In this document: piece by piece, positions 1-64,000 of the stretch
How positions within the stretch are numbered: the stretch's first letter is position 1
Layout: every line of letters begins with the position of its first letter
Assembly: GCA_041749535.1 (NCBI GenBank)
Contig: JBGTBE010000042.1
Span: 70,702 to 134,701, forward strand
DNA length: 64,000 bases
Source of the DNA: Cryomorpha sp.
GTDB lineage: Bacteria > Bacteroidota > Bacteroidia > Flavobacteriales_D > Cryomorphaceae
Reading direction: 5' to 3'
Position numbers and translations under genes: made by a program
The notes under the pieces: generated by a model
Database searches by the model: none
Told to the model about the DNA's origin: nothing
Seen by the model: the letters and a program-made list of their open reading frames with translations, nothing else

Positions 1-1964
1 GCTGTAGCCCAAGGAGTTAGGGAGAATTGAAATGGCATCAATATTTCCGGGAAAGGAAAAATCCGGATCAAAAACTGTGTTCATACCATTCATATATGAA
101 ATGTAAATGGTGTGTGGATCAAAAGCAGGCCCTCCAGACTCATCGATTCCTGGTGTGAGTGGATCATCCACATCCACACTAAAAAGTACCCCCAGAATAT
201 CTCCGGCGGGATTCACAGATGGGTCGTACATCCTGACGAACTCAAATGCATCGATATCCGTACCCGGAGGAATTCCCAAGTCTGGAGGTAGGATGGCAGG
301 CACCAATACCCCAAGAGCAGGTGACACCCTGTATATTACACCCGGATCGTAAGAAATTCCTGTGGCATCTGTTCCAATAGCCTGATGATCTACTGAGAGA
401 TACCAGTTGTCGCAGGTGGTATTTGCATAGCCAAAGTTCAATGCATCCAAGTCATCATTTTGCGGATCGGGCCCAAGCGGCAATGGGTTGGGCGCAAGGT
501 TCTGGTGTATATCCGTTTCCCTCGCCAGTTTCAGCATTGTGGTTATACCGCCCAATATAGGACTGGACACATACAGCTCAACCACTTCATCGCGCGTAGC
601 ATTTGAGCCATACGTCTCGCCGGTAAAAGCATAAGTGGAATTGGCAGGCACACTGGGGAAAATGTCTGTATAATGTCCGGGACTATCATCATCGAAAGAA
701 ATGTATACATGCCTGGGTCTGTAAACGCATTCGGAAGCTGGCAATGGAAACAGGGGAGGAACTTGTCCCGCAGGAAGGCCTTGTACCAAAAAGTCGATTC
801 TATCCAGGCCATCAAGATTAAGAAAACCAGATTGCACCAATCCAGGAGGCAAGCCGGAGCCAACAGGTGCAGCAGTAAGCGATGGCACTACAGGATCAGG
901 GGGCGTTGGAAAATTATCAGTAGATATATAAAACCCGTCATCAAGTGTTCCATTGGCACCTCCCGGAGGTAAGAGTGGTCCTTGGATCCTGTATGCATCT
1001 GCAGGATCAAAATATTCGGTGCCTGAGGCGAATGGATCACTTAATTCGCTGGCACTGCCAATGTCTACTGAGAAAAAGCTCAGAGCAGGCGGGGTACCAG
1101 AAGGTGGGAAACTGGGAATAATCGGACCTGAGGCAGATAAAGATAGTTGACCAAAAAATGAAGCCCCGTTTCCATCGTATTGTCTAAGGTCGCATGCTGC
1201 ATCCACGTTACAGCATTTGGCTGGGGCGTTTATAGTGGCAGAAACATCAGCTTTTACTACCAGGGTAAATGGTGTACTGGTGGGCACTGCCAACCAACCG
1301 CTCAAAGTCAGATGTCTTGCATTTCCATTGCCAGGAGGTGATGAGAATGCTGTTGGAAATCCACCTACTTGCATCATATCAACACCATTGATAGAAAATT
1401 CCGTAACGGTTGCAGTAGCTGGATCTTCGATAACATTCTCGTGTTCCGAATATGCAGCAAACCATCCGGTATAATCATAGTAAAGAGGCACCAAAGTACC
1501 GGGCGGATGAATGCCTGATGGGATCTCCATCTCCAGTTGGTAGTCACCATCGCTTATTCCAAATGCCATATAAGGATTCGCACAAAACGGCTGAGAGAGG
1601 TGCATGGTATTTGCGAATACTTGCCACTGCGCGATTAATTCAGCATTGGATCCCCCATATTCAAAACCAGTTGCAACGTGGCCGGTAGTTTGAAAACAAG
1701 AACCGTCCTGCTTTGAGAGGGTAAGGCAGTACCTTGCAGCCACACTCGTGGGTAATGCAGTTATCACTGGACTGGGATTTAGCGGTCCGGGAGGAGTGAT
1801 GCACATGTCTGCATCGAAGCCTGCTGCACAGCCGTCGTCAGCATGGGAGTTTCCATTGATCACTGCGTTGTCAGATAGTACTGTAATTCCACCGAATGAC
1901 TGCGCAGATAATTGGCAGGCCAGGCATGCCGTGGTCAGAAAGAGTAAAAGTCTAGTTATTTTCA
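1..1964 (-). CDS. Large secreted protein, N-terminal part. The start is at 1964 and the gene runs off the window start.
   Basis: A manual reverse-complement translation from the ATG at 1962-1964 gives MKITRLLLFLTTACLACQLSAQS... with no stop codon before position 1. The ORF track omits it because it has no stop in the window. It has a classic signal peptide and Gly/Pro/Asp-rich repeated motifs. Confidence 0.6.
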
Positions 1965-2275
1965 TGGTTGTTTGTTTTGGTTAATTATTTGGTTATCAAT
2001 ATTAAACCTACATAATTTCGACCAAACTGCCAAGAAACATTCAAACTTTTTCCATACTTAAATTAACGTGGTAGTTGAAGTAAACCAATGTGCAGACTCA
2101 TAAACAATATGCTATGAGGTTTGATGAATGGGTGTATGCTTTCACCGAAAAAATGGGTAGAAATTGGGCTCCAAAAGAAAAAGCGCATGAATGGTGTTAT
2201 AATCCAAAATAATATCTGATCTTTGCGCCCCTAATTAATAACCTGAAGTTTCGCACTTCACAATTTAATGTTCAA

Positions 2276-3034
2276 ATGCCAGTAAAAATCAGATTACAAC
2301 GCCACGGAAAAAAAGGCCATCCTTACTTTCACATTGTGGTAGCCGACGCCCGTTCTCCACGTGATGGAAAATACATTGAGAGGCTCGGGTTTTACAATCC
2401 AAACACCAATCCTGCCACGATCGAAATTGATGTAGATGGAGCGGCAAAATGGCTCAACAACGGTGCCCAGCCAACGGATACCGCAAGAGCAATACTATCC
2501 TATAAAGGGGTGCTTTATAAGAACCACTTAATGAGAGGTGTTGCGAAAGGAGCTTTTACCGAAGAACAGTCTGTTGAGAAATTCAACGCATGGCTGGAAG
2601 AAAAAGCCCTGAAAATTGACAACAAGAAGAAGGGTCTTTCTGAAGCAGCCTCTAAAGCATCTGTGGATCGCCTGAGAGCTGAAACAGAAGTGAATAAAAC
2701 CCGCGCTGCTGCACTTGCCGCCGCCAATGCTCCGGTAGTCGAAGAAGCAGAAGCTCCATCTGAAGAAGTAGCAGTTGAAGAAGCAACAACTACAGAAGCA
2801 CCAGTTGCAGAAGCAACAACTACAGAAGCACCAGTAGCAGAAGCACCAGTAGCAGAAGCACCAGTTGCAGAAGCACCAGTTGCAGAAGCACCAGCTGAAG
2901 ATGTACCGGTTGCAGAAGCACCAGTTGTAGAAGCACCAGTTGTAGAAGCTCCAGCTGAAGAAGCACCCGTTGCAGACGCACCAGCTGAAGAAGCACCAGC
3001 TGCAAAAGATGAATCCAAAGAAGATAAGGCCTGA
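2276..3034 (+). CDS. rpsP: 30S ribosomal protein S16 with a long Ala/Glu/Pro-rich C-terminal extension
   Basis: The N-terminus [42 protein letters not shown] is a canonical S16 sequence. The C-terminal roughly 100 aa is (A/V)PVAEA-type repeats, and rimM follows downstream. Confidence 0.9.
2740..3000 (+). repeat. In-frame 15-nt tandem repeats (gcagaagcaccagtt and variants) inside rpsP
   Basis: Repeats of gcaccagttgcagaagca and variants are visible in the sequence. They generate the antisense low-complexity ORFs at 2515..3081 and 2820..3005. Confidence 0.8.
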
Positions 3035-3067
3035 TAAGGTTTTAACATACCGGACTTATATGTGATT

Positions 3068-3114
3068 AAATCCCCTGACATTCACCTAATCAGTGACTTG
3101 ACAGGGGATTTTTA
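3068..3114 (+). terminator. Intrinsic terminator or attenuator hairpin between rpsP and rimM
   Basis: aaatcccctg...caggggattt forms a stem of about 9 bp and is followed by a TTTTT run. Confidence 0.5.
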
Positions 3115-3135
3115 GTTAACAGCAATACCACTTTT

Positions 3136-3669
3136 ATGAATATCACCCACAATGATTGTTTCTATCTAGGGCATATCTCTAAAGTTCATGGGTTTAAAGG
3201 CTTGTTGGTTTTCTTTATAGATGCTGACAATCCATGGAACTACGCCAAATTAAAGCAGGTTCTGGTTGAGATTAACGGGCAATTGCACCCGTTCTTCATA
3301 GAGAGAATTGAGATCAAGGAGAAGGGCTTTGCCTATGTAAAACTCGATGGTATTGACAACCGGGATGATGCAACATCCATATCAGGCAAAGAGCTTTATT
3401 TGCCATTGGCAAAATTACCTCCCCTCCCTGATGATCAGTATTATCTTCATGAACTAGAAGGCATGAGGGTTGTTGACGATGTGCATGGTGATGTTGGGAA
3501 GGTGGAAAAGGTATTCGATTACGCACAGAATACCTTATTGCAGGTGTTCAATGACTCGCATGAAGTACTGATACCCTTGAATGAGCAATTTGTGATCAGG
3601 GTTGACAAAGCGAATAAAGTGGTGCACGTGCACATCCCTCAAGAGCTGCTCGAAATGAACCGCTTGTGA
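3136..3669 (+). CDS. rimM: 16S rRNA processing protein RimM
   Basis: Its size (177 aa) and position directly after rpsP fit the conserved rpsP-rimM arrangement. It has PRC-barrel-like C-terminal motifs. Confidence 0.85.
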   Translation: MNITHNDCFYLGHISKVHGFKGLLVFFIDADNPWNYAKLKQVLVEINGQLHPFFIERIEIKEKGFAYVKLDGIDNRDDATSISGKELYLPLAKLPPLPDDQYYLHELEGMRVVDDVHGDVGKVEKVFDYAQNTLLQVFNDSHEVLIPLNEQFVIRVDKANKVVHVHIPQELLEMNRL

Positions 3670-4373
3670 GTCGACCGTTTCGCTTTAAGCAATTCACTAT
3701 AGCGCAAGAGCGCGCTCCTATGAAAGTAGGCACAGACGGTGTACTTCTGGGAGCTTGGTGCAGTGAGCCTGCCGGGAATGAAATCTTGGATATAGGCACA
3801 GGTACTGCATTGATAGCCCTTATGCTCGCTCAAAGGTTTGAGCATGCTTTCATTACAGCCATAGAGCCGAATAATGAAGCGGCAATGGATGCTGAATTGA
3901 ATGTAAAAAATTCTCCATTCCGGAATAGAATTTCAATCGGCAGAGATGATATCAACCATTTCGTTCCATCAATGAAATTCGATCTGATTGTATCAAACCC
4001 ACCTTTTTTCAGCAACAGCCTTTCTGCGCAAAGCGAAGGGCGAAATCAAGCCAGGCATCAGCGCACATTTCTTCCAAAACAATTTGCTGAAGCATCAAGA
4101 TGGCTGAGCAGTAGTGGGACAATTGCTGGTATTTACCCTGTGGATGCCTTTCTGGAATTCGAAAAACACATAGGATCAAGTGGCTTGCACCTGAAACGCA
4201 AAACCATTGTGCAACCTACCCCTTACAAGGCAGCGCATAGGGTACTTTTTGAGTACAGTCTGAAAACCAGTATCCCTGAAATCACGGCACCACTCGTTAT
4301 TGAAGAAAGTGGAAGACATACTTATAGTGAATCATACAGGCAACTGACGGCCGCATTCTACTTGAATATGTAG
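3666..4373 (+). CDS. SAM-dependent N6-adenine methyltransferase, tRNA1(Val) m6A37 TrmN6/YfiC-like
   Basis: It has the SAM-binding motif ILDIGTGTALIALMLA and the NPPF motif (IVSNPPFF) typical of N6-adenine methyltransferases. Its start overlaps the rimM stop by 4 nt. Confidence 0.75.
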   Translation: MSRPFRFKQFTIAQERAPMKVGTDGVLLGAWCSEPAGNEILDIGTGTALIALMLAQRFEHAFITAIEPNNEAAMDAELNVKNSPFRNRISIGRDDINHFVPSMKFDLIVSNPPFFSNSLSAQSEGRNQARHQRTFLPKQFAEASRWLSSSGTIAGIYPVDAFLEFEKHIGSSGLHLKRKTIVQPTPYKAAHRVLFEYSLKTSIPEITAPLVIEESGRHTYSESYRQLTAAFYLNM

Positions 4374-4516
4374 TGTCCTCAGTATTTATCAGAGAATCAC
4401 CCGGCCGATAAGGTTGTTTAATTGACACCTTATTCTTGGTATCTCGTAGAATACCGGGCTTAGTTTATTTACATTTGTTTTATCTTGCGGCGTAATTCAA
4501 GTCCCTCTGTGCACAC

Positions 4517-5308
4517 ATGAGCATCACACTAAAGCCATTTTTGCTACCATTTATAGCCGTTTCCCTATTTATAGCCGGCTGCAATGAAAACGATTCGGAT
4601 GATGATTTCCCTGATCAGACAGGTATTCAGGGCAAGGTACTTGTCCAGAATGAATTTGGACAACCACTTTACGAAGAGAGAAATGGCATAAGTGTACTGC
4701 TCGAAACAGGGTTCAGAAGTTACGACCTTGATGCCGACAATGTGGGCTATTGGCAGGTTGGCGGAGCTCCGGTAGGTTCATATACCATTACTTATAAAAA
4801 AACAGGGTGCGGCACCATCATTGCGCGCAACGTGTTAATCAGCACCACGAGTCCTGTATTTGAAGTGATCGGTGGCTTTCAGCAAATGGCTACCCCAACC
4901 CTCACCAAATTAGCCAATGCTTCTTTCAGCGGATTGAATCTCGACCTTACTACCAATGTAAATGGAGGCACAACTACCTATACCCTTGATGTGAGCGGCA
5001 CCATTATACCAGGACCTCCACCCACTGGACAAGCCAAGGGTTACAGGGTGTTTTTGGCCAGAACGTCCACGGTTTCCAAGGATAATTATGAGTTTCAGCA
5101 GCACGCAACCACAACCACGGCTGCCTTCACAACAACGATTGACAGTTCTGTGCTTTCGGAACTCAATGTGGTGCCCGGACAGACCTTGTACGTAGCTGTT
5201 TATGGAGATTCGAATTTTGATTTCAGCCAGGAAAGACCCAATGGTTCGTTTGCCTTTCCAAACCTAAGCATCGAGCCCTCTGCAGCAATTTCAGTAGTGC
5301 TTCCTTAA
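4517..5308 (+). CDS. Hypothetical lipoprotein
   Basis: A signal peptide with lipobox (LFIAGC) is present. The body is Thr/Gly-rich and predicted beta-rich, with no recognisable catalytic motif. Confidence 0.55.
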   Translation: MSITLKPFLLPFIAVSLFIAGCNENDSDDDFPDQTGIQGKVLVQNEFGQPLYEERNGISVLLETGFRSYDLDADNVGYWQVGGAPVGSYTITYKKTGCGTIIARNVLISTTSPVFEVIGGFQQMATPTLTKLANASFSGLNLDLTTNVNGGTTTYTLDVSGTIIPGPPPTGQAKGYRVFLARTSTVSKDNYEFQQHATTTTAAFTTTIDSSVLSELNVVPGQTLYVAVYGDSNFDFSQERPNGSFAFPNLSIEPSAAISVVLP

Positions 5309-6666
5309 CTCTTCCTGACGCTCGTGTGTACCTCACTTTCGGTGAACTTGATTCCGTAGGTTTCTAACTCATCGAGTATTGGGTTGTAGATCTCTGCTGA
5401 CATGGGCATATGAACACCTGCTTTTGCATATTTTCCGGTAAGAATCATTTTTGCGGCAATGGCAACGGGTAGACCTACGGTTTTGGCCATAGCCGTGCGT
5501 GGCTGTTCTTCGCCAATAACCACCAAGCTGCTGTGCCATTCGCGCTCATCCATTTCTCCCGGCTCACGTGTAAGCATCTTGTGCCACATCACAATCATAT
5601 CCTTGTCATCAGGAGCAAGTGTCCATTTCTTCTCGAGGATCTGTTGTAAAATTCTAGCGGGCGATGCATCATCGGGTAAGCCTATGGGCGTGTCGTCAAA
5701 AATTCCGAGCCACACCAACTTATCAATAATCTCACTGTCCTGGTCCATTTTCATGTAGTGCATGAGTTTTAGCTCTACGCTGTCAGAAGGATGGTATTTT
5801 AGAAAGCTGTTTGTAAATTGTCTGTGCGTCATGGTGCTGCTTCCCTCCAACAGGAAGGAGTCATCCGTCATTCCGAGCTGAATGAACACATCCCATGCCC
5901 TGCAAAACCCTACCCTTCTCAAAGTGCCTCTATAAATGGTGGGTACTCCTTTGAGACCGTACATGTCGCGGTAGTTCAAGGAATCGCGGTTTGCATATCC
6001 TTCAAACTTTCCGTATCCCGGTATTTCTATGATTTCTGTTCTCCTGAAGAGTTTGTGGTATGGTATGTATTTGAACTGCCCGTTGTGTTTGAATTTCACA
6101 GTTCCTCCCTGCCCTGCAAGTACCACATTCCGAGGGTTCCATGTGAACTTATAATTCCAGGGATTGTCATCACTTTCGGGAGCAATAAGCCCTCCGGTGA
6201 AGCTCTCATACCAAGTAATCTCTGCGCCTCGCGCGCGGGCATTGTCCAGAAGTCTCATTGCCGACATGTGATCGATCCCGGGGTCTACGCCCAATTCATT
6301 CATGAAAACTATACCTGCACGCTCTACATCGCTCGCCATCTGTTTCATCTCAGCTGAGATATAACTCGGAGTGATGAGGTTCTTCTTAAACCTGAGGCAA
6401 TCACGCGCAATGTCCAGATGCATAAACGCAGGTAGCATGCTTATTACAAGATCAGCCTGAGAAATGAGCTCAGCGCGCCGTGAAGAATCTGCGGCATCAA
6501 AGCGCACCACTTCAGTACAACTGTGATCTCCTGCCAATTGCTTTGCAGCTTGAGGATTTGCGTCTGCGATGGTAAGTTCTAAATCGAGCGCTGCTGCGTG
6601 TTCTATTAAGTATTCTATCAGAGCTACGGATGACCTGCCGGCCCCCACGAGTAATATCTTTTTCAT
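5305..6666 (-). CDS. Saccharopine dehydrogenase family oxidoreductase
   Basis: An N-terminal Rossmann motif (MKKILLVGAGRSSVA) is present. The length (453 aa) and the conserved central/C-terminal blocks (GVDPGIDHM, TWNPRNVV) fit this family. Confidence 0.8.
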   Translation of the reverse strand: MKKILLVGAGRSSVALIEYLIEHAAALDLELTIADANPQAAKQLAGDHSCTEVVRFDAADSSRRAELISQADLVISMLPAFMHLDIARDCLRFKKNLITPSYISAEMKQMASDVERAGIVFMNELGVDPGIDHMSAMRLLDNARARGAEITWYESFTGGLIAPESDDNPWNYKFTWNPRNVVLAGQGGTVKFKHNGQFKYIPYHKLFRRTEIIEIPGYGKFEGYANRDSLNYRDMYGLKGVPTIYRGTLRRVGFCRAWDVFIQLGMTDDSFLLEGSSTMTHRQFTNSFLKYHPSDSVELKLMHYMKMDQDSEIIDKLVWLGIFDDTPIGLPDDASPARILQQILEKKWTLAPDDKDMIVMWHKMLTREPGEMDEREWHSSLVVIGEEQPRTAMAKTVGLPVAIAAKMILTGKYAKAGVHMPMSAEIYNPILDELETYGIKFTESEVHTSVRKS

Positions 6667-6835
6667 AGCTGTTGGCTATTTTGCCTTGGCGAAGGTAAAA
6701 TTCTTCATTTCTGAAAAAGAAATATAACCTTAATTATTTTCGAACAGTATAGTATTGGCAACAAGGCTCAAAAGCTTTTGGCATATCCCTTGTAAGCATG
6801 CAAATCATCATTTACATTCGTTTAACTAAACAACT

Positions 6836-7819
6836 ATGAGAAATTTTATCATCTCCGTTTTATCTGCTTGTTTTTTAGCATCTTGCATTATCGCAAATGC
6901 CCAGAACACTTCTCATCTGGAAGTTTTTACTGAAAATGGTGAGTCATTCATACTTACTGTAAATGGTGTGAGAATGAATCAGGAGCCTCAAAGCAATGTA
7001 AAAGCCACCGGTCTTACTGGTGAATACCAAAGAGTTGGAGTCCAGTTCAGCGACCTTAGTCTAGGTACGGTGAGTCAGAATGTAATGACCGTGCCAGGTA
7101 CAGCGCAGCGCGCAGTGGTAAAGCTTATAAAGAAAGGATACGTGCTAAGGCCTTTTGGAGAGCCCATTGCCCTGGCGAGTGAAATTCAAACACCTACAGT
7201 TACCGTTATAGAATCTTCACCTTTGCAGTCATCTCCTACCCACAGAAATGAAAATATCAAGACCGTAGAATCTACCCCCGACCCTAATTTGGTGTTGACC
7301 ACAGTCACCACTTCTTCCACTGCGAGAAGCGCAGATGAAAACTTGAAAATGGACATCGTAACGAGAGATGTGAAGGTGGGAATCGATGTACGGGTGATTG
7401 ATGGCGAAGAAGGTACGGCCACCATGGTGCACACCAACGAACCTACAAACAATGTACAACGATGCCAAAGCACAGAAGTACTCACAGCGCAAAGTGAACC
7501 CACTCCTGTTGCAACACCTGTGGACGATTGCAGTGCAATGGCTGCCGCTGAATTTTCAAATTTAAAATCATCTTTGGCTTCGAAAAATTTTGAAGACAGC
7601 AAAACCACAACGGCTAAACAAGTGCTTCGAAATACATGCATGAGCGCAAGTCAGATAGTGGAAATAGTTAATTTGCTCACCTACGAGGAGAGTAAACTCG
7701 ATTTCGCGAAAGCGGCATACACGCGCTGTTCTGACCCACAAAACTACTGGAAGCTCAATGATGCTTTTACCTTTGAAACATCCATAGACGAACTCAACGA
7801 ATTCCTTGAAACTAAGTAA
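6836..7819 (+). CDS. Secreted protein with a C-terminal DUF4476-like domain
   Basis: It has a signal peptide (ANAQ cleavage site), a Thr/Ser/Pro/Val-rich linker, and a C-terminal block (FEDSKTTTAKQV...KLDFAKAAY...NYWKLNDAFTFETSIDEL) that matches my memory of DUF4476. It is the first gene of an overlapping four-gene operon. Confidence 0.55.
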   Translation: MRNFIISVLSACFLASCIIANAQNTSHLEVFTENGESFILTVNGVRMNQEPQSNVKATGLTGEYQRVGVQFSDLSLGTVSQNVMTVPGTAQRAVVKLIKKGYVLRPFGEPIALASEIQTPTVTVIESSPLQSSPTHRNENIKTVESTPDPNLVLTTVTTSSTARSADENLKMDIVTRDVKVGIDVRVIDGEEGTATMVHTNEPTNNVQRCQSTEVLTAQSEPTPVATPVDDCSAMAAAEFSNLKSSLASKNFEDSKTTTAKQVLRNTCMSASQIVEIVNLLTYEESKLDFAKAAYTRCSDPQNYWKLNDAFTFETSIDELNEFLETK

Positions 7820-9212
7820 TTACATATTTGCTCCTTCTGCTTCAGCTATGCTGCAACGCAGTGTTCTAGCGTTGTTTGTTGTGTTGCTGCTCGGCGCCTG
7901 CAACGGGTCTAAGTCACTCTATAAACGTGGCAATCAACTCCAACAAGCCGGACTTCACGAGGATGCAGCTGAGTACTACTACAATTCACTGATGCGCAAT
8001 AGGAACAATATTGATGCGCGCATAGCACTTACCGAGGCGGGGCAGCGGTCTTTGAACAATAAACTCGATGAATTCTCTCGAGCCCGCGCAATGGGCGACC
8101 ATCAAAAAGCGGTGAGCAATTTCGAAAGAGCCCAGGCATATAGCCAGAAAGTGGCAAAGCTGGGGGTGAATCTCACCATTCCCGACTATATGGAGCAGGA
8201 TTTTACTGCAAGCAAAGAGGTCGTGATAAAAGATTTGTATGAGAAAGGCAACCAGCTCATGGCTGAAAAACGCTTTGATGAAGCAAATGCAACCTTTAAG
8301 GAAATAGCCAGACTGAACCCTGATTACAAAGACATTAAAGATTTGAAGCGAATTTCGCGCAATGAACCTCTCTATATAGCTGCAACAGGCTACTTTGATT
8401 CCAGGGCTTACCGAAAAGCTTATTATGAATTTGAAAAGATATACAGCGATGATCCAAATTACAAGGACATCGGACTGCTTCGCGAAGAATGCTTGAATCT
8501 GGGGAGATATCCGGTGGCTGTGCTGCCATTTGAGAATGCCACAGGTATAAAAGGTGTCGAAAAGCGGGTGCAGGCATTTGTAATGAATGAGCTCTCCAAT
8601 CTAAACGATCCGTTTCTGCGCATTGTGGAGAGGGACAATATGGACATCATTCTCAAAGAACAGCGACTAAGTTTAAGCGGTGTGGTAGATGAGGGAAGCG
8701 CTGCCCAAGTTGGCAATTTGCTGGGTGCAAAAGCAATTATATCGGGCAATTTGCTCAGCTACAAAACCACTACCGGCAAGATGCGCACAGTGGAGAAAAA
8801 CGGATTTGAATCATACACTGTAAAACTATACAATAGCGCAGAGGACAAGCACTATTTCGAAACGAGATACAAACCAGTGAAATACCGTGAGCATTCTAAT
8901 AAAAATGACGTATCAGTTTCATTTCAGTACCGGGTTGTTTCACTAGAATCAGGCGAAGTACTCTTTTCGCGCATTGTAGAACGCAACATAGAGAGCACAG
9001 TATATTTTGCAACTTATGATGGAGAAGCCTCAAATCTTTTTCCCATGTCTCAGCAGGGCACTGTAGGAACTTCAAGAGATAAAAATGTGTTGCTATCAAT
9101 GCTCAGGGCAAACCGGGAAATCAAATCTATCGATGAACTTTCGGGTGTTGCATTTATGCAAATTGCCACAGAATTGACCCAGGAACTGACTTCAAAATTG
9201 GCGAGCGAATGA
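7806..9212 (+). CDS. Lipoprotein with TPR repeats and a CsgG/LpoB/FlgO-like alpha/beta domain
   Basis: It has the lipobox LLLGAC, and the likely true start is the internal Met near 7848. TPR-like helices sit at the N-terminus. The block VAVLPFENATG...RIVERDNMDIILKEQRLSLSG...GNLLGAKAIISGNLLSY is the hallmark of the CsgG/LpoB/TolB-N fold. Its start overlaps the upstream stop. Confidence 0.6.
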   Translation: MKLSNYIFAPSASAMLQRSVLALFVVLLLGACNGSKSLYKRGNQLQQAGLHEDAAEYYYNSLMRNRNNIDARIALTEAGQRSLNNKLDEFSRARAMGDHQKAVSNFERAQAYSQKVAKLGVNLTIPDYMEQDFTASKEVVIKDLYEKGNQLMAEKRFDEANATFKEIARLNPDYKDIKDLKRISRNEPLYIAATGYFDSRAYRKAYYEFEKIYSDDPNYKDIGLLREECLNLGRYPVAVLPFENATGIKGVEKRVQAFVMNELSNLNDPFLRIVERDNMDIILKEQRLSLSGVVDEGSAAQVGNLLGAKAIISGNLLSYKTTTGKMRTVEKNGFESYTVKLYNSAEDKHYFETRYKPVKYREHSNKNDVSVSFQYRVVSLESGEVLFSRIVERNIESTVYFATYDGEASNLFPMSQQGTVGTSRDKNVLLSMLRANREIKSIDELSGVAFMQIATELTQELTSKLASE

Positions 9213-10579
9213 AGTTCTTTTACCTCAACATTATAGTATTGCTCGCTCTATTCTCTGCCTGTAAAAGCAAAGAGAAAACCGTTGAAACTTCGTATCCCCC
9301 ACCACCGGGTTGGGTAACATCAAGGCCCATATCCAGCATGCATTATGTTGGGATTGGCGTCGCGCAAAAGGCCCCTGCGAGCAATTTTCAAAAGGCTGCA
9401 CGCGACAATGCACTCAGCGATCTCGCTTCTGAAATCAAAGTGAATGTAAACACAAATTCCCTTCTCTATACTTTGGAGCGCGACTACAAAATAGAACAGG
9501 AATTTAAAGAAACGATACGCATAAGTTCCAACCTGAATCTCGAAGACTATGAGGCCATGGATTCTTGGGAAGACGCTACAAGCTATTGGGTATATTACAG
9601 GCTCAACAAAGAAGGTTATGCAGAGCAGCAGAGGGAAAAGCAAGTAGGCGCGCAGGAATTGGCCAAGGATTTTTTAGCAAAAGCCCAAAGTGCAGAAGGC
9701 AGCGCACAGTTTTATACTGCGGCAGATTTGTACCTAAAGGGTTTGCAAGCTCTGGAAATGTACTGGGGTGAAAACAATCAGGTAGACTATCAAGGCAGAA
9801 CTATTCTACTAGACAATGAGCTTTTTGAAGGGGCAAGAAGTCTGATAAGCGATAGCAGAATTACCATTGAGAACGACCTTGAATTGAACTATCAGAACAG
9901 GTTCAGAAGCAGTGCTGAAGTGCGCATCACTTCTTACAAAAATGAAATGCCACTTGAAGGTGTTCCGATTGTATACGAGTATTTCGGAAATTACGGCAGG
10001 TTTAAGGGCAAGGCAAGCACCAATGCCGATGGAAGGTGCCTGATTCCCATCGACGAAGCAGACAGAGAGCGGGTATCGAACAGCATTATCGTATCTATAG
10101 ACACCGACCAACTCTTTCAGCCTTTTCAGAACGATCAGTTTATGAAGAAGCTTACCAGCTCGCTTCGTGGTGCTTCTGTTCAAAAACCAATAGTGCATAA
10201 GGCGCCCACAGTTTATATGATTTCGGAGGAGAAGAACCTTGGAAAAGCTACAGATGGGGTCATCTCGGCAGCGATAATGACCTCGCTGGGCAGGCGCGGT
10301 GTGCAATTTGCCACCAACGAGCAAAGCGCTGATCTTTTGATGAGAATTGAGGCCAACACCCGGTCAGGAAACATCAGTCAGGGATTCGCAACCAGTCTCC
10401 TTACCTTAAATATTGGTGTGGTGGATAACAAAACAAAACAAAATGTGTATAAGGTAAGCCGCAGCGACCTCAAAGGAGTAGATTTAGATTATGAAAGAGC
10501 GGGTATGAAGGCTTATCAAAATTACACCCGCAACATAGAATCTGAGCTCATGAGGAAACTTACAAGTGATTTGTTTTAA
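9209..10579 (+). CDS. Lipoprotein with an LPP20 (FlgP-like) N-terminal domain and a CsgG-like C-terminal domain
   Basis: It has the lipobox LFSAC, the LPP20 motif ARDNALSDLASEIKVNV, and a C-terminal block VQFATNEQSADLLMRIEAN...LTLNIGVVDNKTKQNVY that resembles the CsgG-like fold. Its start overlaps the upstream stop by 4 nt. Confidence 0.55.
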   Translation: MKFFYLNIIVLLALFSACKSKEKTVETSYPPPPGWVTSRPISSMHYVGIGVAQKAPASNFQKAARDNALSDLASEIKVNVNTNSLLYTLERDYKIEQEFKETIRISSNLNLEDYEAMDSWEDATSYWVYYRLNKEGYAEQQREKQVGAQELAKDFLAKAQSAEGSAQFYTAADLYLKGLQALEMYWGENNQVDYQGRTILLDNELFEGARSLISDSRITIENDLELNYQNRFRSSAEVRITSYKNEMPLEGVPIVYEYFGNYGRFKGKASTNADGRCLIPIDEADRERVSNSIIVSIDTDQLFQPFQNDQFMKKLTSSLRGASVQKPIVHKAPTVYMISEEKNLGKATDGVISAAIMTSLGRRGVQFATNEQSADLLMRIEANTRSGNISQGFATSLLTLNIGVVDNKTKQNVYKVSRSDLKGVDLDYERAGMKAYQNYTRNIESELMRKLTSDLF

Positions 10580-10641
10580 GCAACTTAATAATTTGGCATA
10601 ATTTCTGAAACCTAAACCCCGAAGACAAAAACAAAAACAAC

Positions 10642-11232
10642 ATGAAAGCATCAAACATCAACTTAAGAAATTTCATCAGGCCCGCATTAATGATCATTCT
10701 GCTAGCTGCAATTACAACCTCCTGTAAGAAAAACAAAGAAGTAGCTGCTCCTGAAGGAGAAGTATTGATAAACGAATACTGTGCAGGTCCAGAGTTTTTC
10801 AGCAACAATGAATTTTTCCGCTCCAATGGCCTTGGCGAAAGTATGGACCAGGCTACAGCAAAGAAAAAAGCCTACAGCAACGCCCGTGCTGACCTTGCAT
10901 CCGCCATCAACACTACGATAAAAGGCACCATTGACAATTATGTAAACAGCCGTGAGTTTAACAACCGCGAAGAAGTAGAAGAAAGATTCGAAGGACTCAC
11001 CCGTGAGGTGATTGACCAGGAACTGAACGGTACCAAAACCATTTGCCAGAAGGCTGTGAAAGTAACTGAAAACAATAATTATAAATACTATATCGCACTT
11101 GAGTTGAGCGGTCAGGACCTACTGAAAGCAATGAATTCCAGACTTTCGTCTGATGAGCGCATGCGCGTGGACTATGACTACGAAAAGTTTAAAGAGACTT
11201 TCGAGAAAGAAATGGAAAATCTTAAGAAATAA
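10642..11232 (+). CDS. LPP20-family lipoprotein
   Basis: It has a lipobox (ITTSC) and the LPP20 signature NARADLASAINTTIKGTI. It is the last gene of the operon and is followed by a strong terminator. Confidence 0.6.
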   Translation: MKASNINLRNFIRPALMIILLAAITTSCKKNKEVAAPEGEVLINEYCAGPEFFSNNEFFRSNGLGESMDQATAKKKAYSNARADLASAINTTIKGTIDNYVNSREFNNREEVEERFEGLTREVIDQELNGTKTICQKAVKVTENNNYKYYIALELSGQDLLKAMNSRLSSDERMRVDYDYEKFKETFEKEMENLKK

Positions 11233-11250
11233 GATTTCTTTTGAAGACAT

Positions 11251-11290
11251 GAAAAGCCGCTGGATTTATTTCAGCGGTTTTTTTTTATTG
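11251..11290 (+). terminator. Rho-independent terminator of the lipoprotein operon
   Basis: AAAAGCCGCTG-GATTTATTT-CAGCGG is followed by a run of nine Ts. Confidence 0.65.
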
Positions 11291-11349
11291 CACTAAAAAC
11301 GACGATCAATTTAAGCGATCACTTGAAAAAAAAGCCAGCGAAATCTCCC

Positions 11350-11431
11350 CTTTCACCCAAAATCAAAAAGTCAGCGACCGGCTGTCGCTGCTTTTTTCAT
11401 TCCTTCCTGCGGCTCTGAGCAAGCTCAGCCG
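11350..11431. repeat. Copy 1 of an 80-bp repeat carrying a bidirectional intrinsic-terminator hairpin
   Basis: The sequence ...aaaagtcagcgaccGgctgtcgctgcttttttcattccttcctGcggctctgagcaagctcagccg occurs twice, 150 bp apart (copy 2 begins at 11499). The AGCGAC/GTCGCT stem is flanked by A/T runs on both strands. Confidence 0.7.
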
Positions 11432-11498
11432 ATTCTGTATGAAACATTCACGTGTATTGTGTTGCCCCGCCGTTGGCGCGGCGAACCCTGAGGGGGAG

Positions 11499-11599
11499 CC
11501 TTCACTCAAAATTAAAAAGTCAGCGACCTGCTGTCGCTGCTTTTTTCATTCCTTCCTCCGGCTCTGAGCAAGCTCAGCCGCAGGAAGGAATGAAAAAAG
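11499..11599. repeat. Copy 2 of the repeat, with a nested 17-bp perfect inverted repeat (11540-11556 and 11583-11599)
   Basis: cttttttcattccttcc...ggaaggaatgaaaaaag encloses a second hairpin, ggctctgagcaagctcagcc. It lies immediately 3' of the tRNA-His gene on the minus strand. Confidence 0.7.
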
Positions 11600-11636
11600 T
11601 CACCACGCTTTCGCGGGTGACTTTTTGTTTTTGGTG

Positions 11637-11711
11637 GGTGGAAGATGGGTTTCGAACCCACGACCTCCTGAACCACAATCAGGCGCTCTAACCAGCTGAG
11701 CTACAACCACC
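11637..11711 (-). tRNA. tRNA-His (anticodon GTG)
   Basis: The reverse complement reads G(-1)GTGGTTG-TA-GCTCAGCTGGTTAGAGC-G-CCTGA-TTGTGGT-TCAGG-AGGTC-GTGGG-TTCGAAA-CCCAT-CTTCCAC-C. It has the D, anticodon and T arms, a GTG anticodon, and the His-specific G-1:C73 pair. Positions 5:68 and 6:67 of the acceptor stem are T:T mismatches, and no CCA is encoded. Confidence 0.75.
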
Positions 11712-11777
11712 GTATATATTCAGGCGACAAATGTAATTCATTTATCGATTACAGCCATTCGTAAACTTCAACTTTTT

Positions 11778-13259
11778 TCAATTGGCAAGTGAGAACCCTT
11801 CACCGCCTACTACCCTGATTTCTGCATAAAGCAAGTGCGACTTGAGGATGAGATCATTCAATATATTCCTGGCTTCTATGAGTTTCGTTTCACGCGTATT
11901 GACCACAAAGAGACTGCTCTCCCCCAGCGAAAAAAGGGTTTGCTCCCCTTCCAAAAGTTGCGATAACAAGGAGACGTTTGTCTGGTACAGCCTGATCTGG
12001 TCTCTCAGGTTCGACATCCTAACGAGAAGGGCATTCAGTTCAGCATTGAGCTTTGCATTGTTGTCGAGGTACTCCTGGTCTACCAATTCCATTTTCACTT
12101 TGGCCATTCCCAGCTTGCCCCTTGCTTCCCGAATAAGCAGTGGGAAACTTGCTTTCGCTCCGAAAGTGTAGTTATTCTCAAAGAAAGTAGCATCCTGAAA
12201 GTATTCGTCAATTGGAGCGGGACTTACATTTTCGGTAATGATGTTGTACTTCAATTCTATCACAGGCCTGAGGTATTCTGCACTCAGCCTTCGTTCAAAA
12301 TCAAGTTGTGCCCTTTTATTTTGTAGCAAGTTCAATTCGGGGTGGTCAGATGGTATCTGCAGAGGTAATACCGAAAGTCGGGCATCCGAGAGCTCTTCCC
12401 AGATGGGCCTCACTCCAGGAGGAAGATTGACAAGATTTCCTTCAGCATCCCACAGATAAACGTTGGCCATATTTACAGCTTCCACCCATGCAGATTGTGC
12501 ATCCTTGAGTTGGTACAACCGCAAGATTACTTGGGTATACGCTTCTACGGTATCAATGGCAGGCACATCGCCGAACACAAAACTCTCGCGAACCCCTTCA
12601 AACCTGAACCTGGCCAGGTCAAGCGCATCTTCAGCTATTTCAAGGGCACGGTCTGCATTGGACCATTTATAATAAGCGGCGGTAGCTTCCAGGTACAGTT
12701 GGTTGAGCATTATTCTTTGCTCAATTAATCCCATTTCGAAACCCAGCTCGGCCTGCTTTAAAGCAGCCCTGCGGCTATCCATGAGCAAGCCTGCACCGAG
12801 CTGGGCTGTAATGCCAGCATGGAAAAGGCCGCGAGGGGGAACGGTCGCTTCGGGATTCAGGAAGAGGCCTTGGTTGTCTTCGTACCCACCCTGTAGGCTC
12901 AAGCCAAACCATGTGGGAATCTCGACACCAGCTTGCAGCACAGTATAATAATCAGTTTCGCTATACTGTTTCGTCCTGTAGTTACCATATAGTTTAGGAT
13001 CAAAACCACCTCTTGATGAAGTTAGCATATTCTTCGCAAAATCTACACCTAGATTGGCACTCTTCGCAACGGGGTGATACGCTGCCACCCAGTTCAGATA
13101 ACTATCATAACTGAGCAGCGAATCGCTGACATGGTAAAGAGAATCCATCTCTGCAGTGGAATTTCCAACATCTTCGCTGCTATCTGGCAACTCTGAAACT
13201 TGGGCCATACCATACAGGCTAAGGATGAAGGCCAATATATTCAAAGACAATTGCCTCAT
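11778..13259 (-). CDS. TolC-family outer-membrane efflux protein
   Basis: It has a signal peptide (MRQLSLNILAFILSLYGMAQ), is 493 aa, and has the TolC-like duplicated coiled-coil/beta architecture. Its start overlaps the HlyD stop. Confidence 0.75.
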   Translation of the reverse strand: MRQLSLNILAFILSLYGMAQVSELPDSSEDVGNSTAEMDSLYHVSDSLLSYDSYLNWVAAYHPVAKSANLGVDFAKNMLTSSRGGFDPKLYGNYRTKQYSETDYYTVLQAGVEIPTWFGLSLQGGYEDNQGLFLNPEATVPPRGLFHAGITAQLGAGLLMDSRRAALKQAELGFEMGLIEQRIMLNQLYLEATAAYYKWSNADRALEIAEDALDLARFRFEGVRESFVFGDVPAIDTVEAYTQVILRLYQLKDAQSAWVEAVNMANVYLWDAEGNLVNLPPGVRPIWEELSDARLSVLPLQIPSDHPELNLLQNKRAQLDFERRLSAEYLRPVIELKYNIITENVSPAPIDEYFQDATFFENNYTFGAKASFPLLIREARGKLGMAKVKMELVDQEYLDNNAKLNAELNALLVRMSNLRDQIRLYQTNVSLLSQLLEGEQTLFSLGESSLFVVNTRETKLIEARNILNDLILKSHLLYAEIRVVGGEGFSLAN

Positions 13260-14656
13260 TTTATTTGAAGATTATCAATGAATTCTCCTGTTTTTGGATC
13301 TCTTTTCTGATCATTGATATAATAGTCGGGAGGAAATCCATTTAACTGACGCCACAACTCATACCAAAGCGGTACATCTTTGAGGAGCAGTATACCGCTC
13401 GAACCAGTCCCTACGCGCAATTCTCCGGGCCAGGGATTCTCTTTCGTATCAGGTACCACAATAATCCTGTACTTACCATTGGGTGAAATGAAGTTGTCAA
13501 TTGCGAATATTTTCCCTCCAAAAGTCCCGTTGCTCAGTTGGGGCCATCCGGAGAATACGATGGCTGGCCATCCATCGAAGACAAGCCGAACAGTCCTATC
13601 TTTTTCCAATAATGGAAAATTAATAGGCTCCACATACATTTCTACGGCCAAATCATACGTAGCAGGCATGATGCTCACTATTTTGCTTCCTTCCTGTATT
13701 GTTTCGCCAATACCCTGGGAAATGGCCTTGGTGACGTAGCCACGCACGGGGGCCTTAATAAAGTAATTGTCCAGTCGTACCTGATAATTGGAAAGTTGAT
13801 TTTTCATTTTGGCAATCTCCGCCTGTGTGTCATAGAAGGTAGAGATGGCAGTATTTCTTTCGGACTGGGCCTTGGCAAGTTTTTCCTTGTAATCATTTGC
13901 AATTGCACTCAGCTCAATGCCCGCATTGATGAGTTCATTTCTGGATGAGAGGAGTTTATTCTCGGCAGAAATTAACCCAGCTTGGTGCTCTTGCAAAAGC
14001 AGTCGCCTGGCTTCCAAATCGGTAAGAGATTTGAGTCCTTGCTCGTATAGTTCCTCCATTCGCTGAAGTCGCTGGGTGGCGATTTGATAGTCTAGTTTGC
14101 TGGCTTGCACCGCCATGCTGTCTGAGATTACCAGGAGTCTGGTTTGCTCCAATTTATTTTTGGCTTGCTCCAGCTTATTCGCTCGGGTAGAGCTGAGTGC
14201 TTCCATCTGCGAAGTCAGGGCTTCCGCCTTCTGATTATAGTTGATGGCAGCCTGTTGTTTTGCCTCAATTTGTTCAGCGGTGCGTTCCAACAAGGCCGGA
14301 TCAAAATATGCATCTTTCACTTCAGTAATTTTCACGATGGTATCACCTACTTCTACAAAATCTCCTTCTTTTACAAACCACGAATCTATTCGTCCTGGGA
14401 TCACATTCTGTACCGTTTGCGGTCTCTGCTCAGGATACAGTGTTGTTAGCTTTCCAGGAACCCTCATATTCTGGGTCCAGGGCAAAAAAAGAGCAAGTAG
14501 CATGATGAGAAGGATGACCACGAAAATTCTCAAGAGCTTCAAAGGCTTTTCCCTGTCGGCAACAGCTGAGAGCGAGAGGTAATTTCCTAAGTATTGACTT
14601 TGGTCAATTCTGTTATCCGATAAGTTTAGCATGTTCTGATTGTTTAAATGCACCAA
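13256..14656 (-). CDS. HlyD-family membrane-fusion (periplasmic adaptor) protein
   Basis: It has a single N-terminal TM segment (LLRIFVVILLIMLLALF), long coiled-coil segments, and a C-terminal beta-barrel region typical of HlyD/EmrA adaptors. Confidence 0.8.
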   Translation of the reverse strand: MVHLNNQNMLNLSDNRIDQSQYLGNYLSLSAVADREKPLKLLRIFVVILLIMLLALFLPWTQNMRVPGKLTTLYPEQRPQTVQNVIPGRIDSWFVKEGDFVEVGDTIVKITEVKDAYFDPALLERTAEQIEAKQQAAINYNQKAEALTSQMEALSSTRANKLEQAKNKLEQTRLLVISDSMAVQASKLDYQIATQRLQRMEELYEQGLKSLTDLEARRLLLQEHQAGLISAENKLLSSRNELINAGIELSAIANDYKEKLAKAQSERNTAISTFYDTQAEIAKMKNQLSNYQVRLDNYFIKAPVRGYVTKAISQGIGETIQEGSKIVSIMPATYDLAVEMYVEPINFPLLEKDRTVRLVFDGWPAIVFSGWPQLSNGTFGGKIFAIDNFISPNGKYRIIVVPDTKENPWPGELRVGTGSSGILLLKDVPLWYELWRQLNGFPPDYYINDQKRDPKTGEFIDNLQIK

Positions 14657-16331
14657 AGTCTCCCGAGAATATCACCGAGCCATTCTTCAAGAACAGAATA
14701 CGGTCCGCTCTGCTCAAGAATCCTTCGTCACGGGTAGAGGCGATGACCGTCCAATTTTTTGCAAAAACATAATCGTAAAATTTCTTTTCCTCCGCACTAA
14801 GCAGGAAGTTGGTTTCGAGTTCCAGAAGTAGAAGTCGCGGATTGGCAACGATGCTTCGCGCCAGAATTATTTTCTTTGCAAGTGTGCGGGGCAGCTTCAT
14901 TCCTTCAGGAAAAAGCTGGGTGTTCAAACCATCTTCAAGAAAATTAATTTCGCTCAACGCACTGACTACATCCAAGGCCTGGTTTACCATTGTGTCGGTA
15001 ATCTTGCTTTTGCCAAGTGTGATATTGTCTCTTAATGTGCCCCTGAATATTGCTTCCTGCCAAATGTTATCGCCAATATCGCAGCGCAGGTAATCTTTTC
15101 TCAAAGCGTTTATATGAAAACCATTAAAGGAGATACTTCCGTCGTAATCTTCATACACACCTGTGAGCAATTGCATGATGGTGCTCTTGCCCGCCCCCTG
15201 TATGCCAGCAAGCGCAATCTTTTGTCCAGGCTCAGCGCGCATGGAAACCCTGTCGATTACCAGCGGGCTCTTCTCTGAATATCGAAAGCTGAGATTGTTT
15301 ACTTCGATGTCAAAGCCATGCTGCTCAAGCGGAATTTGAGGTGCATTCTGCTTTTCTTCTTCCATTTCAAGGTCTGTAATGGCACCAATTTTTTCGAGAG
15401 ATGTGAGCACGTCGTAAACTGTTTCTAATCCTATAATGAGTTTTTCAATGGAGTTCATTATAAGAATGATGATGATCTCTACAGCCACAAATTGTCCCAG
15501 GCTTATCTCATTCTCTATAAGTAGCAAGCTCCCTGTAATGAGCAGAACCACTATGGAAACTACTTTGAAAGCCACCATGGCTTTATACTGCGTGATAAGT
15601 ATACCAAAGTGTTTGTTTCTAAAATTGAGGTATCCCATTATCAGCCTGTCCACTGTGACTAAGGGAAGGTCAGTGATTCCCGCCAGTTTAAAGGTACCCA
15701 TGGTTCTTGCAAGTTCCTCTAGCCAATGGGCTACTTCATACTTCTTTGAAGATTCATTTATAGAAGTAACTACTCCTTGAGGGCCAGTGAATTTGAACAA
15801 CAGATAAAGCAGAATAAGCACCCCAAGAGAGAAAAAGAAAAATGCAGGGTGGTAAATCGAAATCAAGACCAAACCTAAGCACACCTGCAGGGCAGCCGTT
15901 GGGAAATCTACCAGCAACTTTGCCACTCCTTTTTGCAAATTAACAGTATCAAAGAACTGATTAACCATTTCAGGCGCGTACCTGTTTTGCATGGCTTCAA
16001 GCTTGATCCGAGGAATGCGAACGGCAAGCTCAAAAGACGATTTTGTAAATATTCTTTGTTGAAGTTTCTCTGTCAATGTGAGTTGCCCAATTTGTATAAT
16101 CCCGGATAGTGCGATGCCAACCGCTACTAAAATAGTAAGCAACACCCATGAAGAGGATACCCTGCCGCCCATGATAAAGTTCAAGATGGCTTGGATACCA
16201 AGCGGTAGGGTAAGGACAATAATTCCATTGACCAAAGCAAGAAACAACACGAGGTAGATGAGCTTCCTTTCGGTGCGCAGCAATCTACCCAATCTTTCTA
16301 CAGGTTTATAGTGATTTATTTTGCTGGCCAT
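14613..16331 (-). CDS. ABC exporter (TMD-NBD half-transporter, no C39 peptidase domain) with a degenerate nucleotide-binding domain
   Basis: Six predicted TM helices are followed by an NBD. Walker A is intact (GIQGAGKST) and the Q-loop is present (IWQEAIF). The signature reads LPRTLAKK instead of LSGGQKQR, the Walker B region reads LLLLELET instead of hhhhDEAT, and the H-loop reads ASTRDE. Confidence 0.8.
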   Translation of the reverse strand: MASKINHYKPVERLGRLLRTERKLIYLVLFLALVNGIIVLTLPLGIQAILNFIMGGRVSSSWVLLTILVAVGIALSGIIQIGQLTLTEKLQQRIFTKSSFELAVRIPRIKLEAMQNRYAPEMVNQFFDTVNLQKGVAKLLVDFPTAALQVCLGLVLISIYHPAFFFFSLGVLILLYLLFKFTGPQGVVTSINESSKKYEVAHWLEELARTMGTFKLAGITDLPLVTVDRLIMGYLNFRNKHFGILITQYKAMVAFKVVSIVVLLITGSLLLIENEISLGQFVAVEIIIILIMNSIEKLIIGLETVYDVLTSLEKIGAITDLEMEEEKQNAPQIPLEQHGFDIEVNNLSFRYSEKSPLVIDRVSMRAEPGQKIALAGIQGAGKSTIMQLLTGVYEDYDGSISFNGFHINALRKDYLRCDIGDNIWQEAIFRGTLRDNITLGKSKITDTMVNQALDVVSALSEINFLEDGLNTQLFPEGMKLPRTLAKKIILARSIVANPRLLLLELETNFLLSAEEKKFYDYVFAKNWTVIASTRDEGFLSRADRILFLKNGSVIFSGDFGAFKQSEHAKLIG

Positions 16332-17002
16332 TGATCTATTGTTCTAAATATTAATTGCTTGTAAAACTCACCTCCCACAACTTGATCGTGACCAATGTCG
16401 CTTAGTGAAGGCAAATGCTGTGCGAAGTATATCTGGTCCAGGTGAGATGAAAAAAGCAAGGAAGACAGAGAATGTGCATAAGGATAGTTCGGAGAAAAAT
16501 CTTCGATGAGTGAAGCCACCCGATTACATAAAGACTTGAACTGAACGAAAAGACCTTCTTTATTGTCCATATCTACTTCTTTGGTTAGATATGCCTTCGA
16601 AGATTCTGAAATAATCACCCTCTCGAGCTTTTGTAAGTCAAAAGGAGGGTTGTTCATTTCCCGCAAGTGCCCGGTTATTATTTCTATGGCCCTATTGAGG
16701 CGCAGCTCGGCAGAAGGTAGATTTGCAGTGCCAAACACCAGGCTGTATTCCATCCATCCCCAATACCAGGATGTGTAGTAGAGCAAAAGCTTGTGCTTAT
16801 TCTCAAAATATCGATACAGGGCACTTTCTGTGGTACCAATTTCTGTGGCCAACTTTTTGAAGGTAAATCGCTCCAGTCCAAGGGAATCTATCAAGGGCAA
16901 TGCGTTCAATAGCAATATCTTTCCCAATTCTGAAGTTGATGGATCCTTGAGGTATACCTTCTCGCTTACGGCAATTCTTACGTTTGTGAGTTGTGTAGGC
17001 AT
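16316..17002 (-). CDS. TetR/AcrR-family transcriptional regulator
   Basis: It has an N-terminal HTH (FTFKKLATEIGTTESALYRYFENKHKLL). It is the first gene of the minus-strand operon and overlaps the ABC gene start. Confidence 0.8.
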   Translation of the reverse strand: MPTQLTNVRIAVSEKVYLKDPSTSELGKILLLNALPLIDSLGLERFTFKKLATEIGTTESALYRYFENKHKLLLYYTSWYWGWMEYSLVFGTANLPSAELRLNRAIEIITGHLREMNNPPFDLQKLERVIISESSKAYLTKEVDMDNKEGLFVQFKSLCNRVASLIEDFSPNYPYAHSLSSLLFSSHLDQIYFAQHLPSLSDIGHDQVVGGEFYKQLIFRTIDQWPAK

Positions 17003-17012
17003 TATACTTAAT

Positions 17013-17031
17013 TTGCGTGTAAAACACGCAA
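17013..17031. promoter_or_regulatory. Candidate TetR operator: the perfect palindrome TTGCGTGT-AAA-ACACGCAA
   Basis: It has 8-bp inverted arms and lies 11-29 bp upstream of the tetR start, in the divergent tetR/copA intergenic region. Confidence 0.5.
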
Positions 17032-17143
17032 ATATATAGTATTGTTTACTATTGGCGATAATTAATCTTCAATTCCTTTAACCCACGTCATCAAACCCTC
17101 TCCGAATTCAGAGCCATTAATTAGTATAGCGTATTTTTGCACC

Positions 17144-19240
17144 ATGGCACACAACGAAATCCTGCTGAAGGTAGACGGCATGACCTGCAACAACTGTGCG
17201 GAGGGCATCACAAAATCACTTCGCTCAAAAGGATTTGCTGATGCTGATACGGATTTTATGGAGGGCGAAGTATCGTTCACGCTTGTAGATGGTAAATCTG
17301 CACAACTTGCTATAGATCAAATTGAAGATCTGGGATATTCTGTACGCGGCGCACACTCTGATGAAATTAAAGCGGCAAGCACCATAGAAAAAAAGTTTCT
17401 TTTTGCCTTAGTCTTCACTGTGCCCCTTTTCATGCACATGTTCGCCCCAGATCATTGGTGGATCAACGACCCAATCGTTCAGCTTCTGCTTTGTGTTCCT
17501 GTTTACATCTTGGGATTCACCCACTTCGGAAAATCAGCCTGGGGTTCTATCAAGGCCAGGTATACCAACATGGATGTACTTATTTTCATCGGTACTACTG
17601 CTGCATTTGTGTACAGTTTGGCCGGTACAATATTGTTTTGGGGCACTGATACCGTGCACAGCTATTTATATTTTGAAACCACTGCAACCATCATTACCCT
17701 TGTGTTGCTAGGCAACGTAATGGAGCATCGCAGCATTCAGCAAACATCGCACAGCCTGGGCGAGTTGAGCCGATTGGAGCCCTTGGTTGCAAGGATTGTG
17801 CTGCGGGTCGCAGGCATGGAAAAACTGTTTCTTACCACCCCCAATGTGGTGAAAGAAGGTGATCTACTTCAGGTGAACGAAGGGGACCGATTTCCAACAG
17901 ATGGGAAAGTAATTGAGGGAACAGCACTTGTAGATGAATCGGCTATATCTGGAGAGAGTGCTCCGGTTCAAAAAGAGCTGAATAGTATTGTCTTTTCCGG
18001 AACGGTGATCATCTCGGGAAATGTACGGGTAAGGGCAACAGCTGAAGCAAAAGACTCAACCCTGAAGAAAATTACCGAACTCGTAAAAAAGGCGCGAAAG
18101 GAGCAACCCGATATTCAAAAACTGGGCGACAAAGTGAGCGCGGTATTCGTGCCCTCTGTGCTGATTGTTTCTGTATTGACATTTACAATTTCTTATTTTG
18201 CTTTTGACGTAAGCCTCACCGAATCGCTGATGAATGCCATTGCGGTGCTCGTAATATCATGTCCATGCGCCATGGGACTGGCCACTCCAACTGCTGTGGT
18301 AGTAGGAGTCGGGAGGGCTGCCAAACAGGGTATATTGATAAAGGGTGGTGACACCATTGAGAGATTTGTAAAAGCTGACATCATCATTTTTGACAAAACC
18401 GGAACGCTCACTACCGGTGCTTTTAGTCCTCAAATCATTAAAAACAACATCGGCGGGCGGGCCATTTCACTTATCAAATCTCTTGAGTCAGGATCTTCCC
18501 ATCCCATCGCCAAATCACTTGTGGCACATTGGACAGATACTGTGGGCGAAACACTCACTTCGGTGACCGAATCCAAGGGCAAAGGAATGAGCGGAATTGC
18601 GGAAAATGGAGATGTGATAGCCTTCGGAAAAGCGGCTCCAGGAAATGATGCAGATCTTGCCCTTACCATCAATGGAAAGGAAGAAGCATGGCTCTCCATT
18701 GCCGACAGGATAAAACCCGGTGCCAGGGAAATGATTCACTTCTTTCAGAAAGAGGGTTTGCGCGTAATTCTTCTCTCTGGCGACAAAGCAGAAAAAGTGG
18801 AAGAAGTTGCCCGGCAGCTTGGCATCACAGAATGGTATGGAGATGTGAATCCTGAAGGAAAACTGTATAAGCTAGAACAGTTCTCAGCTAATAATCGAGT
18901 TGCAATGGTGGGCGATGGTGTAAATGATGGGCCAGCGCTCTCAAGAGCACATGTAGGTATTGCGCCGGGTGGTGCTTCATCCCTGGCTTTTGATTCAGCA
19001 AGAATTGTAATCATGAACTCCAATGAAATGGATAGCCTTACAATGGCTTTTAAAACTGCGAAACATACCTACCTCACCATACGTCAAAATCTATTTTGGG
19101 CCTTTGCGTACAATGTAGTAGCAATACCCATAGCTGCATTTGGATTCTTAAACCCAATGATTGCAGCGCTTGCGATGGCTTTCAGTGATGTGGTGGTAAT
19201 AGGAAACTCTCTCAGGCTGAAGAAAAAGAAGCTTGGGTAG
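17144..19240 (+). CDS. copA: Copper-translocating P1B-type ATPase
   Basis: It has an N-terminal HMA domain (GMTCNNCAEGI), a CPC motif in its transmembrane domain (ISCPCAMGLATP), DKTGTLT, and a GDGVNDGPAL hinge. Confidence 0.9.
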   Translation: MAHNEILLKVDGMTCNNCAEGITKSLRSKGFADADTDFMEGEVSFTLVDGKSAQLAIDQIEDLGYSVRGAHSDEIKAASTIEKKFLFALVFTVPLFMHMFAPDHWWINDPIVQLLLCVPVYILGFTHFGKSAWGSIKARYTNMDVLIFIGTTAAFVYSLAGTILFWGTDTVHSYLYFETTATIITLVLLGNVMEHRSIQQTSHSLGELSRLEPLVARIVLRVAGMEKLFLTTPNVVKEGDLLQVNEGDRFPTDGKVIEGTALVDESAISGESAPVQKELNSIVFSGTVIISGNVRVRATAEAKDSTLKKITELVKKARKEQPDIQKLGDKVSAVFVPSVLIVSVLTFTISYFAFDVSLTESLMNAIAVLVISCPCAMGLATPTAVVVGVGRAAKQGILIKGGDTIERFVKADIIIFDKTGTLTTGAFSPQIIKNNIGGRAISLIKSLESGSSHPIAKSLVAHWTDTVGETLTSVTESKGKGMSGIAENGDVIAFGKAAPGNDADLALTINGKEEAWLSIADRIKPGAREMIHFFQKEGLRVILLSGDKAEKVEEVARQLGITEWYGDVNPEGKLYKLEQFSANNRVAMVGDGVNDGPALSRAHVGIAPGGASSLAFDSARIVIMNSNEMDSLTMAFKTAKHTYLTIRQNLFWAFAYNVVAIPIAAFGFLNPMIAALAMAFSDVVVIGNSLRLKKKKLG

Positions 19241-19258
19241 TCTTAAATTTGGAGATTT

Positions 19259-19633
19259 TCAGTTTAAAAATGCAGTGGTTAGTACACCATCAATTGCAAG
19301 CATTCTGGCAATATTCTCAGCATTCTTAACAAGTTTTTCATGGCATTCAGGCAGGTTGCCGTTGATGGATTCAAACTCTCTGAGTTTTTTCTGAACCAGT
19401 TTGCCCGGATGGCTCACTATTTCTATACTGAAAAAGCAAGCAGATTTCATACATTCATCGCAGGACTGAATATGTTGAATGAGCCTCTTTCTCAACGTTT
19501 GCTTTTCCGCTTTTCCGAAATATACAGGATTGTAATTACAATCGAAGAGGGTATACACTCCAAAATCTTCAGGCGCTATACTCTTGGCATTCTCCATATC
19601 CAAAAAGTACATTTGTGTAGGCCTGGAAGTCAT
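19259..19633 (-). CDS. Small stand-alone GIY-YIG-like domain protein. The probable start is the internal Met, and the track ORF extends to 19696.
   Basis: GVYTLFDCNYNPVYFGKAE fits the GIY-x10-YIG motif. Downstream there is a conserved Arg (LRKRLIQH), Glu (FFSIEIVSH) and Asn (ESINGN). Additional Cys/His pairs are present (CDEC, PECH). Confidence 0.45.
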   Translation of the reverse strand: MTSRPTQMYFLDMENAKSIAPEDFGVYTLFDCNYNPVYFGKAEKQTLRKRLIQHIQSCDECMKSACFFSIEIVSHPGKLVQKKLREFESINGNLPECHEKLVKNAENIARMLAIDGVLTTAFLN

Positions 19634-19845
19634 AATTGTCTGTTTGCGTTTTCTAGACGAAGGTAGTATGCAAGGGTTGCCAACCTTGTGAAGCAAACTT
19701 CAATTAAATGCTATCAAATTGTTACTGGTCTAAAGCACCGGGAAGATTATAAAGTAAAGGATCAAATAAAAGTTTGCACTGCTTTTCACGAAGGTGCCCG
19801 TCTCAGAAGTGATGGTGATTTATTTGAAATTAAAAAAGGGTATTC

Positions 19846-20547
19846 TCAAGGAATACATTGTTGCTCCGCAGCAACTACATGGCCTATTTCAGGGCTGAGA
19901 AATGGTATGCCAAGGCCAAGACCGCGGATGATGAATAAGATGGCTATTATCGTCGCCAAAACAGGGGCAAGACTTTTGAGTTTGTATCTCCATTTTGCAC
20001 CCAGGGCACTTCCCGAAAGGGCTACCAAAAGCAGTGCAGGAGCTGTGCCGAGACCAAACAAAGCCATGAACAATGCTCCGGCTATAGGTTCGTAGCTAAC
20101 CAAGGCACCAGCAAGTGCAAGGTACACAAGACCACAGGGCAACAAGCCATTAAAGAATCCCAGACCCAAGAGCGCCGTAGCGCGTTGACTTTTAAGGAAT
20201 CGGGCCATAAATCCGAGTACGTTGCTTTGCATGGCTGCCACTTTATTGCCGAGCTTGCTGAGGATCGAGAACTTTGGCAACCATATAAAGGCCAGCATGA
20301 ATAAACCTGCGAAAATTGAGAGTCCTTGTTGAAAACCTGTAGTGCTAAGTCCGTAACCGAGTGTGCCGAACAAAAACCCAAGAATAGCATAGGCTCCAAT
20401 GCGGCCTGCATGGTACAAGGAGTAGGCACCAATCTTATGAAGCGCATTGCCTTCACCTACTGGGACTGCAAGGGCAATGGGTCCACACATACCCACACAA
20501 TGCATGCTACCGGCAATACCAAGGCCGAGTGCGGGGAGAATCATCAT
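19846..20547 (-). CDS. DsbD_2 / TauE-SafE-like membrane protein (cbb3-associated)
   Basis: It is a polytopic membrane protein with the HCxxMCGP motif (MHCVGMCGPI) and a later LPCG motif. It is the last gene of the cco cluster. Confidence 0.6.
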   Translation of the reverse strand: MMILPALGLGIAGSMHCVGMCGPIALAVPVGEGNALHKIGAYSLYHAGRIGAYAILGFLFGTLGYGLSTTGFQQGLSIFAGLFMLAFIWLPKFSILSKLGNKVAAMQSNVLGFMARFLKSQRATALLGLGFFNGLLPCGLVYLALAGALVSYEPIAGALFMALFGLGTAPALLLVALSGSALGAKWRYKLKSLAPVLATIIAILFIIRGLGLGIPFLSPEIGHVVAAEQQCIP

Positions 20548-20981
20548 AGCACAATCTCCTTTTCAGTGTAGTAATCTTCACCATCCATGGAGAACCTCAC
20601 TCCTACTTTATAGCGGCCATGCTCACCACGAGGGGCGATTGCCATGCTCTCACTTGCATCCAATTTAAGTTCGTGCAATTCGTCAAGGTCTGCATTGTCA
20701 GGCTTGTATAGCGTCACTTCCCCAACAACAGCATATATATCAGAGAGGCCTGAAAACTCGATATAGACGACTTTATCAGCAGTTCTTATATCAACACTGA
20801 AGGAGGCTGCCTGCATATTGTGCCAGGCATCTTTCTTACCTTGAAAAGCAAGTTCCTTGGTATAGTATTCATCTGTAACCAGCTCATGGTCCATTTGCAT
20901 GCTGAAATAAAGCATGCTCAGCATGAAGATCATGAAGGCTACGTAAACAATGGCGATTTTATGTCCGAAGTGGAGTTTCAT
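20544..20981 (-). CDS. ccoH: CcoH/FixH-like protein. The start is taken at the internal MKLHFGH because the longer ORF overlaps ccoG.
   Basis: It has a single TM segment (IAIVYVAFMIFMLSML), a periplasmic beta-rich domain, and a position directly after ccoG. Confidence 0.55.
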   Translation of the reverse strand: MKLHFGHKIAIVYVAFMIFMLSMLYFSMQMDHELVTDEYYTKELAFQGKKDAWHNMQAASFSVDIRTADKVVYIEFSGLSDIYAVVGEVTLYKPDNADLDELHELKLDASESMAIAPRGEHGRYKVGVRFSMDGEDYYTEKEIVL

Positions 20982-20991
20982 TTTCGATGAA

Positions 20992-22407
20992 TTAAAGTGG
21001 ACCTGTGATTCGAATTTTGACCTTTTCAAGGAGTTTTCCACCCTCATCGTATACGCCAAGGCTGGTTTGTACTTTCCCCAGCTTAAAGCGCTCTGATGCC
21101 GCCGAAAGAAAAAATGCCCCTTCAGCCACAGCTTGTTTTGAGAGAGCAGGTTGTTTCCCCACAAGGTTTATCCTGTACCCTTCTTCCAAGGGCACAAGTG
21201 AGATTTTCATATCGCGGTTCGATTTATTAATGATCTTATAGTTGTACAGATTGCTAATGGTCCCATCATCGTTCTTCTGATAGAGCATTCCCGGTGTACG
21301 AAGTATACTCATTTCCACTTCAGTGCGCAAAACGAGAAGTGTACTTACCACACCGATAATCACAGCCAGAACCACTGTATAAGCCTTGGCTCTTGATGTT
21401 AATTTGAATGGCTTTCGTGTTTCTATCTGCTCCTCACTGCTGTATCTTATTAGGCCTAAGGGGAGCCCAACTGCATCCATCATTTCGTCGCAGGCATCGA
21501 TGCATGCAGTACAATTCACGCATTCCAGCTGTGTGCCATTTCGAATATCTATACCGGTGGGGCACACCTGCACACAATGCCCACAGTCTATGCAATCTCC
21601 TTTGCTTGCAGCTGAGCGGTCTTCGCCTTTCTTGATTTTGGCGCGCTCTTCACCCCTTACCCTGTCATAGGCTACCACCACAGAATTTCTGTCCAGCAAT
21701 ACGCTTTGTAACCTACCATATGGGCAAACATTGGTACATACTTGTTCACGGAAAAATGCAAACACACCGTAGAAAATCCCGGAAAAAACCAATATGGAAG
21801 CAAGACCTGCTATATGTTGCGAAGGAGGAGAAATGATGATTTCTGTCAAAGCCTCTGTGCCGATAATGTACGCCAAAAAAGTATTTGCAATCAGAAATGA
21901 AACAGTGAAGAAGATGAGGTGTTTCGAAACCCGTTTGAGAATTTTCTCTGTGGTCCACCCCTCTCTTTTAAGCTTCATCTGCTGCTTCCAATCACCATCG
22001 ATCCAATATTCAATTTTTCGGAAAACACCTTCCATGAAAATAGTTTGGGGACAAACCCATCCACAAAAAAGCCTGCCATACACTACTGTAAATAGCCCGA
22101 TAAATATGACGAGTGAGATAGCCATAAGGCCGAAAATGAAGAAATCTTGTGGCCAAAATATCTTTCCAAAGATGACGAATTTTCGCTCTATCAAATTGAA
22201 CATCACGAGATGCTCGCCACTGATTCTAATAAATGGAGCGGAGAATAGGAAAACGAGTAAAAAAAGGTTTACCCACTTTCTTGCTTTGGTGTACTTTCCT
22301 TTGGGCTTTTTGGCGAATATCCACTTGCGCTTCCCTGATGCATCAAGGGTTGAGAGTTTATCTCGAAAACCTTCAGGGCTCTCAGGTGTCGTTTGGGGAG
22401 AATTCAT
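20992..22407 (-). CDS. ccoG: Cytochrome c oxidase accessory protein CcoG (4Fe-4S ferredoxin-type)
   Basis: It has two ferredoxin-like Cys clusters (CIDCGHCVQVCPTG and CVNCTACIDACD), N-terminal TM helices, and a length of 471 aa. Confidence 0.85.
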   Translation of the reverse strand: MNSPQTTPESPEGFRDKLSTLDASGKRKWIFAKKPKGKYTKARKWVNLFLLVFLFSAPFIRISGEHLVMFNLIERKFVIFGKIFWPQDFFIFGLMAISLVIFIGLFTVVYGRLFCGWVCPQTIFMEGVFRKIEYWIDGDWKQQMKLKREGWTTEKILKRVSKHLIFFTVSFLIANTFLAYIIGTEALTEIIISPPSQHIAGLASILVFSGIFYGVFAFFREQVCTNVCPYGRLQSVLLDRNSVVVAYDRVRGEERAKIKKGEDRSAASKGDCIDCGHCVQVCPTGIDIRNGTQLECVNCTACIDACDEMMDAVGLPLGLIRYSSEEQIETRKPFKLTSRAKAYTVVLAVIIGVVSTLLVLRTEVEMSILRTPGMLYQKNDDGTISNLYNYKIINKSNRDMKISLVPLEEGYRINLVGKQPALSKQAVAEGAFFLSAASERFKLGKVQTSLGVYDEGGKLLEKVKIRITGPL

Positions 22408-23600
22408 TCAGTAATTATGATATCTTCCCTGGGTTGGTCCCCAATCGTGCTGGTGGAATCTGTGGATTGTATCTGCTTTGTAGTGTCAGTCGCGGCAGGT
22501 GAAACTGAATCAGATACTGATTCAGAATATAGCTCACCTTGGGGTTCTTTAGGGTTTGCTGCAGTGTTGCCACGCAATGTCTTAATGTAAGAAGCTACCT
22601 GTGCCATTTCTTTAGGTCTGAGCTGCGATTCCCAGGAAATCATCCCTTTTTGGGGCACCCCGTATTTTATGGTTTTAAACATATCTGTTATTGATCCACC
22701 GTGCAGCCAATAACTATCTGTAAAATTGGGACCTACACCACCACCGCCATCTGCCGCATGGCAAGCCTGGCAATTTGCTATATAAATCGCTTTTCCAGCT
22801 GTCAGATCTTCGGGACTTTCCAGAAATGTTACGGAACTTTCATCAACCGATTCTCCAAGTATGGCTATATATGCCAATCGGTCTTCTTCAGCCTGCTGCA
22901 CTTCAGCTATATACTCTTCTTGTTGGTTTTCTCCAAAAGGCAGCACGTGGTACCATACCATATACACAATTCCAATAATGATCGTAGTGTAGAACATCCA
23001 TACCCACCATGGAGGTAGGTTGTTGTCCAGCTCTCGAATTCCATCGTATTCATGGTCCAGCAACACTTCGTATTCCCTGTCCAGGGGGACAGCATCTGTC
23101 AAAGCTGCCATGATGGTGCTTTGCGCAGGATCTATTTTTATTTCATCAACTGCTTCTGCAGCAACTTCGGGCAGCAGCATGGCAATGGTTCGCTTGAGAA
23201 GAGTAGTGAGATAGATGAATACGATGAGCAGCAGTATATTGAGCCCCAATAGCATCATGGTGTTCTCATTCCGAAAGATATCCGGGAAAGCCGGTGCATC
23301 TGCAGCCTGGGCTGAAAGGCTTGTAGAAGCAAGTATAGCACCGAGAATGAGGGCAGCATTGCCGGCCTTGGATGCATCTCTCATTTTGCGGAGCTTTACA
23401 AAATAGTCGGTATTCTGTGTGAGTCTGCGCAGCAGCGCTGCTATGCTAAGTATGGCGATAAGTTGAACACACGCGACCAGTGCCAGCGCTAAATTTGGCC
23501 CTTCGTAAATTGATGGTTTCACGGGCTCCAGCACAGCGGCAAAAGACGGTGTAGTGAGAAGCACAAGAGCTATCAATGATAGAAATGAATTCCTAATCAT
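22404..23600 (-). CDS. ccoP: cbb3 oxidase subunit III-like c-type cytochrome (CcoP-like, monohaem, with an extended N-terminal membrane region)
   Basis: It has the FixP-type motif DGIRELDNNLPPWW and a single CxxCH (CQACH). Confidence 0.7.
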   Translation of the reverse strand: MIRNSFLSLIALVLLTTPSFAAVLEPVKPSIYEGPNLALALVACVQLIAILSIAALLRRLTQNTDYFVKLRKMRDASKAGNAALILGAILASTSLSAQAADAPAFPDIFRNENTMMLLGLNILLLIVFIYLTTLLKRTIAMLLPEVAAEAVDEIKIDPAQSTIMAALTDAVPLDREYEVLLDHEYDGIRELDNNLPPWWVWMFYTTIIIGIVYMVWYHVLPFGENQQEEYIAEVQQAEEDRLAYIAILGESVDESSVTFLESPEDLTAGKAIYIANCQACHAADGGGGVGPNFTDSYWLHGGSITDMFKTIKYGVPQKGMISWESQLRPKEMAQVASYIKTLRGNTAANPKEPQGELYSESVSDSVSPAATDTTKQIQSTDSTSTIGDQPREDIIITE

Positions 23601-23800
23601 GGCATTGGGTTTTGTGAAGTGGAGGCAGTAGATTCATCATCGAGGGGCAGCGCACCAACTGTTTCTATATAAGGTTTGCTCAATCGCGTCACATACACGA
23701 GCAGCCCTATGAAAAATCCGAAAAATATAACAAGCGATATCAGCGGAAAAATCTCTATTCCGACAATGGTATCCATATTGTGTTTAATGAATTTTAGCAT
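23597..23800 (-). CDS. ccoQ: CcoQ/FixQ-like small membrane protein
   Basis: It is 67 aa with a single TM helix, and lies between ccoNO and ccoP with overlapping stop/start codons. Confidence 0.5.
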   Translation of the reverse strand: MLKFIKHNMDTIVGIEIFPLISLVIFFGFFIGLLVYVTRLSKPYIETVGALPLDDESTASTSQNPMP

Positions 23801-23806
23801 GGCTTT

Positions 23807-25939
23807 CTATTTTTCGGCTGATTGATTCTGAAGTTTGATATCAGTACCAAGTCGTTGCAGGTAAGCGATAAGCGCAATTAACTCGGTATTGGGTGCTGCG
23901 ATAATTTCGTCTTTGGCAAGGCTACTGACGATTGTTTGCTGCTGGGCTATTACATCCTGGTTGGCTATCTGTTCATAACCATCGGCATATGGCACTCCGA
24001 GGGTGCGCATGGCGTTGATCTTCGCCACGGTGGTGCTTGTGTCGAGTTCTGTAGTAGAGAGCCATCCATATTCTGGCATTATAGATCCAGGCGACATTCT
24101 TTCGGGCTCTATCATATGGTTGTAGTGCCAAGAATCGGGGTACTTACCTCCTAACCTGTGCAGGTCAGGACCCGTTCTTTTCGAACCCCATAAAAATGGG
24201 TGGTCATATACATACTCTCCTGACTTTGAATACTCGCCCTGATAGCGCTCCGTTTCGTGCCGGAATGGGCGCACCATCTGTGAGTGACAATTGTTGCATC
24301 CTTCTGAAATATATACGTCGCGGCCGTGCAACTCAAGGGGGGTATATGGTTTTACACTTGCGATGGTGGGTATATTGGACTTTACCAGAAAGGTAGGTAC
24401 CATTTCTATGACGCCACCAATTAGGATCACCACCAAAGACAGCACCATGAATTGTACAGGTTTTCGCTCCAGCGGTCTGTGCCAATGCTCATTTCCATGC
24501 GGAACAAACGTGGATTCGAGGGCTGTTGCCTCAGCGGCCTCGTCCTTTAGAAAATTACCATTTTTCACAGTGATACGCAGGTTGTAGATCATCACAAATA
24601 CCCCTGTCAAGTATAGAAGACCGCCTATTGCACGCAATCCATACATTGGAAGTATTTGCGTTACAGTTTCCAAGAAGTTTGGGTACACCAAAAATCCGTC
24701 TTGGGTAAATTCCTGCCACATGGCCCACTGGGTGAACGCTGCCCAATAAAGAGGCAATGCGTAAAAAACAATCCCCAGGGTACCTAGCCAAAAATGCATA
24801 TTGGCAAGTCTTATCGAGTACAACTTTGTTCTAAACAATTTTGGAATCAACCAATACATCATACCAAATGTGAGAAAGCCATTCCACCCTAGTCCGCCGA
24901 TATGCACGTGTGCAATGGTCCAGTCGGTATAGTGACTTATGGCGTTTATGCTCTTTATGGAAAGCAGTGGCCCTTCAAAAGTGCTCATACCATAGGCCGT
25001 GACTGCCACCACCATGAATTTGAGCATTGGCTCTTCCCGAACTTTATCCCAGGCACCGCGAAGGGTGAGTAATCCGTTGAGCATACCACCCCAGCTAGGA
25101 GCAATAAGCATAAGCGAGAATACGGTACCCAGGCTCTGGGCCCATTCAGGAAGTGAGGTATACAGAAGGTGGTGAGGGCCAGCCCATATATAGAGAAAGA
25201 TCAATGCCCAGAAATGTATTATGGAGAGCCTGTATGAGTATACAGGCCTGTTGGCAGCTTTAGGAATGAAATAGTACATAAGCCCCAAGTAGGGAGTGGT
25301 GAGAAAAAATGCTACGGCATTGTGGCCATACCACCATTGTACAAGGGCATCCTGAACCCCGGCATACCAGCTGTACGATTTAAAAATGGAAATCGGTAGC
25401 TCGAATGAATTCACAATATGCAAAACCGCTACGGTCACAAAAGTGGCAATGTAAAACCAGATGGCCACGTAGATGTGTCGCTCCCTTCTTTTCACAATGG
25501 TCATCATCATGTTGAGACCAAAAACAACCCATACAATTGCAATTGCGATGTCGATAGGCCACTCCAACTCTGCGTATTCCTTAGAAGTTGTCAAACCAAG
25601 GGGAAGGGTGATCGCTGCTGCAACAATAATAGATTGCCACCCCCAAAAATTTATCATGGAGAGCTTATCACTCCACATCCTTGCTTTAAGCAGTCGCTGC
25701 AAGGAATAATATATCCCGGTGAAAAGTCCGTTGCCTACAAATGCAAAAATTACCGCGTTGGTGTGTAGCGGCCTAATACGTCCAAATGTGGTATAAGGAA
25801 TACCACCCGTAAGCTCCGGATACACGAGCTGTAATGCAGCATAAAGACCTACAAGCATTCCTACCACTCCCCATAACAGGGTGGCATATGCAAACATCTT
25901 AACTATCTGATTGTCATAATAGAACTTTTCAATCCTCAT
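23807..25939 (-). CDS. ccoNO: cbb3-type cytochrome c oxidase, fused subunit I and subunit II (CcoNO)
   Basis: It is 710 aa. The N-terminal part has 12 TM helices with the haem-copper oxidase His ligands, and the C-terminal CcoO part has CNNCH. Confidence 0.9.
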   Translation of the reverse strand: MRIEKFYYDNQIVKMFAYATLLWGVVGMLVGLYAALQLVYPELTGGIPYTTFGRIRPLHTNAVIFAFVGNGLFTGIYYSLQRLLKARMWSDKLSMINFWGWQSIIVAAAITLPLGLTTSKEYAELEWPIDIAIAIVWVVFGLNMMMTIVKRRERHIYVAIWFYIATFVTVAVLHIVNSFELPISIFKSYSWYAGVQDALVQWWYGHNAVAFFLTTPYLGLMYYFIPKAANRPVYSYRLSIIHFWALIFLYIWAGPHHLLYTSLPEWAQSLGTVFSLMLIAPSWGGMLNGLLTLRGAWDKVREEPMLKFMVVAVTAYGMSTFEGPLLSIKSINAISHYTDWTIAHVHIGGLGWNGFLTFGMMYWLIPKLFRTKLYSIRLANMHFWLGTLGIVFYALPLYWAAFTQWAMWQEFTQDGFLVYPNFLETVTQILPMYGLRAIGGLLYLTGVFVMIYNLRITVKNGNFLKDEAAEATALESTFVPHGNEHWHRPLERKPVQFMVLSLVVILIGGVIEMVPTFLVKSNIPTIASVKPYTPLELHGRDVYISEGCNNCHSQMVRPFRHETERYQGEYSKSGEYVYDHPFLWGSKRTGPDLHRLGGKYPDSWHYNHMIEPERMSPGSIMPEYGWLSTTELDTSTTVAKINAMRTLGVPYADGYEQIANQDVIAQQQTIVSSLAKDEIIAAPNTELIALIAYLQRLGTDIKLQNQSAEK

Positions 25940-25947
25940 GTTGCATA

Positions 25948-26148
25948 TTATTTGAAAGGTTGGGCACCGGAGTTTTCCTCTTCGTCTTCATCAAAGAGCA
26001 TTCTAACCGAAGGTGTATAATCATCATCAAACTGTCTTGATCTCACCGCCCATATGAATCCGGCAAGAAATGCCAGTGCTACAGACAAGCTTATGATGAT
26101 CAATAAAAGAAGTACTTCCATAAAAATTAGGTGTGCGAAGAGATGCAA
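25948..26148 (-). CDS. ccoS: cbb3 oxidase maturation protein CcoS/FixS
   Basis: It is a small protein with a single TM helix and the RSRQFDDDYTP motif. It lies between ccoI and ccoNO. Confidence 0.6.
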   Translation of the reverse strand: MHLFAHLIFMEVLLLLIIISLSVALAFLAGFIWAVRSRQFDDDYTPSVRMLFDEDEEENSGAQPFK

Positions 26149-26185
26149 AGAACCGTATGATCAAAGCGAAGTATTATGATGTTGG

Positions 26186-28630
26186 TCAATACTGAACATG
26201 ACTTTTATCAGTTTTCGGCAAGAACTTCCTATAATAAAATGTGGTACCCAGCGTAACAAAACCCACAACGGAAATAGAACTCAGAGGCATAAGTATGGCG
26301 GCAATCACAGGCTCAAGCAATCCGGATACAGCAAAAAATACCCCTACTCCGTTGTAGAGAAATGAAAGCACAAAACTGAGTTTGACAACGCGAAGGGTGG
26401 CCTGAGAAAATCTAAAAAATCCGGGTAAACAGGCAAAGCCTGACGATGCCAGAATGGCATTGGAAGCTGGTGCAAACCTGAACACATCATCGGCCACAGA
26501 GATGCCCATGTCACTGGCGCGTAGCGCGCCTGCGTCGTTCAAACCATCGCCAATCATGGCTGTAATGGCACCTTTTTTTTGCAATGCAATGATGAATTGC
26601 TCCTTGTCAAAAGGGCTTTGATTGAAGTAGATGCCTTCCTGCTGCCCAAAGAGGGACTGAATTACCGACTGCTCCGCTGCGTTGTCTCCACTCAGCATGT
26701 ATAGTTTGTATCTTTTCTTGAGTTGGTTTATTTGCGCGCCAAGGTCTGGGCGATAGTTCTTGCTCACCTCAAAAAAGCCTGCGGATATTCCGTTAATGCT
26801 CACATGAATTTCACTGGCAAGGGGATTTATTTGTCTTGGATGGGCTCCAACGAACGCCGGTGTACCTATTCTGTACACATCGCGCCCAGACCCAGCCATA
26901 ATGCCCTTCCCTGGCAACTCTGAAAAAACTGACAATGAAACAGGCGTGCATTCTGCTTGCAGGGTACGTGAAATGAATCTGCTGAGCGGATGTCCTGATT
27001 GGCTTACAATACTAAAAATTAAGTTTTTCTCAAGTACTGACAACTTCCGACCAATGTAGACTGTGCGTGCATCTTCGCCGTGCGTTAACGTGCCCGTTTT
27101 GTCAAAAACAATGGTATCCACTTCTGCCATTCTCCCCAGAGATGAAGCATTTTTTAAATAGAATCCACGCCTGCCCAAGAGTCTCACTGCATTGGAAAAG
27201 GCAAAAGGAAAACTCAGCGCCAACGCACATGGGCAGGCTACAATGAGCACAGCACTCACCGCATCCCAGGCAACCGGTGGATCATTGACCATCCAATATG
27301 CAGCCGCCAGCATAGAAATAGCTAAAACAACATAGGTAAACCTTCGGCCAACCCTATCGGCAAATGATGCGAGATGGTGGGTTTTATTGCCTGATTCGCT
27401 GTTGTTCCAAAGCGCGGTAAGATAGCTTTGATCTACTGTTTTCAACACTTCCAGGAGTAAAGATTGTCCTGCTTGACGTCCGCCTGCAAAGATTTTGGCA
27501 CCCGGCATGGCAGAGACGGGCTCACTCTCACCGCTCACAAAGCTGTAGTCAATTGATCCTTCACCTTCTACAAGCACCGAATCTGTGGGCACCAACTCTC
27601 CACTTCGCACACGGTATTTGTCGCCTGGCTTTAGCTGCTCTATGCTACAGGGCTTCTCAACTCCGTTCTCTACGCGATGTACGGCAATCGGGAAGTAAGA
27701 TTTGTAGTCACGCTCAAATGATAAACTGTCATAGGTACGCTGCTGTATCCATTTCCCGATAAGGAGAAAAAAGATCAGTGCTGACAGACTATCCATATAT
27801 CCCCCGCCCCCCAAAATGAATATTTCATAGGTACTCCTTACAAACAGGGCCAAAACACCCAAGCTTATTGGCACATCCATATTGATTTCTTTTTGGATGA
27901 TGGACTGCCAAGCAGAACGCAGGTAGTCGGCTGCCGAGAAAAGTAACACCGGCAAGCCCAAGGCGAAGTTTACATAGCCAAAAAACCTGCGGTAAATATC
28001 ATTTGGGTCAGCATTAACTGAGAGGTATTCCGGAAAACTCAGCAACATAATATTTCCAAAACAAAATCCCGCAACCCCCATCTGCAGAAGAATGCGCTTG
28101 GTGTACGTATTTGACTTTTTGGATTTTGTAGAATCCAGGTATAGCTGAGGCTCGTAGCCCACTGCGGAGAGCTGCTCAACAAGCCGCCGTAGAGAAAGCA
28201 ATTGAGGATTGTAGTCAAAGGATGCCAGTCGTTTTGTGAAATCAACCCTGGACTGAATCACCCCAGGCACCAGTTTATAGAAGTGCTCTATGAGCCATAT
28301 GCAGGATGCGCAATGCATAGAAGGAAGCCGAAATTGGACCTTAGCCAGGGTTGCACTTTTGTAAGAAAGAAGCTTTTCCTGTATGCCTTCTTCATCAAGA
28401 TATGCAAAGGAATCGCTTACCGGCGCCTTCAGTTGCTTGATACCTGGATTCGGCGCATAGGTGTAGTAGCTTTCTAAACTGCAGGAATTGAGCAGTTGGT
28501 AGACGCTCTGACATCCATGGCAACAGAATGACTTATCTTCGAAATTCACGCGCTCACCCTCGCAGGAATCACCACAGTGAAAGCACTTCACATGAGCGGC
28601 AGTATTGGTTAATTTGGATTGTTGACTCAC
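26186..28630 (-). CDS. ccoI: CcoI/FixI-type heavy-metal (Cu) P1B-type ATPase
   Basis: It has an N-terminal Cys-rich metal-binding region, a CPC motif in its transmembrane domain (VACPCALALS), DKTGTLT, and a GDGLNDAGAL hinge. Confidence 0.85.
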   Translation of the reverse strand: MSQQSKLTNTAAHVKCFHCGDSCEGERVNFEDKSFCCHGCQSVYQLLNSCSLESYYTYAPNPGIKQLKAPVSDSFAYLDEEGIQEKLLSYKSATLAKVQFRLPSMHCASCIWLIEHFYKLVPGVIQSRVDFTKRLASFDYNPQLLSLRRLVEQLSAVGYEPQLYLDSTKSKKSNTYTKRILLQMGVAGFCFGNIMLLSFPEYLSVNADPNDIYRRFFGYVNFALGLPVLLFSAADYLRSAWQSIIQKEINMDVPISLGVLALFVRSTYEIFILGGGGYMDSLSALIFFLLIGKWIQQRTYDSLSFERDYKSYFPIAVHRVENGVEKPCSIEQLKPGDKYRVRSGELVPTDSVLVEGEGSIDYSFVSGESEPVSAMPGAKIFAGGRQAGQSLLLEVLKTVDQSYLTALWNNSESGNKTHHLASFADRVGRRFTYVVLAISMLAAAYWMVNDPPVAWDAVSAVLIVACPCALALSFPFAFSNAVRLLGRRGFYLKNASSLGRMAEVDTIVFDKTGTLTHGEDARTVYIGRKLSVLEKNLIFSIVSQSGHPLSRFISRTLQAECTPVSLSVFSELPGKGIMAGSGRDVYRIGTPAFVGAHPRQINPLASEIHVSINGISAGFFEVSKNYRPDLGAQINQLKKRYKLYMLSGDNAAEQSVIQSLFGQQEGIYFNQSPFDKEQFIIALQKKGAITAMIGDGLNDAGALRASDMGISVADDVFRFAPASNAILASSGFACLPGFFRFSQATLRVVKLSFVLSFLYNGVGVFFAVSGLLEPVIAAILMPLSSISVVGFVTLGTTFYYRKFLPKTDKSHVQY

Positions 28631-29370
28631 AAGGAATATGCAGGTAAAAATAAAGTGGCTTTCTCATCAAAGAGGGGTTTGAATCGGCTGTTCTCACCAT
28701 ACAGGGAAAGTAAATATTGAAGCGAACCCACTACGAGGGTAGACTGATTATAAGGTATAGGTTTCAGCAGTTTATCAGTGAGTGGTTCACGTACTTTCAG
28801 TATTCCTACGTTTTTTGAGTATTGCTTGAGGTATTCCACCAGCATGATTTCATCAGGGGCTTCTATATCAGCTGATTTTACGGGAGTTACCATAAGCAAG
28901 GTGAGGGTCAAATCAACAATCTGCCTTGAAAAGAATTGAAAAAATTCCTTGACACTTTTGAGCGATGCCTGTGTGCCGTTGTGTATGAGTAAAACATTCG
29001 AAATGACCTTGAAATAAGCCGGTACTACTATGATAGAGCAACCATGCACCCCAAATTCATCGCGTACGGCAAGTGGAAGCAGTGTGCTCTTCTCCATAAT
29101 AAGGAGGTCGGAATAGGTTGCTTGTTTTTCCAAATTCTTAAGCACTCCCTTTGAAAAGTGACGAATGGTGAGGGGGATGTTGCGGTGCTGACAGATGGTT
29201 GTGAATGTAAGCAGCAAGCTTTCATTGGCATCAGCGTTTTCATTCTTTTCATGCAAAATACAGAGCGTGAGTCGTAGGTTACGACCTGATAAATAAACTG
29301 TTATAAACCGCAGGACACCCTCGCCTTCACTGAGTGAATTCAGGGCAATGAGCACGTTTTTATCATTCAT
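28627..29370 (-). CDS. Hypothetical protein, possibly tandem universal-stress-protein-like domains
   Basis: Two repeats each end in G-x-S-x-x-V-V-P-like strands (FGVHGCSIIVVP). Its stop overlaps the ccoI start. This call is weak. Confidence 0.35.
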   Translation of the reverse strand: MNDKNVLIALNSLSEGEGVLRFITVYLSGRNLRLTLCILHEKNENADANESLLLTFTTICQHRNIPLTIRHFSKGVLKNLEKQATYSDLLIMEKSTLLPLAVRDEFGVHGCSIIVVPAYFKVISNVLLIHNGTQASLKSVKEFFQFFSRQIVDLTLTLLMVTPVKSADIEAPDEIMLVEYLKQYSKNVGILKVREPLTDKLLKPIPYNQSTLVVGSLQYLLSLYGENSRFKPLFDEKATLFLPAYSL

Positions 29371-29421
29371 CCCGATCTGAATTTTCAGCTGCCAAGATCG
29401 GCAGTACTGAAACCCGGAAGT

Positions 29422-29435
29422 ATGATTTACATCAA
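29422..29435 (-). promoter_or_regulatory. Candidate FNR/FixK box (TTGAT-GTAA-ATCAT on the minus strand)
   Basis: It matches the TTGAT-N4-ATCAA consensus with one mismatch. It lies about 52 bp upstream of the usp-like/ccoI operon start and next to the fnr-like gene. Confidence 0.45.
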
Positions 29436-29462
29436 CCGTTAAACTGATAATTGTCAGGAAAC

Positions 29463-30176
29463 CTACCTTCGGGAAACCAGAAGGAGCTCTTTTGGCTCAA
29501 GGATTTTGATTTTTCTGCCTACGGTTTCGATAAGACCTTCTTTCTTAAAATCATTGAGCAAGCGAATCAGTGATTCGGTCGCCGTTCCAACGATGTTTGC
29601 AAGGTCTTCCCGGGAAAGGTTAATTTCTATTTCGCCCTTTGTTTCCTGCTCTATACCGTAGGTATCCTTGAGCATAAGCAAGGTAAGAGCAAGGCGTTGC
29701 CTCACACTCTGCTGTGCCAGCTGGGTCATCTTCATAGCCATAACATTCGCTTCACTGCACACATGCTGGAGTAAATCCAAATAGAACTTTGTACCCGGAC
29801 GCACCATTAAAAGAAAATCATCCTTGGGCACAAAACAAACCATACAATCATCCAGCGCCTCGGCTGTAAGTTGGTATAGCTGGTCGGAAAGCAATGACTT
29901 GTAACCCAAAATATCGCCGGCTGCAGAAACTTTTATTATCTGTTCTTTCCCATCCATACCCGTGCAATACACTTTTATTCGTCCTGTGTTTACACAAAAA
30001 ACACCCATTGGTCGGGTGCCTTCATGGAAGAGAACCTGACCTTTACGGTAGCACGTACACGTTTTAGCCTGGCTCAAAGTCTCTGAATCTTCGCCACTTA
30101 AGGTTCCAAAAATGGATCTGTGTTGAGACTTGCAAAACAAGCATGAATGCGGATTATCACCTAATTGATTAGCCAT
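29463..30176 (-). CDS. Crp/Fnr-family regulator with N-terminal Cys cluster (Fnr-like oxygen sensor). The start is taken at MANQLG.
   Basis: N-terminal Cys residues (HSCLFCKSQH, KTCTCYRK) precede a cNMP-binding-like beta-roll, with a C-terminal HTH (REDLANIVGTATESLIRLL). Confidence 0.75.
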   Translation of the reverse strand: MANQLGDNPHSCLFCKSQHRSIFGTLSGEDSETLSQAKTCTCYRKGQVLFHEGTRPMGVFCVNTGRIKVYCTGMDGKEQIIKVSAAGDILGYKSLLSDQLYQLTAEALDDCMVCFVPKDDFLLMVRPGTKFYLDLLQHVCSEANVMAMKMTQLAQQSVRQRLALTLLMLKDTYGIEQETKGEIEINLSREDLANIVGTATESLIRLLNDFKKEGLIETVGRKIKILEPKELLLVSRR

Positions 30177-30297
30177 TAAAAATCCATTTTTAACACGGTA
30201 GGAAGGTATTAAAAATTTAAGAACCGGAACACGGATGTTGAAGCCTCCAAGCCCAGCCAATTTTCTTATTTTTGGCAGAAATCTACCCGATTAAAAT

Positions 30298-31590
30298 ATG
30301 AAAAGAGACACTGCCGTATTTGATGTGATAGCCAAAGAGAAAATCAGGCAAATGGAAGGCATAGAACTGATTGCATCTGAGAACTTTGTAAGCGATCAAG
30401 TGATGGAAGCTATGGGCTCAGTAATGACCAATAAGTATGCAGAAGGCCTTCCAGGCAAGAGGTATTACGGTGGATGTGAGTTTGTAGATATTACTGAGAA
30501 TCTTGCCATTGACAGATTGAAAAAGCTCTTCAATGCGGCATGGGCCAATGTGCAACCACATAGCGGGGCGCAGGCCAATGCGGCTGTAATGCTCGCAGTA
30601 TTGCAACCGGGTGATAAAATTATGGGATTCGACCTTAGTCATGGTGGACACCTCACCCATGGTAGCCCTGTGAACTTTAGCGGGAAGTTGTACAATCCTG
30701 TGTTCTATGGAGTAGAGCGCGAGACTGGGCGCATTGACTATGACAAGCTGGAAGCGAAGGCAATGGTTGAGAAACCAAAACTTCTCATTTGCGGAGCTTC
30801 CGCATACTCCCGCGATTGGGATTACAAAAGATTGCGTGCTATAGCCGACAAGATTGGCGCGCTTTTGCTTGCTGATATATCTCATCCGGCTGGCCTCATT
30901 GCAGCAGGTTTACTCAACGACCCTATGCCGTATTGCCACATCGTGACTTCTACCACGCACAAGACCCTTCGCGGTCCAAGGGGTGGAATAATTATGATGG
31001 GCAAGGATTTTGACAATCCCTTCGGACTCAAAACTCCTAAAGGTGAGCTTAGACCCATGTCAGCGGTGCTGGACAGCGCAGTCTTTCCAGGTACACAGGG
31101 CGGACCATTGGAGCACGTTATTGCATCCAAAGCTGTTGCTTTTGGCGAAGCGCTTACCGATGAGTTCAAGGCTTACGGAAAGCAAGTAATTGCCAACTCT
31201 AAGAAACTGGCAGATTCGTTTATGGCACGTGGGTACAACATCATATCAGGTGGCACGGACAATCACAGTATGCTCATAGACCTGCGCTCAAAGGATATCA
31301 CCGGCAAAGAGGCCGAAAACACGCTTATAAAAGCCGATATCACCGTGAATAAAAACATGGTGCCATTTGATGATAAATCGCCTTTTGTGACCAGCGGAAT
31401 GCGTATAGGTACGCCCGCTATCACCAGCAGAGGCCTGCGCGAAGAGCACATGGACCGCATAGCCGAACTCATAGACCGCGCATTAATGAACCGCAGCGAT
31501 GATGCCGCCCTCAAAGCCATTAAGGAAGAAGTAAACCAGATGATGCATGCGTATCCTCTCTTTGCGACCACCCAATCTGTACATCACTGA
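30298..31590 (+). CDS. glyA: Serine hydroxymethyltransferase
   Basis: The protein is canonical throughout, including the PLP-site block [13 protein letters not shown]. Confidence 0.95.
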
Positions 31591-31599
31591 AACGAACCC

Positions 31600-32886
31600 A
31601 TGCAAGAACCAATTCGTGCCAATGACCCTGTGAGGCGCAGCTGGATAAATGTACCTGCTGACAGTGACTTTTCAATTCAAAACCTTCCTTTCGGTATTTT
31701 TTCAGATGCTGGTGTGCAGAAGCATGCCTGTGTTGCCATTGGAACCGAAATCGCCGACCTTCACGCGCTGAGCTCCCTCGGATACTTGAAGGATTCGGGG
31801 TTCGAACCCCAGCAGTTCGCAGGCCCATTTCTGAATCCAATGATGAAGGCAGGGAAGCAAGCCATACGCAACCTGCGCAATAAACTTTCAGATATTTTTG
31901 ATGAAAAAAACACCACCCTTGCGGGAAATGAAGCGCACCGAAGGCAAGTGATTCGTGCCCAAAGCGCTGTGAGCATGGAGCTGCCAGTAGAGATTGGAGA
32001 TTACACAGATTTTTACAGCAGTGTAGAACACGCTACAAATGTTGGCATGATGTTCCGAGACCCGGCCAATGCACTCCTGCCCAACTGGAAGCATTTGCCT
32101 GTAGGCTACCATGGACGCAGTTCATCGATAATCCCCTCAGGAGTAGCCGTGCGCCGCCCCCTTGGACAAACCCGCCCAGACGACAGCCAGCCACCTGTAT
32201 TTGGCCCCACCAAACAGCTGGATTTTGAACTGGAAGTGGCATTTATAACATTCGATGGCAAACCACTCGGTGAGCGCATCAGCACCAGCGAGGCAGAAGA
32301 CCACATATTTGGACTGGTGCTTTTCAATGACTGGTCGGCGAGGGATATTCAAAAATGGGAATACGTGCCACTCGGCCCCTTCCTCGCTAAAAACTTTGCA
32401 TCGAGCATATCACCATGGATTGTGACCCTTGACGCGCTGGAAACATTTCGCGTAAGCGGCCCTGCCCAAGACCCGCCTGTGCTTCCCTACCTGCATTCTG
32501 ATGGCAACCGAAACATTGACCTGCAGCTTGAGGTGGGCATCGTGCCCGAAGGACAATCCGAGACTGTGGTGTGCCGGTCGAATTTCAAATATATGTATTG
32601 GAATATGGCCCAGCAGCTGGCCCATCATACCGTAAATGGTTGCAACATACGCTGCGGAGATATACTGGCTTCCGGCACCATTTCTGGCAAAGAGCCCGGT
32701 AGCTACGGCAGTATGCTCGAACTCACCTGGCGAGGGTCCAAACCTATTGCCCTTGCCGATGGCAGCGAGCGAAAATTCATCAATGATGGTGACACTGTAA
32801 CGATGCGGGGACATTGTGAAAAAAATGGAGTGCGGGTGGGATTTGGAGAGGTGCGAAGTCGGGTATTGGCAGCCAAAGAGGTTTGA
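31600..32886 (+). CDS. fahA: Fumarylacetoacetase
   Basis: It has the FAH N-terminal domain plus the C-terminal fumarylacetoacetate-hydrolase fold, and is 428 aa. Confidence 0.8.
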   Translation: MQEPIRANDPVRRSWINVPADSDFSIQNLPFGIFSDAGVQKHACVAIGTEIADLHALSSLGYLKDSGFEPQQFAGPFLNPMMKAGKQAIRNLRNKLSDIFDEKNTTLAGNEAHRRQVIRAQSAVSMELPVEIGDYTDFYSSVEHATNVGMMFRDPANALLPNWKHLPVGYHGRSSSIIPSGVAVRRPLGQTRPDDSQPPVFGPTKQLDFELEVAFITFDGKPLGERISTSEAEDHIFGLVLFNDWSARDIQKWEYVPLGPFLAKNFASSISPWIVTLDALETFRVSGPAQDPPVLPYLHSDGNRNIDLQLEVGIVPEGQSETVVCRSNFKYMYWNMAQQLAHHTVNGCNIRCGDILASGTISGKEPGSYGSMLELTWRGSKPIALADGSERKFINDGDTVTMRGHCEKNGVRVGFGEVRSRVLAAKEV

Positions 32887-32904
32887 TACATCAGCGGAGG
32901 AAGG

Positions 32905-35133
32905 ATGAAGGTTGATTTAGAAAAGGAGAAAAAAGAAATTCTTACCAGCTACCGGAGCCTGCTCAGGGTTGCGAAGCATTCTAAGTCCAATTCTGACAAA
33001 AAACTTCTCAGAAAAGCATTTGATCTCGCACTTGATGCCCACCGGGACATGCGCCGAAAAAGCGGTGAGCCCTACATATACCACCCTATAAGTGTAGCCA
33101 GGATTGTAGCCGAAGAAATAGGTCTTGGCACTACGGCCATCATATGCGCCCTGCTCCATGACACTGTGGAAGATACCGATCTTACCCTCGAGGACATAGA
33201 GCATATGTTTGGTACCAAGGTGAGGCAAATCATCGATGGTCTTACCAAGATAAGCGACATTGTAGACCATACATCCAGCATTCAGGCTGAGAATTTTAAG
33301 AAGATTCTACTCACCCTCAGCGACGATGTAAGGGTGATTCTCATAAAATTGGCTGACCGCCTTCACAACATGCGGACCTTGGATTCCATGCACAGAGACA
33401 AACAGCTGAAAATAGCCAGTGAAACGCAGTATCTCTTTGCTCCCCTGGCCCACAGACTCGGTCTTTACTCCATAAAAACTGAACTCGAAGACCTTGCCCT
33501 TAAGTACAATGAACCCGAAGCCTTCGATGACATTGTAATAAAACTTAAAAAAAGCCAGCCAATCCGAACCCGGTTCATCAACCGCTTTATACTCCCCATA
33601 AAGCGCGCGCTGGATGAAGCCGGTCTTCAATACGAAATCAAGAGCCGCCCCAAATCCATACACAGCATCTGGAATAAAATTTATTCAAAGGGAATTCCTT
33701 TTGAAGAAATTTACGATCTCTTCGCAATCAGAATTATTCTTGACACACCACCCGACCACGAGAAGTCCGATTGCTGGAGGGTTTACTCCATGGTCACTGA
33801 TTTTTACCAGCCAAACCCCGACAGGCTGCGAGACTGGATAAGTACGCCAAAAGCAAATGGCTATGAATCGCTCCACACCACAGTGATGAGTCCCACAGGT
33901 AAGTGGGTAGAGGTGCAGATAAGGACGCGACGTATGAATGAGATTGCGGAAAAAGGCTACGCCGCCCACTGGAAGTACAAAACCCAGCAGGAAACAGCCG
34001 ACTCAAGTATAGATGTATGGCTTGCACGTATTCGTGAAATGCTGGACAACAACAGCAGCGGGGCATTGGACTTTATTGATGATTTCAAGCTCAATCTATT
34101 CAGCGACGAGATCTTTGTCTTTACCCCTCAGGGCGACCTTAAGTCCCTCCCATCAAATGCCACCGCACTCGATTTTGCCTTTGAGATTCACTCTCAGGTA
34201 GGTGAGTCGTGCATAGGCGCGAAAGTAAACCACAAGCTGGTACCGCTGAGTCATCCTTTAAAAAGCGGTGACCAAATAGAGATTCTCACTTCCAAAAAAC
34301 AAAAAGCCAAAGAAGATTGGCTGAACTACGTGGTGACTGCGAAAGCCAAAAGCAAAATAAAGCAGGCACTCAAGGAAGAAACCAAGAAAGTAGCAAGCCT
34401 GGGTAAAGAAATGGTACAGCGCAAATTCAACGCGATGGGCGTGGAATTCAACAGTAAAAACGTCTCTGAGCTGGAACAATTTTATAATTATAAGGGAGCC
34501 ACAGATCTGTACCATGACCTTGCCAAAGGCAAGGTAACGCTCAAAAAAATAAAGGGATATACTGTTGAGAACGGCACGCTTATTTTCAACAACCTTAAAC
34601 AACCGGGCCCGCTGCCACAAGGTAAAGCGGAAGGAACAGGTTCTAAGGTACCCAAAGACCTCCTCATCATCGGCGACAACGAAAAGGATGTTCCCTATAA
34701 ACTTGCACCCTGCTGCAATCCCATTCCAGGTGATGATGTATTCGGATTTGTAACCATTAATGAGGGTATAAAAATACACCGCAACAATTGCCCGAATGCT
34801 GTGGCCCTCCGCTCCAACTACGCGTACAGGGTGATCAGGGCCAAGTGGCAAAGTCAGAAAGACAATGAATTTGTGGCCGATGTATTCTTCAAAGGTATAG
34901 ACGATATAGGCCTTGTGCACAACATAACCCAAACCATCTCAGCCGACCTCAACGTGAACATGAAAGCAATAAGTTTTGAGAGCAACGACGGGGTGTTTGA
35001 TGGCAGGGTGAGCGTGTATGTGTACGATAAGGACCACCTTAACAACCTGATGAGCAAGCTTCGCAAGGTAGAAGGTGTGCTTACTGTAACACGCGGCGAT
35101 ACCGCTGGTAAGATGAATGAAAACGACTTCTGA
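32905..35133 (+). CDS. Bifunctional (p)ppGpp synthetase/hydrolase (RelA/SpoT homologue)
   Basis: It has an HD domain (HDTVED), a synthetase domain, and TGS and ACT C-terminal domains, and is 742 aa. Confidence 0.9.
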   Translation: MKVDLEKEKKEILTSYRSLLRVAKHSKSNSDKKLLRKAFDLALDAHRDMRRKSGEPYIYHPISVARIVAEEIGLGTTAIICALLHDTVEDTDLTLEDIEHMFGTKVRQIIDGLTKISDIVDHTSSIQAENFKKILLTLSDDVRVILIKLADRLHNMRTLDSMHRDKQLKIASETQYLFAPLAHRLGLYSIKTELEDLALKYNEPEAFDDIVIKLKKSQPIRTRFINRFILPIKRALDEAGLQYEIKSRPKSIHSIWNKIYSKGIPFEEIYDLFAIRIILDTPPDHEKSDCWRVYSMVTDFYQPNPDRLRDWISTPKANGYESLHTTVMSPTGKWVEVQIRTRRMNEIAEKGYAAHWKYKTQQETADSSIDVWLARIREMLDNNSSGALDFIDDFKLNLFSDEIFVFTPQGDLKSLPSNATALDFAFEIHSQVGESCIGAKVNHKLVPLSHPLKSGDQIEILTSKKQKAKEDWLNYVVTAKAKSKIKQALKEETKKVASLGKEMVQRKFNAMGVEFNSKNVSELEQFYNYKGATDLYHDLAKGKVTLKKIKGYTVENGTLIFNNLKQPGPLPQGKAEGTGSKVPKDLLIIGDNEKDVPYKLAPCCNPIPGDDVFGFVTINEGIKIHRNNCPNAVALRSNYAYRVIRAKWQSQKDNEFVADVFFKGIDDIGLVHNITQTISADLNVNMKAISFESNDGVFDGRVSVYVYDKDHLNNLMSKLRKVEGVLTVTRGDTAGKMNENDF

Positions 35134-35164
35134 TTCGCGCCACTTTCAGATGATTTAACTACAT

Positions 35165-35650
35165 TTGCGGCACAACTCAATGGGGTCAAAACTAGAAACA
35201 CAACAAACAGTTCGTCAGATTTTTTCGGCGTATCTCGAGCAAAACGGGCACCGAAAAACACCTGAACGTTTTGCCATACTCAGTGAAATTTATGATTATG
35301 TAGGCCATTTCGATATAGAGTCGCTCTATATTAAAATGAAAAACAAAAATTACCGCGTGAGCCGCGCCACCCTATACAATACCATAGACCTGCTTCTAGC
35401 TTGCGGCTTGGTGCGCAAGCATCAGTTTGGCAAAAACATTGCACAATTCGAAAAATCGCATGATTACAAGCAACACGATCATGTAATATGCACAGACACA
35501 GGAGATGTGCTGGAATTTTGTGACCCCCGTATCGAATCGATAAAGAAGACCATTGAAGACATTTTTAAAGTGAAGGTATTACACCATAGTTTGTACTTTT
35601 ACGCGGTTCGCAATGAAACTACCAATACTGAACCGAACAAACAATCTTAA
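35165..35650 (+). CDS. fur: Fur-family transcriptional regulator
   Basis: It has a winged-helix N-terminus (PERFAILSEI, RATLYNTIDLL) and His/Cys metal-site residues (HDHVICTDTG...FCD). Confidence 0.7.
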   Translation: MRHNSMGSKLETQQTVRQIFSAYLEQNGHRKTPERFAILSEIYDYVGHFDIESLYIKMKNKNYRVSRATLYNTIDLLLACGLVRKHQFGKNIAQFEKSHDYKQHDHVICTDTGDVLEFCDPRIESIKKTIEDIFKVKVLHHSLYFYAVRNETTNTEPNKQS

Positions 35651-35683
35651 CTACTCAAACTACTCAAACTACTCAAACGAAAC

Positions 35684-36046
35684 ATGGCATTCAGTTACGC
35701 AATAACTAAAAATGGCAAGCTTGCAACTCTCTCTCTCGCTGGCCGACTGGTTGACAAAGGAGAGGCTGTAGAAATCAGCGTAGAGATAGAACAGGAACTT
35801 GAAGATGGTACCCACCACTTCATCATCGATCTGGCTGAGCTGGAATACATGAACAGCACCGGGCTCAACATCCTCATCAACCTGATGAATAAAACAAAGA
35901 ATGAAGGTGGCGCAGCTGTCATTGTAGGAGCCAAGCCCCGCATCGACGCGCTTTTCAGTGTCACAAAACTGAGCTCAGTTTTCACCATGATGAAGAACAT
36001 GGATGAGGCAATTCTGTATTTTCAAGAATTAAGCGAAAGTCGTTAA
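35684..36046 (+). CDS. STAS-domain protein (anti-sigma-factor antagonist-like)
   Basis: It is 120 aa with the STAS pattern (IIDLAELEYMNSTGLNILI, with a candidate phosphorylatable Ser). It is preceded by a 3x actactcaa tandem repeat. Confidence 0.7.
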   Translation: MAFSYAITKNGKLATLSLAGRLVDKGEAVEISVEIEQELEDGTHHFIIDLAELEYMNSTGLNILINLMNKTKNEGGAAVIVGAKPRIDALFSVTKLSSVFTMMKNMDEAILYFQELSESR

Positions 36047-37333
36047 ATGCAACACAAGGTAGATGTACTGCTCGGTCTGCAATGGGGCGACGAGGGGAAG
36101 GGTAAAATTGTAGATGTTCTTACTCCAAGCTACGATCTTATCGCGCGCTTTCAAGGTGGGCCAAATGCCGGACACACGCTTATATTCAACGGCATGAAGC
36201 ATGTACTGCATACCATACCTTCGGGAATTTTCCACCCTGACAAACTCAATGTTGTAGGCAATGGCGTAGTCATTGACCCCATCATTTTCCAAAGAGAAAC
36301 GGATGCCCTTGAGAAAATGGGCGTTTCTATAAAGGGCAACCTGCTCATATCGCGAAAGGCGCACCTCATTCTGCCCACACATTGCATACTCGACTCAGCA
36401 TCGGAAGCTGAGAAGGGCACGAAGAAAATTGGCTCTACGCTGAAGGGGATCGGGCCTACTTACATGGACAAAACAGGGCGCAATGGCCTTCGTGTTGGAG
36501 ACCTGTTTGCACCCGATTTCATGGAGAAGTACAACACCCTTAAAAACAAGCACAAGCGAATTCTTGAACAGTTCGATTTCAGCTATGACCTTGCCGAAAA
36601 AGAAGAAGCATGGTTTCGAGGCGTGGAGCATTTGAAAAAGCTTACCGTCATTGACTCTGAGCATTTTTTGAACCGAAAGCTTGCTGGCGGAAGCCGCATA
36701 TTGGCGGAAGGTGCGCAGGGCAGTCTGCTAGATATAGATTTTGGAAGCTATCCCTTTGTGACGTCTTCGAATACGGTAACAGCCGGTGCATGCACCGGTC
36801 TTGGCATAGCCCCAAATCGCATAGGTGAGGTAATAGGTATCTTCAAGGCATACTGCACACGCGTGGGCAGTGGCCCGTTTCCCACAGAGCTTGACAATGA
36901 GATTGGTGAGCGCATGCGCCAAGAGGGAGGAGAATTTGGCGCCACCACCGGCAGGCCTCGTCGCTGCGGATGGCTAGACCTGCCCGCTTTGAAATATGCC
37001 ATCATGATCAATGGAGTTACCCAGCTGAACATGACCAAAGCCGATGTACTCTCTATTTTCGATACGATAAAAATATGTACCCACTACAAGTACAAAGGCG
37101 AGAAGATTGATTACCTGCCCTACGATGCCGAACTTGGTGAAGTAGAACCTGTGTACACCGATATGAAAGGTTGGAAAACTGATCTTACTGGGCTGAACAG
37201 GGAAATAGATTTCCCACAGGAATTGAGCACATACATTGCCTATCTTGAAAAAGAACTTCAAACGCCTATCACGGTGGTATCCGTTGGCCCCGATAGAAAA
37301 CAAACCATCCTGCGCTCAGCAGTGCCCGTCTGA
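36047..37333 (+). CDS. purA: Adenylosuccinate synthetase
   Basis: It has the canonical N-terminal P-loop QWGDEGKGK and a full-length match. Confidence 0.95.
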   Translation: MQHKVDVLLGLQWGDEGKGKIVDVLTPSYDLIARFQGGPNAGHTLIFNGMKHVLHTIPSGIFHPDKLNVVGNGVVIDPIIFQRETDALEKMGVSIKGNLLISRKAHLILPTHCILDSASEAEKGTKKIGSTLKGIGPTYMDKTGRNGLRVGDLFAPDFMEKYNTLKNKHKRILEQFDFSYDLAEKEEAWFRGVEHLKKLTVIDSEHFLNRKLAGGSRILAEGAQGSLLDIDFGSYPFVTSSNTVTAGACTGLGIAPNRIGEVIGIFKAYCTRVGSGPFPTELDNEIGERMRQEGGEFGATTGRPRRCGWLDLPALKYAIMINGVTQLNMTKADVLSIFDTIKICTHYKYKGEKIDYLPYDAELGEVEPVYTDMKGWKTDLTGLNREIDFPQELSTYIAYLEKELQTPITVVSVGPDRKQTILRSAVPV

Positions 37334-37363
37334 GTGCGGCATTGATTTTGCTCAGCCCGCCAA

Positions 37364-38974
37364 ATGCACAACCCAACCCTTATTCGGCGAGTTCTTCACA
37401 CCCTCACCTTCTGCCTGCTATCAATAGTTGCATTTGCGCAGCCTCGCAATACCATTGAGCTGCTCGGCGCGCGCGACCTGAAGTTCGATAAAAGCATGGG
37501 CATTGACGCACAGCGGCTCATCGGAGATGTGCGCTTCAGGCATAAAGGAGCCTTGATGTGGTGCGACAGCGCTTATCTTTACAACCGTACCAACAGCCTC
37601 GACGCCTTCGGAAACGTACGCGTTTTGCAAGGCGATACCCTGGAACTTCTCAGCGATAAGCTTTATTACGATGGCAATACACAGTTTGTAAAGGTGAGGG
37701 ACAATGTGGTGCTCAAAGATGGTGAGATGACCCTCACCACTAATGTGCTGGACTTCGACCGGCGCACAGGCAAAGCGGTGTATTATGAAGGTGGTAGAAT
37801 TGTATCAGCTGCCAATACCAATGAACTTGAAAGCCTGGAAGGCCGCTACAATGCGGAAATTAAATACTTCTATTTCCGCAAAAAGGTAAAACTCACAAAT
37901 CCCAAATACCGCGTAGAAACAGACTCCCTCAACTACGACAACATTCGGGAAACGGCCTATTTCATGGGGCCTACCTATATCTACTCCGAAGAGAATACCA
38001 TATACTGTGAGAATGGATGGTACGACACCCGAAGCGACATTAGCCAATTTAATGAAAACGCATCCATAGACAATGGAAAACAGATTCTTCGGGGAGATAG
38101 TCTCTGGTATGACCGAAACAATGGTGTAGGAAAAGGATACCGGAATGTGTCCGTTTTCGACCGTGAAGCCAATTACATCATCAAAGGCCAGCTCGGCACT
38201 ATGTACGAAAGCAGCAGCCGCTCACTCATGACTGGCAAAGCCCACCTTATTCAATTTGACAAAACCGATACCCTTTACATGGCTGCAGATACCCTGCTGG
38301 CCTCCGGCGATACCATTTCCGGAAGGAGGGTGTTTGCGTACCCATCCGTACGGTTTTTCAGAAATGACCTTCAGGGTGTGGCCGACTCAGTGGTATACGC
38401 CCGCACAGATAGTATGATATATATGTACCGCACCCCGGTGTTGTGGAGCGCGAATACCCAGATTACAGGCGATACCATGGAGATCTCCACCAGGCAAAAC
38501 AAAATTCACCGCCTGTACGTGTTTCAAAATGCTTACATGGCTGAGAAAATGGACAGTACCAAGTTCCAACAAATAAAAGGGCGGCGATTAACGGGCTACT
38601 TCAAGGACAATGAACTGTACAAAACCGTGATAGAAGGCAACGGGCAATCCCTTTACTATGCCGAAGAGGAAGCCAAAACCAACCCCACAGACAGCCTCGC
38701 TGTGTCCATTAAGAATATCATTGGCGTGTACATTTCCATATGCAGCAACATTGCCATCTACATGGAAAATAAGAAAGTGAAAACAATACGTTTTCTCACC
38801 AAACCATCCGGGCGATTTATACCCTTACCCCTACTCGATCCTGAAGAAGCTTACTTTGATGGCTTTATTTGGTACCACACCATGCGCCCGGTTGATAAGG
38901 ACGACATTTTCCGCAAGGTGCAACCTGACAATGTTTTTGCCCCCAGGGTAAAGGTCAAGTCGTTCTCTAAATAA
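37364..38974 (+). CDS. OstA-like (LptA/LptD N-terminal fold) periplasmic protein
   Basis: It has a signal peptide and repeated beta-jellyroll OstA-like segments (LYYDGNTQFVKVRDNVVLKDG...). Confidence 0.6.
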   Translation: MHNPTLIRRVLHTLTFCLLSIVAFAQPRNTIELLGARDLKFDKSMGIDAQRLIGDVRFRHKGALMWCDSAYLYNRTNSLDAFGNVRVLQGDTLELLSDKLYYDGNTQFVKVRDNVVLKDGEMTLTTNVLDFDRRTGKAVYYEGGRIVSAANTNELESLEGRYNAEIKYFYFRKKVKLTNPKYRVETDSLNYDNIRETAYFMGPTYIYSEENTIYCENGWYDTRSDISQFNENASIDNGKQILRGDSLWYDRNNGVGKGYRNVSVFDREANYIIKGQLGTMYESSSRSLMTGKAHLIQFDKTDTLYMAADTLLASGDTISGRRVFAYPSVRFFRNDLQGVADSVVYARTDSMIYMYRTPVLWSANTQITGDTMEISTRQNKIHRLYVFQNAYMAEKMDSTKFQQIKGRRLTGYFKDNELYKTVIEGNGQSLYYAEEEAKTNPTDSLAVSIKNIIGVYISICSNIAIYMENKKVKTIRFLTKPSGRFIPLPLLDPEEAYFDGFIWYHTMRPVDKDDIFRKVQPDNVFAPRVKVKSFSK

Positions 38975-39138
38975 ATTCGGATAGATTCCGCATTATCTAA
39001 AATTCTTTCACAATAGTTGCACCCGTTCCTTTATTAATCGTAATATTGCAATGTATTAATGAAGCAAAATAATTTTGTGCCTTTCGCTAAGTGCATAATC
39101 CTAAACCAACAGCATTCTACAATTTAAAAATTAACCAG

Positions 39139-39606
39139 ATGAAACTCTCACAAGTAAAACACGCATTGCAAGGCATTCGCACAATCGGATTTAAACTGCC
39201 CGACGGGACATTGGTTCCAGCGCATTTTCACGTAACAGAAATAGGCAAAGTGAACAAGCACTTTATAGATTGCGGTGGCAACATCAGAAAAGAAGAAGTA
39301 ATAAACTTTCAACTGTGGAACGCCAATGATTACAACCACAGGCTACACCCTGAAAAGCTACTTAAAATAGTGAACTTGTCGGAGCAAAAACTGGGCCTTG
39401 CTGACCTGGATATCGAAGTGGAATACCAGGGGCAAACCATACAAAAATTTGGTCTTGATTTCGACGGAACCGAATTCATGCTCACCCCGCTGCACACCGA
39501 TTGCCTGGCCAAGGAAAATTGTGGTTTGCCAGCAAAGAAGCCGGAAGCCATAGCAGCAAAAAAGGAATCTGTAGCCTGCTGTGGGTCCGATTCTGGTTGC
39601 TGCTAA
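39139..39606 (+). CDS. Small conserved protein (DUF6428-like by memory) with a C-terminal Cys cluster CCGSDSGCC
   Basis: The start is taken at MKLSQVK, and the track ORF begins at 39091. The core LPDGTLVPAHFHVTEIG is conserved. The tail is Cys-rich, and the gene lies immediately upstream of a P-type ATPase. Confidence 0.5.
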   Translation: MKLSQVKHALQGIRTIGFKLPDGTLVPAHFHVTEIGKVNKHFIDCGGNIRKEEVINFQLWNANDYNHRLHPEKLLKIVNLSEQKLGLADLDIEVEYQGQTIQKFGLDFDGTEFMLTPLHTDCLAKENCGLPAKKPEAIAAKKESVACCGSDSGCC

Positions 39607-39753
39607 CTCAAGTTAAAACTGTAGGACATTTACCAGGCTGAAACAGTACCTGGTGGTGCGACAGAGATTGGTAAACCAAATTCGGCTGCAGCCATTCTGC
39701 ACAGTGATAGATGTTAGAAATAATTCGCATCGAGACCTTCAATATTCAAATCT

Positions 39754-42258
39754 TTGTGCACCTTCGCTTACTTGGAACAACCACACTTCAATCACAAACA
39801 CATAGAATATGCCGGCCTCTCAGCTGAAGATGTAGTAGCCCAACGCGCGCTCAACGGTACCAATGCACTCGGCCACCGACAAAGACAGTTTTTGCAGCAT
39901 CTTTTTTCGGTGATTAAAGAGCCCATGTTTCTGCTGCTTATGGCGGCATGCATCATCTACTTCTTGCTCAAGGAACTCCCTGAAGGGTTTACCATGCTCG
40001 CAGCACTCCTGTTTGTAGCAGGAATCGATGTGTTTCAAAATTTCAGAAGCCAGCGGGCAGTGAAGGCCCTTGGCCGCATTACTGCATCTAGTGTAAAGGT
40101 TATTCGCAATGCGGCCATCACCGAAGTAGCCATTGAAGAATTGGTTACGCAAGATGTAATAATATGCGATGAAGGAACTGTGGTGCCCGCCGATGCAAGC
40201 ATACTTTCATCCTATGATTTCAGCGTGAATGAAGCGATCCTTACGGGAGAGTCTGTTTCGGTAGAAAAAATTGCTCCTGACCCCATCATGCAAGGAACCT
40301 TGGTAGTGAGAGGATACTGCTATGCAAAAGTAACTGCAGTGGGCAAGCAAACCACCCTGGGAGGTATTGGCGCGTTGGTGGCACAATCTGGCAAGGAAAA
40401 GACCCCTTTGCAGGAAAAGGTAAACCGGTTCGTGAAAACCATGGTCATTGCCGGCAGTTTGGCATTCGTATTTGTATGGGCTTATTATTGGTGGAAGGAT
40501 GGCAGCATCATTTACGGTCTGCTCCAGGGACTCACCATGGCCATGTCGGTTTTACCAGAGGAAATACCCGTGGCACTTTCCACCTTTATGGCGCTAGGTG
40601 CCTACCGACTTCTGAAATATGGAGTGATAGCCAGAAGCCCTAAAACAGTAGAAACCCTGGGTTCAGCTACAGTGATATGCCTGGACAAGACAGGCACGCT
40701 CACCCAGAATCTTATGGAGGTGCAAAGTGCGTATAGCTTTTCTTCACTTGGCGAAATAAAATATGCAACAGCCACTGAAGCGGATGAGGTGCTGGAATAC
40801 GCCATGTGGGCGAGTGAGGAGCATCCATTTGACCCCATGGAGATTTCCATCCACGACTTGTATGCGAAGCTTTGTAAAGGAGACTTGCGACCTGAATTCA
40901 AGATGGTCCGTGAATTTCCCCTTTCGGGAAAACCACCTGTGATGACCCACATATTCCAAAACAATACCTTGGAGTGGAAGATAGGCTGTAAAGGAGGACT
41001 AGAAGGTATTTTGAACATGTGCCACCTGTCTTCTGATGTGAGGGAAATGCTGGTGCAGCAGGGGCTCAACTATGCGAAAAAAGGGTTGCGTGTACTCGGT
41101 GTGGCAAAAGGAAAACTTGCTGCAGAATCACTGCCCAAAACCCAGGAAGAAATCGAATTTACCTTTCTCGGAATCATCACCTTTTACGACCCCCCGGTTG
41201 ATGGCATCGCCGGTGTGATACAGGATTTCTACAACGCTGGTATAGATGTAAAAATGATAACTGGCGACTACAAAGAAACGGCCCTTGCTGTAGCTGCTCA
41301 AACAGGAATCAAAGCCGACGCTTCCATGAACGGCGACGAGATTGACAAGCTTGATGATGCCGCATTGTGCAAAGCCATCGAGGGGGTAAGTGTATTTGCG
41401 AGGGTATCGCCCAGTGCCAAACTCAGGGTGGTTGAAGCACTTAAAAACAATGGAGAAATTGTGGCCATGACAGGCGATGGGGTGAATGACGGCCCGGCGC
41501 TCAAAGCTGCCCACATAGGCATAGCCATGGGAAAACGAGGCACCGATGTTGCCAAAGGTGCCGCGGGGATTGTACTTTCCAAGGACGATCTTTCCAAGAT
41601 GACCGATGCCATATTTCTAGGGCGCAGAATCAATGTGAATCTCACCAAGGCCATCCGCTACATCATTTCCATACACATACCCATAATTCTGCTGGTCACC
41701 ATGCCCATCTTCTTCGGATGGCTTCCTGCACTGCTCTTCGCGCCAGTGCACGTGATTTTCCTTGAACTCATCATGGGGCCCACCTGCTCCATTATATATG
41801 AAAACGATCCTGTTCCGAAAAGTGACCTTAAACATCCATTGAAAGGAAGCGGTAAGAATTTGCTGAGCTTCTCTCAACTCGGATTCACAATACTGCAAGG
41901 AATCATGATTACAGCAGCTTGTCTGCTTGCCGGGTTCTATGGGTACCAATCAGGGTTTGACGACACGAAGAGTCGCGCCTTGATTTTCACCACCCTTATT
42001 TTATCCAATATTTTTCTCACCCTTGTGAACAGGTCGTTTACAAAGTCCATCTTTCAAACCATACGCCGAAAGAATGGGTTACTGCCTTTAATTATTGGTA
42101 TTTCACTTGCTATGCTCTTCACGTTGCTGTACACCCCAATGGCAAGGATACTCTTTGAGCTATCGGTACTCACAGCCAGGGAACTCGCCATCTGCGCAGC
42201 ATTTGCAGGGGCAGGTGTATTCTGGACAGAGCCATTCAAGAGTTGGAAAAATTCCTGA
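39754..42258 (+). CDS. P2/P3-type cation-transporting ATPase (Ca2+/Mg2+-type, not heavy-metal)
   Basis: It has a cation-ATPase N-terminal motif (GLSAEDVVAQRALNGTNAL), DKTGTLTQN, TGDGVNDGPALKAAHIGIAMG, a PEEIP TM4 motif, and no CPC. The track start is a TTG, and the true start is uncertain. Confidence 0.85.
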   Translation: MCTFAYLEQPHFNHKHIEYAGLSAEDVVAQRALNGTNALGHRQRQFLQHLFSVIKEPMFLLLMAACIIYFLLKELPEGFTMLAALLFVAGIDVFQNFRSQRAVKALGRITASSVKVIRNAAITEVAIEELVTQDVIICDEGTVVPADASILSSYDFSVNEAILTGESVSVEKIAPDPIMQGTLVVRGYCYAKVTAVGKQTTLGGIGALVAQSGKEKTPLQEKVNRFVKTMVIAGSLAFVFVWAYYWWKDGSIIYGLLQGLTMAMSVLPEEIPVALSTFMALGAYRLLKYGVIARSPKTVETLGSATVICLDKTGTLTQNLMEVQSAYSFSSLGEIKYATATEADEVLEYAMWASEEHPFDPMEISIHDLYAKLCKGDLRPEFKMVREFPLSGKPPVMTHIFQNNTLEWKIGCKGGLEGILNMCHLSSDVREMLVQQGLNYAKKGLRVLGVAKGKLAAESLPKTQEEIEFTFLGIITFYDPPVDGIAGVIQDFYNAGIDVKMITGDYKETALAVAAQTGIKADASMNGDEIDKLDDAALCKAIEGVSVFARVSPSAKLRVVEALKNNGEIVAMTGDGVNDGPALKAAHIGIAMGKRGTDVAKGAAGIVLSKDDLSKMTDAIFLGRRINVNLTKAIRYIISIHIPIILLVTMPIFFGWLPALLFAPVHVIFLELIMGPTCSIIYENDPVPKSDLKHPLKGSGKNLLSFSQLGFTILQGIMITAACLLAGFYGYQSGFDDTKSRALIFTTLILSNIFLTLVNRSFTKSIFQTIRRKNGLLPLIIGISLAMLFTLLYTPMARILFELSVLTARELAICAAFAGAGVFWTEPFKSWKNS

Positions 42259-42282
42259 ACAAGACTGCCGAAAACCAGCGCA

Positions 42283-45006
42283 TTAGAAGAAGAAATTCTG
42301 GTCGCCGCCCAGGTTTCTGTTCATTTCGAGTTTCAGGTCGCGGAGCATGGATGATTTGATAAAAAGGCTGAGATTAAAGCTCTTTCTGGTACCGAATGGC
42401 ACCACCCTTGCGTTGAACTCCCAGCAATTTAAATCTACAATGAAAAAGAGGGTGGTGGGTGTGAGTTCCTTGGTTTCAAAATCGTAACCAGAGTTTATAT
42501 TTACCTTAACCTTCTTAAAAAATTCCAATCCACCAGTTACCTGAATACTTTGGGTAATTGCAAGGGTATCAATTATTCCAAAACCCTCAGCGAGCATAAT
42601 GCTCTCTCTTACTTTCCGCACCCCAAGGGCGTATCCGAAAGTGGCATTCCAGGGAATGCTGAATTTACCGCCACCTTTGGCATCCGGTCCTTCAAGTGGT
42701 TTCCCGTTTTCGTCCATTCCTTCGGTGGTGGCAGTTGATGCACCCGGTTGCCGCTTAAACATGGCATTGCTGAGGCCGCTTGCATTCACAGCAACAGTTC
42801 CATTCTCAAAAGATGCCAGCTTGCCGGTGGAATTATACAGATAGCGGTCTACGCGGGCAATGCTTGCATCAGTGCCACTTGAATTCTGCACTGCTACATA
42901 TGAGTAAGGATCGAAAACGGCCCTTGCGTTGATGTTTGCGTACTTGGTAAGTTTGGTGCGCCCGCTCAGGCTGATGGTTGACAACTTGAGCGAGTCGGCA
43001 GCAAGGTTGTAGGTGCCGTTGGCTTGAATGTTTTCGATAATGGGAACTTTTACGAATTTATTTGCCGTGTCTCTGCGCGAAAGCATTTTGGCTTCAAGGT
43101 TGTTCACCAGGCTAAATGTTATCAGACTCGATGCACCGGAAGGTGGCCCACTATATACTGCCCCGTCATAGGGTGAGTAGCTGCCCAGACTTCCATCGGC
43201 ACCATAAAAACCATATACCCTCGCATCAAAATTTGGACTCACAGAATACCCAACTGATGGCGTGAGGGTATGGCGTATGGCTTTGATGCGTCCTGTGCGA
43301 AAGGAGTACATTCCGTACACCTTGGTGGTGGCAGAGACGCCCGCATTCCAGTTGTTGTTTCGGTCGAAGCCTATGATGGTATCCTGCACATAGGACTGTA
43401 AATCTGGATCGAATGTTCGGGACAAGGTAGAGTAGTACCAGCGCTCGTTGTATGAGAAGCTCGGATTGATAGTTACGGGCCCTGCTTTCAATGAAGTGCT
43501 GAGCCCAACTGTATGCCGTGCTCCGTTTCGAAAATCTTTCATGAGGTTGTCCAGATTGTTCAGAGAAATCTCGCTCTCATTGGCGGTAAGCCTGTTCTGG
43601 AAAGCACTGCCATACGTGAGCCCTATCTTCTCATAAAACCTTTGCTTCGTGCCATTGTTAAATAGACCTGCCAGGGGAAATGTACGCGTTCTGTTAATGG
43701 TGATTTCGGGAATGGTGAAATTGTACACAGCACCTTGATCGCCTGCGCTGTTAGAGTTTTGATCGTGGCCGGCATTCACATTAAAACTCCAGGGTGAGTC
43801 ATAGAAACGCTTTTGGTAGGTAATGTTACTTCTGAAGGTGTTGGTAAGGAAGTCGTCCTGATTGGCGTTGAGGTTGTTTCTGAAAGTGGCTGAACTACCT
43901 ACGCTCAAATCGGCAGAAAAATTCGAATTGGGCTTGGCTTTTATGTCCTGAATATGCCTCCACGTTACAAAGAAGCTACGGTCTTCAGAGTAGTTTAGCA
44001 ATTCTTTATCGCCCAGCTTTCGCACCAGGTATTGTGCATCCAGGTTGCCCGTGTACTTGTAATTTCGCTTATAGGTCACCTGATCTCTTAGCGCCCAGCT
44101 ACCTCGAGAATAGATGTCAGCAAGAATCTTGTTGTCCACATACTCGTTGATGGGCAGGTAAAAACCGAGATTGCTCAAAAAATATCCTTGTTCCTGCCCA
44201 TTTCCATATCCGGGAATGATGATGCCTGCCTGCTTCTTGTCCGTATTCGGGAAATAACCAAAAGGAAAAACCAGCGGCGTGGGAACCCCATGCAGTGCGA
44301 GATAGCCTGGCCCAGTCACGATCTTATCATTCTTGATGAGCTTTAGTTTGCCTACCTTGATCCGGGTTTTTGCATTGGGATCCTCGCAGGGGCAGTACTC
44401 CCCTTTCCGAACATATATTACGTCACCACCCTGCACCATCTTCACATCTTTTCCCGTGAGCGTACCCTCAATCACTTCTGTAAATACCTGCCGCACAAAG
44501 GCCTTTTTGCTCTTGAAATTATACTGCATGGTAAACCCGTCGAACTCATTGGCCCCATCCTTAAATTTGGGCAACCCGCTCCACACACCCAGGGAATCCT
44601 GCACACCACTGGCCGTTACGGTAAATGTTGCAAAATCGTATTCGATGTATGCGGCATTGAGCGATATGGTGCCGTAGGTTACTACTGCATCTCCATACAG
44701 ATATACCTTTTTGTTCACCACATCGTTGTCTATAGAGTCTCGGGCGTCCAGCACCACTTCAGTTTGAATGGGCGAACGGTACACATTGCTGTCGGGAGGA
44801 ATGGTATCAGTTGCGATGGTATCCGGGGGCAAAACGTTAAGCTGTATGAGGGTGGTATCAGCAGATGGGTTTTCCGGCGTGATTTGTGCAAAAGCAAGGC
44901 TGGCATTTATGAACACCAATACAAGGATAAAACACCGTATAAGTGCAATCCTAGCTGGGCGCTTATGTATAATTTTACTGATTGCCAAACAATGATTAAA
45001 GTCCAA
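42283..45006 (-). CDS. LptD-like outer-membrane LPS-assembly protein
   Basis: It is 907 aa. It has an N-terminal OstA-like domain (KKVYLYGDAVVTYGTISLNAAYIEYD), a long beta-barrel-like C-terminus, and a secretion signal. Confidence 0.6.
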   Translation of the reverse strand: MDFNHCLAISKIIHKRPARIALIRCFILVLVFINASLAFAQITPENPSADTTLIQLNVLPPDTIATDTIPPDSNVYRSPIQTEVVLDARDSIDNDVVNKKVYLYGDAVVTYGTISLNAAYIEYDFATFTVTASGVQDSLGVWSGLPKFKDGANEFDGFTMQYNFKSKKAFVRQVFTEVIEGTLTGKDVKMVQGGDVIYVRKGEYCPCEDPNAKTRIKVGKLKLIKNDKIVTGPGYLALHGVPTPLVFPFGYFPNTDKKQAGIIIPGYGNGQEQGYFLSNLGFYLPINEYVDNKILADIYSRGSWALRDQVTYKRNYKYTGNLDAQYLVRKLGDKELLNYSEDRSFFVTWRHIQDIKAKPNSNFSADLSVGSSATFRNNLNANQDDFLTNTFRSNITYQKRFYDSPWSFNVNAGHDQNSNSAGDQGAVYNFTIPEITINRTRTFPLAGLFNNGTKQRFYEKIGLTYGSAFQNRLTANESEISLNNLDNLMKDFRNGARHTVGLSTSLKAGPVTINPSFSYNERWYYSTLSRTFDPDLQSYVQDTIIGFDRNNNWNAGVSATTKVYGMYSFRTGRIKAIRHTLTPSVGYSVSPNFDARVYGFYGADGSLGSYSPYDGAVYSGPPSGASSLITFSLVNNLEAKMLSRRDTANKFVKVPIIENIQANGTYNLAADSLKLSTISLSGRTKLTKYANINARAVFDPYSYVAVQNSSGTDASIARVDRYLYNSTGKLASFENGTVAVNASGLSNAMFKRQPGASTATTEGMDENGKPLEGPDAKGGGKFSIPWNATFGYALGVRKVRESIMLAEGFGIIDTLAITQSIQVTGGLEFFKKVKVNINSGYDFETKELTPTTLFFIVDLNCWEFNARVVPFGTRKSFNLSLFIKSSMLRDLKLEMNRNLGGDQNFFF

Positions 45007-45031
45007 AACTAAGGATTTAGCAAGGGAAACA

Positions 45032-46243
45032 ATGGGCTCAAAGATGCATCATATTGAAAGAAAAACTTGGAGAATGTGGCTGCTTTGCTCCACAGTGCTC
45101 GCGACAGGATTGCTCATCGCAGCATCAACCATGCCAAAACCTAGAAGTGGCAAAGCCCTAAGGCGGGTGGTAATCGATGCCGGTCACGGGGGGAAAGACC
45201 CTGGCAATCTGGGCACTGGCAGGTACAAAGTAACTGAGAAAACGGTGGCGCTCAACGTAGCAAAGCAAGTGGGCGATTACATTAAGACCGCCTTTCCAGA
45301 TGTTGAAGTGCTTTACACGCGCAATACAGATGTGTTCCTTCCCCTGCACGAGCGCACTAAATTTGCCAACACAAAATCTGCTGATCTTTTCATCTCTATT
45401 CACTGCGATGCCTTCACCAGAGAAGGAGCAAAGGGATGCGGCTCTTATGTAATGGGAGCTGCAAAAACAGATGCAAACCTGCGCATGGCCCAGCGGGAGA
45501 ACCAGGCCATCCTATTGGAAGACGACCGAGACAAACACTACGGAGATTTTGACCCCAACTCCCCCGAAGGACTTATAGAGCTCAGCTTGCGACAAAATGC
45601 ACACATACACCAGAGCCTGCGCTTTGCGAAGAAAGTACAGGACCAGATGCGCACCCGCGTAGGGCGCGAGGACAGGGGGGTGAAGCAGGCTCCTTTTTGG
45701 GTCATCTCCTTCACCACCATGCCCAGCGTTTTAATTGAATTGGGATTTCTCACCAACAAAGAAGAAGAAGACTTTTTGGTGAGTACCCAGGGGCAAGAAT
45801 ATGTTTCATCGGCCATATACAGGGCATTTAAAGAATACAAAACAGAAATTGAAAGCCTGGAAGCCACAGTGGGTACATCACAAACCCATGAGACCAATAC
45901 AAATGCGGAGAACCCCGACCCCAAGCCTGCACAGACCATTGATGCTCCGGTGACTAGCGGAAACAGTGATGTAATATTTAAGGTACAGCTGCTCTCCTCA
46001 TCGAACCCGGTGGCATTGAAACCCGAGAATTTTAATGGGCTCAACAACGTGGAGGAGTATAGAGATAACGAAATGTATAAATATCTTTGGGGCGCAGCTG
46101 ATGAGTATGAAGCAGCCAAGAATATGCAGAAAACTGTGCGCGAAACCGGATACAAAGGAGCTTTTGTGGTGGCATTTGACGCTGATAACAAGCGCATACC
46201 ACTCGATGAAGCTATAAAAAAGGCAACGGGCAAAACCAAATAA
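45032..46243 (+). CDS. N-acetylmuramoyl-L-alanine amidase (Amidase_3) with a C-terminal SPOR-like region
   Basis: It has the VVIDAGHGGKDPG zinc-site motif and the downstream catalytic Glu block. Confidence 0.85.
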   Translation: MGSKMHHIERKTWRMWLLCSTVLATGLLIAASTMPKPRSGKALRRVVIDAGHGGKDPGNLGTGRYKVTEKTVALNVAKQVGDYIKTAFPDVEVLYTRNTDVFLPLHERTKFANTKSADLFISIHCDAFTREGAKGCGSYVMGAAKTDANLRMAQRENQAILLEDDRDKHYGDFDPNSPEGLIELSLRQNAHIHQSLRFAKKVQDQMRTRVGREDRGVKQAPFWVISFTTMPSVLIELGFLTNKEEEDFLVSTQGQEYVSSAIYRAFKEYKTEIESLEATVGTSQTHETNTNAENPDPKPAQTIDAPVTSGNSDVIFKVQLLSSSNPVALKPENFNGLNNVEEYRDNEMYKYLWGAADEYEAAKNMQKTVRETGYKGAFVVAFDADNKRIPLDEAIKKATGKTK

Positions 46244-46251
46244 TCACCTAA

Positions 46252-47274
46252 GTGAAACTAAACAGGGAAACGAAAATAGGGCTTGTGGTCGTGGTGGCAA
46301 TCGTCCTCGTCTACATAGGCGTTAATTTCCTGAAAGGCATTTACGTATTCAACAAGCCTGTGATGTACTACGGTATTTACGAAAAGGTAAATGGCCTTCA
46401 GGCATCGAATCCCGTGGTGCTCAATGGATTCAAAATAGGTCAGGTACGCAGTGTAGAACTTATAGATGGTGGCCGTGGCGGCCTTATCGTGAGCATGACC
46501 ATATATGAGGATGTGGCCATACCAAAAGATTCCAAGGCGGCACTAAAAAGCGCTGACCTGCTGGGAAGCATGCAAATAGATATACGATTGGGAAAAAGCA
46601 GTATCATGGCCCAGTCTGGAGATACCCTCACCCCAACTATAGAAGGCGACCTGGTAGAAGAAGTAAATGCCCAATTGAGGCCTATAAAAGTAAAGGCTGA
46701 AGGCCTTATCTCATCTGTTGATTCCGTAATCAGGGTGATGGAAGCCATTCTGAATGCCGATTCACAACAGAACCTGATCGAGAGTTTTCAGGGAATTAAT
46801 AATGCAATTGCAAGCCTGGAAAGAACAGCCTTCAGGGTAGATACCCTGGTTAAAGAAGAAAAATCCAGGATAAGTTCCATTTTGCAGAATATAGACAACC
46901 TCACCAAAACACTAAGTGACAACAGTGAGAACCTTTCTTCCATACTGACAAATTTCAACACCATAAGCGATCAATTGGCCAAAGCCGAAATCGCCAACAC
47001 CATCAATTCCGCAAACGAAGCCCTCTCGGAGCTGAAGACTGCCATCGAAAAAATAAACAGCGGCGACGGATCTTTGGGTATGCTGCTCAACAACGATTCC
47101 CTGTACAACAACCTCAACATGGCTTCGAACAATCTGGACCTACTTCTGGAAGATATGCGCATAAATCCCAACCGATATGTGCAAGTTTCTTTGTTCGGCA
47201 AGAAAAATAAAAAAGTAGAGCTCTCCCGGCAGGAAATGGAGCAGCTCAAAGAATATGTGAATTCGGGTAAATAA
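46252..47274 (+). CDS. MlaD/MCE-domain protein
   Basis: It has an N-terminal TM segment, an MCE domain, and a long coiled-coil C-terminus. Confidence 0.8.
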   Translation: MKLNRETKIGLVVVVAIVLVYIGVNFLKGIYVFNKPVMYYGIYEKVNGLQASNPVVLNGFKIGQVRSVELIDGGRGGLIVSMTIYEDVAIPKDSKAALKSADLLGSMQIDIRLGKSSIMAQSGDTLTPTIEGDLVEEVNAQLRPIKVKAEGLISSVDSVIRVMEAILNADSQQNLIESFQGINNAIASLERTAFRVDTLVKEEKSRISSILQNIDNLTKTLSDNSENLSSILTNFNTISDQLAKAEIANTINSANEALSELKTAIEKINSGDGSLGMLLNNDSLYNNLNMASNNLDLLLEDMRINPNRYVQVSLFGKKNKKVELSRQEMEQLKEYVNSGK

Positions 47275-47275
47275 C

Positions 47276-48607
47276 TTGAATATGGGAATATCAAATTTTG
47301 TATTTCTCCTCATACTCATTGCAGCAGGCGGCGCCTTTGCTTGGCAGGTGAGAAAAATACGCCGCAACATCATGCTTGGCAAACCTGTGGACCGCAACGA
47401 CCGCAAAGCAGAGCGCCTCGCCATCATGACAAAGGTGGCCCTGGGTCAGTCCAAAATGGTGGTGCGCCCATTGGCAGGTATCATGCACATCTTCATATAT
47501 GTGGGCTTCGTGATCATCAACCTCGAAGTGCTCGAAATCATCATTGATGGCGTATTCGGAACACACCGTATTTTTGCTTCCCTCGGCGGGTTTTATGACT
47601 TCCTGATAGGCAGTTTTGAAATTCTGGCATTGCTCGTTTTTGTGGCATGTGTGGTATTTCTCGCAAGGCGAAATGTGGGCAACATACGCCGATTTACCAT
47701 GTCGGAACTGAAGGGATGGCCAAAAAACGATGCCAACATCATCCTGATTGTAGAAATTGTGCTTATGGGCGCCTTTCTCACCATGAATGCAGCCGACTAC
47801 CTCCTGCAAATGCGTGGTGACCCCCACTACCCTTTGGCGGGCTCCTTCCCCGTGAGCAGCTATATCGCCCCACTGTTCGAGAATCTTACCAACGATGGAC
47901 TCATAGCTGTAGAGCGCACCGCATGGTGGCTGCACATTGTGGGCATCCTGCTTTTTCTCAATTACCTGCCCATTTCAAAACATTTTCACATCATCCTTGC
48001 ATTCCCCAATGTGTACTTCAGCAACCTGAACCCCATGGGAAAACTGAGCAGTATGGACCGGGTAACGCAGGAGGTAAGGCTTATGATGGACCCGGATGCC
48101 GACCCCTACGCTGCACCACCTGAAGGAGCTGCAGATGTAGTACCTGAAAAATTTGGCGCCAAAGACGTCACAGACCTCACCTGGAAAAATCTGATGGATG
48201 CATACTCCTGTACGGAATGTGGGCGCTGCACATCCGAATGCCCCGCAAACATTACTGGAAAGCTGCTCTCACCCCGGAAAATAATGATGGATACCAGGGA
48301 CAGGCTTGAAGAGGTAGGCAGAAATATTGACAAACATGGTAAGGGCCACGATGATGGCAAGTCCCTGCTCCGAGATTACATAAGCGAAGAAGAACTTTGG
48401 GCTTGCACTACCTGCAATGCTTGTGTAGAAGCCTGCCCGGTGAACATCAGTCCGTTGGAAATAATTGTAGACCTGCGCAGGTATTTGGTGATGGAGGAGA
48501 GCAAATCGCCCCCTGAACTCACTGCTGTGTACAACAACATTGAGAACAACGGCGCCCCCTGGGCTTTTGCCCAGGCTGACAGACTAAAATGGGCCGAAGA
48601 AAAATAA
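47276..48607 (+). CDS. Membrane-anchored (Fe-S)-binding protein (2x[4Fe-4S], HdrD/GlpC-like N-terminal half)
   Basis: It has an N-terminal stretch of about 5 TM helices, then CTECGRCTSECP and CTTCNACVEACP. The start is a TTG. Confidence 0.75.
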   Translation: MNMGISNFVFLLILIAAGGAFAWQVRKIRRNIMLGKPVDRNDRKAERLAIMTKVALGQSKMVVRPLAGIMHIFIYVGFVIINLEVLEIIIDGVFGTHRIFASLGGFYDFLIGSFEILALLVFVACVVFLARRNVGNIRRFTMSELKGWPKNDANIILIVEIVLMGAFLTMNAADYLLQMRGDPHYPLAGSFPVSSYIAPLFENLTNDGLIAVERTAWWLHIVGILLFLNYLPISKHFHIILAFPNVYFSNLNPMGKLSSMDRVTQEVRLMMDPDADPYAAPPEGAADVVPEKFGAKDVTDLTWKNLMDAYSCTECGRCTSECPANITGKLLSPRKIMMDTRDRLEEVGRNIDKHGKGHDDGKSLLRDYISEEELWACTTCNACVEACPVNISPLEIIVDLRRYLVMEESKSPPELTAVYNNIENNGAPWAFAQADRLKWAEEK

Positions 48608-48626
48608 TGCGACAAAGACATTTGCC

Positions 48627-49418
48627 ATGAGCGAAACCTTAAAAGTGCCCACGATGGCTGAAATGCTTGCCAACGGCTCAGTGCCGGAAGTACTCTTCTG
48701 GGTGGGCTGTGCCGGAAGTTTCGACGATAGGGCTAAGAAAATCACACGGGCGATTGTAAAAATTCTCAATAAAACCGGTGTTTCATTTGCCGTACTGGGC
48801 ACCGAAGAGAGCTGCTCAGGCGACCCTGCAAAGCGGGCTGGCAACGAGTTTCTCTTTCAGATGCAGGCCATGCTGAACATACAGGTGCTAAACGGGTACG
48901 AGGTAAAGAAAATCGTGACGGGGTGCCCCCATTGCTTCAACACCCTGAAGAACGAATACCCTGCGCTGGGAGGAAACTATGAAGTGTTGCACCACACACA
49001 ATTTATCCAAGGTCTTATGAATGAAGGTAGATTGAAGGTGGAAGGAGGGGCTTTCAAAGGCAAGCGCATCACCTTTCATGACCCCTGCTACCTGGGCCGG
49101 GGCAATGGAGAGTACGAAGCACCACGTGCCCTTCTGGAAAAACTTGATGCAGAACTTGTGGAAATGCGCAGGTGCAAATCAAAAGGACTCTGCTGCGGAG
49201 CGGGTGGTGCACAGATGTTTAAGGAAGCTGAGAAAGGCAACAAAGAAGTGAATATAGAACGCACTGAAGAAGCCCTTGAAAATAAACCACAGATCATTGC
49301 CACGGGATGCCCCTTCTGCAATACCATGATGACCGACGGGGTGAAGAACTTCAACAAAGAGACCGAAACCAAAGTAATGGATGTGGCAGAACTCATTGCC
49401 CAAGCCGCCGATTTGTGA
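48627..49418 (+). CDS. CCG-domain (cysteine-rich) Fe-S protein (HdrD/LutA-like C-terminal half)
   Basis: It has two CCG motifs (GCPHCFNTL...YHDPCYLGRG and CCGAGG...GCPFCN). Confidence 0.75.
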   Translation: MSETLKVPTMAEMLANGSVPEVLFWVGCAGSFDDRAKKITRAIVKILNKTGVSFAVLGTEESCSGDPAKRAGNEFLFQMQAMLNIQVLNGYEVKKIVTGCPHCFNTLKNEYPALGGNYEVLHHTQFIQGLMNEGRLKVEGGAFKGKRITFHDPCYLGRGNGEYEAPRALLEKLDAELVEMRRCKSKGLCCGAGGAQMFKEAEKGNKEVNIERTEEALENKPQIIATGCPFCNTMMTDGVKNFNKETETKVMDVAELIAQAADL

Positions 49419-49921
49419 TGAACACAACCAACCTACTCCACACTGACCTGCCCGCCCTGCACCCTACTTCAAGGGTGTGGATCTACCAAAGCAGCAGGGC
49501 ATTTACCAACGAAGAACTCACCTGGCTGAATACGGAGTGCGACATATTTACCAAAAACTGGAAAGCCCACGGGGCAGCACTGCGCACCGATTTCCGCATT
49601 TTTTATAAGCGCTTCATTTGTTTATTTGTGGATGAAAGTGCCTACGGCGCAAGTGGTTGCAGCATAGATGGTTCAGTGCGATTTATATTGAACATAGAAC
49701 AAAAGCTGGGCATATCGCTCACCAACCGCCTCGATGTGGCTGTCTTATCCGGGAATGAAGTAAAAACATACCACCTGAACGATTTACCCAAATTGAAAAA
49801 AGAAGGGGTGATCAATGATGAAACGCTGGTATTCAACAACCTTGTGTCAAACCTTCAGGACATGGCCACTGAATGGGTATTGCCCATCTCTCAGAGCTGG
49901 CATCAGCGAATGATGGGTTGA
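49418..49921 (+). CDS. Conserved hypothetical protein (in Bacteroidota often mis-annotated as 'ABC transporter ATPase')
   Basis: Its ATG overlaps the TGA stop of the upstream CCG gene, sharing the ATGA motif, which suggests translational coupling. There is no Walker motif. The track's longer ORF start at 49307 is rejected. Confidence 0.5.
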   Translation: MNTTNLLHTDLPALHPTSRVWIYQSSRAFTNEELTWLNTECDIFTKNWKAHGAALRTDFRIFYKRFICLFVDESAYGASGCSIDGSVRFILNIEQKLGISLTNRLDVAVLSGNEVKTYHLNDLPKLKKEGVINDETLVFNNLVSNLQDMATEWVLPISQSWHQRMMG

Positions 49922-49922
49922 A

Positions 49923-50600
49923 TCACCTCAATTCGTTCACATCGCGAATCAAAATCTTACCCCGCTCGAAATAAATCTGGTCTTCTGCCCTGAGGTTGTT
50001 CAGCACTTCGCTGACGGTCTGACGCGATGTACCCGTTAACTTGGCAATATCAGCGTGGGTGAGCCTCGTTTTGATGAGGGTTTCGGTTCCGATTGGTTTG
50101 CCTTTGAAAGCAGCCGCATCTTTAAGGAATTCAATCACCCTTGTACGGGCGTCTCTGAAAGTGAGCAGCTCAATCTTCCGCTCAAGTCGAACCAGCCTAA
50201 GCCCTATCCATTTTATGATGCGAATGCTCATGTCGGATTCAGTGTGCATGAGGTGGTTCACCTCATCGATGTGTATCAGGCACAATGCGGTATCCGCATC
50301 CATGCTTTCTGCAAAATCATTTCGCATCTCCTGGTCTATGATTGAGAGCTCACCGAACACTTCTCCTTCTCCCAGTATGGACTTGGTAATTTCATCTCCA
50401 TTCTCCAGTTGGCGCCCTATACGTACCCTTCCTGAAAGTACAATATAAATATACCTGGCAGGGTCACTAGATAGATAGATCATTTCACCCGCTTTGAATT
50501 TTCGGGGTACCGTCAGCGCTTCACTCTCCTTCGACTTGAGCGGACAAAACCTGCCGAACAGATTGATGCCCTCCAGATACCACATGCTGTGCGTACTCAT
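49923..50600 (-). CDS. Crp/Fnr-family transcriptional regulator (cNMP-binding plus HTH, no Cys cluster)
   Basis: It has a beta-roll (GEVFGELSII), a C-terminal HTH (HADIAKLTGTSRQTVSEVL), and is 225 aa. Confidence 0.8.
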   Translation of the reverse strand: MSTHSMWYLEGINLFGRFCPLKSKESEALTVPRKFKAGEMIYLSSDPARYIYIVLSGRVRIGRQLENGDEITKSILGEGEVFGELSIIDQEMRNDFAESMDADTALCLIHIDEVNHLMHTESDMSIRIIKWIGLRLVRLERKIELLTFRDARTRVIEFLKDAAAFKGKPIGTETLIKTRLTHADIAKLTGTSRQTVSEVLNNLRAEDQIYFERGKILIRDVNELR

Positions 50601-50622
50601 ACCATCTCCTTTCCGAAACTAT

Positions 50623-52944
50623 TCATTCTTGCCCCCTTCTGCTTTTTTGCATTTCATTTTGCCTTGAGCTTGCCCTTCCATCTCTGCGGTCCTTATACAG
50701 TTGAATTCGCGTAGGCGCTGAATCTGCTCCAGCTGGCCAAGTGTTATTGCTCAAGTCCACATCTGCGATCTGCAAGTACGGGTCCATTACCACGCTTCTG
50801 ATGGGTTTATCGGTGATGAATACTTTTGTAACAGTAGCATCGCCCATTTTCCAAATCTCTGCTGGTATGTGGTGTATTTCGGTGCTCCCATCCTCATACG
50901 TAAATTCCAGGATCACTGGCATGGGCAACCCACCTACATTGGAGATACCCAACTCATAAAACTGCTTGTCGCCGTGTGTGGTATCAGCGGTGGTATCACC
51001 TGTACTTTCTATCTCTTTCGCGACATCTTGCTCATCTGTTTGGGTTACCTTTTTCGCATCGTAAGTGCTGTAAAAATCACGAAGCGTTGTGTCTGCTTCT
51101 AAAAGTGTTATGGCAATACTTTTCTCATTTCTAATCTTGGTAATGCTGGGGTGCTCACGGGCATCGTTTTCTGTGGCTTCCATCCTACTGCTCCCGGCTA
51201 CCGGAGTGCTCATCTGTGCCCATTTCACGTAATCGAGCGATAGGTCTACTTTCTGGGTTGAGTAAAACCAACCCCGCCAAAACCAGTCAAGGTCCACACC
51301 GCTGGCATCTTCCATAGTTCTGAAAAAATCGGCAGGCTCTGGGTGCTTAAATTTCCACCTGTTCGCATAGGTTTTGAAGGCGAAGTCAAAAAGCTCTCGA
51401 CCCATCACCGTTTCCCGAAGAATGTTGAGGGCTGTTGTTGGTTTCGAATAGGCGTTGCTACCCAGCTGATGTATGCTTTCGCTGTTGGTCATGATGGGTT
51501 CTAGCTTTGCCGGATCGCCCGTCATGTAGTCCACAATATTGCGCGGCTCCCCACGCCTGCTGGGATAGTCACGCTCAAACTCCTGCTCAGTGAGGTACTG
51601 GACAAAGGTGTTGAGCCCTTCGTCCATCCAGGTCCACTGACGCTCATCGCTGTTTACAATCATGGGGAAATAGTTGTGGCCTACCTCGTGCATAATGACG
51701 CCTATCATGCCATATTTTGTGCGTTTGGAGTAGGTGCCATCAGGCTCGCAGCGCCCCCCGTTGAAGCAAATCATGGGATACTCCATCCCTATATTACTCG
51801 TATTTACAGAAATGGCTGCCGGATAGGGATAATCAAAGGTATACTTGCTGTACACCCTCAATGTGTGGGCCACCACTTTCGTGGAATATTGTTCCCAGAG
51901 AGGATTGCCCTCTTTGGGGTAGTAACTCATGGCCATCACGGTGCGGTCGCCGAATTTTACGCCCATGGCATCCCAGATAAGTTTTCGGGAAGTGGCAAAG
52001 GCGAAGTCGCGCACATTGTTGGCTTTGAAGTGCCAGGTCTTTGTGGATGTAGCGCGGCCCTTCTCCAAATCTTCCGCTTCCTGCTGCGTGCGTATTATCA
52101 CTGGTTTATCGGCGGTACGGGCTTTGTTATAGCGCTCTATCTCCTTATCGGAAAGCACTTCTCTGGGGTTCTGCAGCTCGCCTGTGGCGCCGAGCATATG
52201 GTCGGCGGGCACTGTGATGCGCACATCGTAGTTGCCAAAAGGCAGGGTGAACTCCCCGGAACCAAGAAACTGCTTGTGCTTCCATCCCTGATCATCGCTG
52301 TACACCGCCATGCGTGGGTAGAACTGAGCAATGGTGTACAGGGCATTATTCTCCTTCTCGAAAAACTCGTACCCTGAACGTCCTCCCATGAGCCCCCTGT
52401 TGTTGATCAGGTAATGCCATTTAATGCGGAAGGTATAGGCGCTGTTGGGAACCAGGGGCTTCGGCAGGTCTATGCGCATCATGGTCTTCACCACGGTATG
52501 CGGGAGGTCATTGCCTTTATTATCTTGTACCATCTCCAACTTAAAACCCCCATCAAACCAGGGTGTCAAGCGGTCCATTTGTCTCTGAGAAATACTGTCC
52601 CCCAGGGTGCTCTGACTTATCTTGAAAGTATCGCTGTCCTTGGCCCGCATATTCTGGTCGAGTTGCAGCCATATATAGGTGAGCACATCGGGTGAATTGT
52701 TGAAGTAAGTCACAGTCTCCTCCCCATATACGGTGTGGTTGTCCTCATCGAGACGAATGGAAATGTTATAGTCGGCCTGCTGCTGCCAGTACTGAGGACC
52801 CGGAGCGCCGGAAGCGGTGCGGTACACATTTGGGGTGGGCAGCTCCGTGTGCATCTGCGCGAATTTGTTTTTGCCTTCCTCGGTCTGCGCAGCAGCAGAA
52901 ATAGCAACTGAGCCCACAACTAAAGAGAAAATGTATTTTTTCAT
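50623..52944 (-). CDS. M1-family zinc metallopeptidase (aminopeptidase N-like), secreted
   Basis: It has a signal peptide, the HEVGHNYF...E zinc motif (HExxH-x18-E), and a GxMEN-like block (NIGMEYPM). Confidence 0.85.
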   Translation of the reverse strand: MKKYIFSLVVGSVAISAAAQTEEGKNKFAQMHTELPTPNVYRTASGAPGPQYWQQQADYNISIRLDEDNHTVYGEETVTYFNNSPDVLTYIWLQLDQNMRAKDSDTFKISQSTLGDSISQRQMDRLTPWFDGGFKLEMVQDNKGNDLPHTVVKTMMRIDLPKPLVPNSAYTFRIKWHYLINNRGLMGGRSGYEFFEKENNALYTIAQFYPRMAVYSDDQGWKHKQFLGSGEFTLPFGNYDVRITVPADHMLGATGELQNPREVLSDKEIERYNKARTADKPVIIRTQQEAEDLEKGRATSTKTWHFKANNVRDFAFATSRKLIWDAMGVKFGDRTVMAMSYYPKEGNPLWEQYSTKVVAHTLRVYSKYTFDYPYPAAISVNTSNIGMEYPMICFNGGRCEPDGTYSKRTKYGMIGVIMHEVGHNYFPMIVNSDERQWTWMDEGLNTFVQYLTEQEFERDYPSRRGEPRNIVDYMTGDPAKLEPIMTNSESIHQLGSNAYSKPTTALNILRETVMGRELFDFAFKTYANRWKFKHPEPADFFRTMEDASGVDLDWFWRGWFYSTQKVDLSLDYVKWAQMSTPVAGSSRMEATENDAREHPSITKIRNEKSIAITLLEADTTLRDFYSTYDAKKVTQTDEQDVAKEIESTGDTTADTTHGDKQFYELGISNVGGLPMPVILEFTYEDGSTEIHHIPAEIWKMGDATVTKVFITDKPIRSVVMDPYLQIADVDLSNNTWPAGADSAPTRIQLYKDRRDGRASSRQNEMQKSRRGQE

Positions 52945-53004
52945 AGGTGTGTAAAGTTCGCAGTTTTTTGCAAACCATCTACGCCTTAGTGGTTCATAAA
53001 ACGC

Positions 53005-53625
53005 CTACTGCCAAAAAGCAGCATCCTTGAGCATCACCAGCGCTACACCCGCTGCAGCACCCGAAAGTACAAGAATCCAATCACGGTGTTTGAACCGAAA
53101 CAACTGAAAAGCGATGACCGAAACAAGCAAGATCACCACCACAATTCCGATCTGACCCACTTCGATGCCCAGGTTGAAGGCCAGCATGGGAACCAACACG
53201 CTCTCGCTGCCCGAAAGCAAAGTGAGCAGGTAGTTGCTAAAGCCCAACCCATGTACCAGCCCGAAAACCAACGCAAGCAGATAGGACCAAAACATACTGG
53301 AAGGCCGACGGGCCCTTATAAGGTTTGTAACCGCAGCGATGAATATGGTAACAGGGATCAAAAACTCCACCAGCGCAACATCTACCTTTACCACACCCGT
53401 TGCAGCGAGAATAAGTGAAAGGCTGTGTCCCACGGTGAAAGCGGTAACGAGGATAAGTATTTGCTTGAGGTCGGTAAGTTGGTACACTGCAATAAGTACC
53501 AGCAGGAAGAGCATATGGTCGTACGCGTCCACATCAGCAATATGACGGATGCCCAACTCGAAGTATGTAGAAAAAATATCCACTGATCTGATTTTTGTCA
53601 AAGTTGCTGCGCATTTGCCTTGCAT
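53005..53625 (-). CDS. HupE/UreJ-family metal (Ni/Co) transporter-like membrane protein
   Basis: It has about 6 TM helices and a His-rich N-terminal motif (GIRHIADVDAYDHML). The N-terminal boundary is uncertain. Confidence 0.65.
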   Translation of the reverse strand: MQGKCAATLTKIRSVDIFSTYFELGIRHIADVDAYDHMLFLLVLIAVYQLTDLKQILILVTAFTVGHSLSLILAATGVVKVDVALVEFLIPVTIFIAAVTNLIRARRPSSMFWSYLLALVFGLVHGLGFSNYLLTLLSGSESVLVPMLAFNLGIEVGQIGIVVVILLVSVIAFQLFRFKHRDWILVLSGAAAGVALVMLKDAAFWQ

Positions 53626-53760
53626 TCCCTCCTATTTAAAATAGTTTTTCACCACGTAGGGCTGAATAGTTCAGCATTTCCAGTTGTATGGGTTCCCCGG
53701 GGACCCGAAGTTGTGCAGCCCCATATTTGCAAAGCAGCTTAAGTGGGGTATTTTTGCAGT

Positions 53761-54264
53761 ATGAGCATGTGGTACCCTCTCTCCCTGGTGGCTTGCTTGC
53801 TACTCTTGCCTTCCGGCAAAAGGCATGATTTCTATGTAGGCCTTACCGAGGTGGTGTACAATTCATCGGCGAAAACCTACGAGGTAAGTATCAAATTATT
53901 CACGGACGATCTGGAACTGGCCATTGAGAAGGCCACAGGCAACAACCTGAAGCTCGGAACTGAGCAGGAACAAGAAAATGCCGATTCCCTGGTCTTCGCG
54001 TATGTTTCGAAACACTTCAACATTGGTAAAAGCCCAAGTTCGGCCACCACACTCACACCCGTGGGACGCGAAACCGAGCTTGACATTACCTGGATTTACC
54101 TGGAGTCGGCATCTACAAAACCATACACTTCACTAGTGATGATGAACGAACTGCTGATGGAAGTTTACCCATCGCAAACCCACGTGGTGCATGTGAAACA
54201 GGGTGGAAATGTAAGCACCGAGCTGATCCATAAGGACAAGCGCACTGCGGCTTTTAAATGGTGA
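53761..54264 (+). CDS. Hypothetical exported protein
   Basis: The ATG at 53761 gives MSMWYPLSLVACLLLLPSG, a signal-like N-terminus. The track ORF starts at the GTG at 53743. It has no recognisable domain. Confidence 0.45.
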   Translation: MSMWYPLSLVACLLLLPSGKRHDFYVGLTEVVYNSSAKTYEVSIKLFTDDLELAIEKATGNNLKLGTEQEQENADSLVFAYVSKHFNIGKSPSSATTLTPVGRETELDITWIYLESASTKPYTSLVMMNELLMEVYPSQTHVVHVKQGGNVSTELIHKDKRTAAFKW

Positions 54265-54281
54265 CAGACGATTGGAGTCTG

Positions 54282-54588
54282 TTACAATCCTTCCGTTTCC
54301 TTTAGCTCATCTTCAAGCTCCACCACCCTTTGCAAGGGTACATTATCAATGTTGATGGTGGACATAAAAGAGCTGAAAGCTATAATCGCGGCCAGCCTTC
54401 GCAAATCAGATGCCCAGCCGGGTACGTATTTGGCGGGTTTCAAGAAATTGTTCTTCAACGCCCGCCGGCCATGCAAGCGCTGTGAGTACCCTGATCTTTT
54501 TGGACGCTTCTACCAGCGCACCATCCATTTCTGCAATCTTTTCTTTTGTCATGTGGGGTTCTTGGGTAATCAAAGGTACATCTACCAC
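54282..54588 (-). pseudogene. Small gene apparently split by a frameshift (two overlapping minus-strand ORFs in different frames)
   Basis: ORF 54406..54588 (MTKEKIAEMDGALVEASKKIRVLTALAWPAGVEEQFLETRQIRT...) overlaps ORF 54282..54476 (...AIIAFSSFMSTINIDNVPLQRVVELEDELKETEGL) in another frame. Together they would encode about 105 aa. Confidence 0.3.
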
Positions 54589-54863
54589 TTGGGTTGCGGA
54601 TGTACAAGTCTAAAGGAGTTTCCGCTGTTTTCTACTACAGAAGTCAGTTCGGGATTCAGGATTTTTCAGAGGGATGTATCGAGAACATCAGTAAAACAGA
54701 AAGTTACTTCCCTACTCTTCTTCCCGAGATGCTCCATCCAGAAGTAGGAAGAACTTCTTCACCCAAACCTTGTTTTTCTGGCAGAATCCCGAAATTAGCC
54801 CCGTTGACCTGGCGACCTACACTATATAAAACTCAGCAGGCTGGCATAGCCAAAATACAACCC

Positions 54864-55538
54864 ATGACAAAAAAGGAAAAAGCCACCTGGGTATCCGAAG
54901 AACTCGAAAAGCTATACCCCGAAGTTCCCGTGCCATTGGACCACACTGATCCATACACCCTCCTCGTGGCAGTGCTACTCTCGGCACAATGCACCGATGT
55001 GCGGGTAAATCAGGTGACCCCTGCCCTTTTTAGAAAAGCATCCACACCTGCTGATATGGTGAAGCTCAGCGTAGAAGAAATAAAAGATATCATCAGGCCC
55101 TGTGGCCTCTCCCCCGCCAAAAGCAAGGCCATACACTCCCTTTCGGGCATGTTGCTGCGCGACCACAGTGGCAATGTGCCACAAAGCTGGGAGTATTTAG
55201 AATCCCTGCCCGGCGTGGGCCACAAAACAGCTTCTGTAGTGATGTCACAGGCGTTTGGCGTGCCCGCATTTCCGGTTGATACCCACATACACCGGCTTAT
55301 GCACCGCTGGGGACTCACCACGGGAAAAAATGTAGAGAAAACCGAAGCCGATGCGAAGCGGTTGTTTCCCGAAAGGCTTTGGAACAAGCTGCACCTTCAA
55401 ATCATTTTCTACGGGCGCGAATACTCACCTGCCCGTGGCCTCGATTTGCGCAAGGACTTTATAACACGCCTCATTGGCCGAAAGGCAATTGTGGATGAAT
55501 GGATGCGCAAGAACCCCGAAAAATTGCAGGACTTGTGA
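54864..55538 (+). CDS. nth: Endonuclease III (HhH-GPD base-excision glycosylase)
   Basis: The start is taken at MTKKEKATW, and the track ORF begins at 54594. It has LLVAVLLSAQCTDVRVN, the HhH motif LPGVGHKTASVV, and the catalytic Lys and Asp context. Confidence 0.85.
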   Translation: MTKKEKATWVSEELEKLYPEVPVPLDHTDPYTLLVAVLLSAQCTDVRVNQVTPALFRKASTPADMVKLSVEEIKDIIRPCGLSPAKSKAIHSLSGMLLRDHSGNVPQSWEYLESLPGVGHKTASVVMSQAFGVPAFPVDTHIHRLMHRWGLTTGKNVEKTEADAKRLFPERLWNKLHLQIIFYGREYSPARGLDLRKDFITRLIGRKAIVDEWMRKNPEKLQDL

Positions 55539-56812
55539 CCCGAAATGGAGGGCTCACTGAGGGCGATGTAATTGACGAGCAGGCGCTTCCCCCGCTTACA
55601 AGTCCGCACCCCTCTGCCCTGCTGCACTTTTCCATAGGCAAGGGGGCTGAGCGCTTTGCGTACTGGGGTGCACGAACCATGCTCATCTACTACCTGATGG
55701 AGCGTTACGGTGACGGGGCACTGATTGAAAGCTTCAGCACGTACAACTGGCTCTTATTTGCATTTGTCTTCGCGCCTGTTTTGGGCGGGCTGCTCACCGA
55801 CCTGCTGGTGAATACCCGCAATGCTATTGTTTGGGGAGGGCTTTCACTTGCGGTGGGGTACTTTGTGCTGGGCTTCGGCACTTGGTACACCGACCTCGCA
55901 GGAGGTTGTTTAATACTTGGCGGAGCGGCTTTTTACAATCCTGCCTCCTACACCGCACTGGGGCGTTATTACCGTGGCAGGCAGCAGTTCCTGCTGGCCG
56001 GCATGCACGTATATACCGCTGCGATGTATGCAGGCATGTTGCTCAGCACCATACTGTTTGGTGTTCTTTTGCAATATGTGGGGTGGAGACAGGGCTTAAT
56101 GCTCTGTGGCATTGTGATGATTTTGGGGCACATTTATCTCCTGGTCATCAGCCGGGTTTTTACTGAGCCCTACCTTCCGGAGATGTCTTATACCGGGAAG
56201 AAGCATACAGGGATAGCGTGGCTGCCCTTGCTCGCAATTGCCACCTATGCCCTCTTCTACATGATCCGCGAATTGAGGTTCGACAAGTTTGCTGGCGTGG
56301 AGCTAGAAGCAGGCTTCAGTGACAATTTGCTTAACTTCTGGTTTCAGTACTATGAGAAAATGCTCATCCTGCTGTTGTTGCTTGCCGGGGCATGGATGCT
56401 CACCCGCGATCATGGAAATGCCGCGATGCGCATAGGTGTGGGCGCAATCCTTGGCATACTTATTTTGGTGCCGGGGATAGAGGCTGCAGGCTTTGCAGGT
56501 ATGGGTTCTGGCACTGCCTTGTCTATAATTTCCGTGCTTTCGGTAAGTGCAGGTTTTGCTGCCGCGGAAATACTACTGGTGCCCGCTATATTTAGTATTG
56601 TGCTCAGACACGGCACCTCCTATCCCAACACTTGGATAGGCCTGATAACCCTGGTAGGTCACCTTCCTGTGGTGTTCGTGTTAATGATAGAAGGGCATGC
56701 CGGGCTGGAGGGAACGGCTATTGTACTGTCTACCATCGCACTTGCCACTGCCGGACTTTGGTTTATCAAAAACAAGAAAATCGCAAAAGACACTGAAGAA
56801 AATCCAGCTTGA
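55499..56812 (+). CDS. POT/PTR2-family peptide:H+ symporter (MFS)
   Basis: It has the PTR2 signature GAERFAYWGARTMLIYYL and 12 predicted TM helices. The annotated start overlaps the nth end by 40 nt, so the true start is uncertain. Confidence 0.65.
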   Translation: MDAQEPRKIAGLVTRNGGLTEGDVIDEQALPPLTSPHPSALLHFSIGKGAERFAYWGARTMLIYYLMERYGDGALIESFSTYNWLLFAFVFAPVLGGLLTDLLVNTRNAIVWGGLSLAVGYFVLGFGTWYTDLAGGCLILGGAAFYNPASYTALGRYYRGRQQFLLAGMHVYTAAMYAGMLLSTILFGVLLQYVGWRQGLMLCGIVMILGHIYLLVISRVFTEPYLPEMSYTGKKHTGIAWLPLLAIATYALFYMIRELRFDKFAGVELEAGFSDNLLNFWFQYYEKMLILLLLLAGAWMLTRDHGNAAMRIGVGAILGILILVPGIEAAGFAGMGSGTALSIISVLSVSAGFAAAEILLVPAIFSIVLRHGTSYPNTWIGLITLVGHLPVVFVLMIEGHAGLEGTAIVLSTIALATAGLWFIKNKKIAKDTEENPA

Positions 56813-56833
56813 GAAACGGGTGATAAAGGAAGA

Positions 56834-57892
56834 TTACCCCTTCACCTTGTTGAATTTAAAACAACTCAACAGCCAGTTGGGAAGTGGCTTTCCAGGTTTT
56901 CGGTTCTTCAAATTGATGTACCAACCCCACTTCTCCACGATTGGCAATCGGTGTGTTTCCACAAATTCTATAAGCGTACCGTCGGGGTCTTCCACATAGC
57001 TAAAACGGCCGGCAGCCTTGCCCATATCAAATGAGTCGGCACTGTCTACCGTAAATGGGTAGTTTAGTTTCTGTCCTTTTTCCTTGAGGCTGCCCATGCC
57101 CACCACATCAAAGCAGAGGTGTATAAAGCCCAGGTCGCCCCAGTACCGCCCTTCGAATATCTTGCGGCCTGTGCCCTCAGTCCACTGCAGGAGTTCTATC
57201 TGACTCTCACCGAGGAGGGGGGTGAAAGGGCCTGTATCCTGAGATGATTGGGTGAGGATTACCCTGCGCATTTTTCGGTTGCTGCCGGGCATGCCGTTAA
57301 GGTCGGGTTGTATGCCCGTGGTATCGCTGAGTATGCTGTCGAAGCCGAGCATGTCCCGGTAAAAGGCCAGACTCTTTTCCATATTGCTCACTCCAATGAT
57401 GGCGCCATAAGCTCCACCGGTGGGCCTGCCATCAATCTTAAACCAATTGGCCGACTCTACAATGTCGAACCAGTTGCCGCTGTTGTCGGTTACCACAAAA
57501 TGGTTTTGATTAGCGCTGTTTCGTGAAAGTGCAGTGATGATGTGTACCCCCTGCTCCTTAAATTTTTCGAATGCCTTGGCGGCGTTTGGCGTTTTCATCT
57601 TCACGGCCACCATACCTATATCACCAAGTTCTAATTCGAAGGGAGCCCTCACGGGTGTGCGGCTCTCATACTGCCAAATCTCAAATCCGCCACCACCTTG
57701 CATGTTCATGGCCAGGGCTGCATTGCGCTTGTGCACTTGCCCGCCCGTATAGGCCGTCATCAAGGGTGCTTCGGCAGCATCTTCAAAGATGCGGATGTCC
57801 ATTCCAAATACCTTGCGGTACCATTGCCAGTCCCGGTGCAAGTTGTTGGTCCCTACGCCCACTTGTTGTATTCCGCATATATGGGTTTTCAT
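56834..57892 (-). CDS. Tandem VOC (glyoxalase/bleomycin-resistance/dioxygenase) family protein
   Basis: It has two betaalphabetabetabeta modules (GIQQVGVGTNNLHRDWQWYRKVFG and EKSLAFYRDMLGF) and is 352 aa. Confidence 0.65.
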   Translation of the reverse strand: MKTHICGIQQVGVGTNNLHRDWQWYRKVFGMDIRIFEDAAEAPLMTAYTGGQVHKRNAALAMNMQGGGGFEIWQYESRTPVRAPFELELGDIGMVAVKMKTPNAAKAFEKFKEQGVHIITALSRNSANQNHFVVTDNSGNWFDIVESANWFKIDGRPTGGAYGAIIGVSNMEKSLAFYRDMLGFDSILSDTTGIQPDLNGMPGSNRKMRRVILTQSSQDTGPFTPLLGESQIELLQWTEGTGRKIFEGRYWGDLGFIHLCFDVVGMGSLKEKGQKLNYPFTVDSADSFDMGKAAGRFSYVEDPDGTLIEFVETHRLPIVEKWGWYINLKNRKPGKPLPNWLLSCFKFNKVKG

Positions 57893-57908
57893 AATGGATT
57901 GTATCTGC

Positions 57909-58718
57909 TTATTTTACCGCCCCACGGGGGTTTTGCTTTTTGATCATGTTGAAAAACAAACCGGGTGCCCAGGCTTTTAGTTTTACCGAAAGGCGCTCCT
58001 TGAAACCACCTACCACCACTTCTTTTTTGTACTGCTCTATGGCGCTTATCATGGCGGCTGCAGCCTCATCCACAGGCATTCCTTTCAGCTGCATCTCATC
58101 CATCACTCCAGTGGCATTTCCTTTTCCGTCAAGCGCAGTAAGCGATAGATTCGTTTGTACCGGCCCGGGACAAATCATGGTCACTTTAATGCCCCTATCG
58201 GCGAGTTCTATGTGCAGCGATTCGAAGAAACCGTGCAGGGCGTGTTTGCTGGCTGCATAGCTGGAGCGCACCCCGAAACCGTATTTCCCGACAAGGCTGG
58301 TAACCACTGCAAAATGCCCCCCACCCTGCGCGAGCATGCGGGGCAGTATGGCTTTGGTGAGCGCCACTGTACCAAAAAAGTTTATCTCCATGATGCGCCG
58401 GTCTACACTTATGGCTGTATCTACCACATAAGAACGCTGTGACACGCCCCCATTGTGAAACATAAGGTCTACCCTGCCCCACTTGGCGTACGCGGTTTCT
58501 ACTGCTTCGGCAAATGTTGTTGAATCTTCAAGGTCTAAGGGAACACATATGGCATGGTCTGGGTTGGAGAGTGAAAGGCGCACCTTCTCGAGATCGGCGA
58601 GCCTGCGCGAGGATAGCACCAACTTGCAGCCCTGCGCATTGAGTTGGCGTGCCACTTCCAGCCCAATTCCTGAACTGGCTCCTGTGACCCATGCCACCCT
58701 ATTGTTTAGGCTCCCCAT
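57909..58718 (-). CDS. SDR-family oxidoreductase. The start is taken at MGSLNN.
   Basis: It has TGASSGIG cofactor-binding, the catalytic YAASK, and NGG. The upstream part of the track ORF is rejected. Confidence 0.8.
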   Translation of the reverse strand: MGSLNNRVAWVTGASSGIGLEVARQLNAQGCKLVLSSRRLADLEKVRLSLSNPDHAICVPLDLEDSTTFAEAVETAYAKWGRVDLMFHNGGVSQRSYVVDTAISVDRRIMEINFFGTVALTKAILPRMLAQGGGHFAVVTSLVGKYGFGVRSSYAASKHALHGFFESLHIELADRGIKVTMICPGPVQTNLSLTALDGKGNATGVMDEMQLKGMPVDEAAAAMISAIEQYKKEVVVGGFKERLSVKLKAWAPGLFFNMIKKQNPRGAVK

Positions 58719-58894
58719 ACAGAGGCCGAAGATAAGGGTTTGGGCGAAATGAGGGCACAGCACACAAGGTTCTCCAACACAGATTTTAAACAAGGGAGCT
58801 TCTCGTTTTACATGGCTGAGATTAAGGACTGTGAAAGTTCGACGAAACACATGAAAATAGCTACATTCGCCCAAAGCACTAAATATATACAGTA

Positions 58895-59479
58895 ATGATG
58901 CTACTTGATATACAAACATGGTGGGCAGGTAAAGAACTCTTTGAGCAGGTGTTCTGGGTATTTGCCATTCCCTTTTCCGCGGTATTGCTCGTGCTGCTTA
59001 TCACCACCTTCACGGGAATGGATGGAGGCCTGGATGCCGATATTGACGCTGAGGTGGACGCAGATTCCGGGGCCGGGTTCCAGTTCTTCACCGTAAAAAA
59101 CCTCATAGGATTCTTCACCATATTCGGGTGGGTGGGCATAGGTTGTCACCAAATGGGAATGGGCCATGGCAGCACCATCGGCATCGCCATTGTGAGCGGT
59201 CTCCTCATGATGGTTACCATGGCTTCCCTCTTCTACTTTATGAGCAAGTTGGTAGAGGATGGCACCTTTCAGGTAAAGGAAGCGATAGGAAAAGTAGGAG
59301 AAATATACCTGACTGTACCCGGTGCTGCCAGAGGATTTGGCAAGGTGCAGTTTACTGTAAAAGGAGGCGTAAGGGAAATGCAAGCCATGACAAACGATAC
59401 TGAAAGCCTTCCTACCGGCACACTTGTTACGATCACAGGAATTGTTGACGGCAGTATATTACTGGTTACGAAGAGGTAG
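58895..59479 (+). CDS. NfeD-like membrane protein (OB-fold C-terminal partner of SPFH/flotillin)
   Basis: It has N-terminal TM helices, a C-terminal beta-rich OB-like segment (GKVQFTVKGGVREMQAMTND...LVTITGIVDGSILLV), and a flotillin gene downstream. Confidence 0.6.
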   Translation: MMLLDIQTWWAGKELFEQVFWVFAIPFSAVLLVLLITTFTGMDGGLDADIDAEVDADSGAGFQFFTVKNLIGFFTIFGWVGIGCHQMGMGHGSTIGIAIVSGLLMMVTMASLFYFMSKLVEDGTFQVKEAIGKVGEIYLTVPGAARGFGKVQFTVKGGVREMQAMTNDTESLPTGTLVTITGIVDGSILLVTKR

Positions 59480-59917
59480 TGAGTTGTGGGTATAAGTCGG
59501 GCAATTCAAGAACTGAAAGCGGAATTTTATGGGACATCCTGAAATGAGCAATTCGTAAATGAAATTGCGCTATAAGGAACTGAGCAGGCTCCTAAGAACT
59601 TAGAGAAGGGCTCTTCAGCCTTAGATGCACAGGTTTTCGCAGGCTTAAAGAAAATCCCAAATTAAAATATTTTATTCCAAGTAGTTAGATAAATTTTTTA
59701 GTTACAAAATGGTGGGCTATTTATTTAAAAGGTAATAAAATGTAACTTGTCCCACTCAACCATAAATAGCCACAAGACCATCCCCTGATACTAAAAAAAC
59801 GAAATCCACAATATCAACTGACCATCACCCAAGAACCAAAACCAATCACTTTTCACCAAAGACCCTAGTCTCTAGTCACAATACCCACCACTCACTACTC
59901 AATACCAACAAAAAGAA

Positions 59918-61477
59918 ATGGACGCTTCAGGATTTATAGGCATTGCAATTACAGCAGCGATACTCTTTGTATTTATTCTGCTTTACTCTCTTTTCAAAAG
60001 GTACAAGCGCTGCCCTTCTGACCGTATACTCGTGGTATATGGCAAGGTGGGAAAGGGCTTAGACAGTGGTAGTCGCTCGGCCAAGTGCATTCATGGTGGA
60101 GCGGCTTTTATATGGCCCATCATACAGGATTATGCATTTCTGGATCTTACGCCTATCTCCATTGAAGTGCTGCTCACCAATGCACTTTCTCGCCAAAACA
60201 TACGGGTGGATGTACCCTCCCGCTTCACCGTTGGTATTACCACCGAGCCAGAGCCCATGATGAATGCTGCTGAACGTCTTTTGGGGCTGAACCAGCAGAG
60301 CATCCACGACCTGGCCAAGGACATCATTTTTGGACAGCTTCGCCTAGTGGTAGCCACGATGGACATTGAGGAAATCAACAACAACAGAGATAAATTCCTC
60401 ACCAACGTAGCTAGCAATGTAGAGGCGGAATTGAAGAAAATAGGGCTGAAGCTCATCAACGTGAACGTAACAGACATCAAGGATGAGAGCGGCTACATAG
60501 AAGCATTGGGCAAAGAAGCTGCTGCAAAAGCCATCAACGATGCCCGGCAGAGTGTGGCTGAAAAAACCCGGGACGGCTCTATTGGTGAAGCCAACGCAGT
60601 ACAGGACCAACGCACCCGTGTGGCAGCCCTTTTGGCACAGGCCATGATCGGTGAAGCCGATGCCAGCCGCGAAGAGCGCATCAAAACTTCCGAAGCGGAA
60701 GCCTCGGCAAAAGTAGGTGAAGCCGAAGCATTGCGCCGGGAACGTGTGGCGGTGGCCGAAGCCAATGCCCGCTCTGTGGAAGGTGAGAATACCTCCAGGA
60801 TAGATATTGCAAAATCGGACGCTTCGAGGCGGGAAGCAGAAGCCGAAGCCAACCGCCTTGCCATAGCTGCCGAAAAAGTAAAACAAGCCAAAGCCCTGGA
60901 AGAAGCCTACGCCGCCGAGCGTGCCGCTGAGCAGGCTCGTGCCTCCCGCGACAAGGCTACGCAAGAAGCCAATATTGTAATACCTGCCGAAATAGACAAG
61001 CGCAAGGTGGAGATTGACGCTGAAGCCGAAGCCGAAATGATTCGCAGACGCGCTAAGGGTGAAGCCGATGCCATCTTTATGAAAATGCAGGCCGAAGCAA
61101 ATGGGAATTATGAGATCCTGAGCAAGCAAGCCGAAGGATTTAAACAACTCGTAGCTGCAGCCGGGGCCAATACCAAGGACGCTGTAATGATTATGATTGC
61201 CGACAAGCTTACCGAGCTGGTGAAACTCCAATCAGAAGCGATACAGAACATCAAGATAGACAAGGTAACGGTGTGGGACAGCGCTGGCGGAGCTGGCAAA
61301 GATGGCAAAACCGCTACAAGTAACTTTATCTCCGGGCTCTACCAAAGCGTTCCCCCACTGCAGGATATGTTCAATATGGCCGGGATGAACCTGCCCAACT
61401 ATCTGAAGGGTGAGGAGAAGATGGATAAACCTACTAAACCTGGAAAAAAGGCAGAGGATAAGGGAGAAGGGGAGTAA
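59918..61477 (+). CDS. Flotillin / SPFH (band-7) family protein
   Basis: It has an N-terminal TM segment, an SPFH domain, and a long Ala/Glu-rich coiled-coil with EA repeats. It is 519 aa. Confidence 0.85.
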   Translation: MDASGFIGIAITAAILFVFILLYSLFKRYKRCPSDRILVVYGKVGKGLDSGSRSAKCIHGGAAFIWPIIQDYAFLDLTPISIEVLLTNALSRQNIRVDVPSRFTVGITTEPEPMMNAAERLLGLNQQSIHDLAKDIIFGQLRLVVATMDIEEINNNRDKFLTNVASNVEAELKKIGLKLINVNVTDIKDESGYIEALGKEAAAKAINDARQSVAEKTRDGSIGEANAVQDQRTRVAALLAQAMIGEADASREERIKTSEAEASAKVGEAEALRRERVAVAEANARSVEGENTSRIDIAKSDASRREAEAEANRLAIAAEKVKQAKALEEAYAAERAAEQARASRDKATQEANIVIPAEIDKRKVEIDAEAEAEMIRRRAKGEADAIFMKMQAEANGNYEILSKQAEGFKQLVAAAGANTKDAVMIMIADKLTELVKLQSEAIQNIKIDKVTVWDSAGGAGKDGKTATSNFISGLYQSVPPLQDMFNMAGMNLPNYLKGEEKMDKPTKPGKKAEDKGEGE

Positions 61478-61490
61478 TCCCCGGCTTTTT
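61469..61490 (+). terminator. Intrinsic terminator overlapping the flotillin stop codon
   Basis: GGGGA-GTAA-TCCCC is followed by GGCTTTTT. Confidence 0.55.
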
Positions 61491-61730
61491 AATGAATTTC
61501 TTTTGGAGTAGTTTTTCGATCATAAAGTAGGTGGTAATAAATTCGCAGGGCGAATGCCTGGAGGAGCGCTTCGTAGCCTTTATTGTGCGGTACCCGGAAG
61601 TCATTCGCACTGACTGAAGCTGTGTGAAATTATATACCCCACATATTTCTTTGTTCCTACTTGACACGAACGTCAATTTGAAGAAAACAAAATTCGACTA
61701 AAAATACTCAATAAATCCCAGAACAAATAA

Positions 61731-62147
61731 ATGAGGCACGCCAAAAACAAATCAGACCAAATCCTATTAAAAGCAGGAGAAGGAAGAGTCTACCAATGCG
61801 GTAAAATGACAGCAATCTTTAAAACGGACGAAAACGAAACCGACGATAAATACAGTGTGTCTGAATGGTGGCTCGAACCAAATTCGGAAGGACCGGGAGC
61901 GCACCAACACGAGGATAATGATGAAGTATTTTATGTTTTGGACGGAACAACTGCTTTTCTAATTGGTGCTAATTGGGTGGATGCAGAAAAGGGAACATTT
62001 ATTAGAATTCCAGCAAAAACTATGCACGACTTTGCAAACAAGACGGATAAGAAATCTTGTATTTTGAATTTTTTTATCCCAGGTGGTTTTGAAAGAAATA
62101 TGCCATCGATCGTAAAATGGTTTGAAGAAAATCCAGGCATTAAATAA
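61731..62147 (+). CDS. Cupin-domain protein
   Basis: It has His-containing cupin motifs (GPGAHQHEDNDEVFYVLDG and PAKTMHDFANK). Confidence 0.6.
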   Translation: MRHAKNKSDQILLKAGEGRVYQCGKMTAIFKTDENETDDKYSVSEWWLEPNSEGPGAHQHEDNDEVFYVLDGTTAFLIGANWVDAEKGTFIRIPAKTMHDFANKTDKKSCILNFFIPGGFERNMPSIVKWFEENPGIK

Positions 62148-62607
62148 TTGTATGAAAGATTATCACACCACGCTTAAATTAAATACGACAGTAAATAAAT
62201 TGTTCCAAGGTTTAACGAGAGAATTACCGTTTTGGTGGACAGATATGTTTGAAGGTTCGGCAATGAATAAGGATGACATTTTTACTGTTCGCTTTGGAGA
62301 CAATGTGTATAAAACAATGAAAATAGAAGGGTTAATTTACAACGAAAAAGTTGTTTGGCATGTGGAAAATTCTTTGATTGGTATTCCCGAATTAAAAAAC
62401 CAAACTGAATGGATTGGAACTACTATAATTTGGGAATTAACAGAAAGTGGCAGCAATGTTGTACTTCAACTTACGCACATAGGTTTAAATCCAGAGATAG
62501 AATGTTACGACATTTGCTCACGCGGTTGGCAACAGTTTACCGACAGTTTAAAATCATATATAGAGACCGGTAAAGGCAAACCATTCTCTATAAAATCAGG
62601 TGCATAA
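62122..62607 (+). CDS. SRPBCC/AHSA1-like protein. The true start is possibly the MKDYHTTLKL at 62152.
   Basis: Its size and beta-grip pattern fit this family. The annotated start overlaps the cupin gene. Confidence 0.55.
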   Translation: MKKIQALNNCMKDYHTTLKLNTTVNKLFQGLTRELPFWWTDMFEGSAMNKDDIFTVRFGDNVYKTMKIEGLIYNEKVVWHVENSLIGIPELKNQTEWIGTTIIWELTESGSNVVLQLTHIGLNPEIECYDICSRGWQQFTDSLKSYIETGKGKPFSIKSGA

Positions 62608-62970
62608 ACAGGATAAAACCACTTCCACTGTCGGCAGACTCCGTTGCATATCTATATAATAATCAAATACTTTAAGCCCTTTAGATGATTCGTTGACCAA
62701 TTTTAACTACTTGTGCATCCGCACACTTTTGCCACCATAGATTTCCGCAAGCCCTGGTATTTATTGAAAAAGATTTCAAAACAATAAGATGGCTGTATTC
62801 TGGCCTATAAGAAGGGTTTGTGTTCCGGGTACTCCAAAGTTAAATTGCAGTTTACCCAGGGAATTTTGCACTGCCGTAATCCGCAAAGAATTATTCGGTT
62901 AGATTTGGGTGTGACAAAGATTTTTTGAGAAGGCATCCCGATGTATTTGAACTTCCTAAGAAACTAAATT

Positions 62971-63912
62971 ATGAACTATTATTTAGTCGGTATATGCATC
63001 GGTTTGTTGGCCTTCAATATATCATTCTCCCAATCCATCACAGTTGAGCAAAAGGCTTTTCTGAAAGAAAACTCAACGACGCTTTGTCTTGACAGTTTGC
63101 AAGATCAGGCAGACTGGAATTCGCTTTTGCCACATGTGAAAGACAAACGGTTCATCCTTCTGGGAGAGTTAAACCACGGCTCAAAAGAAATATTTGAATT
63201 GCGCAATTCACTGATCAGGTTTTTACATGAGAATTTGGGGATTAACGTGATACTATTTGAATCAGGAATCGGGGAACTGGTTACTGCAGATATGAAGATG
63301 GATTCAATGCCACCATCTCAAATGATAAGAGGATTAACTGGGGTATGGCAAACCGAGGAATTTATCCATTTAATGGACTATGTGAAATCGCAGAATATTT
63401 CAATCTCGGGGTTTGATGTACAAAGAACAGGTAGGTCATTTAGCGATATACTCAACCGTCTGGTAAAACAGTATGAACTTGATACAACAAGATGCAATAA
63501 CCTTGAATTTCGGTATGGCATTGCCGCAAAAGAATTGGCCAAAAGAAACGCCGTCTATGACTCTTTGAAAACCAACATTACCCAATTGATCGGCGACTAT
63601 GCCCAAACAAAAAATGAACTCGCTGCACCATTGAACAAGGACAATTCAAGGGAACTTCAATTTGCTACAGTTGTGCTTGAAAATAGACTGACCTATTTGA
63701 CATACATGCTTCAATTTCTCCAAGACAAAGATTGGAGTAAAAGATGGGCAGCACGTGACTCGGCAATGGCAAGCAACGTGCAGTGGTTGGTAGAAAATGT
63801 ATACGGAAATCAGCCAATGATCATCGTTGGACATAATTATCATATCGGAAAGTACAATGAGAATCACACCTGTCCAAGACGTTTAATTCTTAAAATCAAT
63901 ATTCCCGTTTGA
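62971..63912 (+). CDS. Erythromycin-esterase-family protein, apparently C-terminally short
   Basis: LLGELNHGSKEIFELRNSLIRFLHENLGINVILFESG matches the Ere N-terminal block (LGEATHGTHEF...). HNYHIG lies near the end, and the ORF stops at 313 aa, whereas Ere proteins are about 400 aa. Confidence 0.55.
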   Translation: MNYYLVGICIGLLAFNISFSQSITVEQKAFLKENSTTLCLDSLQDQADWNSLLPHVKDKRFILLGELNHGSKEIFELRNSLIRFLHENLGINVILFESGIGELVTADMKMDSMPPSQMIRGLTGVWQTEEFIHLMDYVKSQNISISGFDVQRTGRSFSDILNRLVKQYELDTTRCNNLEFRYGIAAKELAKRNAVYDSLKTNITQLIGDYAQTKNELAAPLNKDNSRELQFATVVLENRLTYLTYMLQFLQDKDWSKRWAARDSAMASNVQWLVENVYGNQPMIIVGHNYHIGKYNENHTCPRRLILKINIPV

Positions 63913-64000
63913 CGCGGGTTTCCGCTCCAAAATACAGCCTTTTTAAAAATAATCCCCCTTCCTTTAAAAGAGGACTGTTTGAGTTGAAAGATTTTTGATC

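Follow-up and report, generated by a model that had tools for sequence, protein, structure and literature searches.

The flagellar accessory disks (FlgP, FlgT and FlgO) are a standard example of new parts added to an old machine. The SHS2/LPP20 domain occurs in FlgP, FlgT-N, Lpp20 and HP1454, the CsgG/PelC/TolB-N/LptE-like alpha/beta domain occurs in FlgT-M, PelC, CsgG, PqiC and TraT, and both folds are found in proteins that oligomerize beneath the outer membrane. The lipoproteins FlgO and FlgP assemble into concentric C58 rings (bioRxiv 10.64898/2025.12.02.691832). In the Helicobacter pylori Lpp20 operon (HP1454, HP1456/Lpp20 and HP1457), HP1454 is described as secreted and not lipidated, and HP1454 and HP1456 bind the flagellar proteins FlgP and FapH (PMC11756786). 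Deletion of Lpp20 gave no structural or motility phenotype, and not all LPP20 proteins build rings (PMC11756786).

We analyzed a 64,000-nt stretch of the Cryomorpha sp. contig JBGTBE010000042.1 (the window), in which a four-gene operon (g1 to g4) occupies positions 6836-11232. Bacteroidota is, to our knowledge, a non-flagellated phylum. The four ORFs lie on the plus strand at the positions given in a preliminary description of this DNA: 6836-7819 (327 aa), 7806-9212 (468 aa in its longest form), 9209-10579 (456 aa) and 10642-11232 (196 aa). The g2/g3 overlap reported there (ATGA at 9209-9212) and the 62-bp gap between g3 and g4 were found again, and so was the strong terminator after g4, an intrinsic terminator on the plus strand (11251-11283; 14-bp stem, 5-nt loop and run of T) that closes the operon. 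The longest g2 ORF begins at TTG 7806. Because NCBI annotates g2 as a 454-aa protein (P0121) and this form puts the lipobox Cys at residue 18, a near-invariant column of the family alignment, translation of g2 most likely starts at ATG 7848; this would leave a 28-bp spacer after the g1 stop in place of the g1/g2 overlap claimed at 7806-7819. With one strand, the ATGA overlap, short gaps and a single terminator, g1 to g4 form one operon.

In the sequence upstream, an intergenic region (6667-6835) is common to g1 and a divergent saccharopine-dehydrogenase-like gene, and the operon promoter is presumably located in it; a promoter scan, which used generic sigma-70-like patterns and no Bacteroidota promoters, gave matches at chance level only. 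The divergent gene is kept in 43 of 64 loci and absent in Cytophagales, so a functional tie to it was rejected and it is treated as inherited gene order. A tie to the downstream TolC/HlyD/ABC/TetR genes was also rejected, since they lie on the opposite strand, past a tRNA, and are absent from 80 of 80 related loci. Housekeeping genes and unrelated envelope genes make up the rest of the window. Among its scanned ORFs we found none for flagella, curli, gliding or type IX secretion, in line with the lack of flagellar genes described earlier. PADLOC reported no defence family, and none of the four proteins reached the cut-off of an NCBIfam family.

The g1 gene (6836-7819, plus strand) encodes a 327-aa protein with an SPI-type signal, a putative secreted accessory protein. 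A low-complexity linker rich in Thr and Pro (aa ~111-234) joins its conserved, beta-rich N-terminal domain (aa ~27-110, nt 6914-7165) to DUF4476 at the C-terminus (aa 235-324, nt 7538-7807). The C-terminal domain had been described as DUF4476-like, and Pfam confirms it (PF14771: E-value 7.8e-21, 74.6 bits, gathering cut-off 22.5, model positions 2-91 of 91). In an alignment of 20 g1 orthologues, the N-terminal domain and DUF4476 are conserved whereas the poly-Thr linker is variable, and no lipobox Cys follows the signal peptide. The g1 protein is thus not a lipoprotein, as the text of the preliminary description agreed although its title called all four genes lipoproteins. A PDB sequence search returned nothing useful for g1. 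Of 69 testable loci, 56 have g1; the other 13, which retain g2-g4 or g2-g3, lack it and include Cryomorpha ignava and all Cytophagales loci. Because of these 13 loci, the DUF4476 protein, which had been proposed as a client or tether, cannot have such a role in the core.

The g2 gene (7848-9212, plus strand) encodes a predicted outer-membrane lipoprotein of 454 aa with the lipobox LLGAC (Cys18). A TPR domain (aa 21-219, nt 7908-8504) is followed by a CsgG/PelC/FlgT-M-like alpha/beta domain (aa ~221-405, nt 8508-9062), which bears one long, charged, Tyr-rich beta-hairpin, and by C-terminal helices (aa 409-453). The protein matches several TPR families and Pfam CsgG (PF03783: E-value 4e-14, 52.8 bits, cut-off 20.8), confirming its TPR and CsgG-type domains; the CsgG match, however, covers model positions 8-159 of 210 only. 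Searches of the PDB with g2, and with the profile of its family, retrieved TPR proteins only, and the profile found no CsgG chain at E ≤ 1. Judged by sequence, g2 is remote from curli CsgG, and the label FlgO-like that it had also been given does not hold.

The g3 gene (9209-10579, plus strand) encodes a predicted outer-membrane lipoprotein of 456 aa, in which Cys18 is followed by a Pro-rich tether. The LPP20/SHS2 domain (aa 33-133, nt 9305-9607) matches Pfam LPP20 (PF02169: E-value 2e-10, 41.4 bits, gathering cut-off 25.9) over model positions 1-96 of 97, and the match is found in 18 of 18 relatives tested. Its predicted structure shows the LPP20/FlgP SHS2 fold, a sheet of three strands crossed on one face by a helix, and is superposable on Lpp20. 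Thereafter come a helical TPR-like region (aa 134-214), an Ig/macroglobulin-like beta-sandwich (aa 216-330, nt 9854-10198) and a TolB-N/CsgG/PelC/GNA1162-like alpha/beta domain (aa 334-455, nt 10208-10573). The preliminary description had named an LPP20 motif and a second CsgG-like block; the former is supported by Pfam, whereas the latter stands at the level of predicted fold and not of sequence. We considered whether the C-terminal domain and the CsgG-like domain of g2 are paralogous in sequence, and rejected this since hhalign gave only a weak TPR-like helix match. The g3 family comprises ~860 clusters at 50% identity. A 912-aa relative (P0420) was considered as a g2-g3 fusion, but its sequence has duplicated g3 LPP20 and repeat modules instead.

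The LPP20 domain of g3 contains a conserved insert of ~30 aa (aa 82-113), which separates the SHS2 helix from strand 2. The ring-forming hairpin of FlgP sits at the matching position (PMC12222027); the g3 insert, however, is predicted to be helical, at low confidence, and not a FlgP-type beta-hairpin. Because the insert is the most conserved stretch of g3 and yet has pLDDT < 50 in the monomer model, the model suggests that it becomes ordered only within a complex.

The g4 gene (10642-11232, plus strand) encodes a small predicted outer-membrane lipoprotein of 196 aa with Cys28 and a Lys-rich tether. Its putative LPP20-like domain (aa ~71-151, nt 10852-11094) scores below the Pfam LPP20 cut-off (E-value 0.039, 14.8 bits, cut-off 25.9), as do the matches found in 17 of 19 orthologues. 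By hhalign, however, it aligns with the LPP20 domain of the g3 family with probability 95% and E-value 2.8e-8. Thus the earlier assignment of g4 as a second LPP20 lipoprotein is below the Pfam cut-off but is supported by the consistent sub-threshold matches and by profile-profile comparison, which makes g4 a diverged homologue of the LPP20 domain in g3. A PDB sequence search was of no use for g4. Mean column identity of the g4 alignment is 70%, with C28, C47 and C135 invariant, and C47 and C135 probably form a disulfide. The most conserved of the four genes, g4 has a median identity of 66% across loci in which g3 has 34%, as expected for a subunit with many constrained contacts.

The signal peptides of g2, g3 and g4 end in a lipobox whose Cys (C18, C18 and C28, respectively) is invariant or near-invariant in the family alignments, so the three are predicted lipoproteins. 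In Bacteroidota, an acidic signal after the Cys is established as the lipoprotein export signal; from its lack alone we infer that g2 to g4 face the periplasm.

Synteny across relatives, a check set in advance, proved strong. All 73 testable loci have g2 directly before g3, and in 68 of 72 g4 comes next after g3. The g2-g3-g4 order is kept in essentially every Flavobacteriales relative, with g3 identity down to ~33%, and in independent metagenome contigs at ~30% identity, so that a widely conserved operon in non-flagellated Flavobacteriales, often missing g1, is real. The Cytophagales loci examined have g2-g3 only. Raineya has g2-g3 alone and one locus (L081) has g3 and a g4-like gene without g2; because gene content varies in this way, the stoichiometric partners are not fixed. 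The neighbors of the operon differ between loci, and no flagellar genes were called beside it in the relatives examined. Cultured hosts are Cryomorpha ignava QSSC 1-22, Raineya orbicola SPSPC-11 and Xanthovirga aplysinae. Our literature search found no paper on the combination of LPP20, CsgG and lipoproteins and nothing describing the g1-g4 operon in Bacteroidota; DUF4476 appeared only in papers on eukaryotic cilia.

The nearest analogues of g2 to g4 are FlgT, FlgP, PelC and the Helicobacter HP1454/Lpp20 operon. In contrast to the Vibrio FlgT/FlgP/FlgO H-ring and the Campylobacter FlgP basal disk, the operon lies among no flagellar genes in the scanned window, and g2 and g3 have extra TPR, helical and Ig-like domains; no sequence-level match to FlgP, FlgO or FlgT was found. 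The H. pylori Lpp20 operon has no CsgG/TPR partner gene (PMC11756786), and g3 differs from its products in the added helical and Ig-like domains.

Secretion has to be considered, since g2 matches Pfam CsgG above the cut-off. A type VIII-like channel, in which g2 oligomers would form an outer-membrane beta-barrel for the export of an unfolded substrate (g1 or another) and g3 and g4 would be accessory factors like CsgE and CsgF, would also be consistent with the long g2 hairpin (~17 residues per strand, alternating Tyr/Phe/Val) and with the signal peptide and long disordered Thr-rich segment of g1, typical of surface proteins. However, the CsgG match stops at model position 159, and sequence and predicted secondary structure of g2, rather than an oligomer model, revealed no second hairpin, so that the two amphipathic hairpins of a CsgG channel are lacking. 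Conserved charges (K317, E321, K326, R340, K342 and E348) occupy both residue parities of the single hairpin, which would therefore have no lipid-compatible face, and g2 does not look like a pore. Unlike CsgG and HfaB, the locus shows no evident channel hairpins and no curli or holdfast-anchor subunits. The scans detected no CsgA, CsgB, CsgE or CsgF family, either in g1-g4 (E ≤ 1) or in the remaining ORFs that they covered, so a curli cluster is ruled out. The failure of the g2 profile to retrieve PDB CsgG sequences and the loss of g1 from loci that keep its neighbors also argue against such a channel, which we consider quite improbable.

A helper role in export and anchoring of an exopolysaccharide or matrix, with the polysaccharide or adhesin encoded elsewhere, is unlikely, although somewhat better founded. 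Here g2 might combine a PelB TPR scaffold with a PelC-like funnel, or g2 to g4 might resemble Caulobacter HfaB or the widespread cluster of a CsgG homologue and two lipoproteins, one a GNA1162 homologue. NCBI names relatives "CsgG/HfaB family protein", and in one relative (L082) an MMPL transporter and sugar-nucleotide genes come after the operon. PNAG, Cup pili and biofilm of Acinetobacter baumannii depend on a CsgG-like three-lipoprotein cluster (bioRxiv 10.1101/2021.05.19.444899). The present locus resembles that cluster in its lipoprotein-only g2-g4 set, the CsgG membership of g2 and the GNA1162-type fold predicted in g2 and the g3 C-terminal domain; however, DUF799 (GNA1162) and DUF4810 were not detected by sequence, and it is not assigned to that cluster. 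Compared with PelB and PelC, g2 fuses TPR and PelC-like domains in one lipoprotein, and the locus has neither a porin domain nor pel genes, so g2 is not classed as PelC. The operon has no conserved glycosyltransferase, porin or Pel/Pga-type neighbor, and the fold matches are generic for the lipoprotein superfamily. The same generic likeness weakens the idea that g2 to g4 are outer-membrane-anchored regulators of peptidoglycan synthesis or of outer membrane-peptidoglycan coordination, equivalent in function to LpoA, LpoB and CpoB; we give this a slim chance. LpoA is TPR-like and LpoB is TolB-N-like, and g2 to g4 bring together lipid anchoring, flexible tethering and a TPR domain; many g2 orthologues have a precomputed LpoB match, but g2 itself scores under the gathering cut-off (PF13036: E-value 0.0015, 18.9 bits, cut-off 22.3). 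No PBP or Tol-Pal gene is linked, and Lpo proteins contain nothing equivalent to the LPP20 and Ig-like domains. We know of no LpoA, LpoB or CpoB in Bacteroidota.

Since LPP20 and CsgG-like folds occur in proteins that oligomerize under the outer membrane, a periplasmic scaffold is our preferred reading, with about an even chance of being correct. In this scaffold, g2, g3 and g4 would be lipid-anchored in the inner leaflet of the outer membrane and co-assemble on its periplasmic face as a hetero-oligomer, possibly a ring. The core looks like g3 with g2; g4 would be a small, highly constrained LPP20-like subunit added in Flavobacteriales, and g1 a dispensable accessory, periplasmic or secreted. 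A docking surface and reach may come from the g2 TPR domain together with the helical and Ig-like spacers in g3, and the role would be envelope architecture or stabilization rather than secretion. Co-assembly, ring shape and role are suggested by the fold relatives, and the folds are themselves predictions for monomers. The helical rather than hairpin model of the g3 insert, the variable gene content and the lack of a phenotype on deletion of Lpp20 speak against the scaffold. We regard as doubtful a further reading for non-flagellated Bacteroidota, in which g2 to g4 form a large ring or disk that stands free beneath the outer membrane and would match the flagellar H-ring or basal disk in a non-flagellar setting.

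In conclusion, the same two folds as in the flagellar disks are found here in a tightly conserved lipoprotein operon of bacteria that have no flagellum. The operon is therefore a candidate for the role of LPP20/CsgG-like modules outside the motor, and it offers a route into the LPP20 family, the non-curli CsgG-like lipoproteins and DUF4476. If a free-standing ring or disk were formed, the disk-forming LPP20 and TolB-N-like lipoprotein modules would be general envelope-architecture devices that flagellar motors took up, or evolution would have run the other way.

The four genes g1-g4 lie as four ORFs on the plus strand at 6836-11232, in agreement with the four-gene operon of the preliminary description. 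The g2 stop and the g3 start overlap in an ATGA at 9209-9212, a 62-bp spacer (10580-10641) separates g3 from g4, and a terminator with a 14-bp stem follows g4 at 11251-11283, all as had been claimed. The g1/g2 overlap placed at 7806-7819, however, was not upheld. The longest g2 ORF, which would overlap g1, starts at TTG 7806. Since the identical protein in NCBI (P0121) is called as 454 aa and has its lipobox Cys at residue 18, a position nearly invariant in the g2 family alignment (84 sequences), ATG 7848 is likely the start of g2, and therefore 28 bp lie between g1 and g2. In the g3-g4 spacer, TAATAATTTGG is a near match to TAnnTTTG, the -7 promoter motif of Bacteroidota; this candidate internal promoter could raise g4 expression.

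The expected synteny was found in relatives. A scan with the g3 alignment, one genome per species, gave 332 relatives, the best 80 of which belong to Cryomorphaceae, other Flavobacteriales, Raineya, Thermonemataceae and other Cytophagales. By tblastn of the window proteins on the loci of these 80, g2 is immediately 5' of g3 in 73/73 testable loci (median identity 42%; 34% for g3, the query), g4 adjoins the operon in 68/72 (66%) and g1 in 56/69 (33%). All four loci without g4 are from Cytophagales and hold g2-g3 only. Eight loci of Cryomorphaceae or related Flavobacteriales, that of Cryomorpha ignava among them, also have no g1. Among independent metagenome contigs at about 30% identity, L084 keeps the order DUF4476-CsgG-LPP20-196 aa, L082 and L086 are without DUF4476, and L081 combines g3 with a g4-like gene but lacks g2. 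In L086 the place of g1 (485-4091), from the saccharopine-dehydrogenase-like gene to g2, is held by two Por_Secre_tail genes, whose C-terminal signals are of the type IX secretion kind, together with a DDE transposase and its HTH partner; a local replacement or insertion seems to have taken place. The g3 architecture comprises 859 clusters at 50% identity (E<=1e-30), the best 150 of which are nearly all about 420-480 aa and matched over about the full length, and g4 relatives form at least 2906 clusters at 90% identity.

The genes around the operon are housekeeping or unrelated: rpsP, rimM, a methyltransferase and a divergent saccharopine-dehydrogenase-like gene on the 5' side, tRNA-His and then a TolC/HlyD/ABC/TetR set on the opposite strand on the 3' side, and, more distantly, genes for cbb3 oxidase and metal ATPases, LptD-like genes and others. 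Within the 64-kb window, the operon surroundings contain no gene for flagella, curli, gliding or type IX secretion, which bears out the non-flagellar setting. No flanking gene is conserved except the saccharopine-dehydrogenase-like gene (5305-6666, minus strand), which adjoins the operon in 43/64 testable loci, even at a g3 identity of about 31% (L084), and is missing from Cytophagales; its place beside the operon was probably inherited. Past it, a predicted 263-aa lipoprotein (4517-5308, plus strand; …FIAGCNEND…) without a Pfam match is kept in the same place in Cryomorphaceae loci L001-L018 (38-52% identity), with weak matches (22-24%) in the remoter L039 and L061. Ribosomal protein S16 (2276-3034, plus strand) is 252 aa long, against some 80-90 normally, because its C-terminus is extended by about 180 aa of low complexity with a weak 'extensin-like' match. 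Between the operon terminator and tRNA-His, an 80-nt direct repeat occurs in two copies (11352-11431 and 11501-11580; 95% identical, 149 nt apart), each with a GC-rich hairpin (CAGCGACC.GCTGTCGCTG) that reads as a terminator on either strand because of the A-runs and T-runs at its flanks, and with a second palindrome, GGCTCTGAGCAAGCTCAGCC. The repeat matched no Rfam family at threshold and has no third copy within the window. An envelope gene cluster at 37364-47271 (OstA/LptD-N-like, a 906-aa LptD_2 family protein, Amidase_3 and an MlaD-domain protein) is unlinked to the operon.

As described before, g1 (327 aa) begins with a signal peptide, of SPI type, and ends with a DUF4476 domain (Pfam, E 7.8e-21); between them come a conserved N-terminal beta-rich domain of about 85 aa and then a variable Thr/Pro-rich linker. 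We found neither a solved-structure relative of g1 nor literature on DUF4476 in bacteria. The lipobox of g3, FSAC, is followed by a PPPP tether. Its AF2 model (pLDDT 89.7) has four parts: the LPP20/SHS2 domain, assigned correctly from the start and belonging to Pfam LPP20, a helical region (aa 134-214), an Ig-like domain and a C-terminal TolB-N/CsgG-like domain. The last, previously read as a second CsgG-like block, does exist as a fold, though HMMs do not detect it. The g3 family profile matches HP1454 (4kzs; E 7.4e-5), and Foldseek alignments with HP1454 and FlgT extend across domains. Conservation in the family is highest in SNSLLYTLER.YKFEQEF.ETI, an insert between the SHS2 helix and strand 2 that is modelled at pLDDT <50; the ring-making hairpin of FlgP sits at the same position (PMC12222027). 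A 912-aa g3 relative, P0420, has two tandem N-terminal LPP20-like modules and repeated helical/Ig-like modules ahead of the C-terminal TolB-N-like domain, and no lipobox Cys is obvious in it. P0420 represents an enlarged g3 architecture and not a g2-g3 fusion. The 196-aa g4 (lipobox Cys28, then a Lys-rich tether) had been called a second LPP20 lipoprotein. It scores under the Pfam LPP20 cut-off but is homologous to the g3 domain by hhalign (probability 95%, E 2.8e-8), and 17/19 orthologues give weak LPP20 matches. Its mean column identity is 70%, and two cysteines other than that of the lipobox, C47 and C135, are invariant in 19/19 aligned orthologues, which suggests a structural disulfide in this predicted small periplasmic lipoprotein.

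The CsgG-type assignment of g2 holds in Pfam, and its further fold matches are CT253, a Caulobacter putative lipoprotein (4kwy), LptE, TraT, PqiC, TolB-N, HpaA and GNA1162. It is remote from the curli channel, since a PDB search with the g2 family profile yielded no CsgG chain at E<=1. Whereas each CsgG protomer has two transmembrane hairpins, g2 has a single long one (aa 313-350), in which conserved charges (K317, E321, K326, R340, K342, E348) alternate with Tyr/Phe/Val in the family alignment. Because these charges fall in both residue parities, we infer that the hairpin is soluble and not a pore; perhaps it is an oligomerisation element. A CsgG-type channel exporting g1 is thus improbable, and the loss of g1 from some loci also speaks against it.

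The locus is outside the curli, Pel and flagellar systems because the defining partners are absent for each, and a curli cluster, which the preliminary description had left open, is thereby set aside. Relatives are named "LPP20 family lipoprotein" and "CsgG/HfaB family protein" in databases, and our literature search found no paper describing this operon. By analogy with PelBC or the A. baumannii CsgG-like cluster (bioRxiv 10.1101/2021.05.19.444899), the proteins might help polysaccharide or matrix export, which we regard as unlikely; a role as Lpo-like regulators of peptidoglycan synthesis appears quite improbable.

In Bacteroidota, acidic residues directly after the lipidated Cys mark surface export. 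Because g2, g3 and g4 have none there, they are predicted to lie on the periplasmic side of the outer membrane. The two folds that recur, SHS2/LPP20 and CsgG/TolB-N-like, are found in proteins that oligomerise beneath this membrane, such as FlgP rings (PMC12222027), the C58 rings of FlgO/FlgP and the FlgT 26-mer (bioRxiv 10.64898/2025.12.02.691832). As analogues, FlgT/FlgP/FlgO and the H. pylori HP1454/Lpp20 operon come nearest. We give about even chances to the idea that g2, g3 and g4 assemble into a hetero-oligomeric scaffold beneath the outer membrane with g2-g3 as its core. The strict co-linearity, translational coupling, extreme conservation of g4 and conserved but unmodelled g3 insert fit such a scaffold. 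Its shape is less certain, and a large free-standing ring of g2-g4 is doubtful. With its SHS2 and TolB-N-like modules, known here from sequence and predicted folds, the operon resembles known outer-membrane lipoprotein assemblies made of such modules, but its setting is non-flagellar and its architecture is new.

Follow-up and report, generated by a model that had tools for sequence, protein, structure and literature searches.

A Bacteroidota export operon around an ABC protein with a conserved but degenerate nucleotide-binding domain

The tetR-ABC-hlyD-tolC operon and its surroundings

A four-gene export operon is located on the minus strand of the window (the whole stretch of DNA analysed, 64 kb in length), with all of its genes overlapping at the junctions. 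It is headed by a gene for a TetR-family regulator of 228 aa (16316..17002; Pfam TetR_N, PF00440, E 7e-8), which shares 16 nt with the gene for an ABC half-transporter of 572 aa (14613..16331). The latter has the fold of a type IV exporter according to Pfam, NCBIfam, AF2, and Foldseek, and its nucleotide-binding domain (NBD) is degenerate. Further downstream, a HlyD-type membrane-fusion (periplasmic adaptor) protein of 466 aa (13256..14656; Pfam HlyD_3 and Biotin_lipoyl_2) and a TolC-type outer-membrane factor of 493 aa (11778..13259; Pfam OEP, E 7.9e-22, two repeats) are encoded, overlapping by 4 nt. The ABC and hlyD genes overlap by 44 nt; with the ATG at 14632 as start of HlyD, which homologs indicate as the probable true start, the overlap shrinks to 20 nt. 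Gene order, strand, and coordinates agree with the first-pass annotation, which had described a tetR-ABC-hlyD-tolC operon on the minus strand with all junctions overlapping and a TMD-NBD protein without C39 domain. It had also taken the ABC protein as the only ABC subunit, one devoid of a consensus ATPase site, and indeed no other NBD was detected within the 64-kb window by tblastn. The further claim that no substrate gene is evident nearby holds as well: no candidate substrate ORF was found around the operon, no plausible small ORF in the flanking intergenic DNA, no RTX-type or other secreted-substrate gene at the locus, and no gene for a double-glycine-leader cargo peptide adjoining the operon.

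The control region harbors a candidate TetR operator (17011..17033, not assigned to a strand), a perfect 10-bp inverted repeat (ATTTGCGTGT-n3-ACACGCAAAT; 100% complementarity in a repeat search) located upstream of the tetR ATG at a distance of 8 nt. Its left arm is overlapped by TATATTTG (17029..17036, minus strand), a weak match to the Bacteroidota -7 promoter consensus TAnnTTTG, a motif not enriched in the window (45 occurrences found, 49.8 expected). Palindromes at this place are lineage-specific. Cryomorphaceae relatives (loci L002-L004) carry TTTGCGA-n7-TCGCAAA at the equivalent position, and many other lineages TAATAGTA-n1-TACTATTA.

The trio of ABC protein, adaptor, and outer-membrane factor is syntenic in the 82 genome loci compared. 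A HlyD ortholog is present in 81 of them and an OEP ortholog in 78; of the four loci without the latter, three (L012, L028, and L048) are cut by the end of the sequence. The regulator is less constant; 48 of the 82 loci have a tetR ortholog immediately upstream in the same orientation and 56 have one at a distance of at most 7 kb, so that about a third of the family loci are without TetR. No neighbor beyond the four genes of the operon is conserved in the 82 loci, and none of them has a second exporter gene beside the operon. Six NBD genes, unrelated and kilobases away, were encountered across the entire set.

A degenerate NBD conserved across Bacteroidota

The ABC protein matches the Pfam families ABC_membrane (PF00664) with 34.1 bits and ABC_tran (PF00005) with only 49.8 bits. 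Pfam detects no C39 peptidase domain, and the N-terminus extends by about 20 residues before the first transmembrane (TM) helix. In the AF2 model (pLDDT 82.7) the type IV exporter fold and the NBD fold are intact, with a pLDDT of about 83-93 across the NBD. Foldseek yielded TM-scores of 0.84-0.91 in comparison with PCAT1, HlyB, TM287/288, and TmrAB.

Motif positions were taken from phmmer alignments to six NBDs of the P-glycoprotein type, and the six alignments are concordant. The Walker A motif (P-loop) GIQGAGKST (residues 376-384; 15180..15206, minus strand, as are all motifs described here) is retained and fits the pattern GxxGxGK[ST]. The remaining motifs are altered. LPRTLAKK (residues 480-487; 14871..14894) takes the place of the signature LSGGQKQR, and RLLLLELE (residues 499-506; 14814..14837) is the remnant of Walker B; its segment LLLLELE (500-506) stands opposite LLLDEA, the Asp being changed to Glu504 and the catalytic Glu to Leu505. 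The D-loop is reduced to NFLLS (14796..14810; NF-LS opposite SALD), and Thr533 (14733..14735) occupies the position of the H-loop switch His. Neither a canonical LSGGQ nor a catalytic Glu was found elsewhere in the protein. The HMM alignments are in line with what the first-pass annotation had read by eye, i.e. LSGGQ replaced by LPRTL, the Walker B DE by EL, and the H-loop His by Thr, with Walker A kept. Its statement that the Q-loop is kept is not borne out. At this position (Trp424-Gln425; 15057..15062) the canonical Gln aligns to Trp424 in an ungapped alignment, Gln425 is one position off, and neither column is conserved as Gln family-wide; the Q-loop is probably degenerate too.

Relatives of the ABC protein with intact, full-length ORFs are encoded at no fewer than 590 Bacteroidota species loci. 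Besides the 82 genome loci, two sets were evaluated, the 120 closest homologs and 150 representatives from clustering at 50%, which together with the window protein give 151 sequences. The motif losses recur in each of these sets. Neither the signature motif nor the H-loop His is found at its position in any of the 151, the H-loop column being mostly Ser or Thr, and SGGQ strings occur in the family only in the periplasmic loop between TM1 and TM2. Walker A follows a different pattern: GxxGxGK[ST], including the Lys, is invariant in all 120 closest homologs, while the Lys is absent from 38 of the 151 sequences, some of which have the P-loop obliterated. Many members show an Asp or Glu at or beside the catalytic position (ED, EEE), and an acidic residue at 505 or 506 is common. 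With dN/dS values of about 0.01-0.2 for the NBD and 0.02-0.07 for the transmembrane domain (TMD), the NBD fold is kept under purifying selection. The degeneracy is ancestral and conserved, and the gene is not decaying. The check proposed in the first-pass annotation, whether orthologs share the substitutions, is answered in the affirmative, and its suggestion of a decaying gene is refuted by the orthologs, their common substitutions, and the dN/dS of the NBD.

Among the 150 representatives, 65 are extended at the N-terminus by a domain of about 160 aa. This domain may be C39-like, as suggested by aligning a model of one such long form over its full length to HlyB and PCAT1; it contains no conserved Cys and has no sequence match in Pfam or the PDB. 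Family members routinely carry the mistaken annotation ‘peptidase domain-containing ABC transporter’ or ‘ATP-binding protein’, and no published description of this ABC family was found in the literature. The family is present in fish pathogens and in abundant marine Flavobacteriia, which may use it to export a metabolite, a peptide, or a toxin.

Conservation is inverted in comparison with normal ABC transporters, with the selective constraint concentrated in the TMD. This domain (residues 1-330, six TM helices; 15342..16331, minus strand) is where conservation within the family is highest, with a mean of 0.71 versus 0.53 for the NBD. Of the 50 alignment columns conserved to at least 93%, 44 are located in the TMD, and the six in the NBD are non-catalytic. 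A TM6 motif, GQFVAVE (residues 279-285; 15477..15497, minus strand), ends in the conserved Glu285 (codon 15477-15479). This position is occupied by Glu in 148 of the 151 sequences, by Asp in two and by Gln in one; it stands opposite the Asn of the PCAT TM6 motif GQL[IL]x[YF]N and opposite a TM6 Phe in P-glycoprotein. The sole other conserved charged residue within a hydrophobic TM stretch is Lys256 in TM5 (15564..15566, minus strand; conserved in 143 of 151). Residues of the periplasmic loop and the TMD that potentially contact the adaptor are strongly conserved as well. The TMD constraint with the TM6 Glu, the phylum-wide family, the loss of the D-loop and probably of the Q-loop, and the loss of the Walker A Lys in a quarter of the members were all absent from the first reading.

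Energization of the exporter and competing explanations

An ABC protein so strongly conserved without its ATP-hydrolysis motifs is probably not powered by this reaction. These features led us to a tentative proposal, to which we assign slightly less than even probability: the operon would encode a tripartite exporter under TetR repression that dispenses with ATP hydrolysis and is coupled to protons or other cations via Glu285, with the NBD acting as clamp or sensor. A homodimer of the ABC-fold protein in the inner membrane would join the HlyD-type adaptor and the TolC-type channel to form an envelope-spanning exporter. The NBD of the family has lost the elements needed to hydrolyse ATP and to form the ATP-sandwich dimer (signature, catalytic Glu, H-loop His, D-loop, and probably the Q-loop Gln), with an intact P-loop kept in the lineage of the window. 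Since a cycle without hydrolysis adds no free energy, either the substrate would run downhill or an ion-motive force would drive the pump. The latter is chosen over downhill flow in our model, in which proton (or cation) coupling would proceed via Glu285 in the translocation pathway and the NBD would survive as a structural clamp or a nucleotide-sensing regulatory domain. It is supposed that TetR binds the 23-bp palindrome overlapping the promoter and is released upon binding of a small-molecule substrate or inducer. Glu285 is retained in nearly all 151 sequences, yet the Walker A Lys is lost in 38 of them. On the other hand, Glu285 replaces an Asn already conserved in PCATs and may be there to bind substrate or to pack helices instead of coupling protons. 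Weak non-canonical hydrolysis is also conceivable, because many members carry an Asp or Glu at or beside the catalytic position.

The three explanations offered by the first-pass annotation fared differently: a non-hydrolysing protein survives, decay is refuted, and a borrowed partner is disfavored. One form of non-hydrolysing or barely hydrolysing protein, rather unlikely in our estimation, would be an ATP-gated facilitator or a very slow ATPase, in which binding or rare hydrolysis (involving Glu504/Glu506 or the ED/EE pairs) switches the TMDs. The dimer would then constitute a nucleotide-gated conduit, by which the substrate passes down its own gradient into the duct of adaptor and TolC-type channel. 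This explanation draws on the purifying selection acting on the NBD, on Glu504, a Walker B carboxylate that could hold Mg2+, and on the acidic residue common at 505 or 506. Moreover, Walker A is strict in the clade of the window, so nucleotide binding should still matter there, and an ATP-gated mechanism fits equally well. A precedent is provided by TmrAB, in which ATP binding alone can power a translocation step, as reported in a single-molecule study (PMC13040083). However, formation of an ATP-sandwich dimer is unlikely without signature motif and D-loop, and no net energy would be gained from a cycle lacking hydrolysis. A quarter of the family has lost the Walker A Lys, and some members any recognizable P-loop, with the TMD motifs kept; ATP can therefore not be essential to the core mechanism of the family. 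A role outside transport, with the ABC-fold protein as scaffold, assembly platform, or sensor and translocation or energy supplied by another component, is distinctly improbable. The lost catalytic motifs and the strongly conserved residues that potentially contact the adaptor would be in keeping with it, and no result contradicts the gate or scaffold suggested in the first-pass annotation, but near-invariant residues with polar or charged side chains are positioned along TM5 and TM6 of a standard translocation pathway, and the operon is self-contained in the 82 loci, where no fourth conserved structural gene could be the source of a transporter.

A very low probability is given to an obligate heterodimer, in which a canonical ABC half-transporter encoded elsewhere would supply the active site. 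Degenerate sites are classically tolerated in such pairs, e.g. TM287/288, TmrAB, and MsRv1273c/72c (PMC12038006), and the partner search covered the 64-kb window and the 82 loci rather than whole genomes. Partners are normally encoded by adjacent genes, however, and an exporter gene of this kind was found neither in the window nor adjacent to the operon in the 82 loci. In the known cases, defects of Walker B and H-loop and those of the signature are split between the chains, whereas both reside on one chain here. Each composite site of any heterodimer would thus still hold one dead half, and a partner could rescue neither of the two. Borrowing of a partner, as considered in the first-pass annotation, is accordingly disfavored. 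Decay or artifact, to which only the low ABC_tran score lends some color, was rejected. The former is practically excluded by the large number of intact ORFs of the same length, dN/dS values far below 1, and family-wide substitutions; an alignment that hides the motifs is ruled out by the agreement of the six NBD alignments and the restriction of SGGQ to the TM1-TM2 loop. The model of the NBD, too, shows an intact fold.

ATP hydrolysis is the defining feature of ABC exporters, and this family appears to break the rule of one consensus site. A single-gene, presumably homodimeric exporter with no such site, under strong purifying selection across a phylum and with the constraint moved from NBD to TMD, represents a natural test case for the question whether ion gradients can drive the membrane domains of ABC exporters, a matter of dispute for LmrA and MsbA. 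It also bears on the evolution of secondary transporters such as SbmA from ABC ancestors. As judged from sequence, it is possible, though somewhat doubtful, that a phylum-wide, PCAT-derived lineage switched from an ATP-driven to an ion-motive-force-driven mode and kept a vestigial NBD as regulatory or structural domain. If true, the family would represent a surviving evolutionary link from ABC exporters to secondary transporters that have the ABC fold but no NBD, like SbmA, and its operons would encode the first tripartite adaptor/TolC pump based on an ion-driven ABC-fold component.

Relation to known export systems

The ABC proteins constitute an uncharacterized Bacteroidota-wide family that is closest to, and probably descended from, ABC exporters of the PCAT/type 1 secretion kind. 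PCAT/AMS bacteriocin exporters (ComA, PCAT1) are the nearest family by TMD profile and fold (TM-score up to 0.90); with a TMD-only profile, the best PDB matches were ComA (E 5.6e-8) and PCAT1 (1.6e-5), with HlyB marginal (E 0.17). The best NCBIfam matches (NHLP, LssB, and bacteriocin exporters) all score far below the curated cutoffs, including those for PCATs (TIGR01193, 134.9 versus 523.85 bits; TIGR03796, 168 versus 853.3). As in PCATs, the protein is a half-transporter expected to dimerize. PCATs of Gram-negative bacteria work with a HlyD-type adaptor and a TolC-type channel, as exemplified by CvaB-CvaA-TolC. In contrast to PCATs, the window protein lacks a C39 domain, double-glycine cargo nearby, and the catalytic NBD motifs; its family has Glu in place of the TM6 Asn, and a TetR regulator is attached to the operon. 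With HlyB-HlyD-TolC type 1 secretion, the operon shares the joint encoding of ABC protein, membrane-fusion protein, and outer-membrane factor, and HlyB matches the ABC protein in fold (TM-score 0.89). Type_I_hlyD is the best NCBIfam match of the adaptor (90.2 bits, cutoff 208.65), and the type 1 thresholds are likewise missed by the other components (type_I_sec_HlyB, 138.4 versus 725.55 bits; type_I_sec_TolC, 16.6 versus 225.15). HlyB possesses canonical Walker B, signature, and H-loop motifs, with His662 being essential; these NBD motifs are lost in the window protein, and its locus is without a substrate gene.

Heterodimers with one degenerate site (TM287/288, TmrAB, BmrCD, LmrCD, PatAB, and MsRv1273c/72c) resemble the window protein in their type IV fold, in lacking the catalytic Glu and the H-loop His at a site, and probably in still binding nucleotide there. 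They consist of two chains encoded by adjacent genes, between which the degenerate halves are split. To our knowledge, they always keep one consensus site, and degenerate sites are known only from them. The window, by contrast, has one gene with both halves degenerate on one chain, and judging by its motifs neither a homodimer nor any heterodimer of this protein could contain a consensus site. The regulatory part of the operon resembles TetR/TetA and AcrR/AcrAB-type operons, with which it shares an N-terminal TetR HTH, a regulator heading the transporter genes, and a perfect palindrome overlapping the likely promoter; the pumps of those operons are of the MFS or RND type, that of the window a PCAT-like ABC-fold system.

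Models for the proposed mode of working, without a claim to membership, are SbmA/BacA (SLiPT) and the truncated membrane domain of LmrA (LmrA-MD), in which a TMD of the ABC-exporter type is driven by a proton or ion gradient without ATP hydrolysis and carboxylates along the pathway matter for function (PMC13316013, PMC6155054). SbmA, which has an ABC-TMD fold but no NBD, takes its energy from the proton gradient (PMC13316013); transport by MsbA is proton-coupled as well (PMC4979069). SbmA is a stand-alone importer of YddA-like ancestry that has lost its NBD entirely, whereas the window family retains the full NBD fold and is PCAT-like. LmrA-MD is an engineered truncation, in contrast to the full, vestigial NBD and the tripartite export operon of the window family.

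The export operon and its surroundings

The export operon consists of four ORFs on the minus strand (11778-17002), each overlapping the next. These encode a TetR-family regulator (228 aa, 16316-17002; Pfam TetR_N), an ABC protein of 572 aa (14613-16331; ABC_membrane and ABC_tran), an HlyD-type adaptor (466 aa, 13256-14656; HlyD_3), and an OEP/TolC-type protein (493 aa, 11778-13259; OEP). The overlaps amount to 16 nt (tetR/ABC), 44 or 20 nt (ABC/HlyD) and 4 nt (HlyD/OEP), the second depending on the HlyD start, which is more likely located at 14632 than at 14656. Located 8 nt upstream of the tetR ATG is an inverted repeat with two perfectly complementary 10-bp arms, ATTTGCGTGT-n3-ACACGCAAAT (17011-17033). 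A match to the TAnnTTTG consensus (-7 box) overlaps this repeat and is by itself of little weight, since the window shows no enrichment of this motif; the sigma-70 promoter scan is uninformative for Bacteroidota. Relatives carry palindromes at the same site upstream of tetR, TTTGCGA-n7-TCGCAAA in Cryomorphaceae and TAATAGTA-n1-TACTATTA in many Flavobacteriia, Saprospiria, and Cytophagia. The latter is near-identical in distantly related family loci (L038, L046, L049, L061, L065, L067, L074, L078, and L080-L082). As the window's clade harbors a palindrome of the TTTGCG...CGCAAA type instead, the specificity of the putative operator seems to have diverged between clades.

The order of the ABC, adaptor, and OEP genes is constant in the 82 family loci examined, with orthologues of the ABC gene in 82, of the adaptor gene in 81, and of the OEP gene in 78 (L012, L028, and L048 are truncated by the end of the available sequence; in L034 none was detected). 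In 48 of the 82 loci a tetR gene immediately precedes the operon in the same orientation, and in 56 it lies within 7 kb. Clustering of all flanking ORFs from these loci yielded only the four operon genes, thus no conserved substrate or accessory neighbor. Two loci from bins with non-Bacteroidota labels, L022 (labelled Akkermansia MAG) and L050 (labelled Halioglobus MAG), contain the full operon with about 43% identity to the window's ABC protein, which is due to mis-binning or else to horizontal transfer.

A tRNA-His(GTG) gene (11636-11710, minus strand) lies 68 nt past the OEP stop codon, preceded by a TAcaTTTG box (11728-11735) and followed by a hairpin and T-run terminator (11603-11616). 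No terminator is present between operon and tRNA gene, the latter being the only Rfam match in this intergenic region; small ORFs located there are implausible as cargo genes. Two 80-nt direct repeats (11352-11431 and 11501-11580, 95% identical) each contain a GC-rich hairpin (CAGCGAC-n5-GTCGCTG) with flanking T-runs on either strand, and a partial inverted copy (11576-11634) abuts the tRNA gene. They resemble intergenic elements of the REP/MITE type or bidirectional terminators. Further on, a run of predicted lipoprotein/secretion-associated genes (6836-11232, plus strand) encodes a DUF4476 protein, a TPR plus CsgG-like protein (468 aa), an LPP20-domain protein (456 aa), and a 196-aa protein without Pfam match. 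On the other side, a cbb3-oxidase cluster (17144-25939) diverges from tetR and comprises genes for an HMA-domain P-type ATPase (17144-19240, plus strand) and, on the minus strand, DsbD_2 (19846-20547), a CcoG-like Fer4/FixG_C protein (20992-22407), FixP (22404-23600), and a 710-aa fusion of CcoN and CcoO (23807-25939). A GIY-YIG-like ORF is situated at 19259-19696. This flank is not conserved beside the operon in other genomes. The G+C content is 0.376 at 62001-64000 and about 0.44-0.51 in the rest of the window.

ATPase motifs of the ABC protein and its family

In Pfam searches, the ABC protein shows an unusually low ABC_tran score (49.8 bits) and no C39 peptidase domain. Its nearest NCBIfam models (NHLP, LssB, HlyB, and bacteriocin exporters) match far under all curated cutoffs. 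The curated NCBIfam models include none for this family, and its members are publicly annotated as 'peptidase domain-containing ABC transporter' or 'ATP-binding cassette domain-containing protein'. Motifs were assigned by phmmer alignments to both nucleotide-binding domains (NBDs) of three P-glycoprotein-type structures, all six being concordant, and coordinates were verified by translation. Walker A (canonical GxxGxGK[ST]; here GIQGAGKST, 376-384) and the A-loop tyrosine (Tyr351) are retained. The signature LSGGQ reads LPRTL (480-484), Walker B LLLDE reads LLLEL (Asp replaced by Glu504, the catalytic Glu by Leu505), the D-loop SALD reads NF-LS, and the H-loop His is replaced by Thr533. The losses in signature, Walker B, and H-loop described in the first-pass annotation are therefore borne out by the six alignments. 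The Q-loop had been regarded as kept; its canonical Gln falls on Trp424, next to Gln425, and since neither column is conserved as Gln among relatives, this loop is at best ambiguous and is counted here as putatively degenerate. An AF2 model of the protein (51 homologues, pLDDT 82.7) predicts an intact NBD within an ordinary type IV exporter fold, with TM-scores of 0.84-0.91 to PCAT1, HlyB, TM287/288, and TmrAB.

The substitutions are common property of the orthologues, which the first-pass annotation had named as the mark of conserved degeneracy. The 120 top-scoring homologues in the database, which are 46-82% identical and belong to Cryomorphaceae, Cyclobacteriaceae, and other Flavobacteriales, all lack LSGGQ and the H-loop His; the Walker A residues Gly376, Gly381, and Lys382 are invariant among them. 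A genome scan found at least 590 species loci of the family; the best 80 of these all share the substitutions of the window protein and include Flavobacterium psychrophilum, Polaribacter, Maribacter, Winogradskyella, and Salegentibacter as well as Saprospiraceae, Lewinella, Pontibacter, Chryseolinea, and Ohtaekwangia. Belliella baltica WP_014773120 is a further orthologue, and CP003281 and CP136415 are examples of complete genomes with the operon. The 150 family representatives are the top matches from an exhaustive HMM search through 1.84 billion cluster representatives. Together with the window protein (151 sequences), none has a His in the H-loop column and none a signature motif. Canonical motifs concealed elsewhere are ruled out by the concordance of the six alignments and by the position of the relatives' SGGQ strings, four in the 151 sequences, all within the periplasmic TM1-TM2 loop. 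The Walker A lysine is missing in 38 of the 151 (e.g. P0225, P0229, P0240, and P0263), and the P-loop is unrecognizable in some. Since representatives without this lysine retain the TM6 motif GQFVA[SA]E, some members of the family seem able to do without nucleotide binding. In close pairs, pairwise NG86 dN/dS is about 0.01-0.2 for the NBD and about 0.02-0.07 for the transmembrane domain (TMD), values that are approximate because dS is near saturation. In most pairs the evolutionary rate of the NBD is roughly double that of the TMD, but the NBD is clearly under purifying selection.

Constraint and probable ancestry of the transmembrane domain

Usually, the NBD of an ABC protein is conserved and the TMD variable. 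In this family the pattern is reversed, with a mean column conservation of 0.71 for the TMD versus 0.53 for the NBD and, across the 151 sequences, 44 versus 6 columns conserved to at least 93%. None of the six NBD columns (Gly376, the first glycine of the P-loop, Gly398, Asn436, Gly468, Arg492, and Pro498) is a hydrolytic residue. Between families the pattern flips: the NBD alone matches PDB entries by phmmer, whereas the TMD alone finds no match and only a TMD profile detected relatives, the nearest solved structures being ComA (5.6e-8) and PCAT1 (1.6e-5). The most conserved motif of the family is the TM6 sequence GQFVA[SA]E, ending in residue 285 (Glu in 148 sequences, Asp in two, Gln in one). 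Glu285 and Lys256 (TM5) are the only conserved charges within hydrophobic TM stretches. In the TM6 motif of ComA and PCAT1, GQL[IL]x[YF]N, an Asn occupies the position equivalent to Glu285, and in P-glycoprotein a Phe of TM6.

Of the 150 representatives, 65 (about 43%; within P0124-P0259) are long forms with an additional N-terminal domain of about 160 aa (about 150-190 aa; e.g. L071, 6521-8704, and L080, 6524-8698); the window protein belongs to the short forms. The additional domain has no conserved Cys and no sequence match in Pfam or PDB. For one long form, Foldseek alignments of the AF2 model (pLDDT 91) to full-length PCAT1 and HlyB extend over ~680-740 columns; these whole-model alignment lengths suggest a C39-like, non-catalytic domain. 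This and the TMD profile match to ComA and PCAT1 argue for an origin from a PCAT/T1SS-type ancestor.

Proposed energy coupling and relation to known exporters

Loss of the catalytic Glu has been called the hallmark of a degenerate site (PMC7544095). According to established ABC enzymology, its combined loss with the linchpin His and the signature should abolish hydrolysis and formation of the ATP-sandwich dimer, and a canonical ATPase cycle is very probably absent. As judged from its motifs, a homodimer of the window protein cannot form a consensus ATP site. The same applies to a heterodimer, because a single chain carries the degeneracy of both halves, Walker B/H-loop and signature; in known heterodimeric ABC exporters, these defects are divided between two chains. 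A partner encoded at a distance is thus quite improbable, and a closer one was not found, neither as another NBD within the 64-kb window nor as a second ABC exporter gene adjoining the operon in the 82 loci. The probability of an alignment artefact or of decay is practically negligible, the latter being ruled out by dN/dS and by the distribution over at least 590 species loci.

On thermodynamic grounds, nucleotide binding and release without hydrolysis would supply no net energy for transport, so that the substrate would move downhill or be coupled to an ion gradient. Export coupled to an ion gradient through Glu285, with the NBD retained either as a structural clamp or for regulatory nucleotide sensing, is tentatively favored, at somewhat less than even probability, because the family-wide invariants sit in the translocation pathway and a quarter of the family has no P-loop lysine. 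The strict conservation of Walker A in the window's clade argues that nucleotide binding still matters there; an ATP-gated facilitator or a very slow non-canonical ATPase is unlikely, and a scaffold or sensor role improbable. Concerning the substrate, TetR control and the lack of a cargo gene favor a small molecule, and a peptide is possible given the PCAT ancestry.

Full-text searches of the literature, incomplete in coverage so that an earlier account may exist, retrieved neither a family of this kind nor a TetR/ABC/HlyD/TolC system from Bacteroidota, and nothing relevant on ABC pseudoenzymes. A review from 2021 on tripartite pumps and T1SS mentions degenerate sites, in the part searched, for heterodimers only. 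The architecture of an ABC-fold protein, an adaptor, and a TolC-type channel is known already; the predicted wholesale and conserved loss of ATPase function in a single-gene exporter appears to be a new variation on it.
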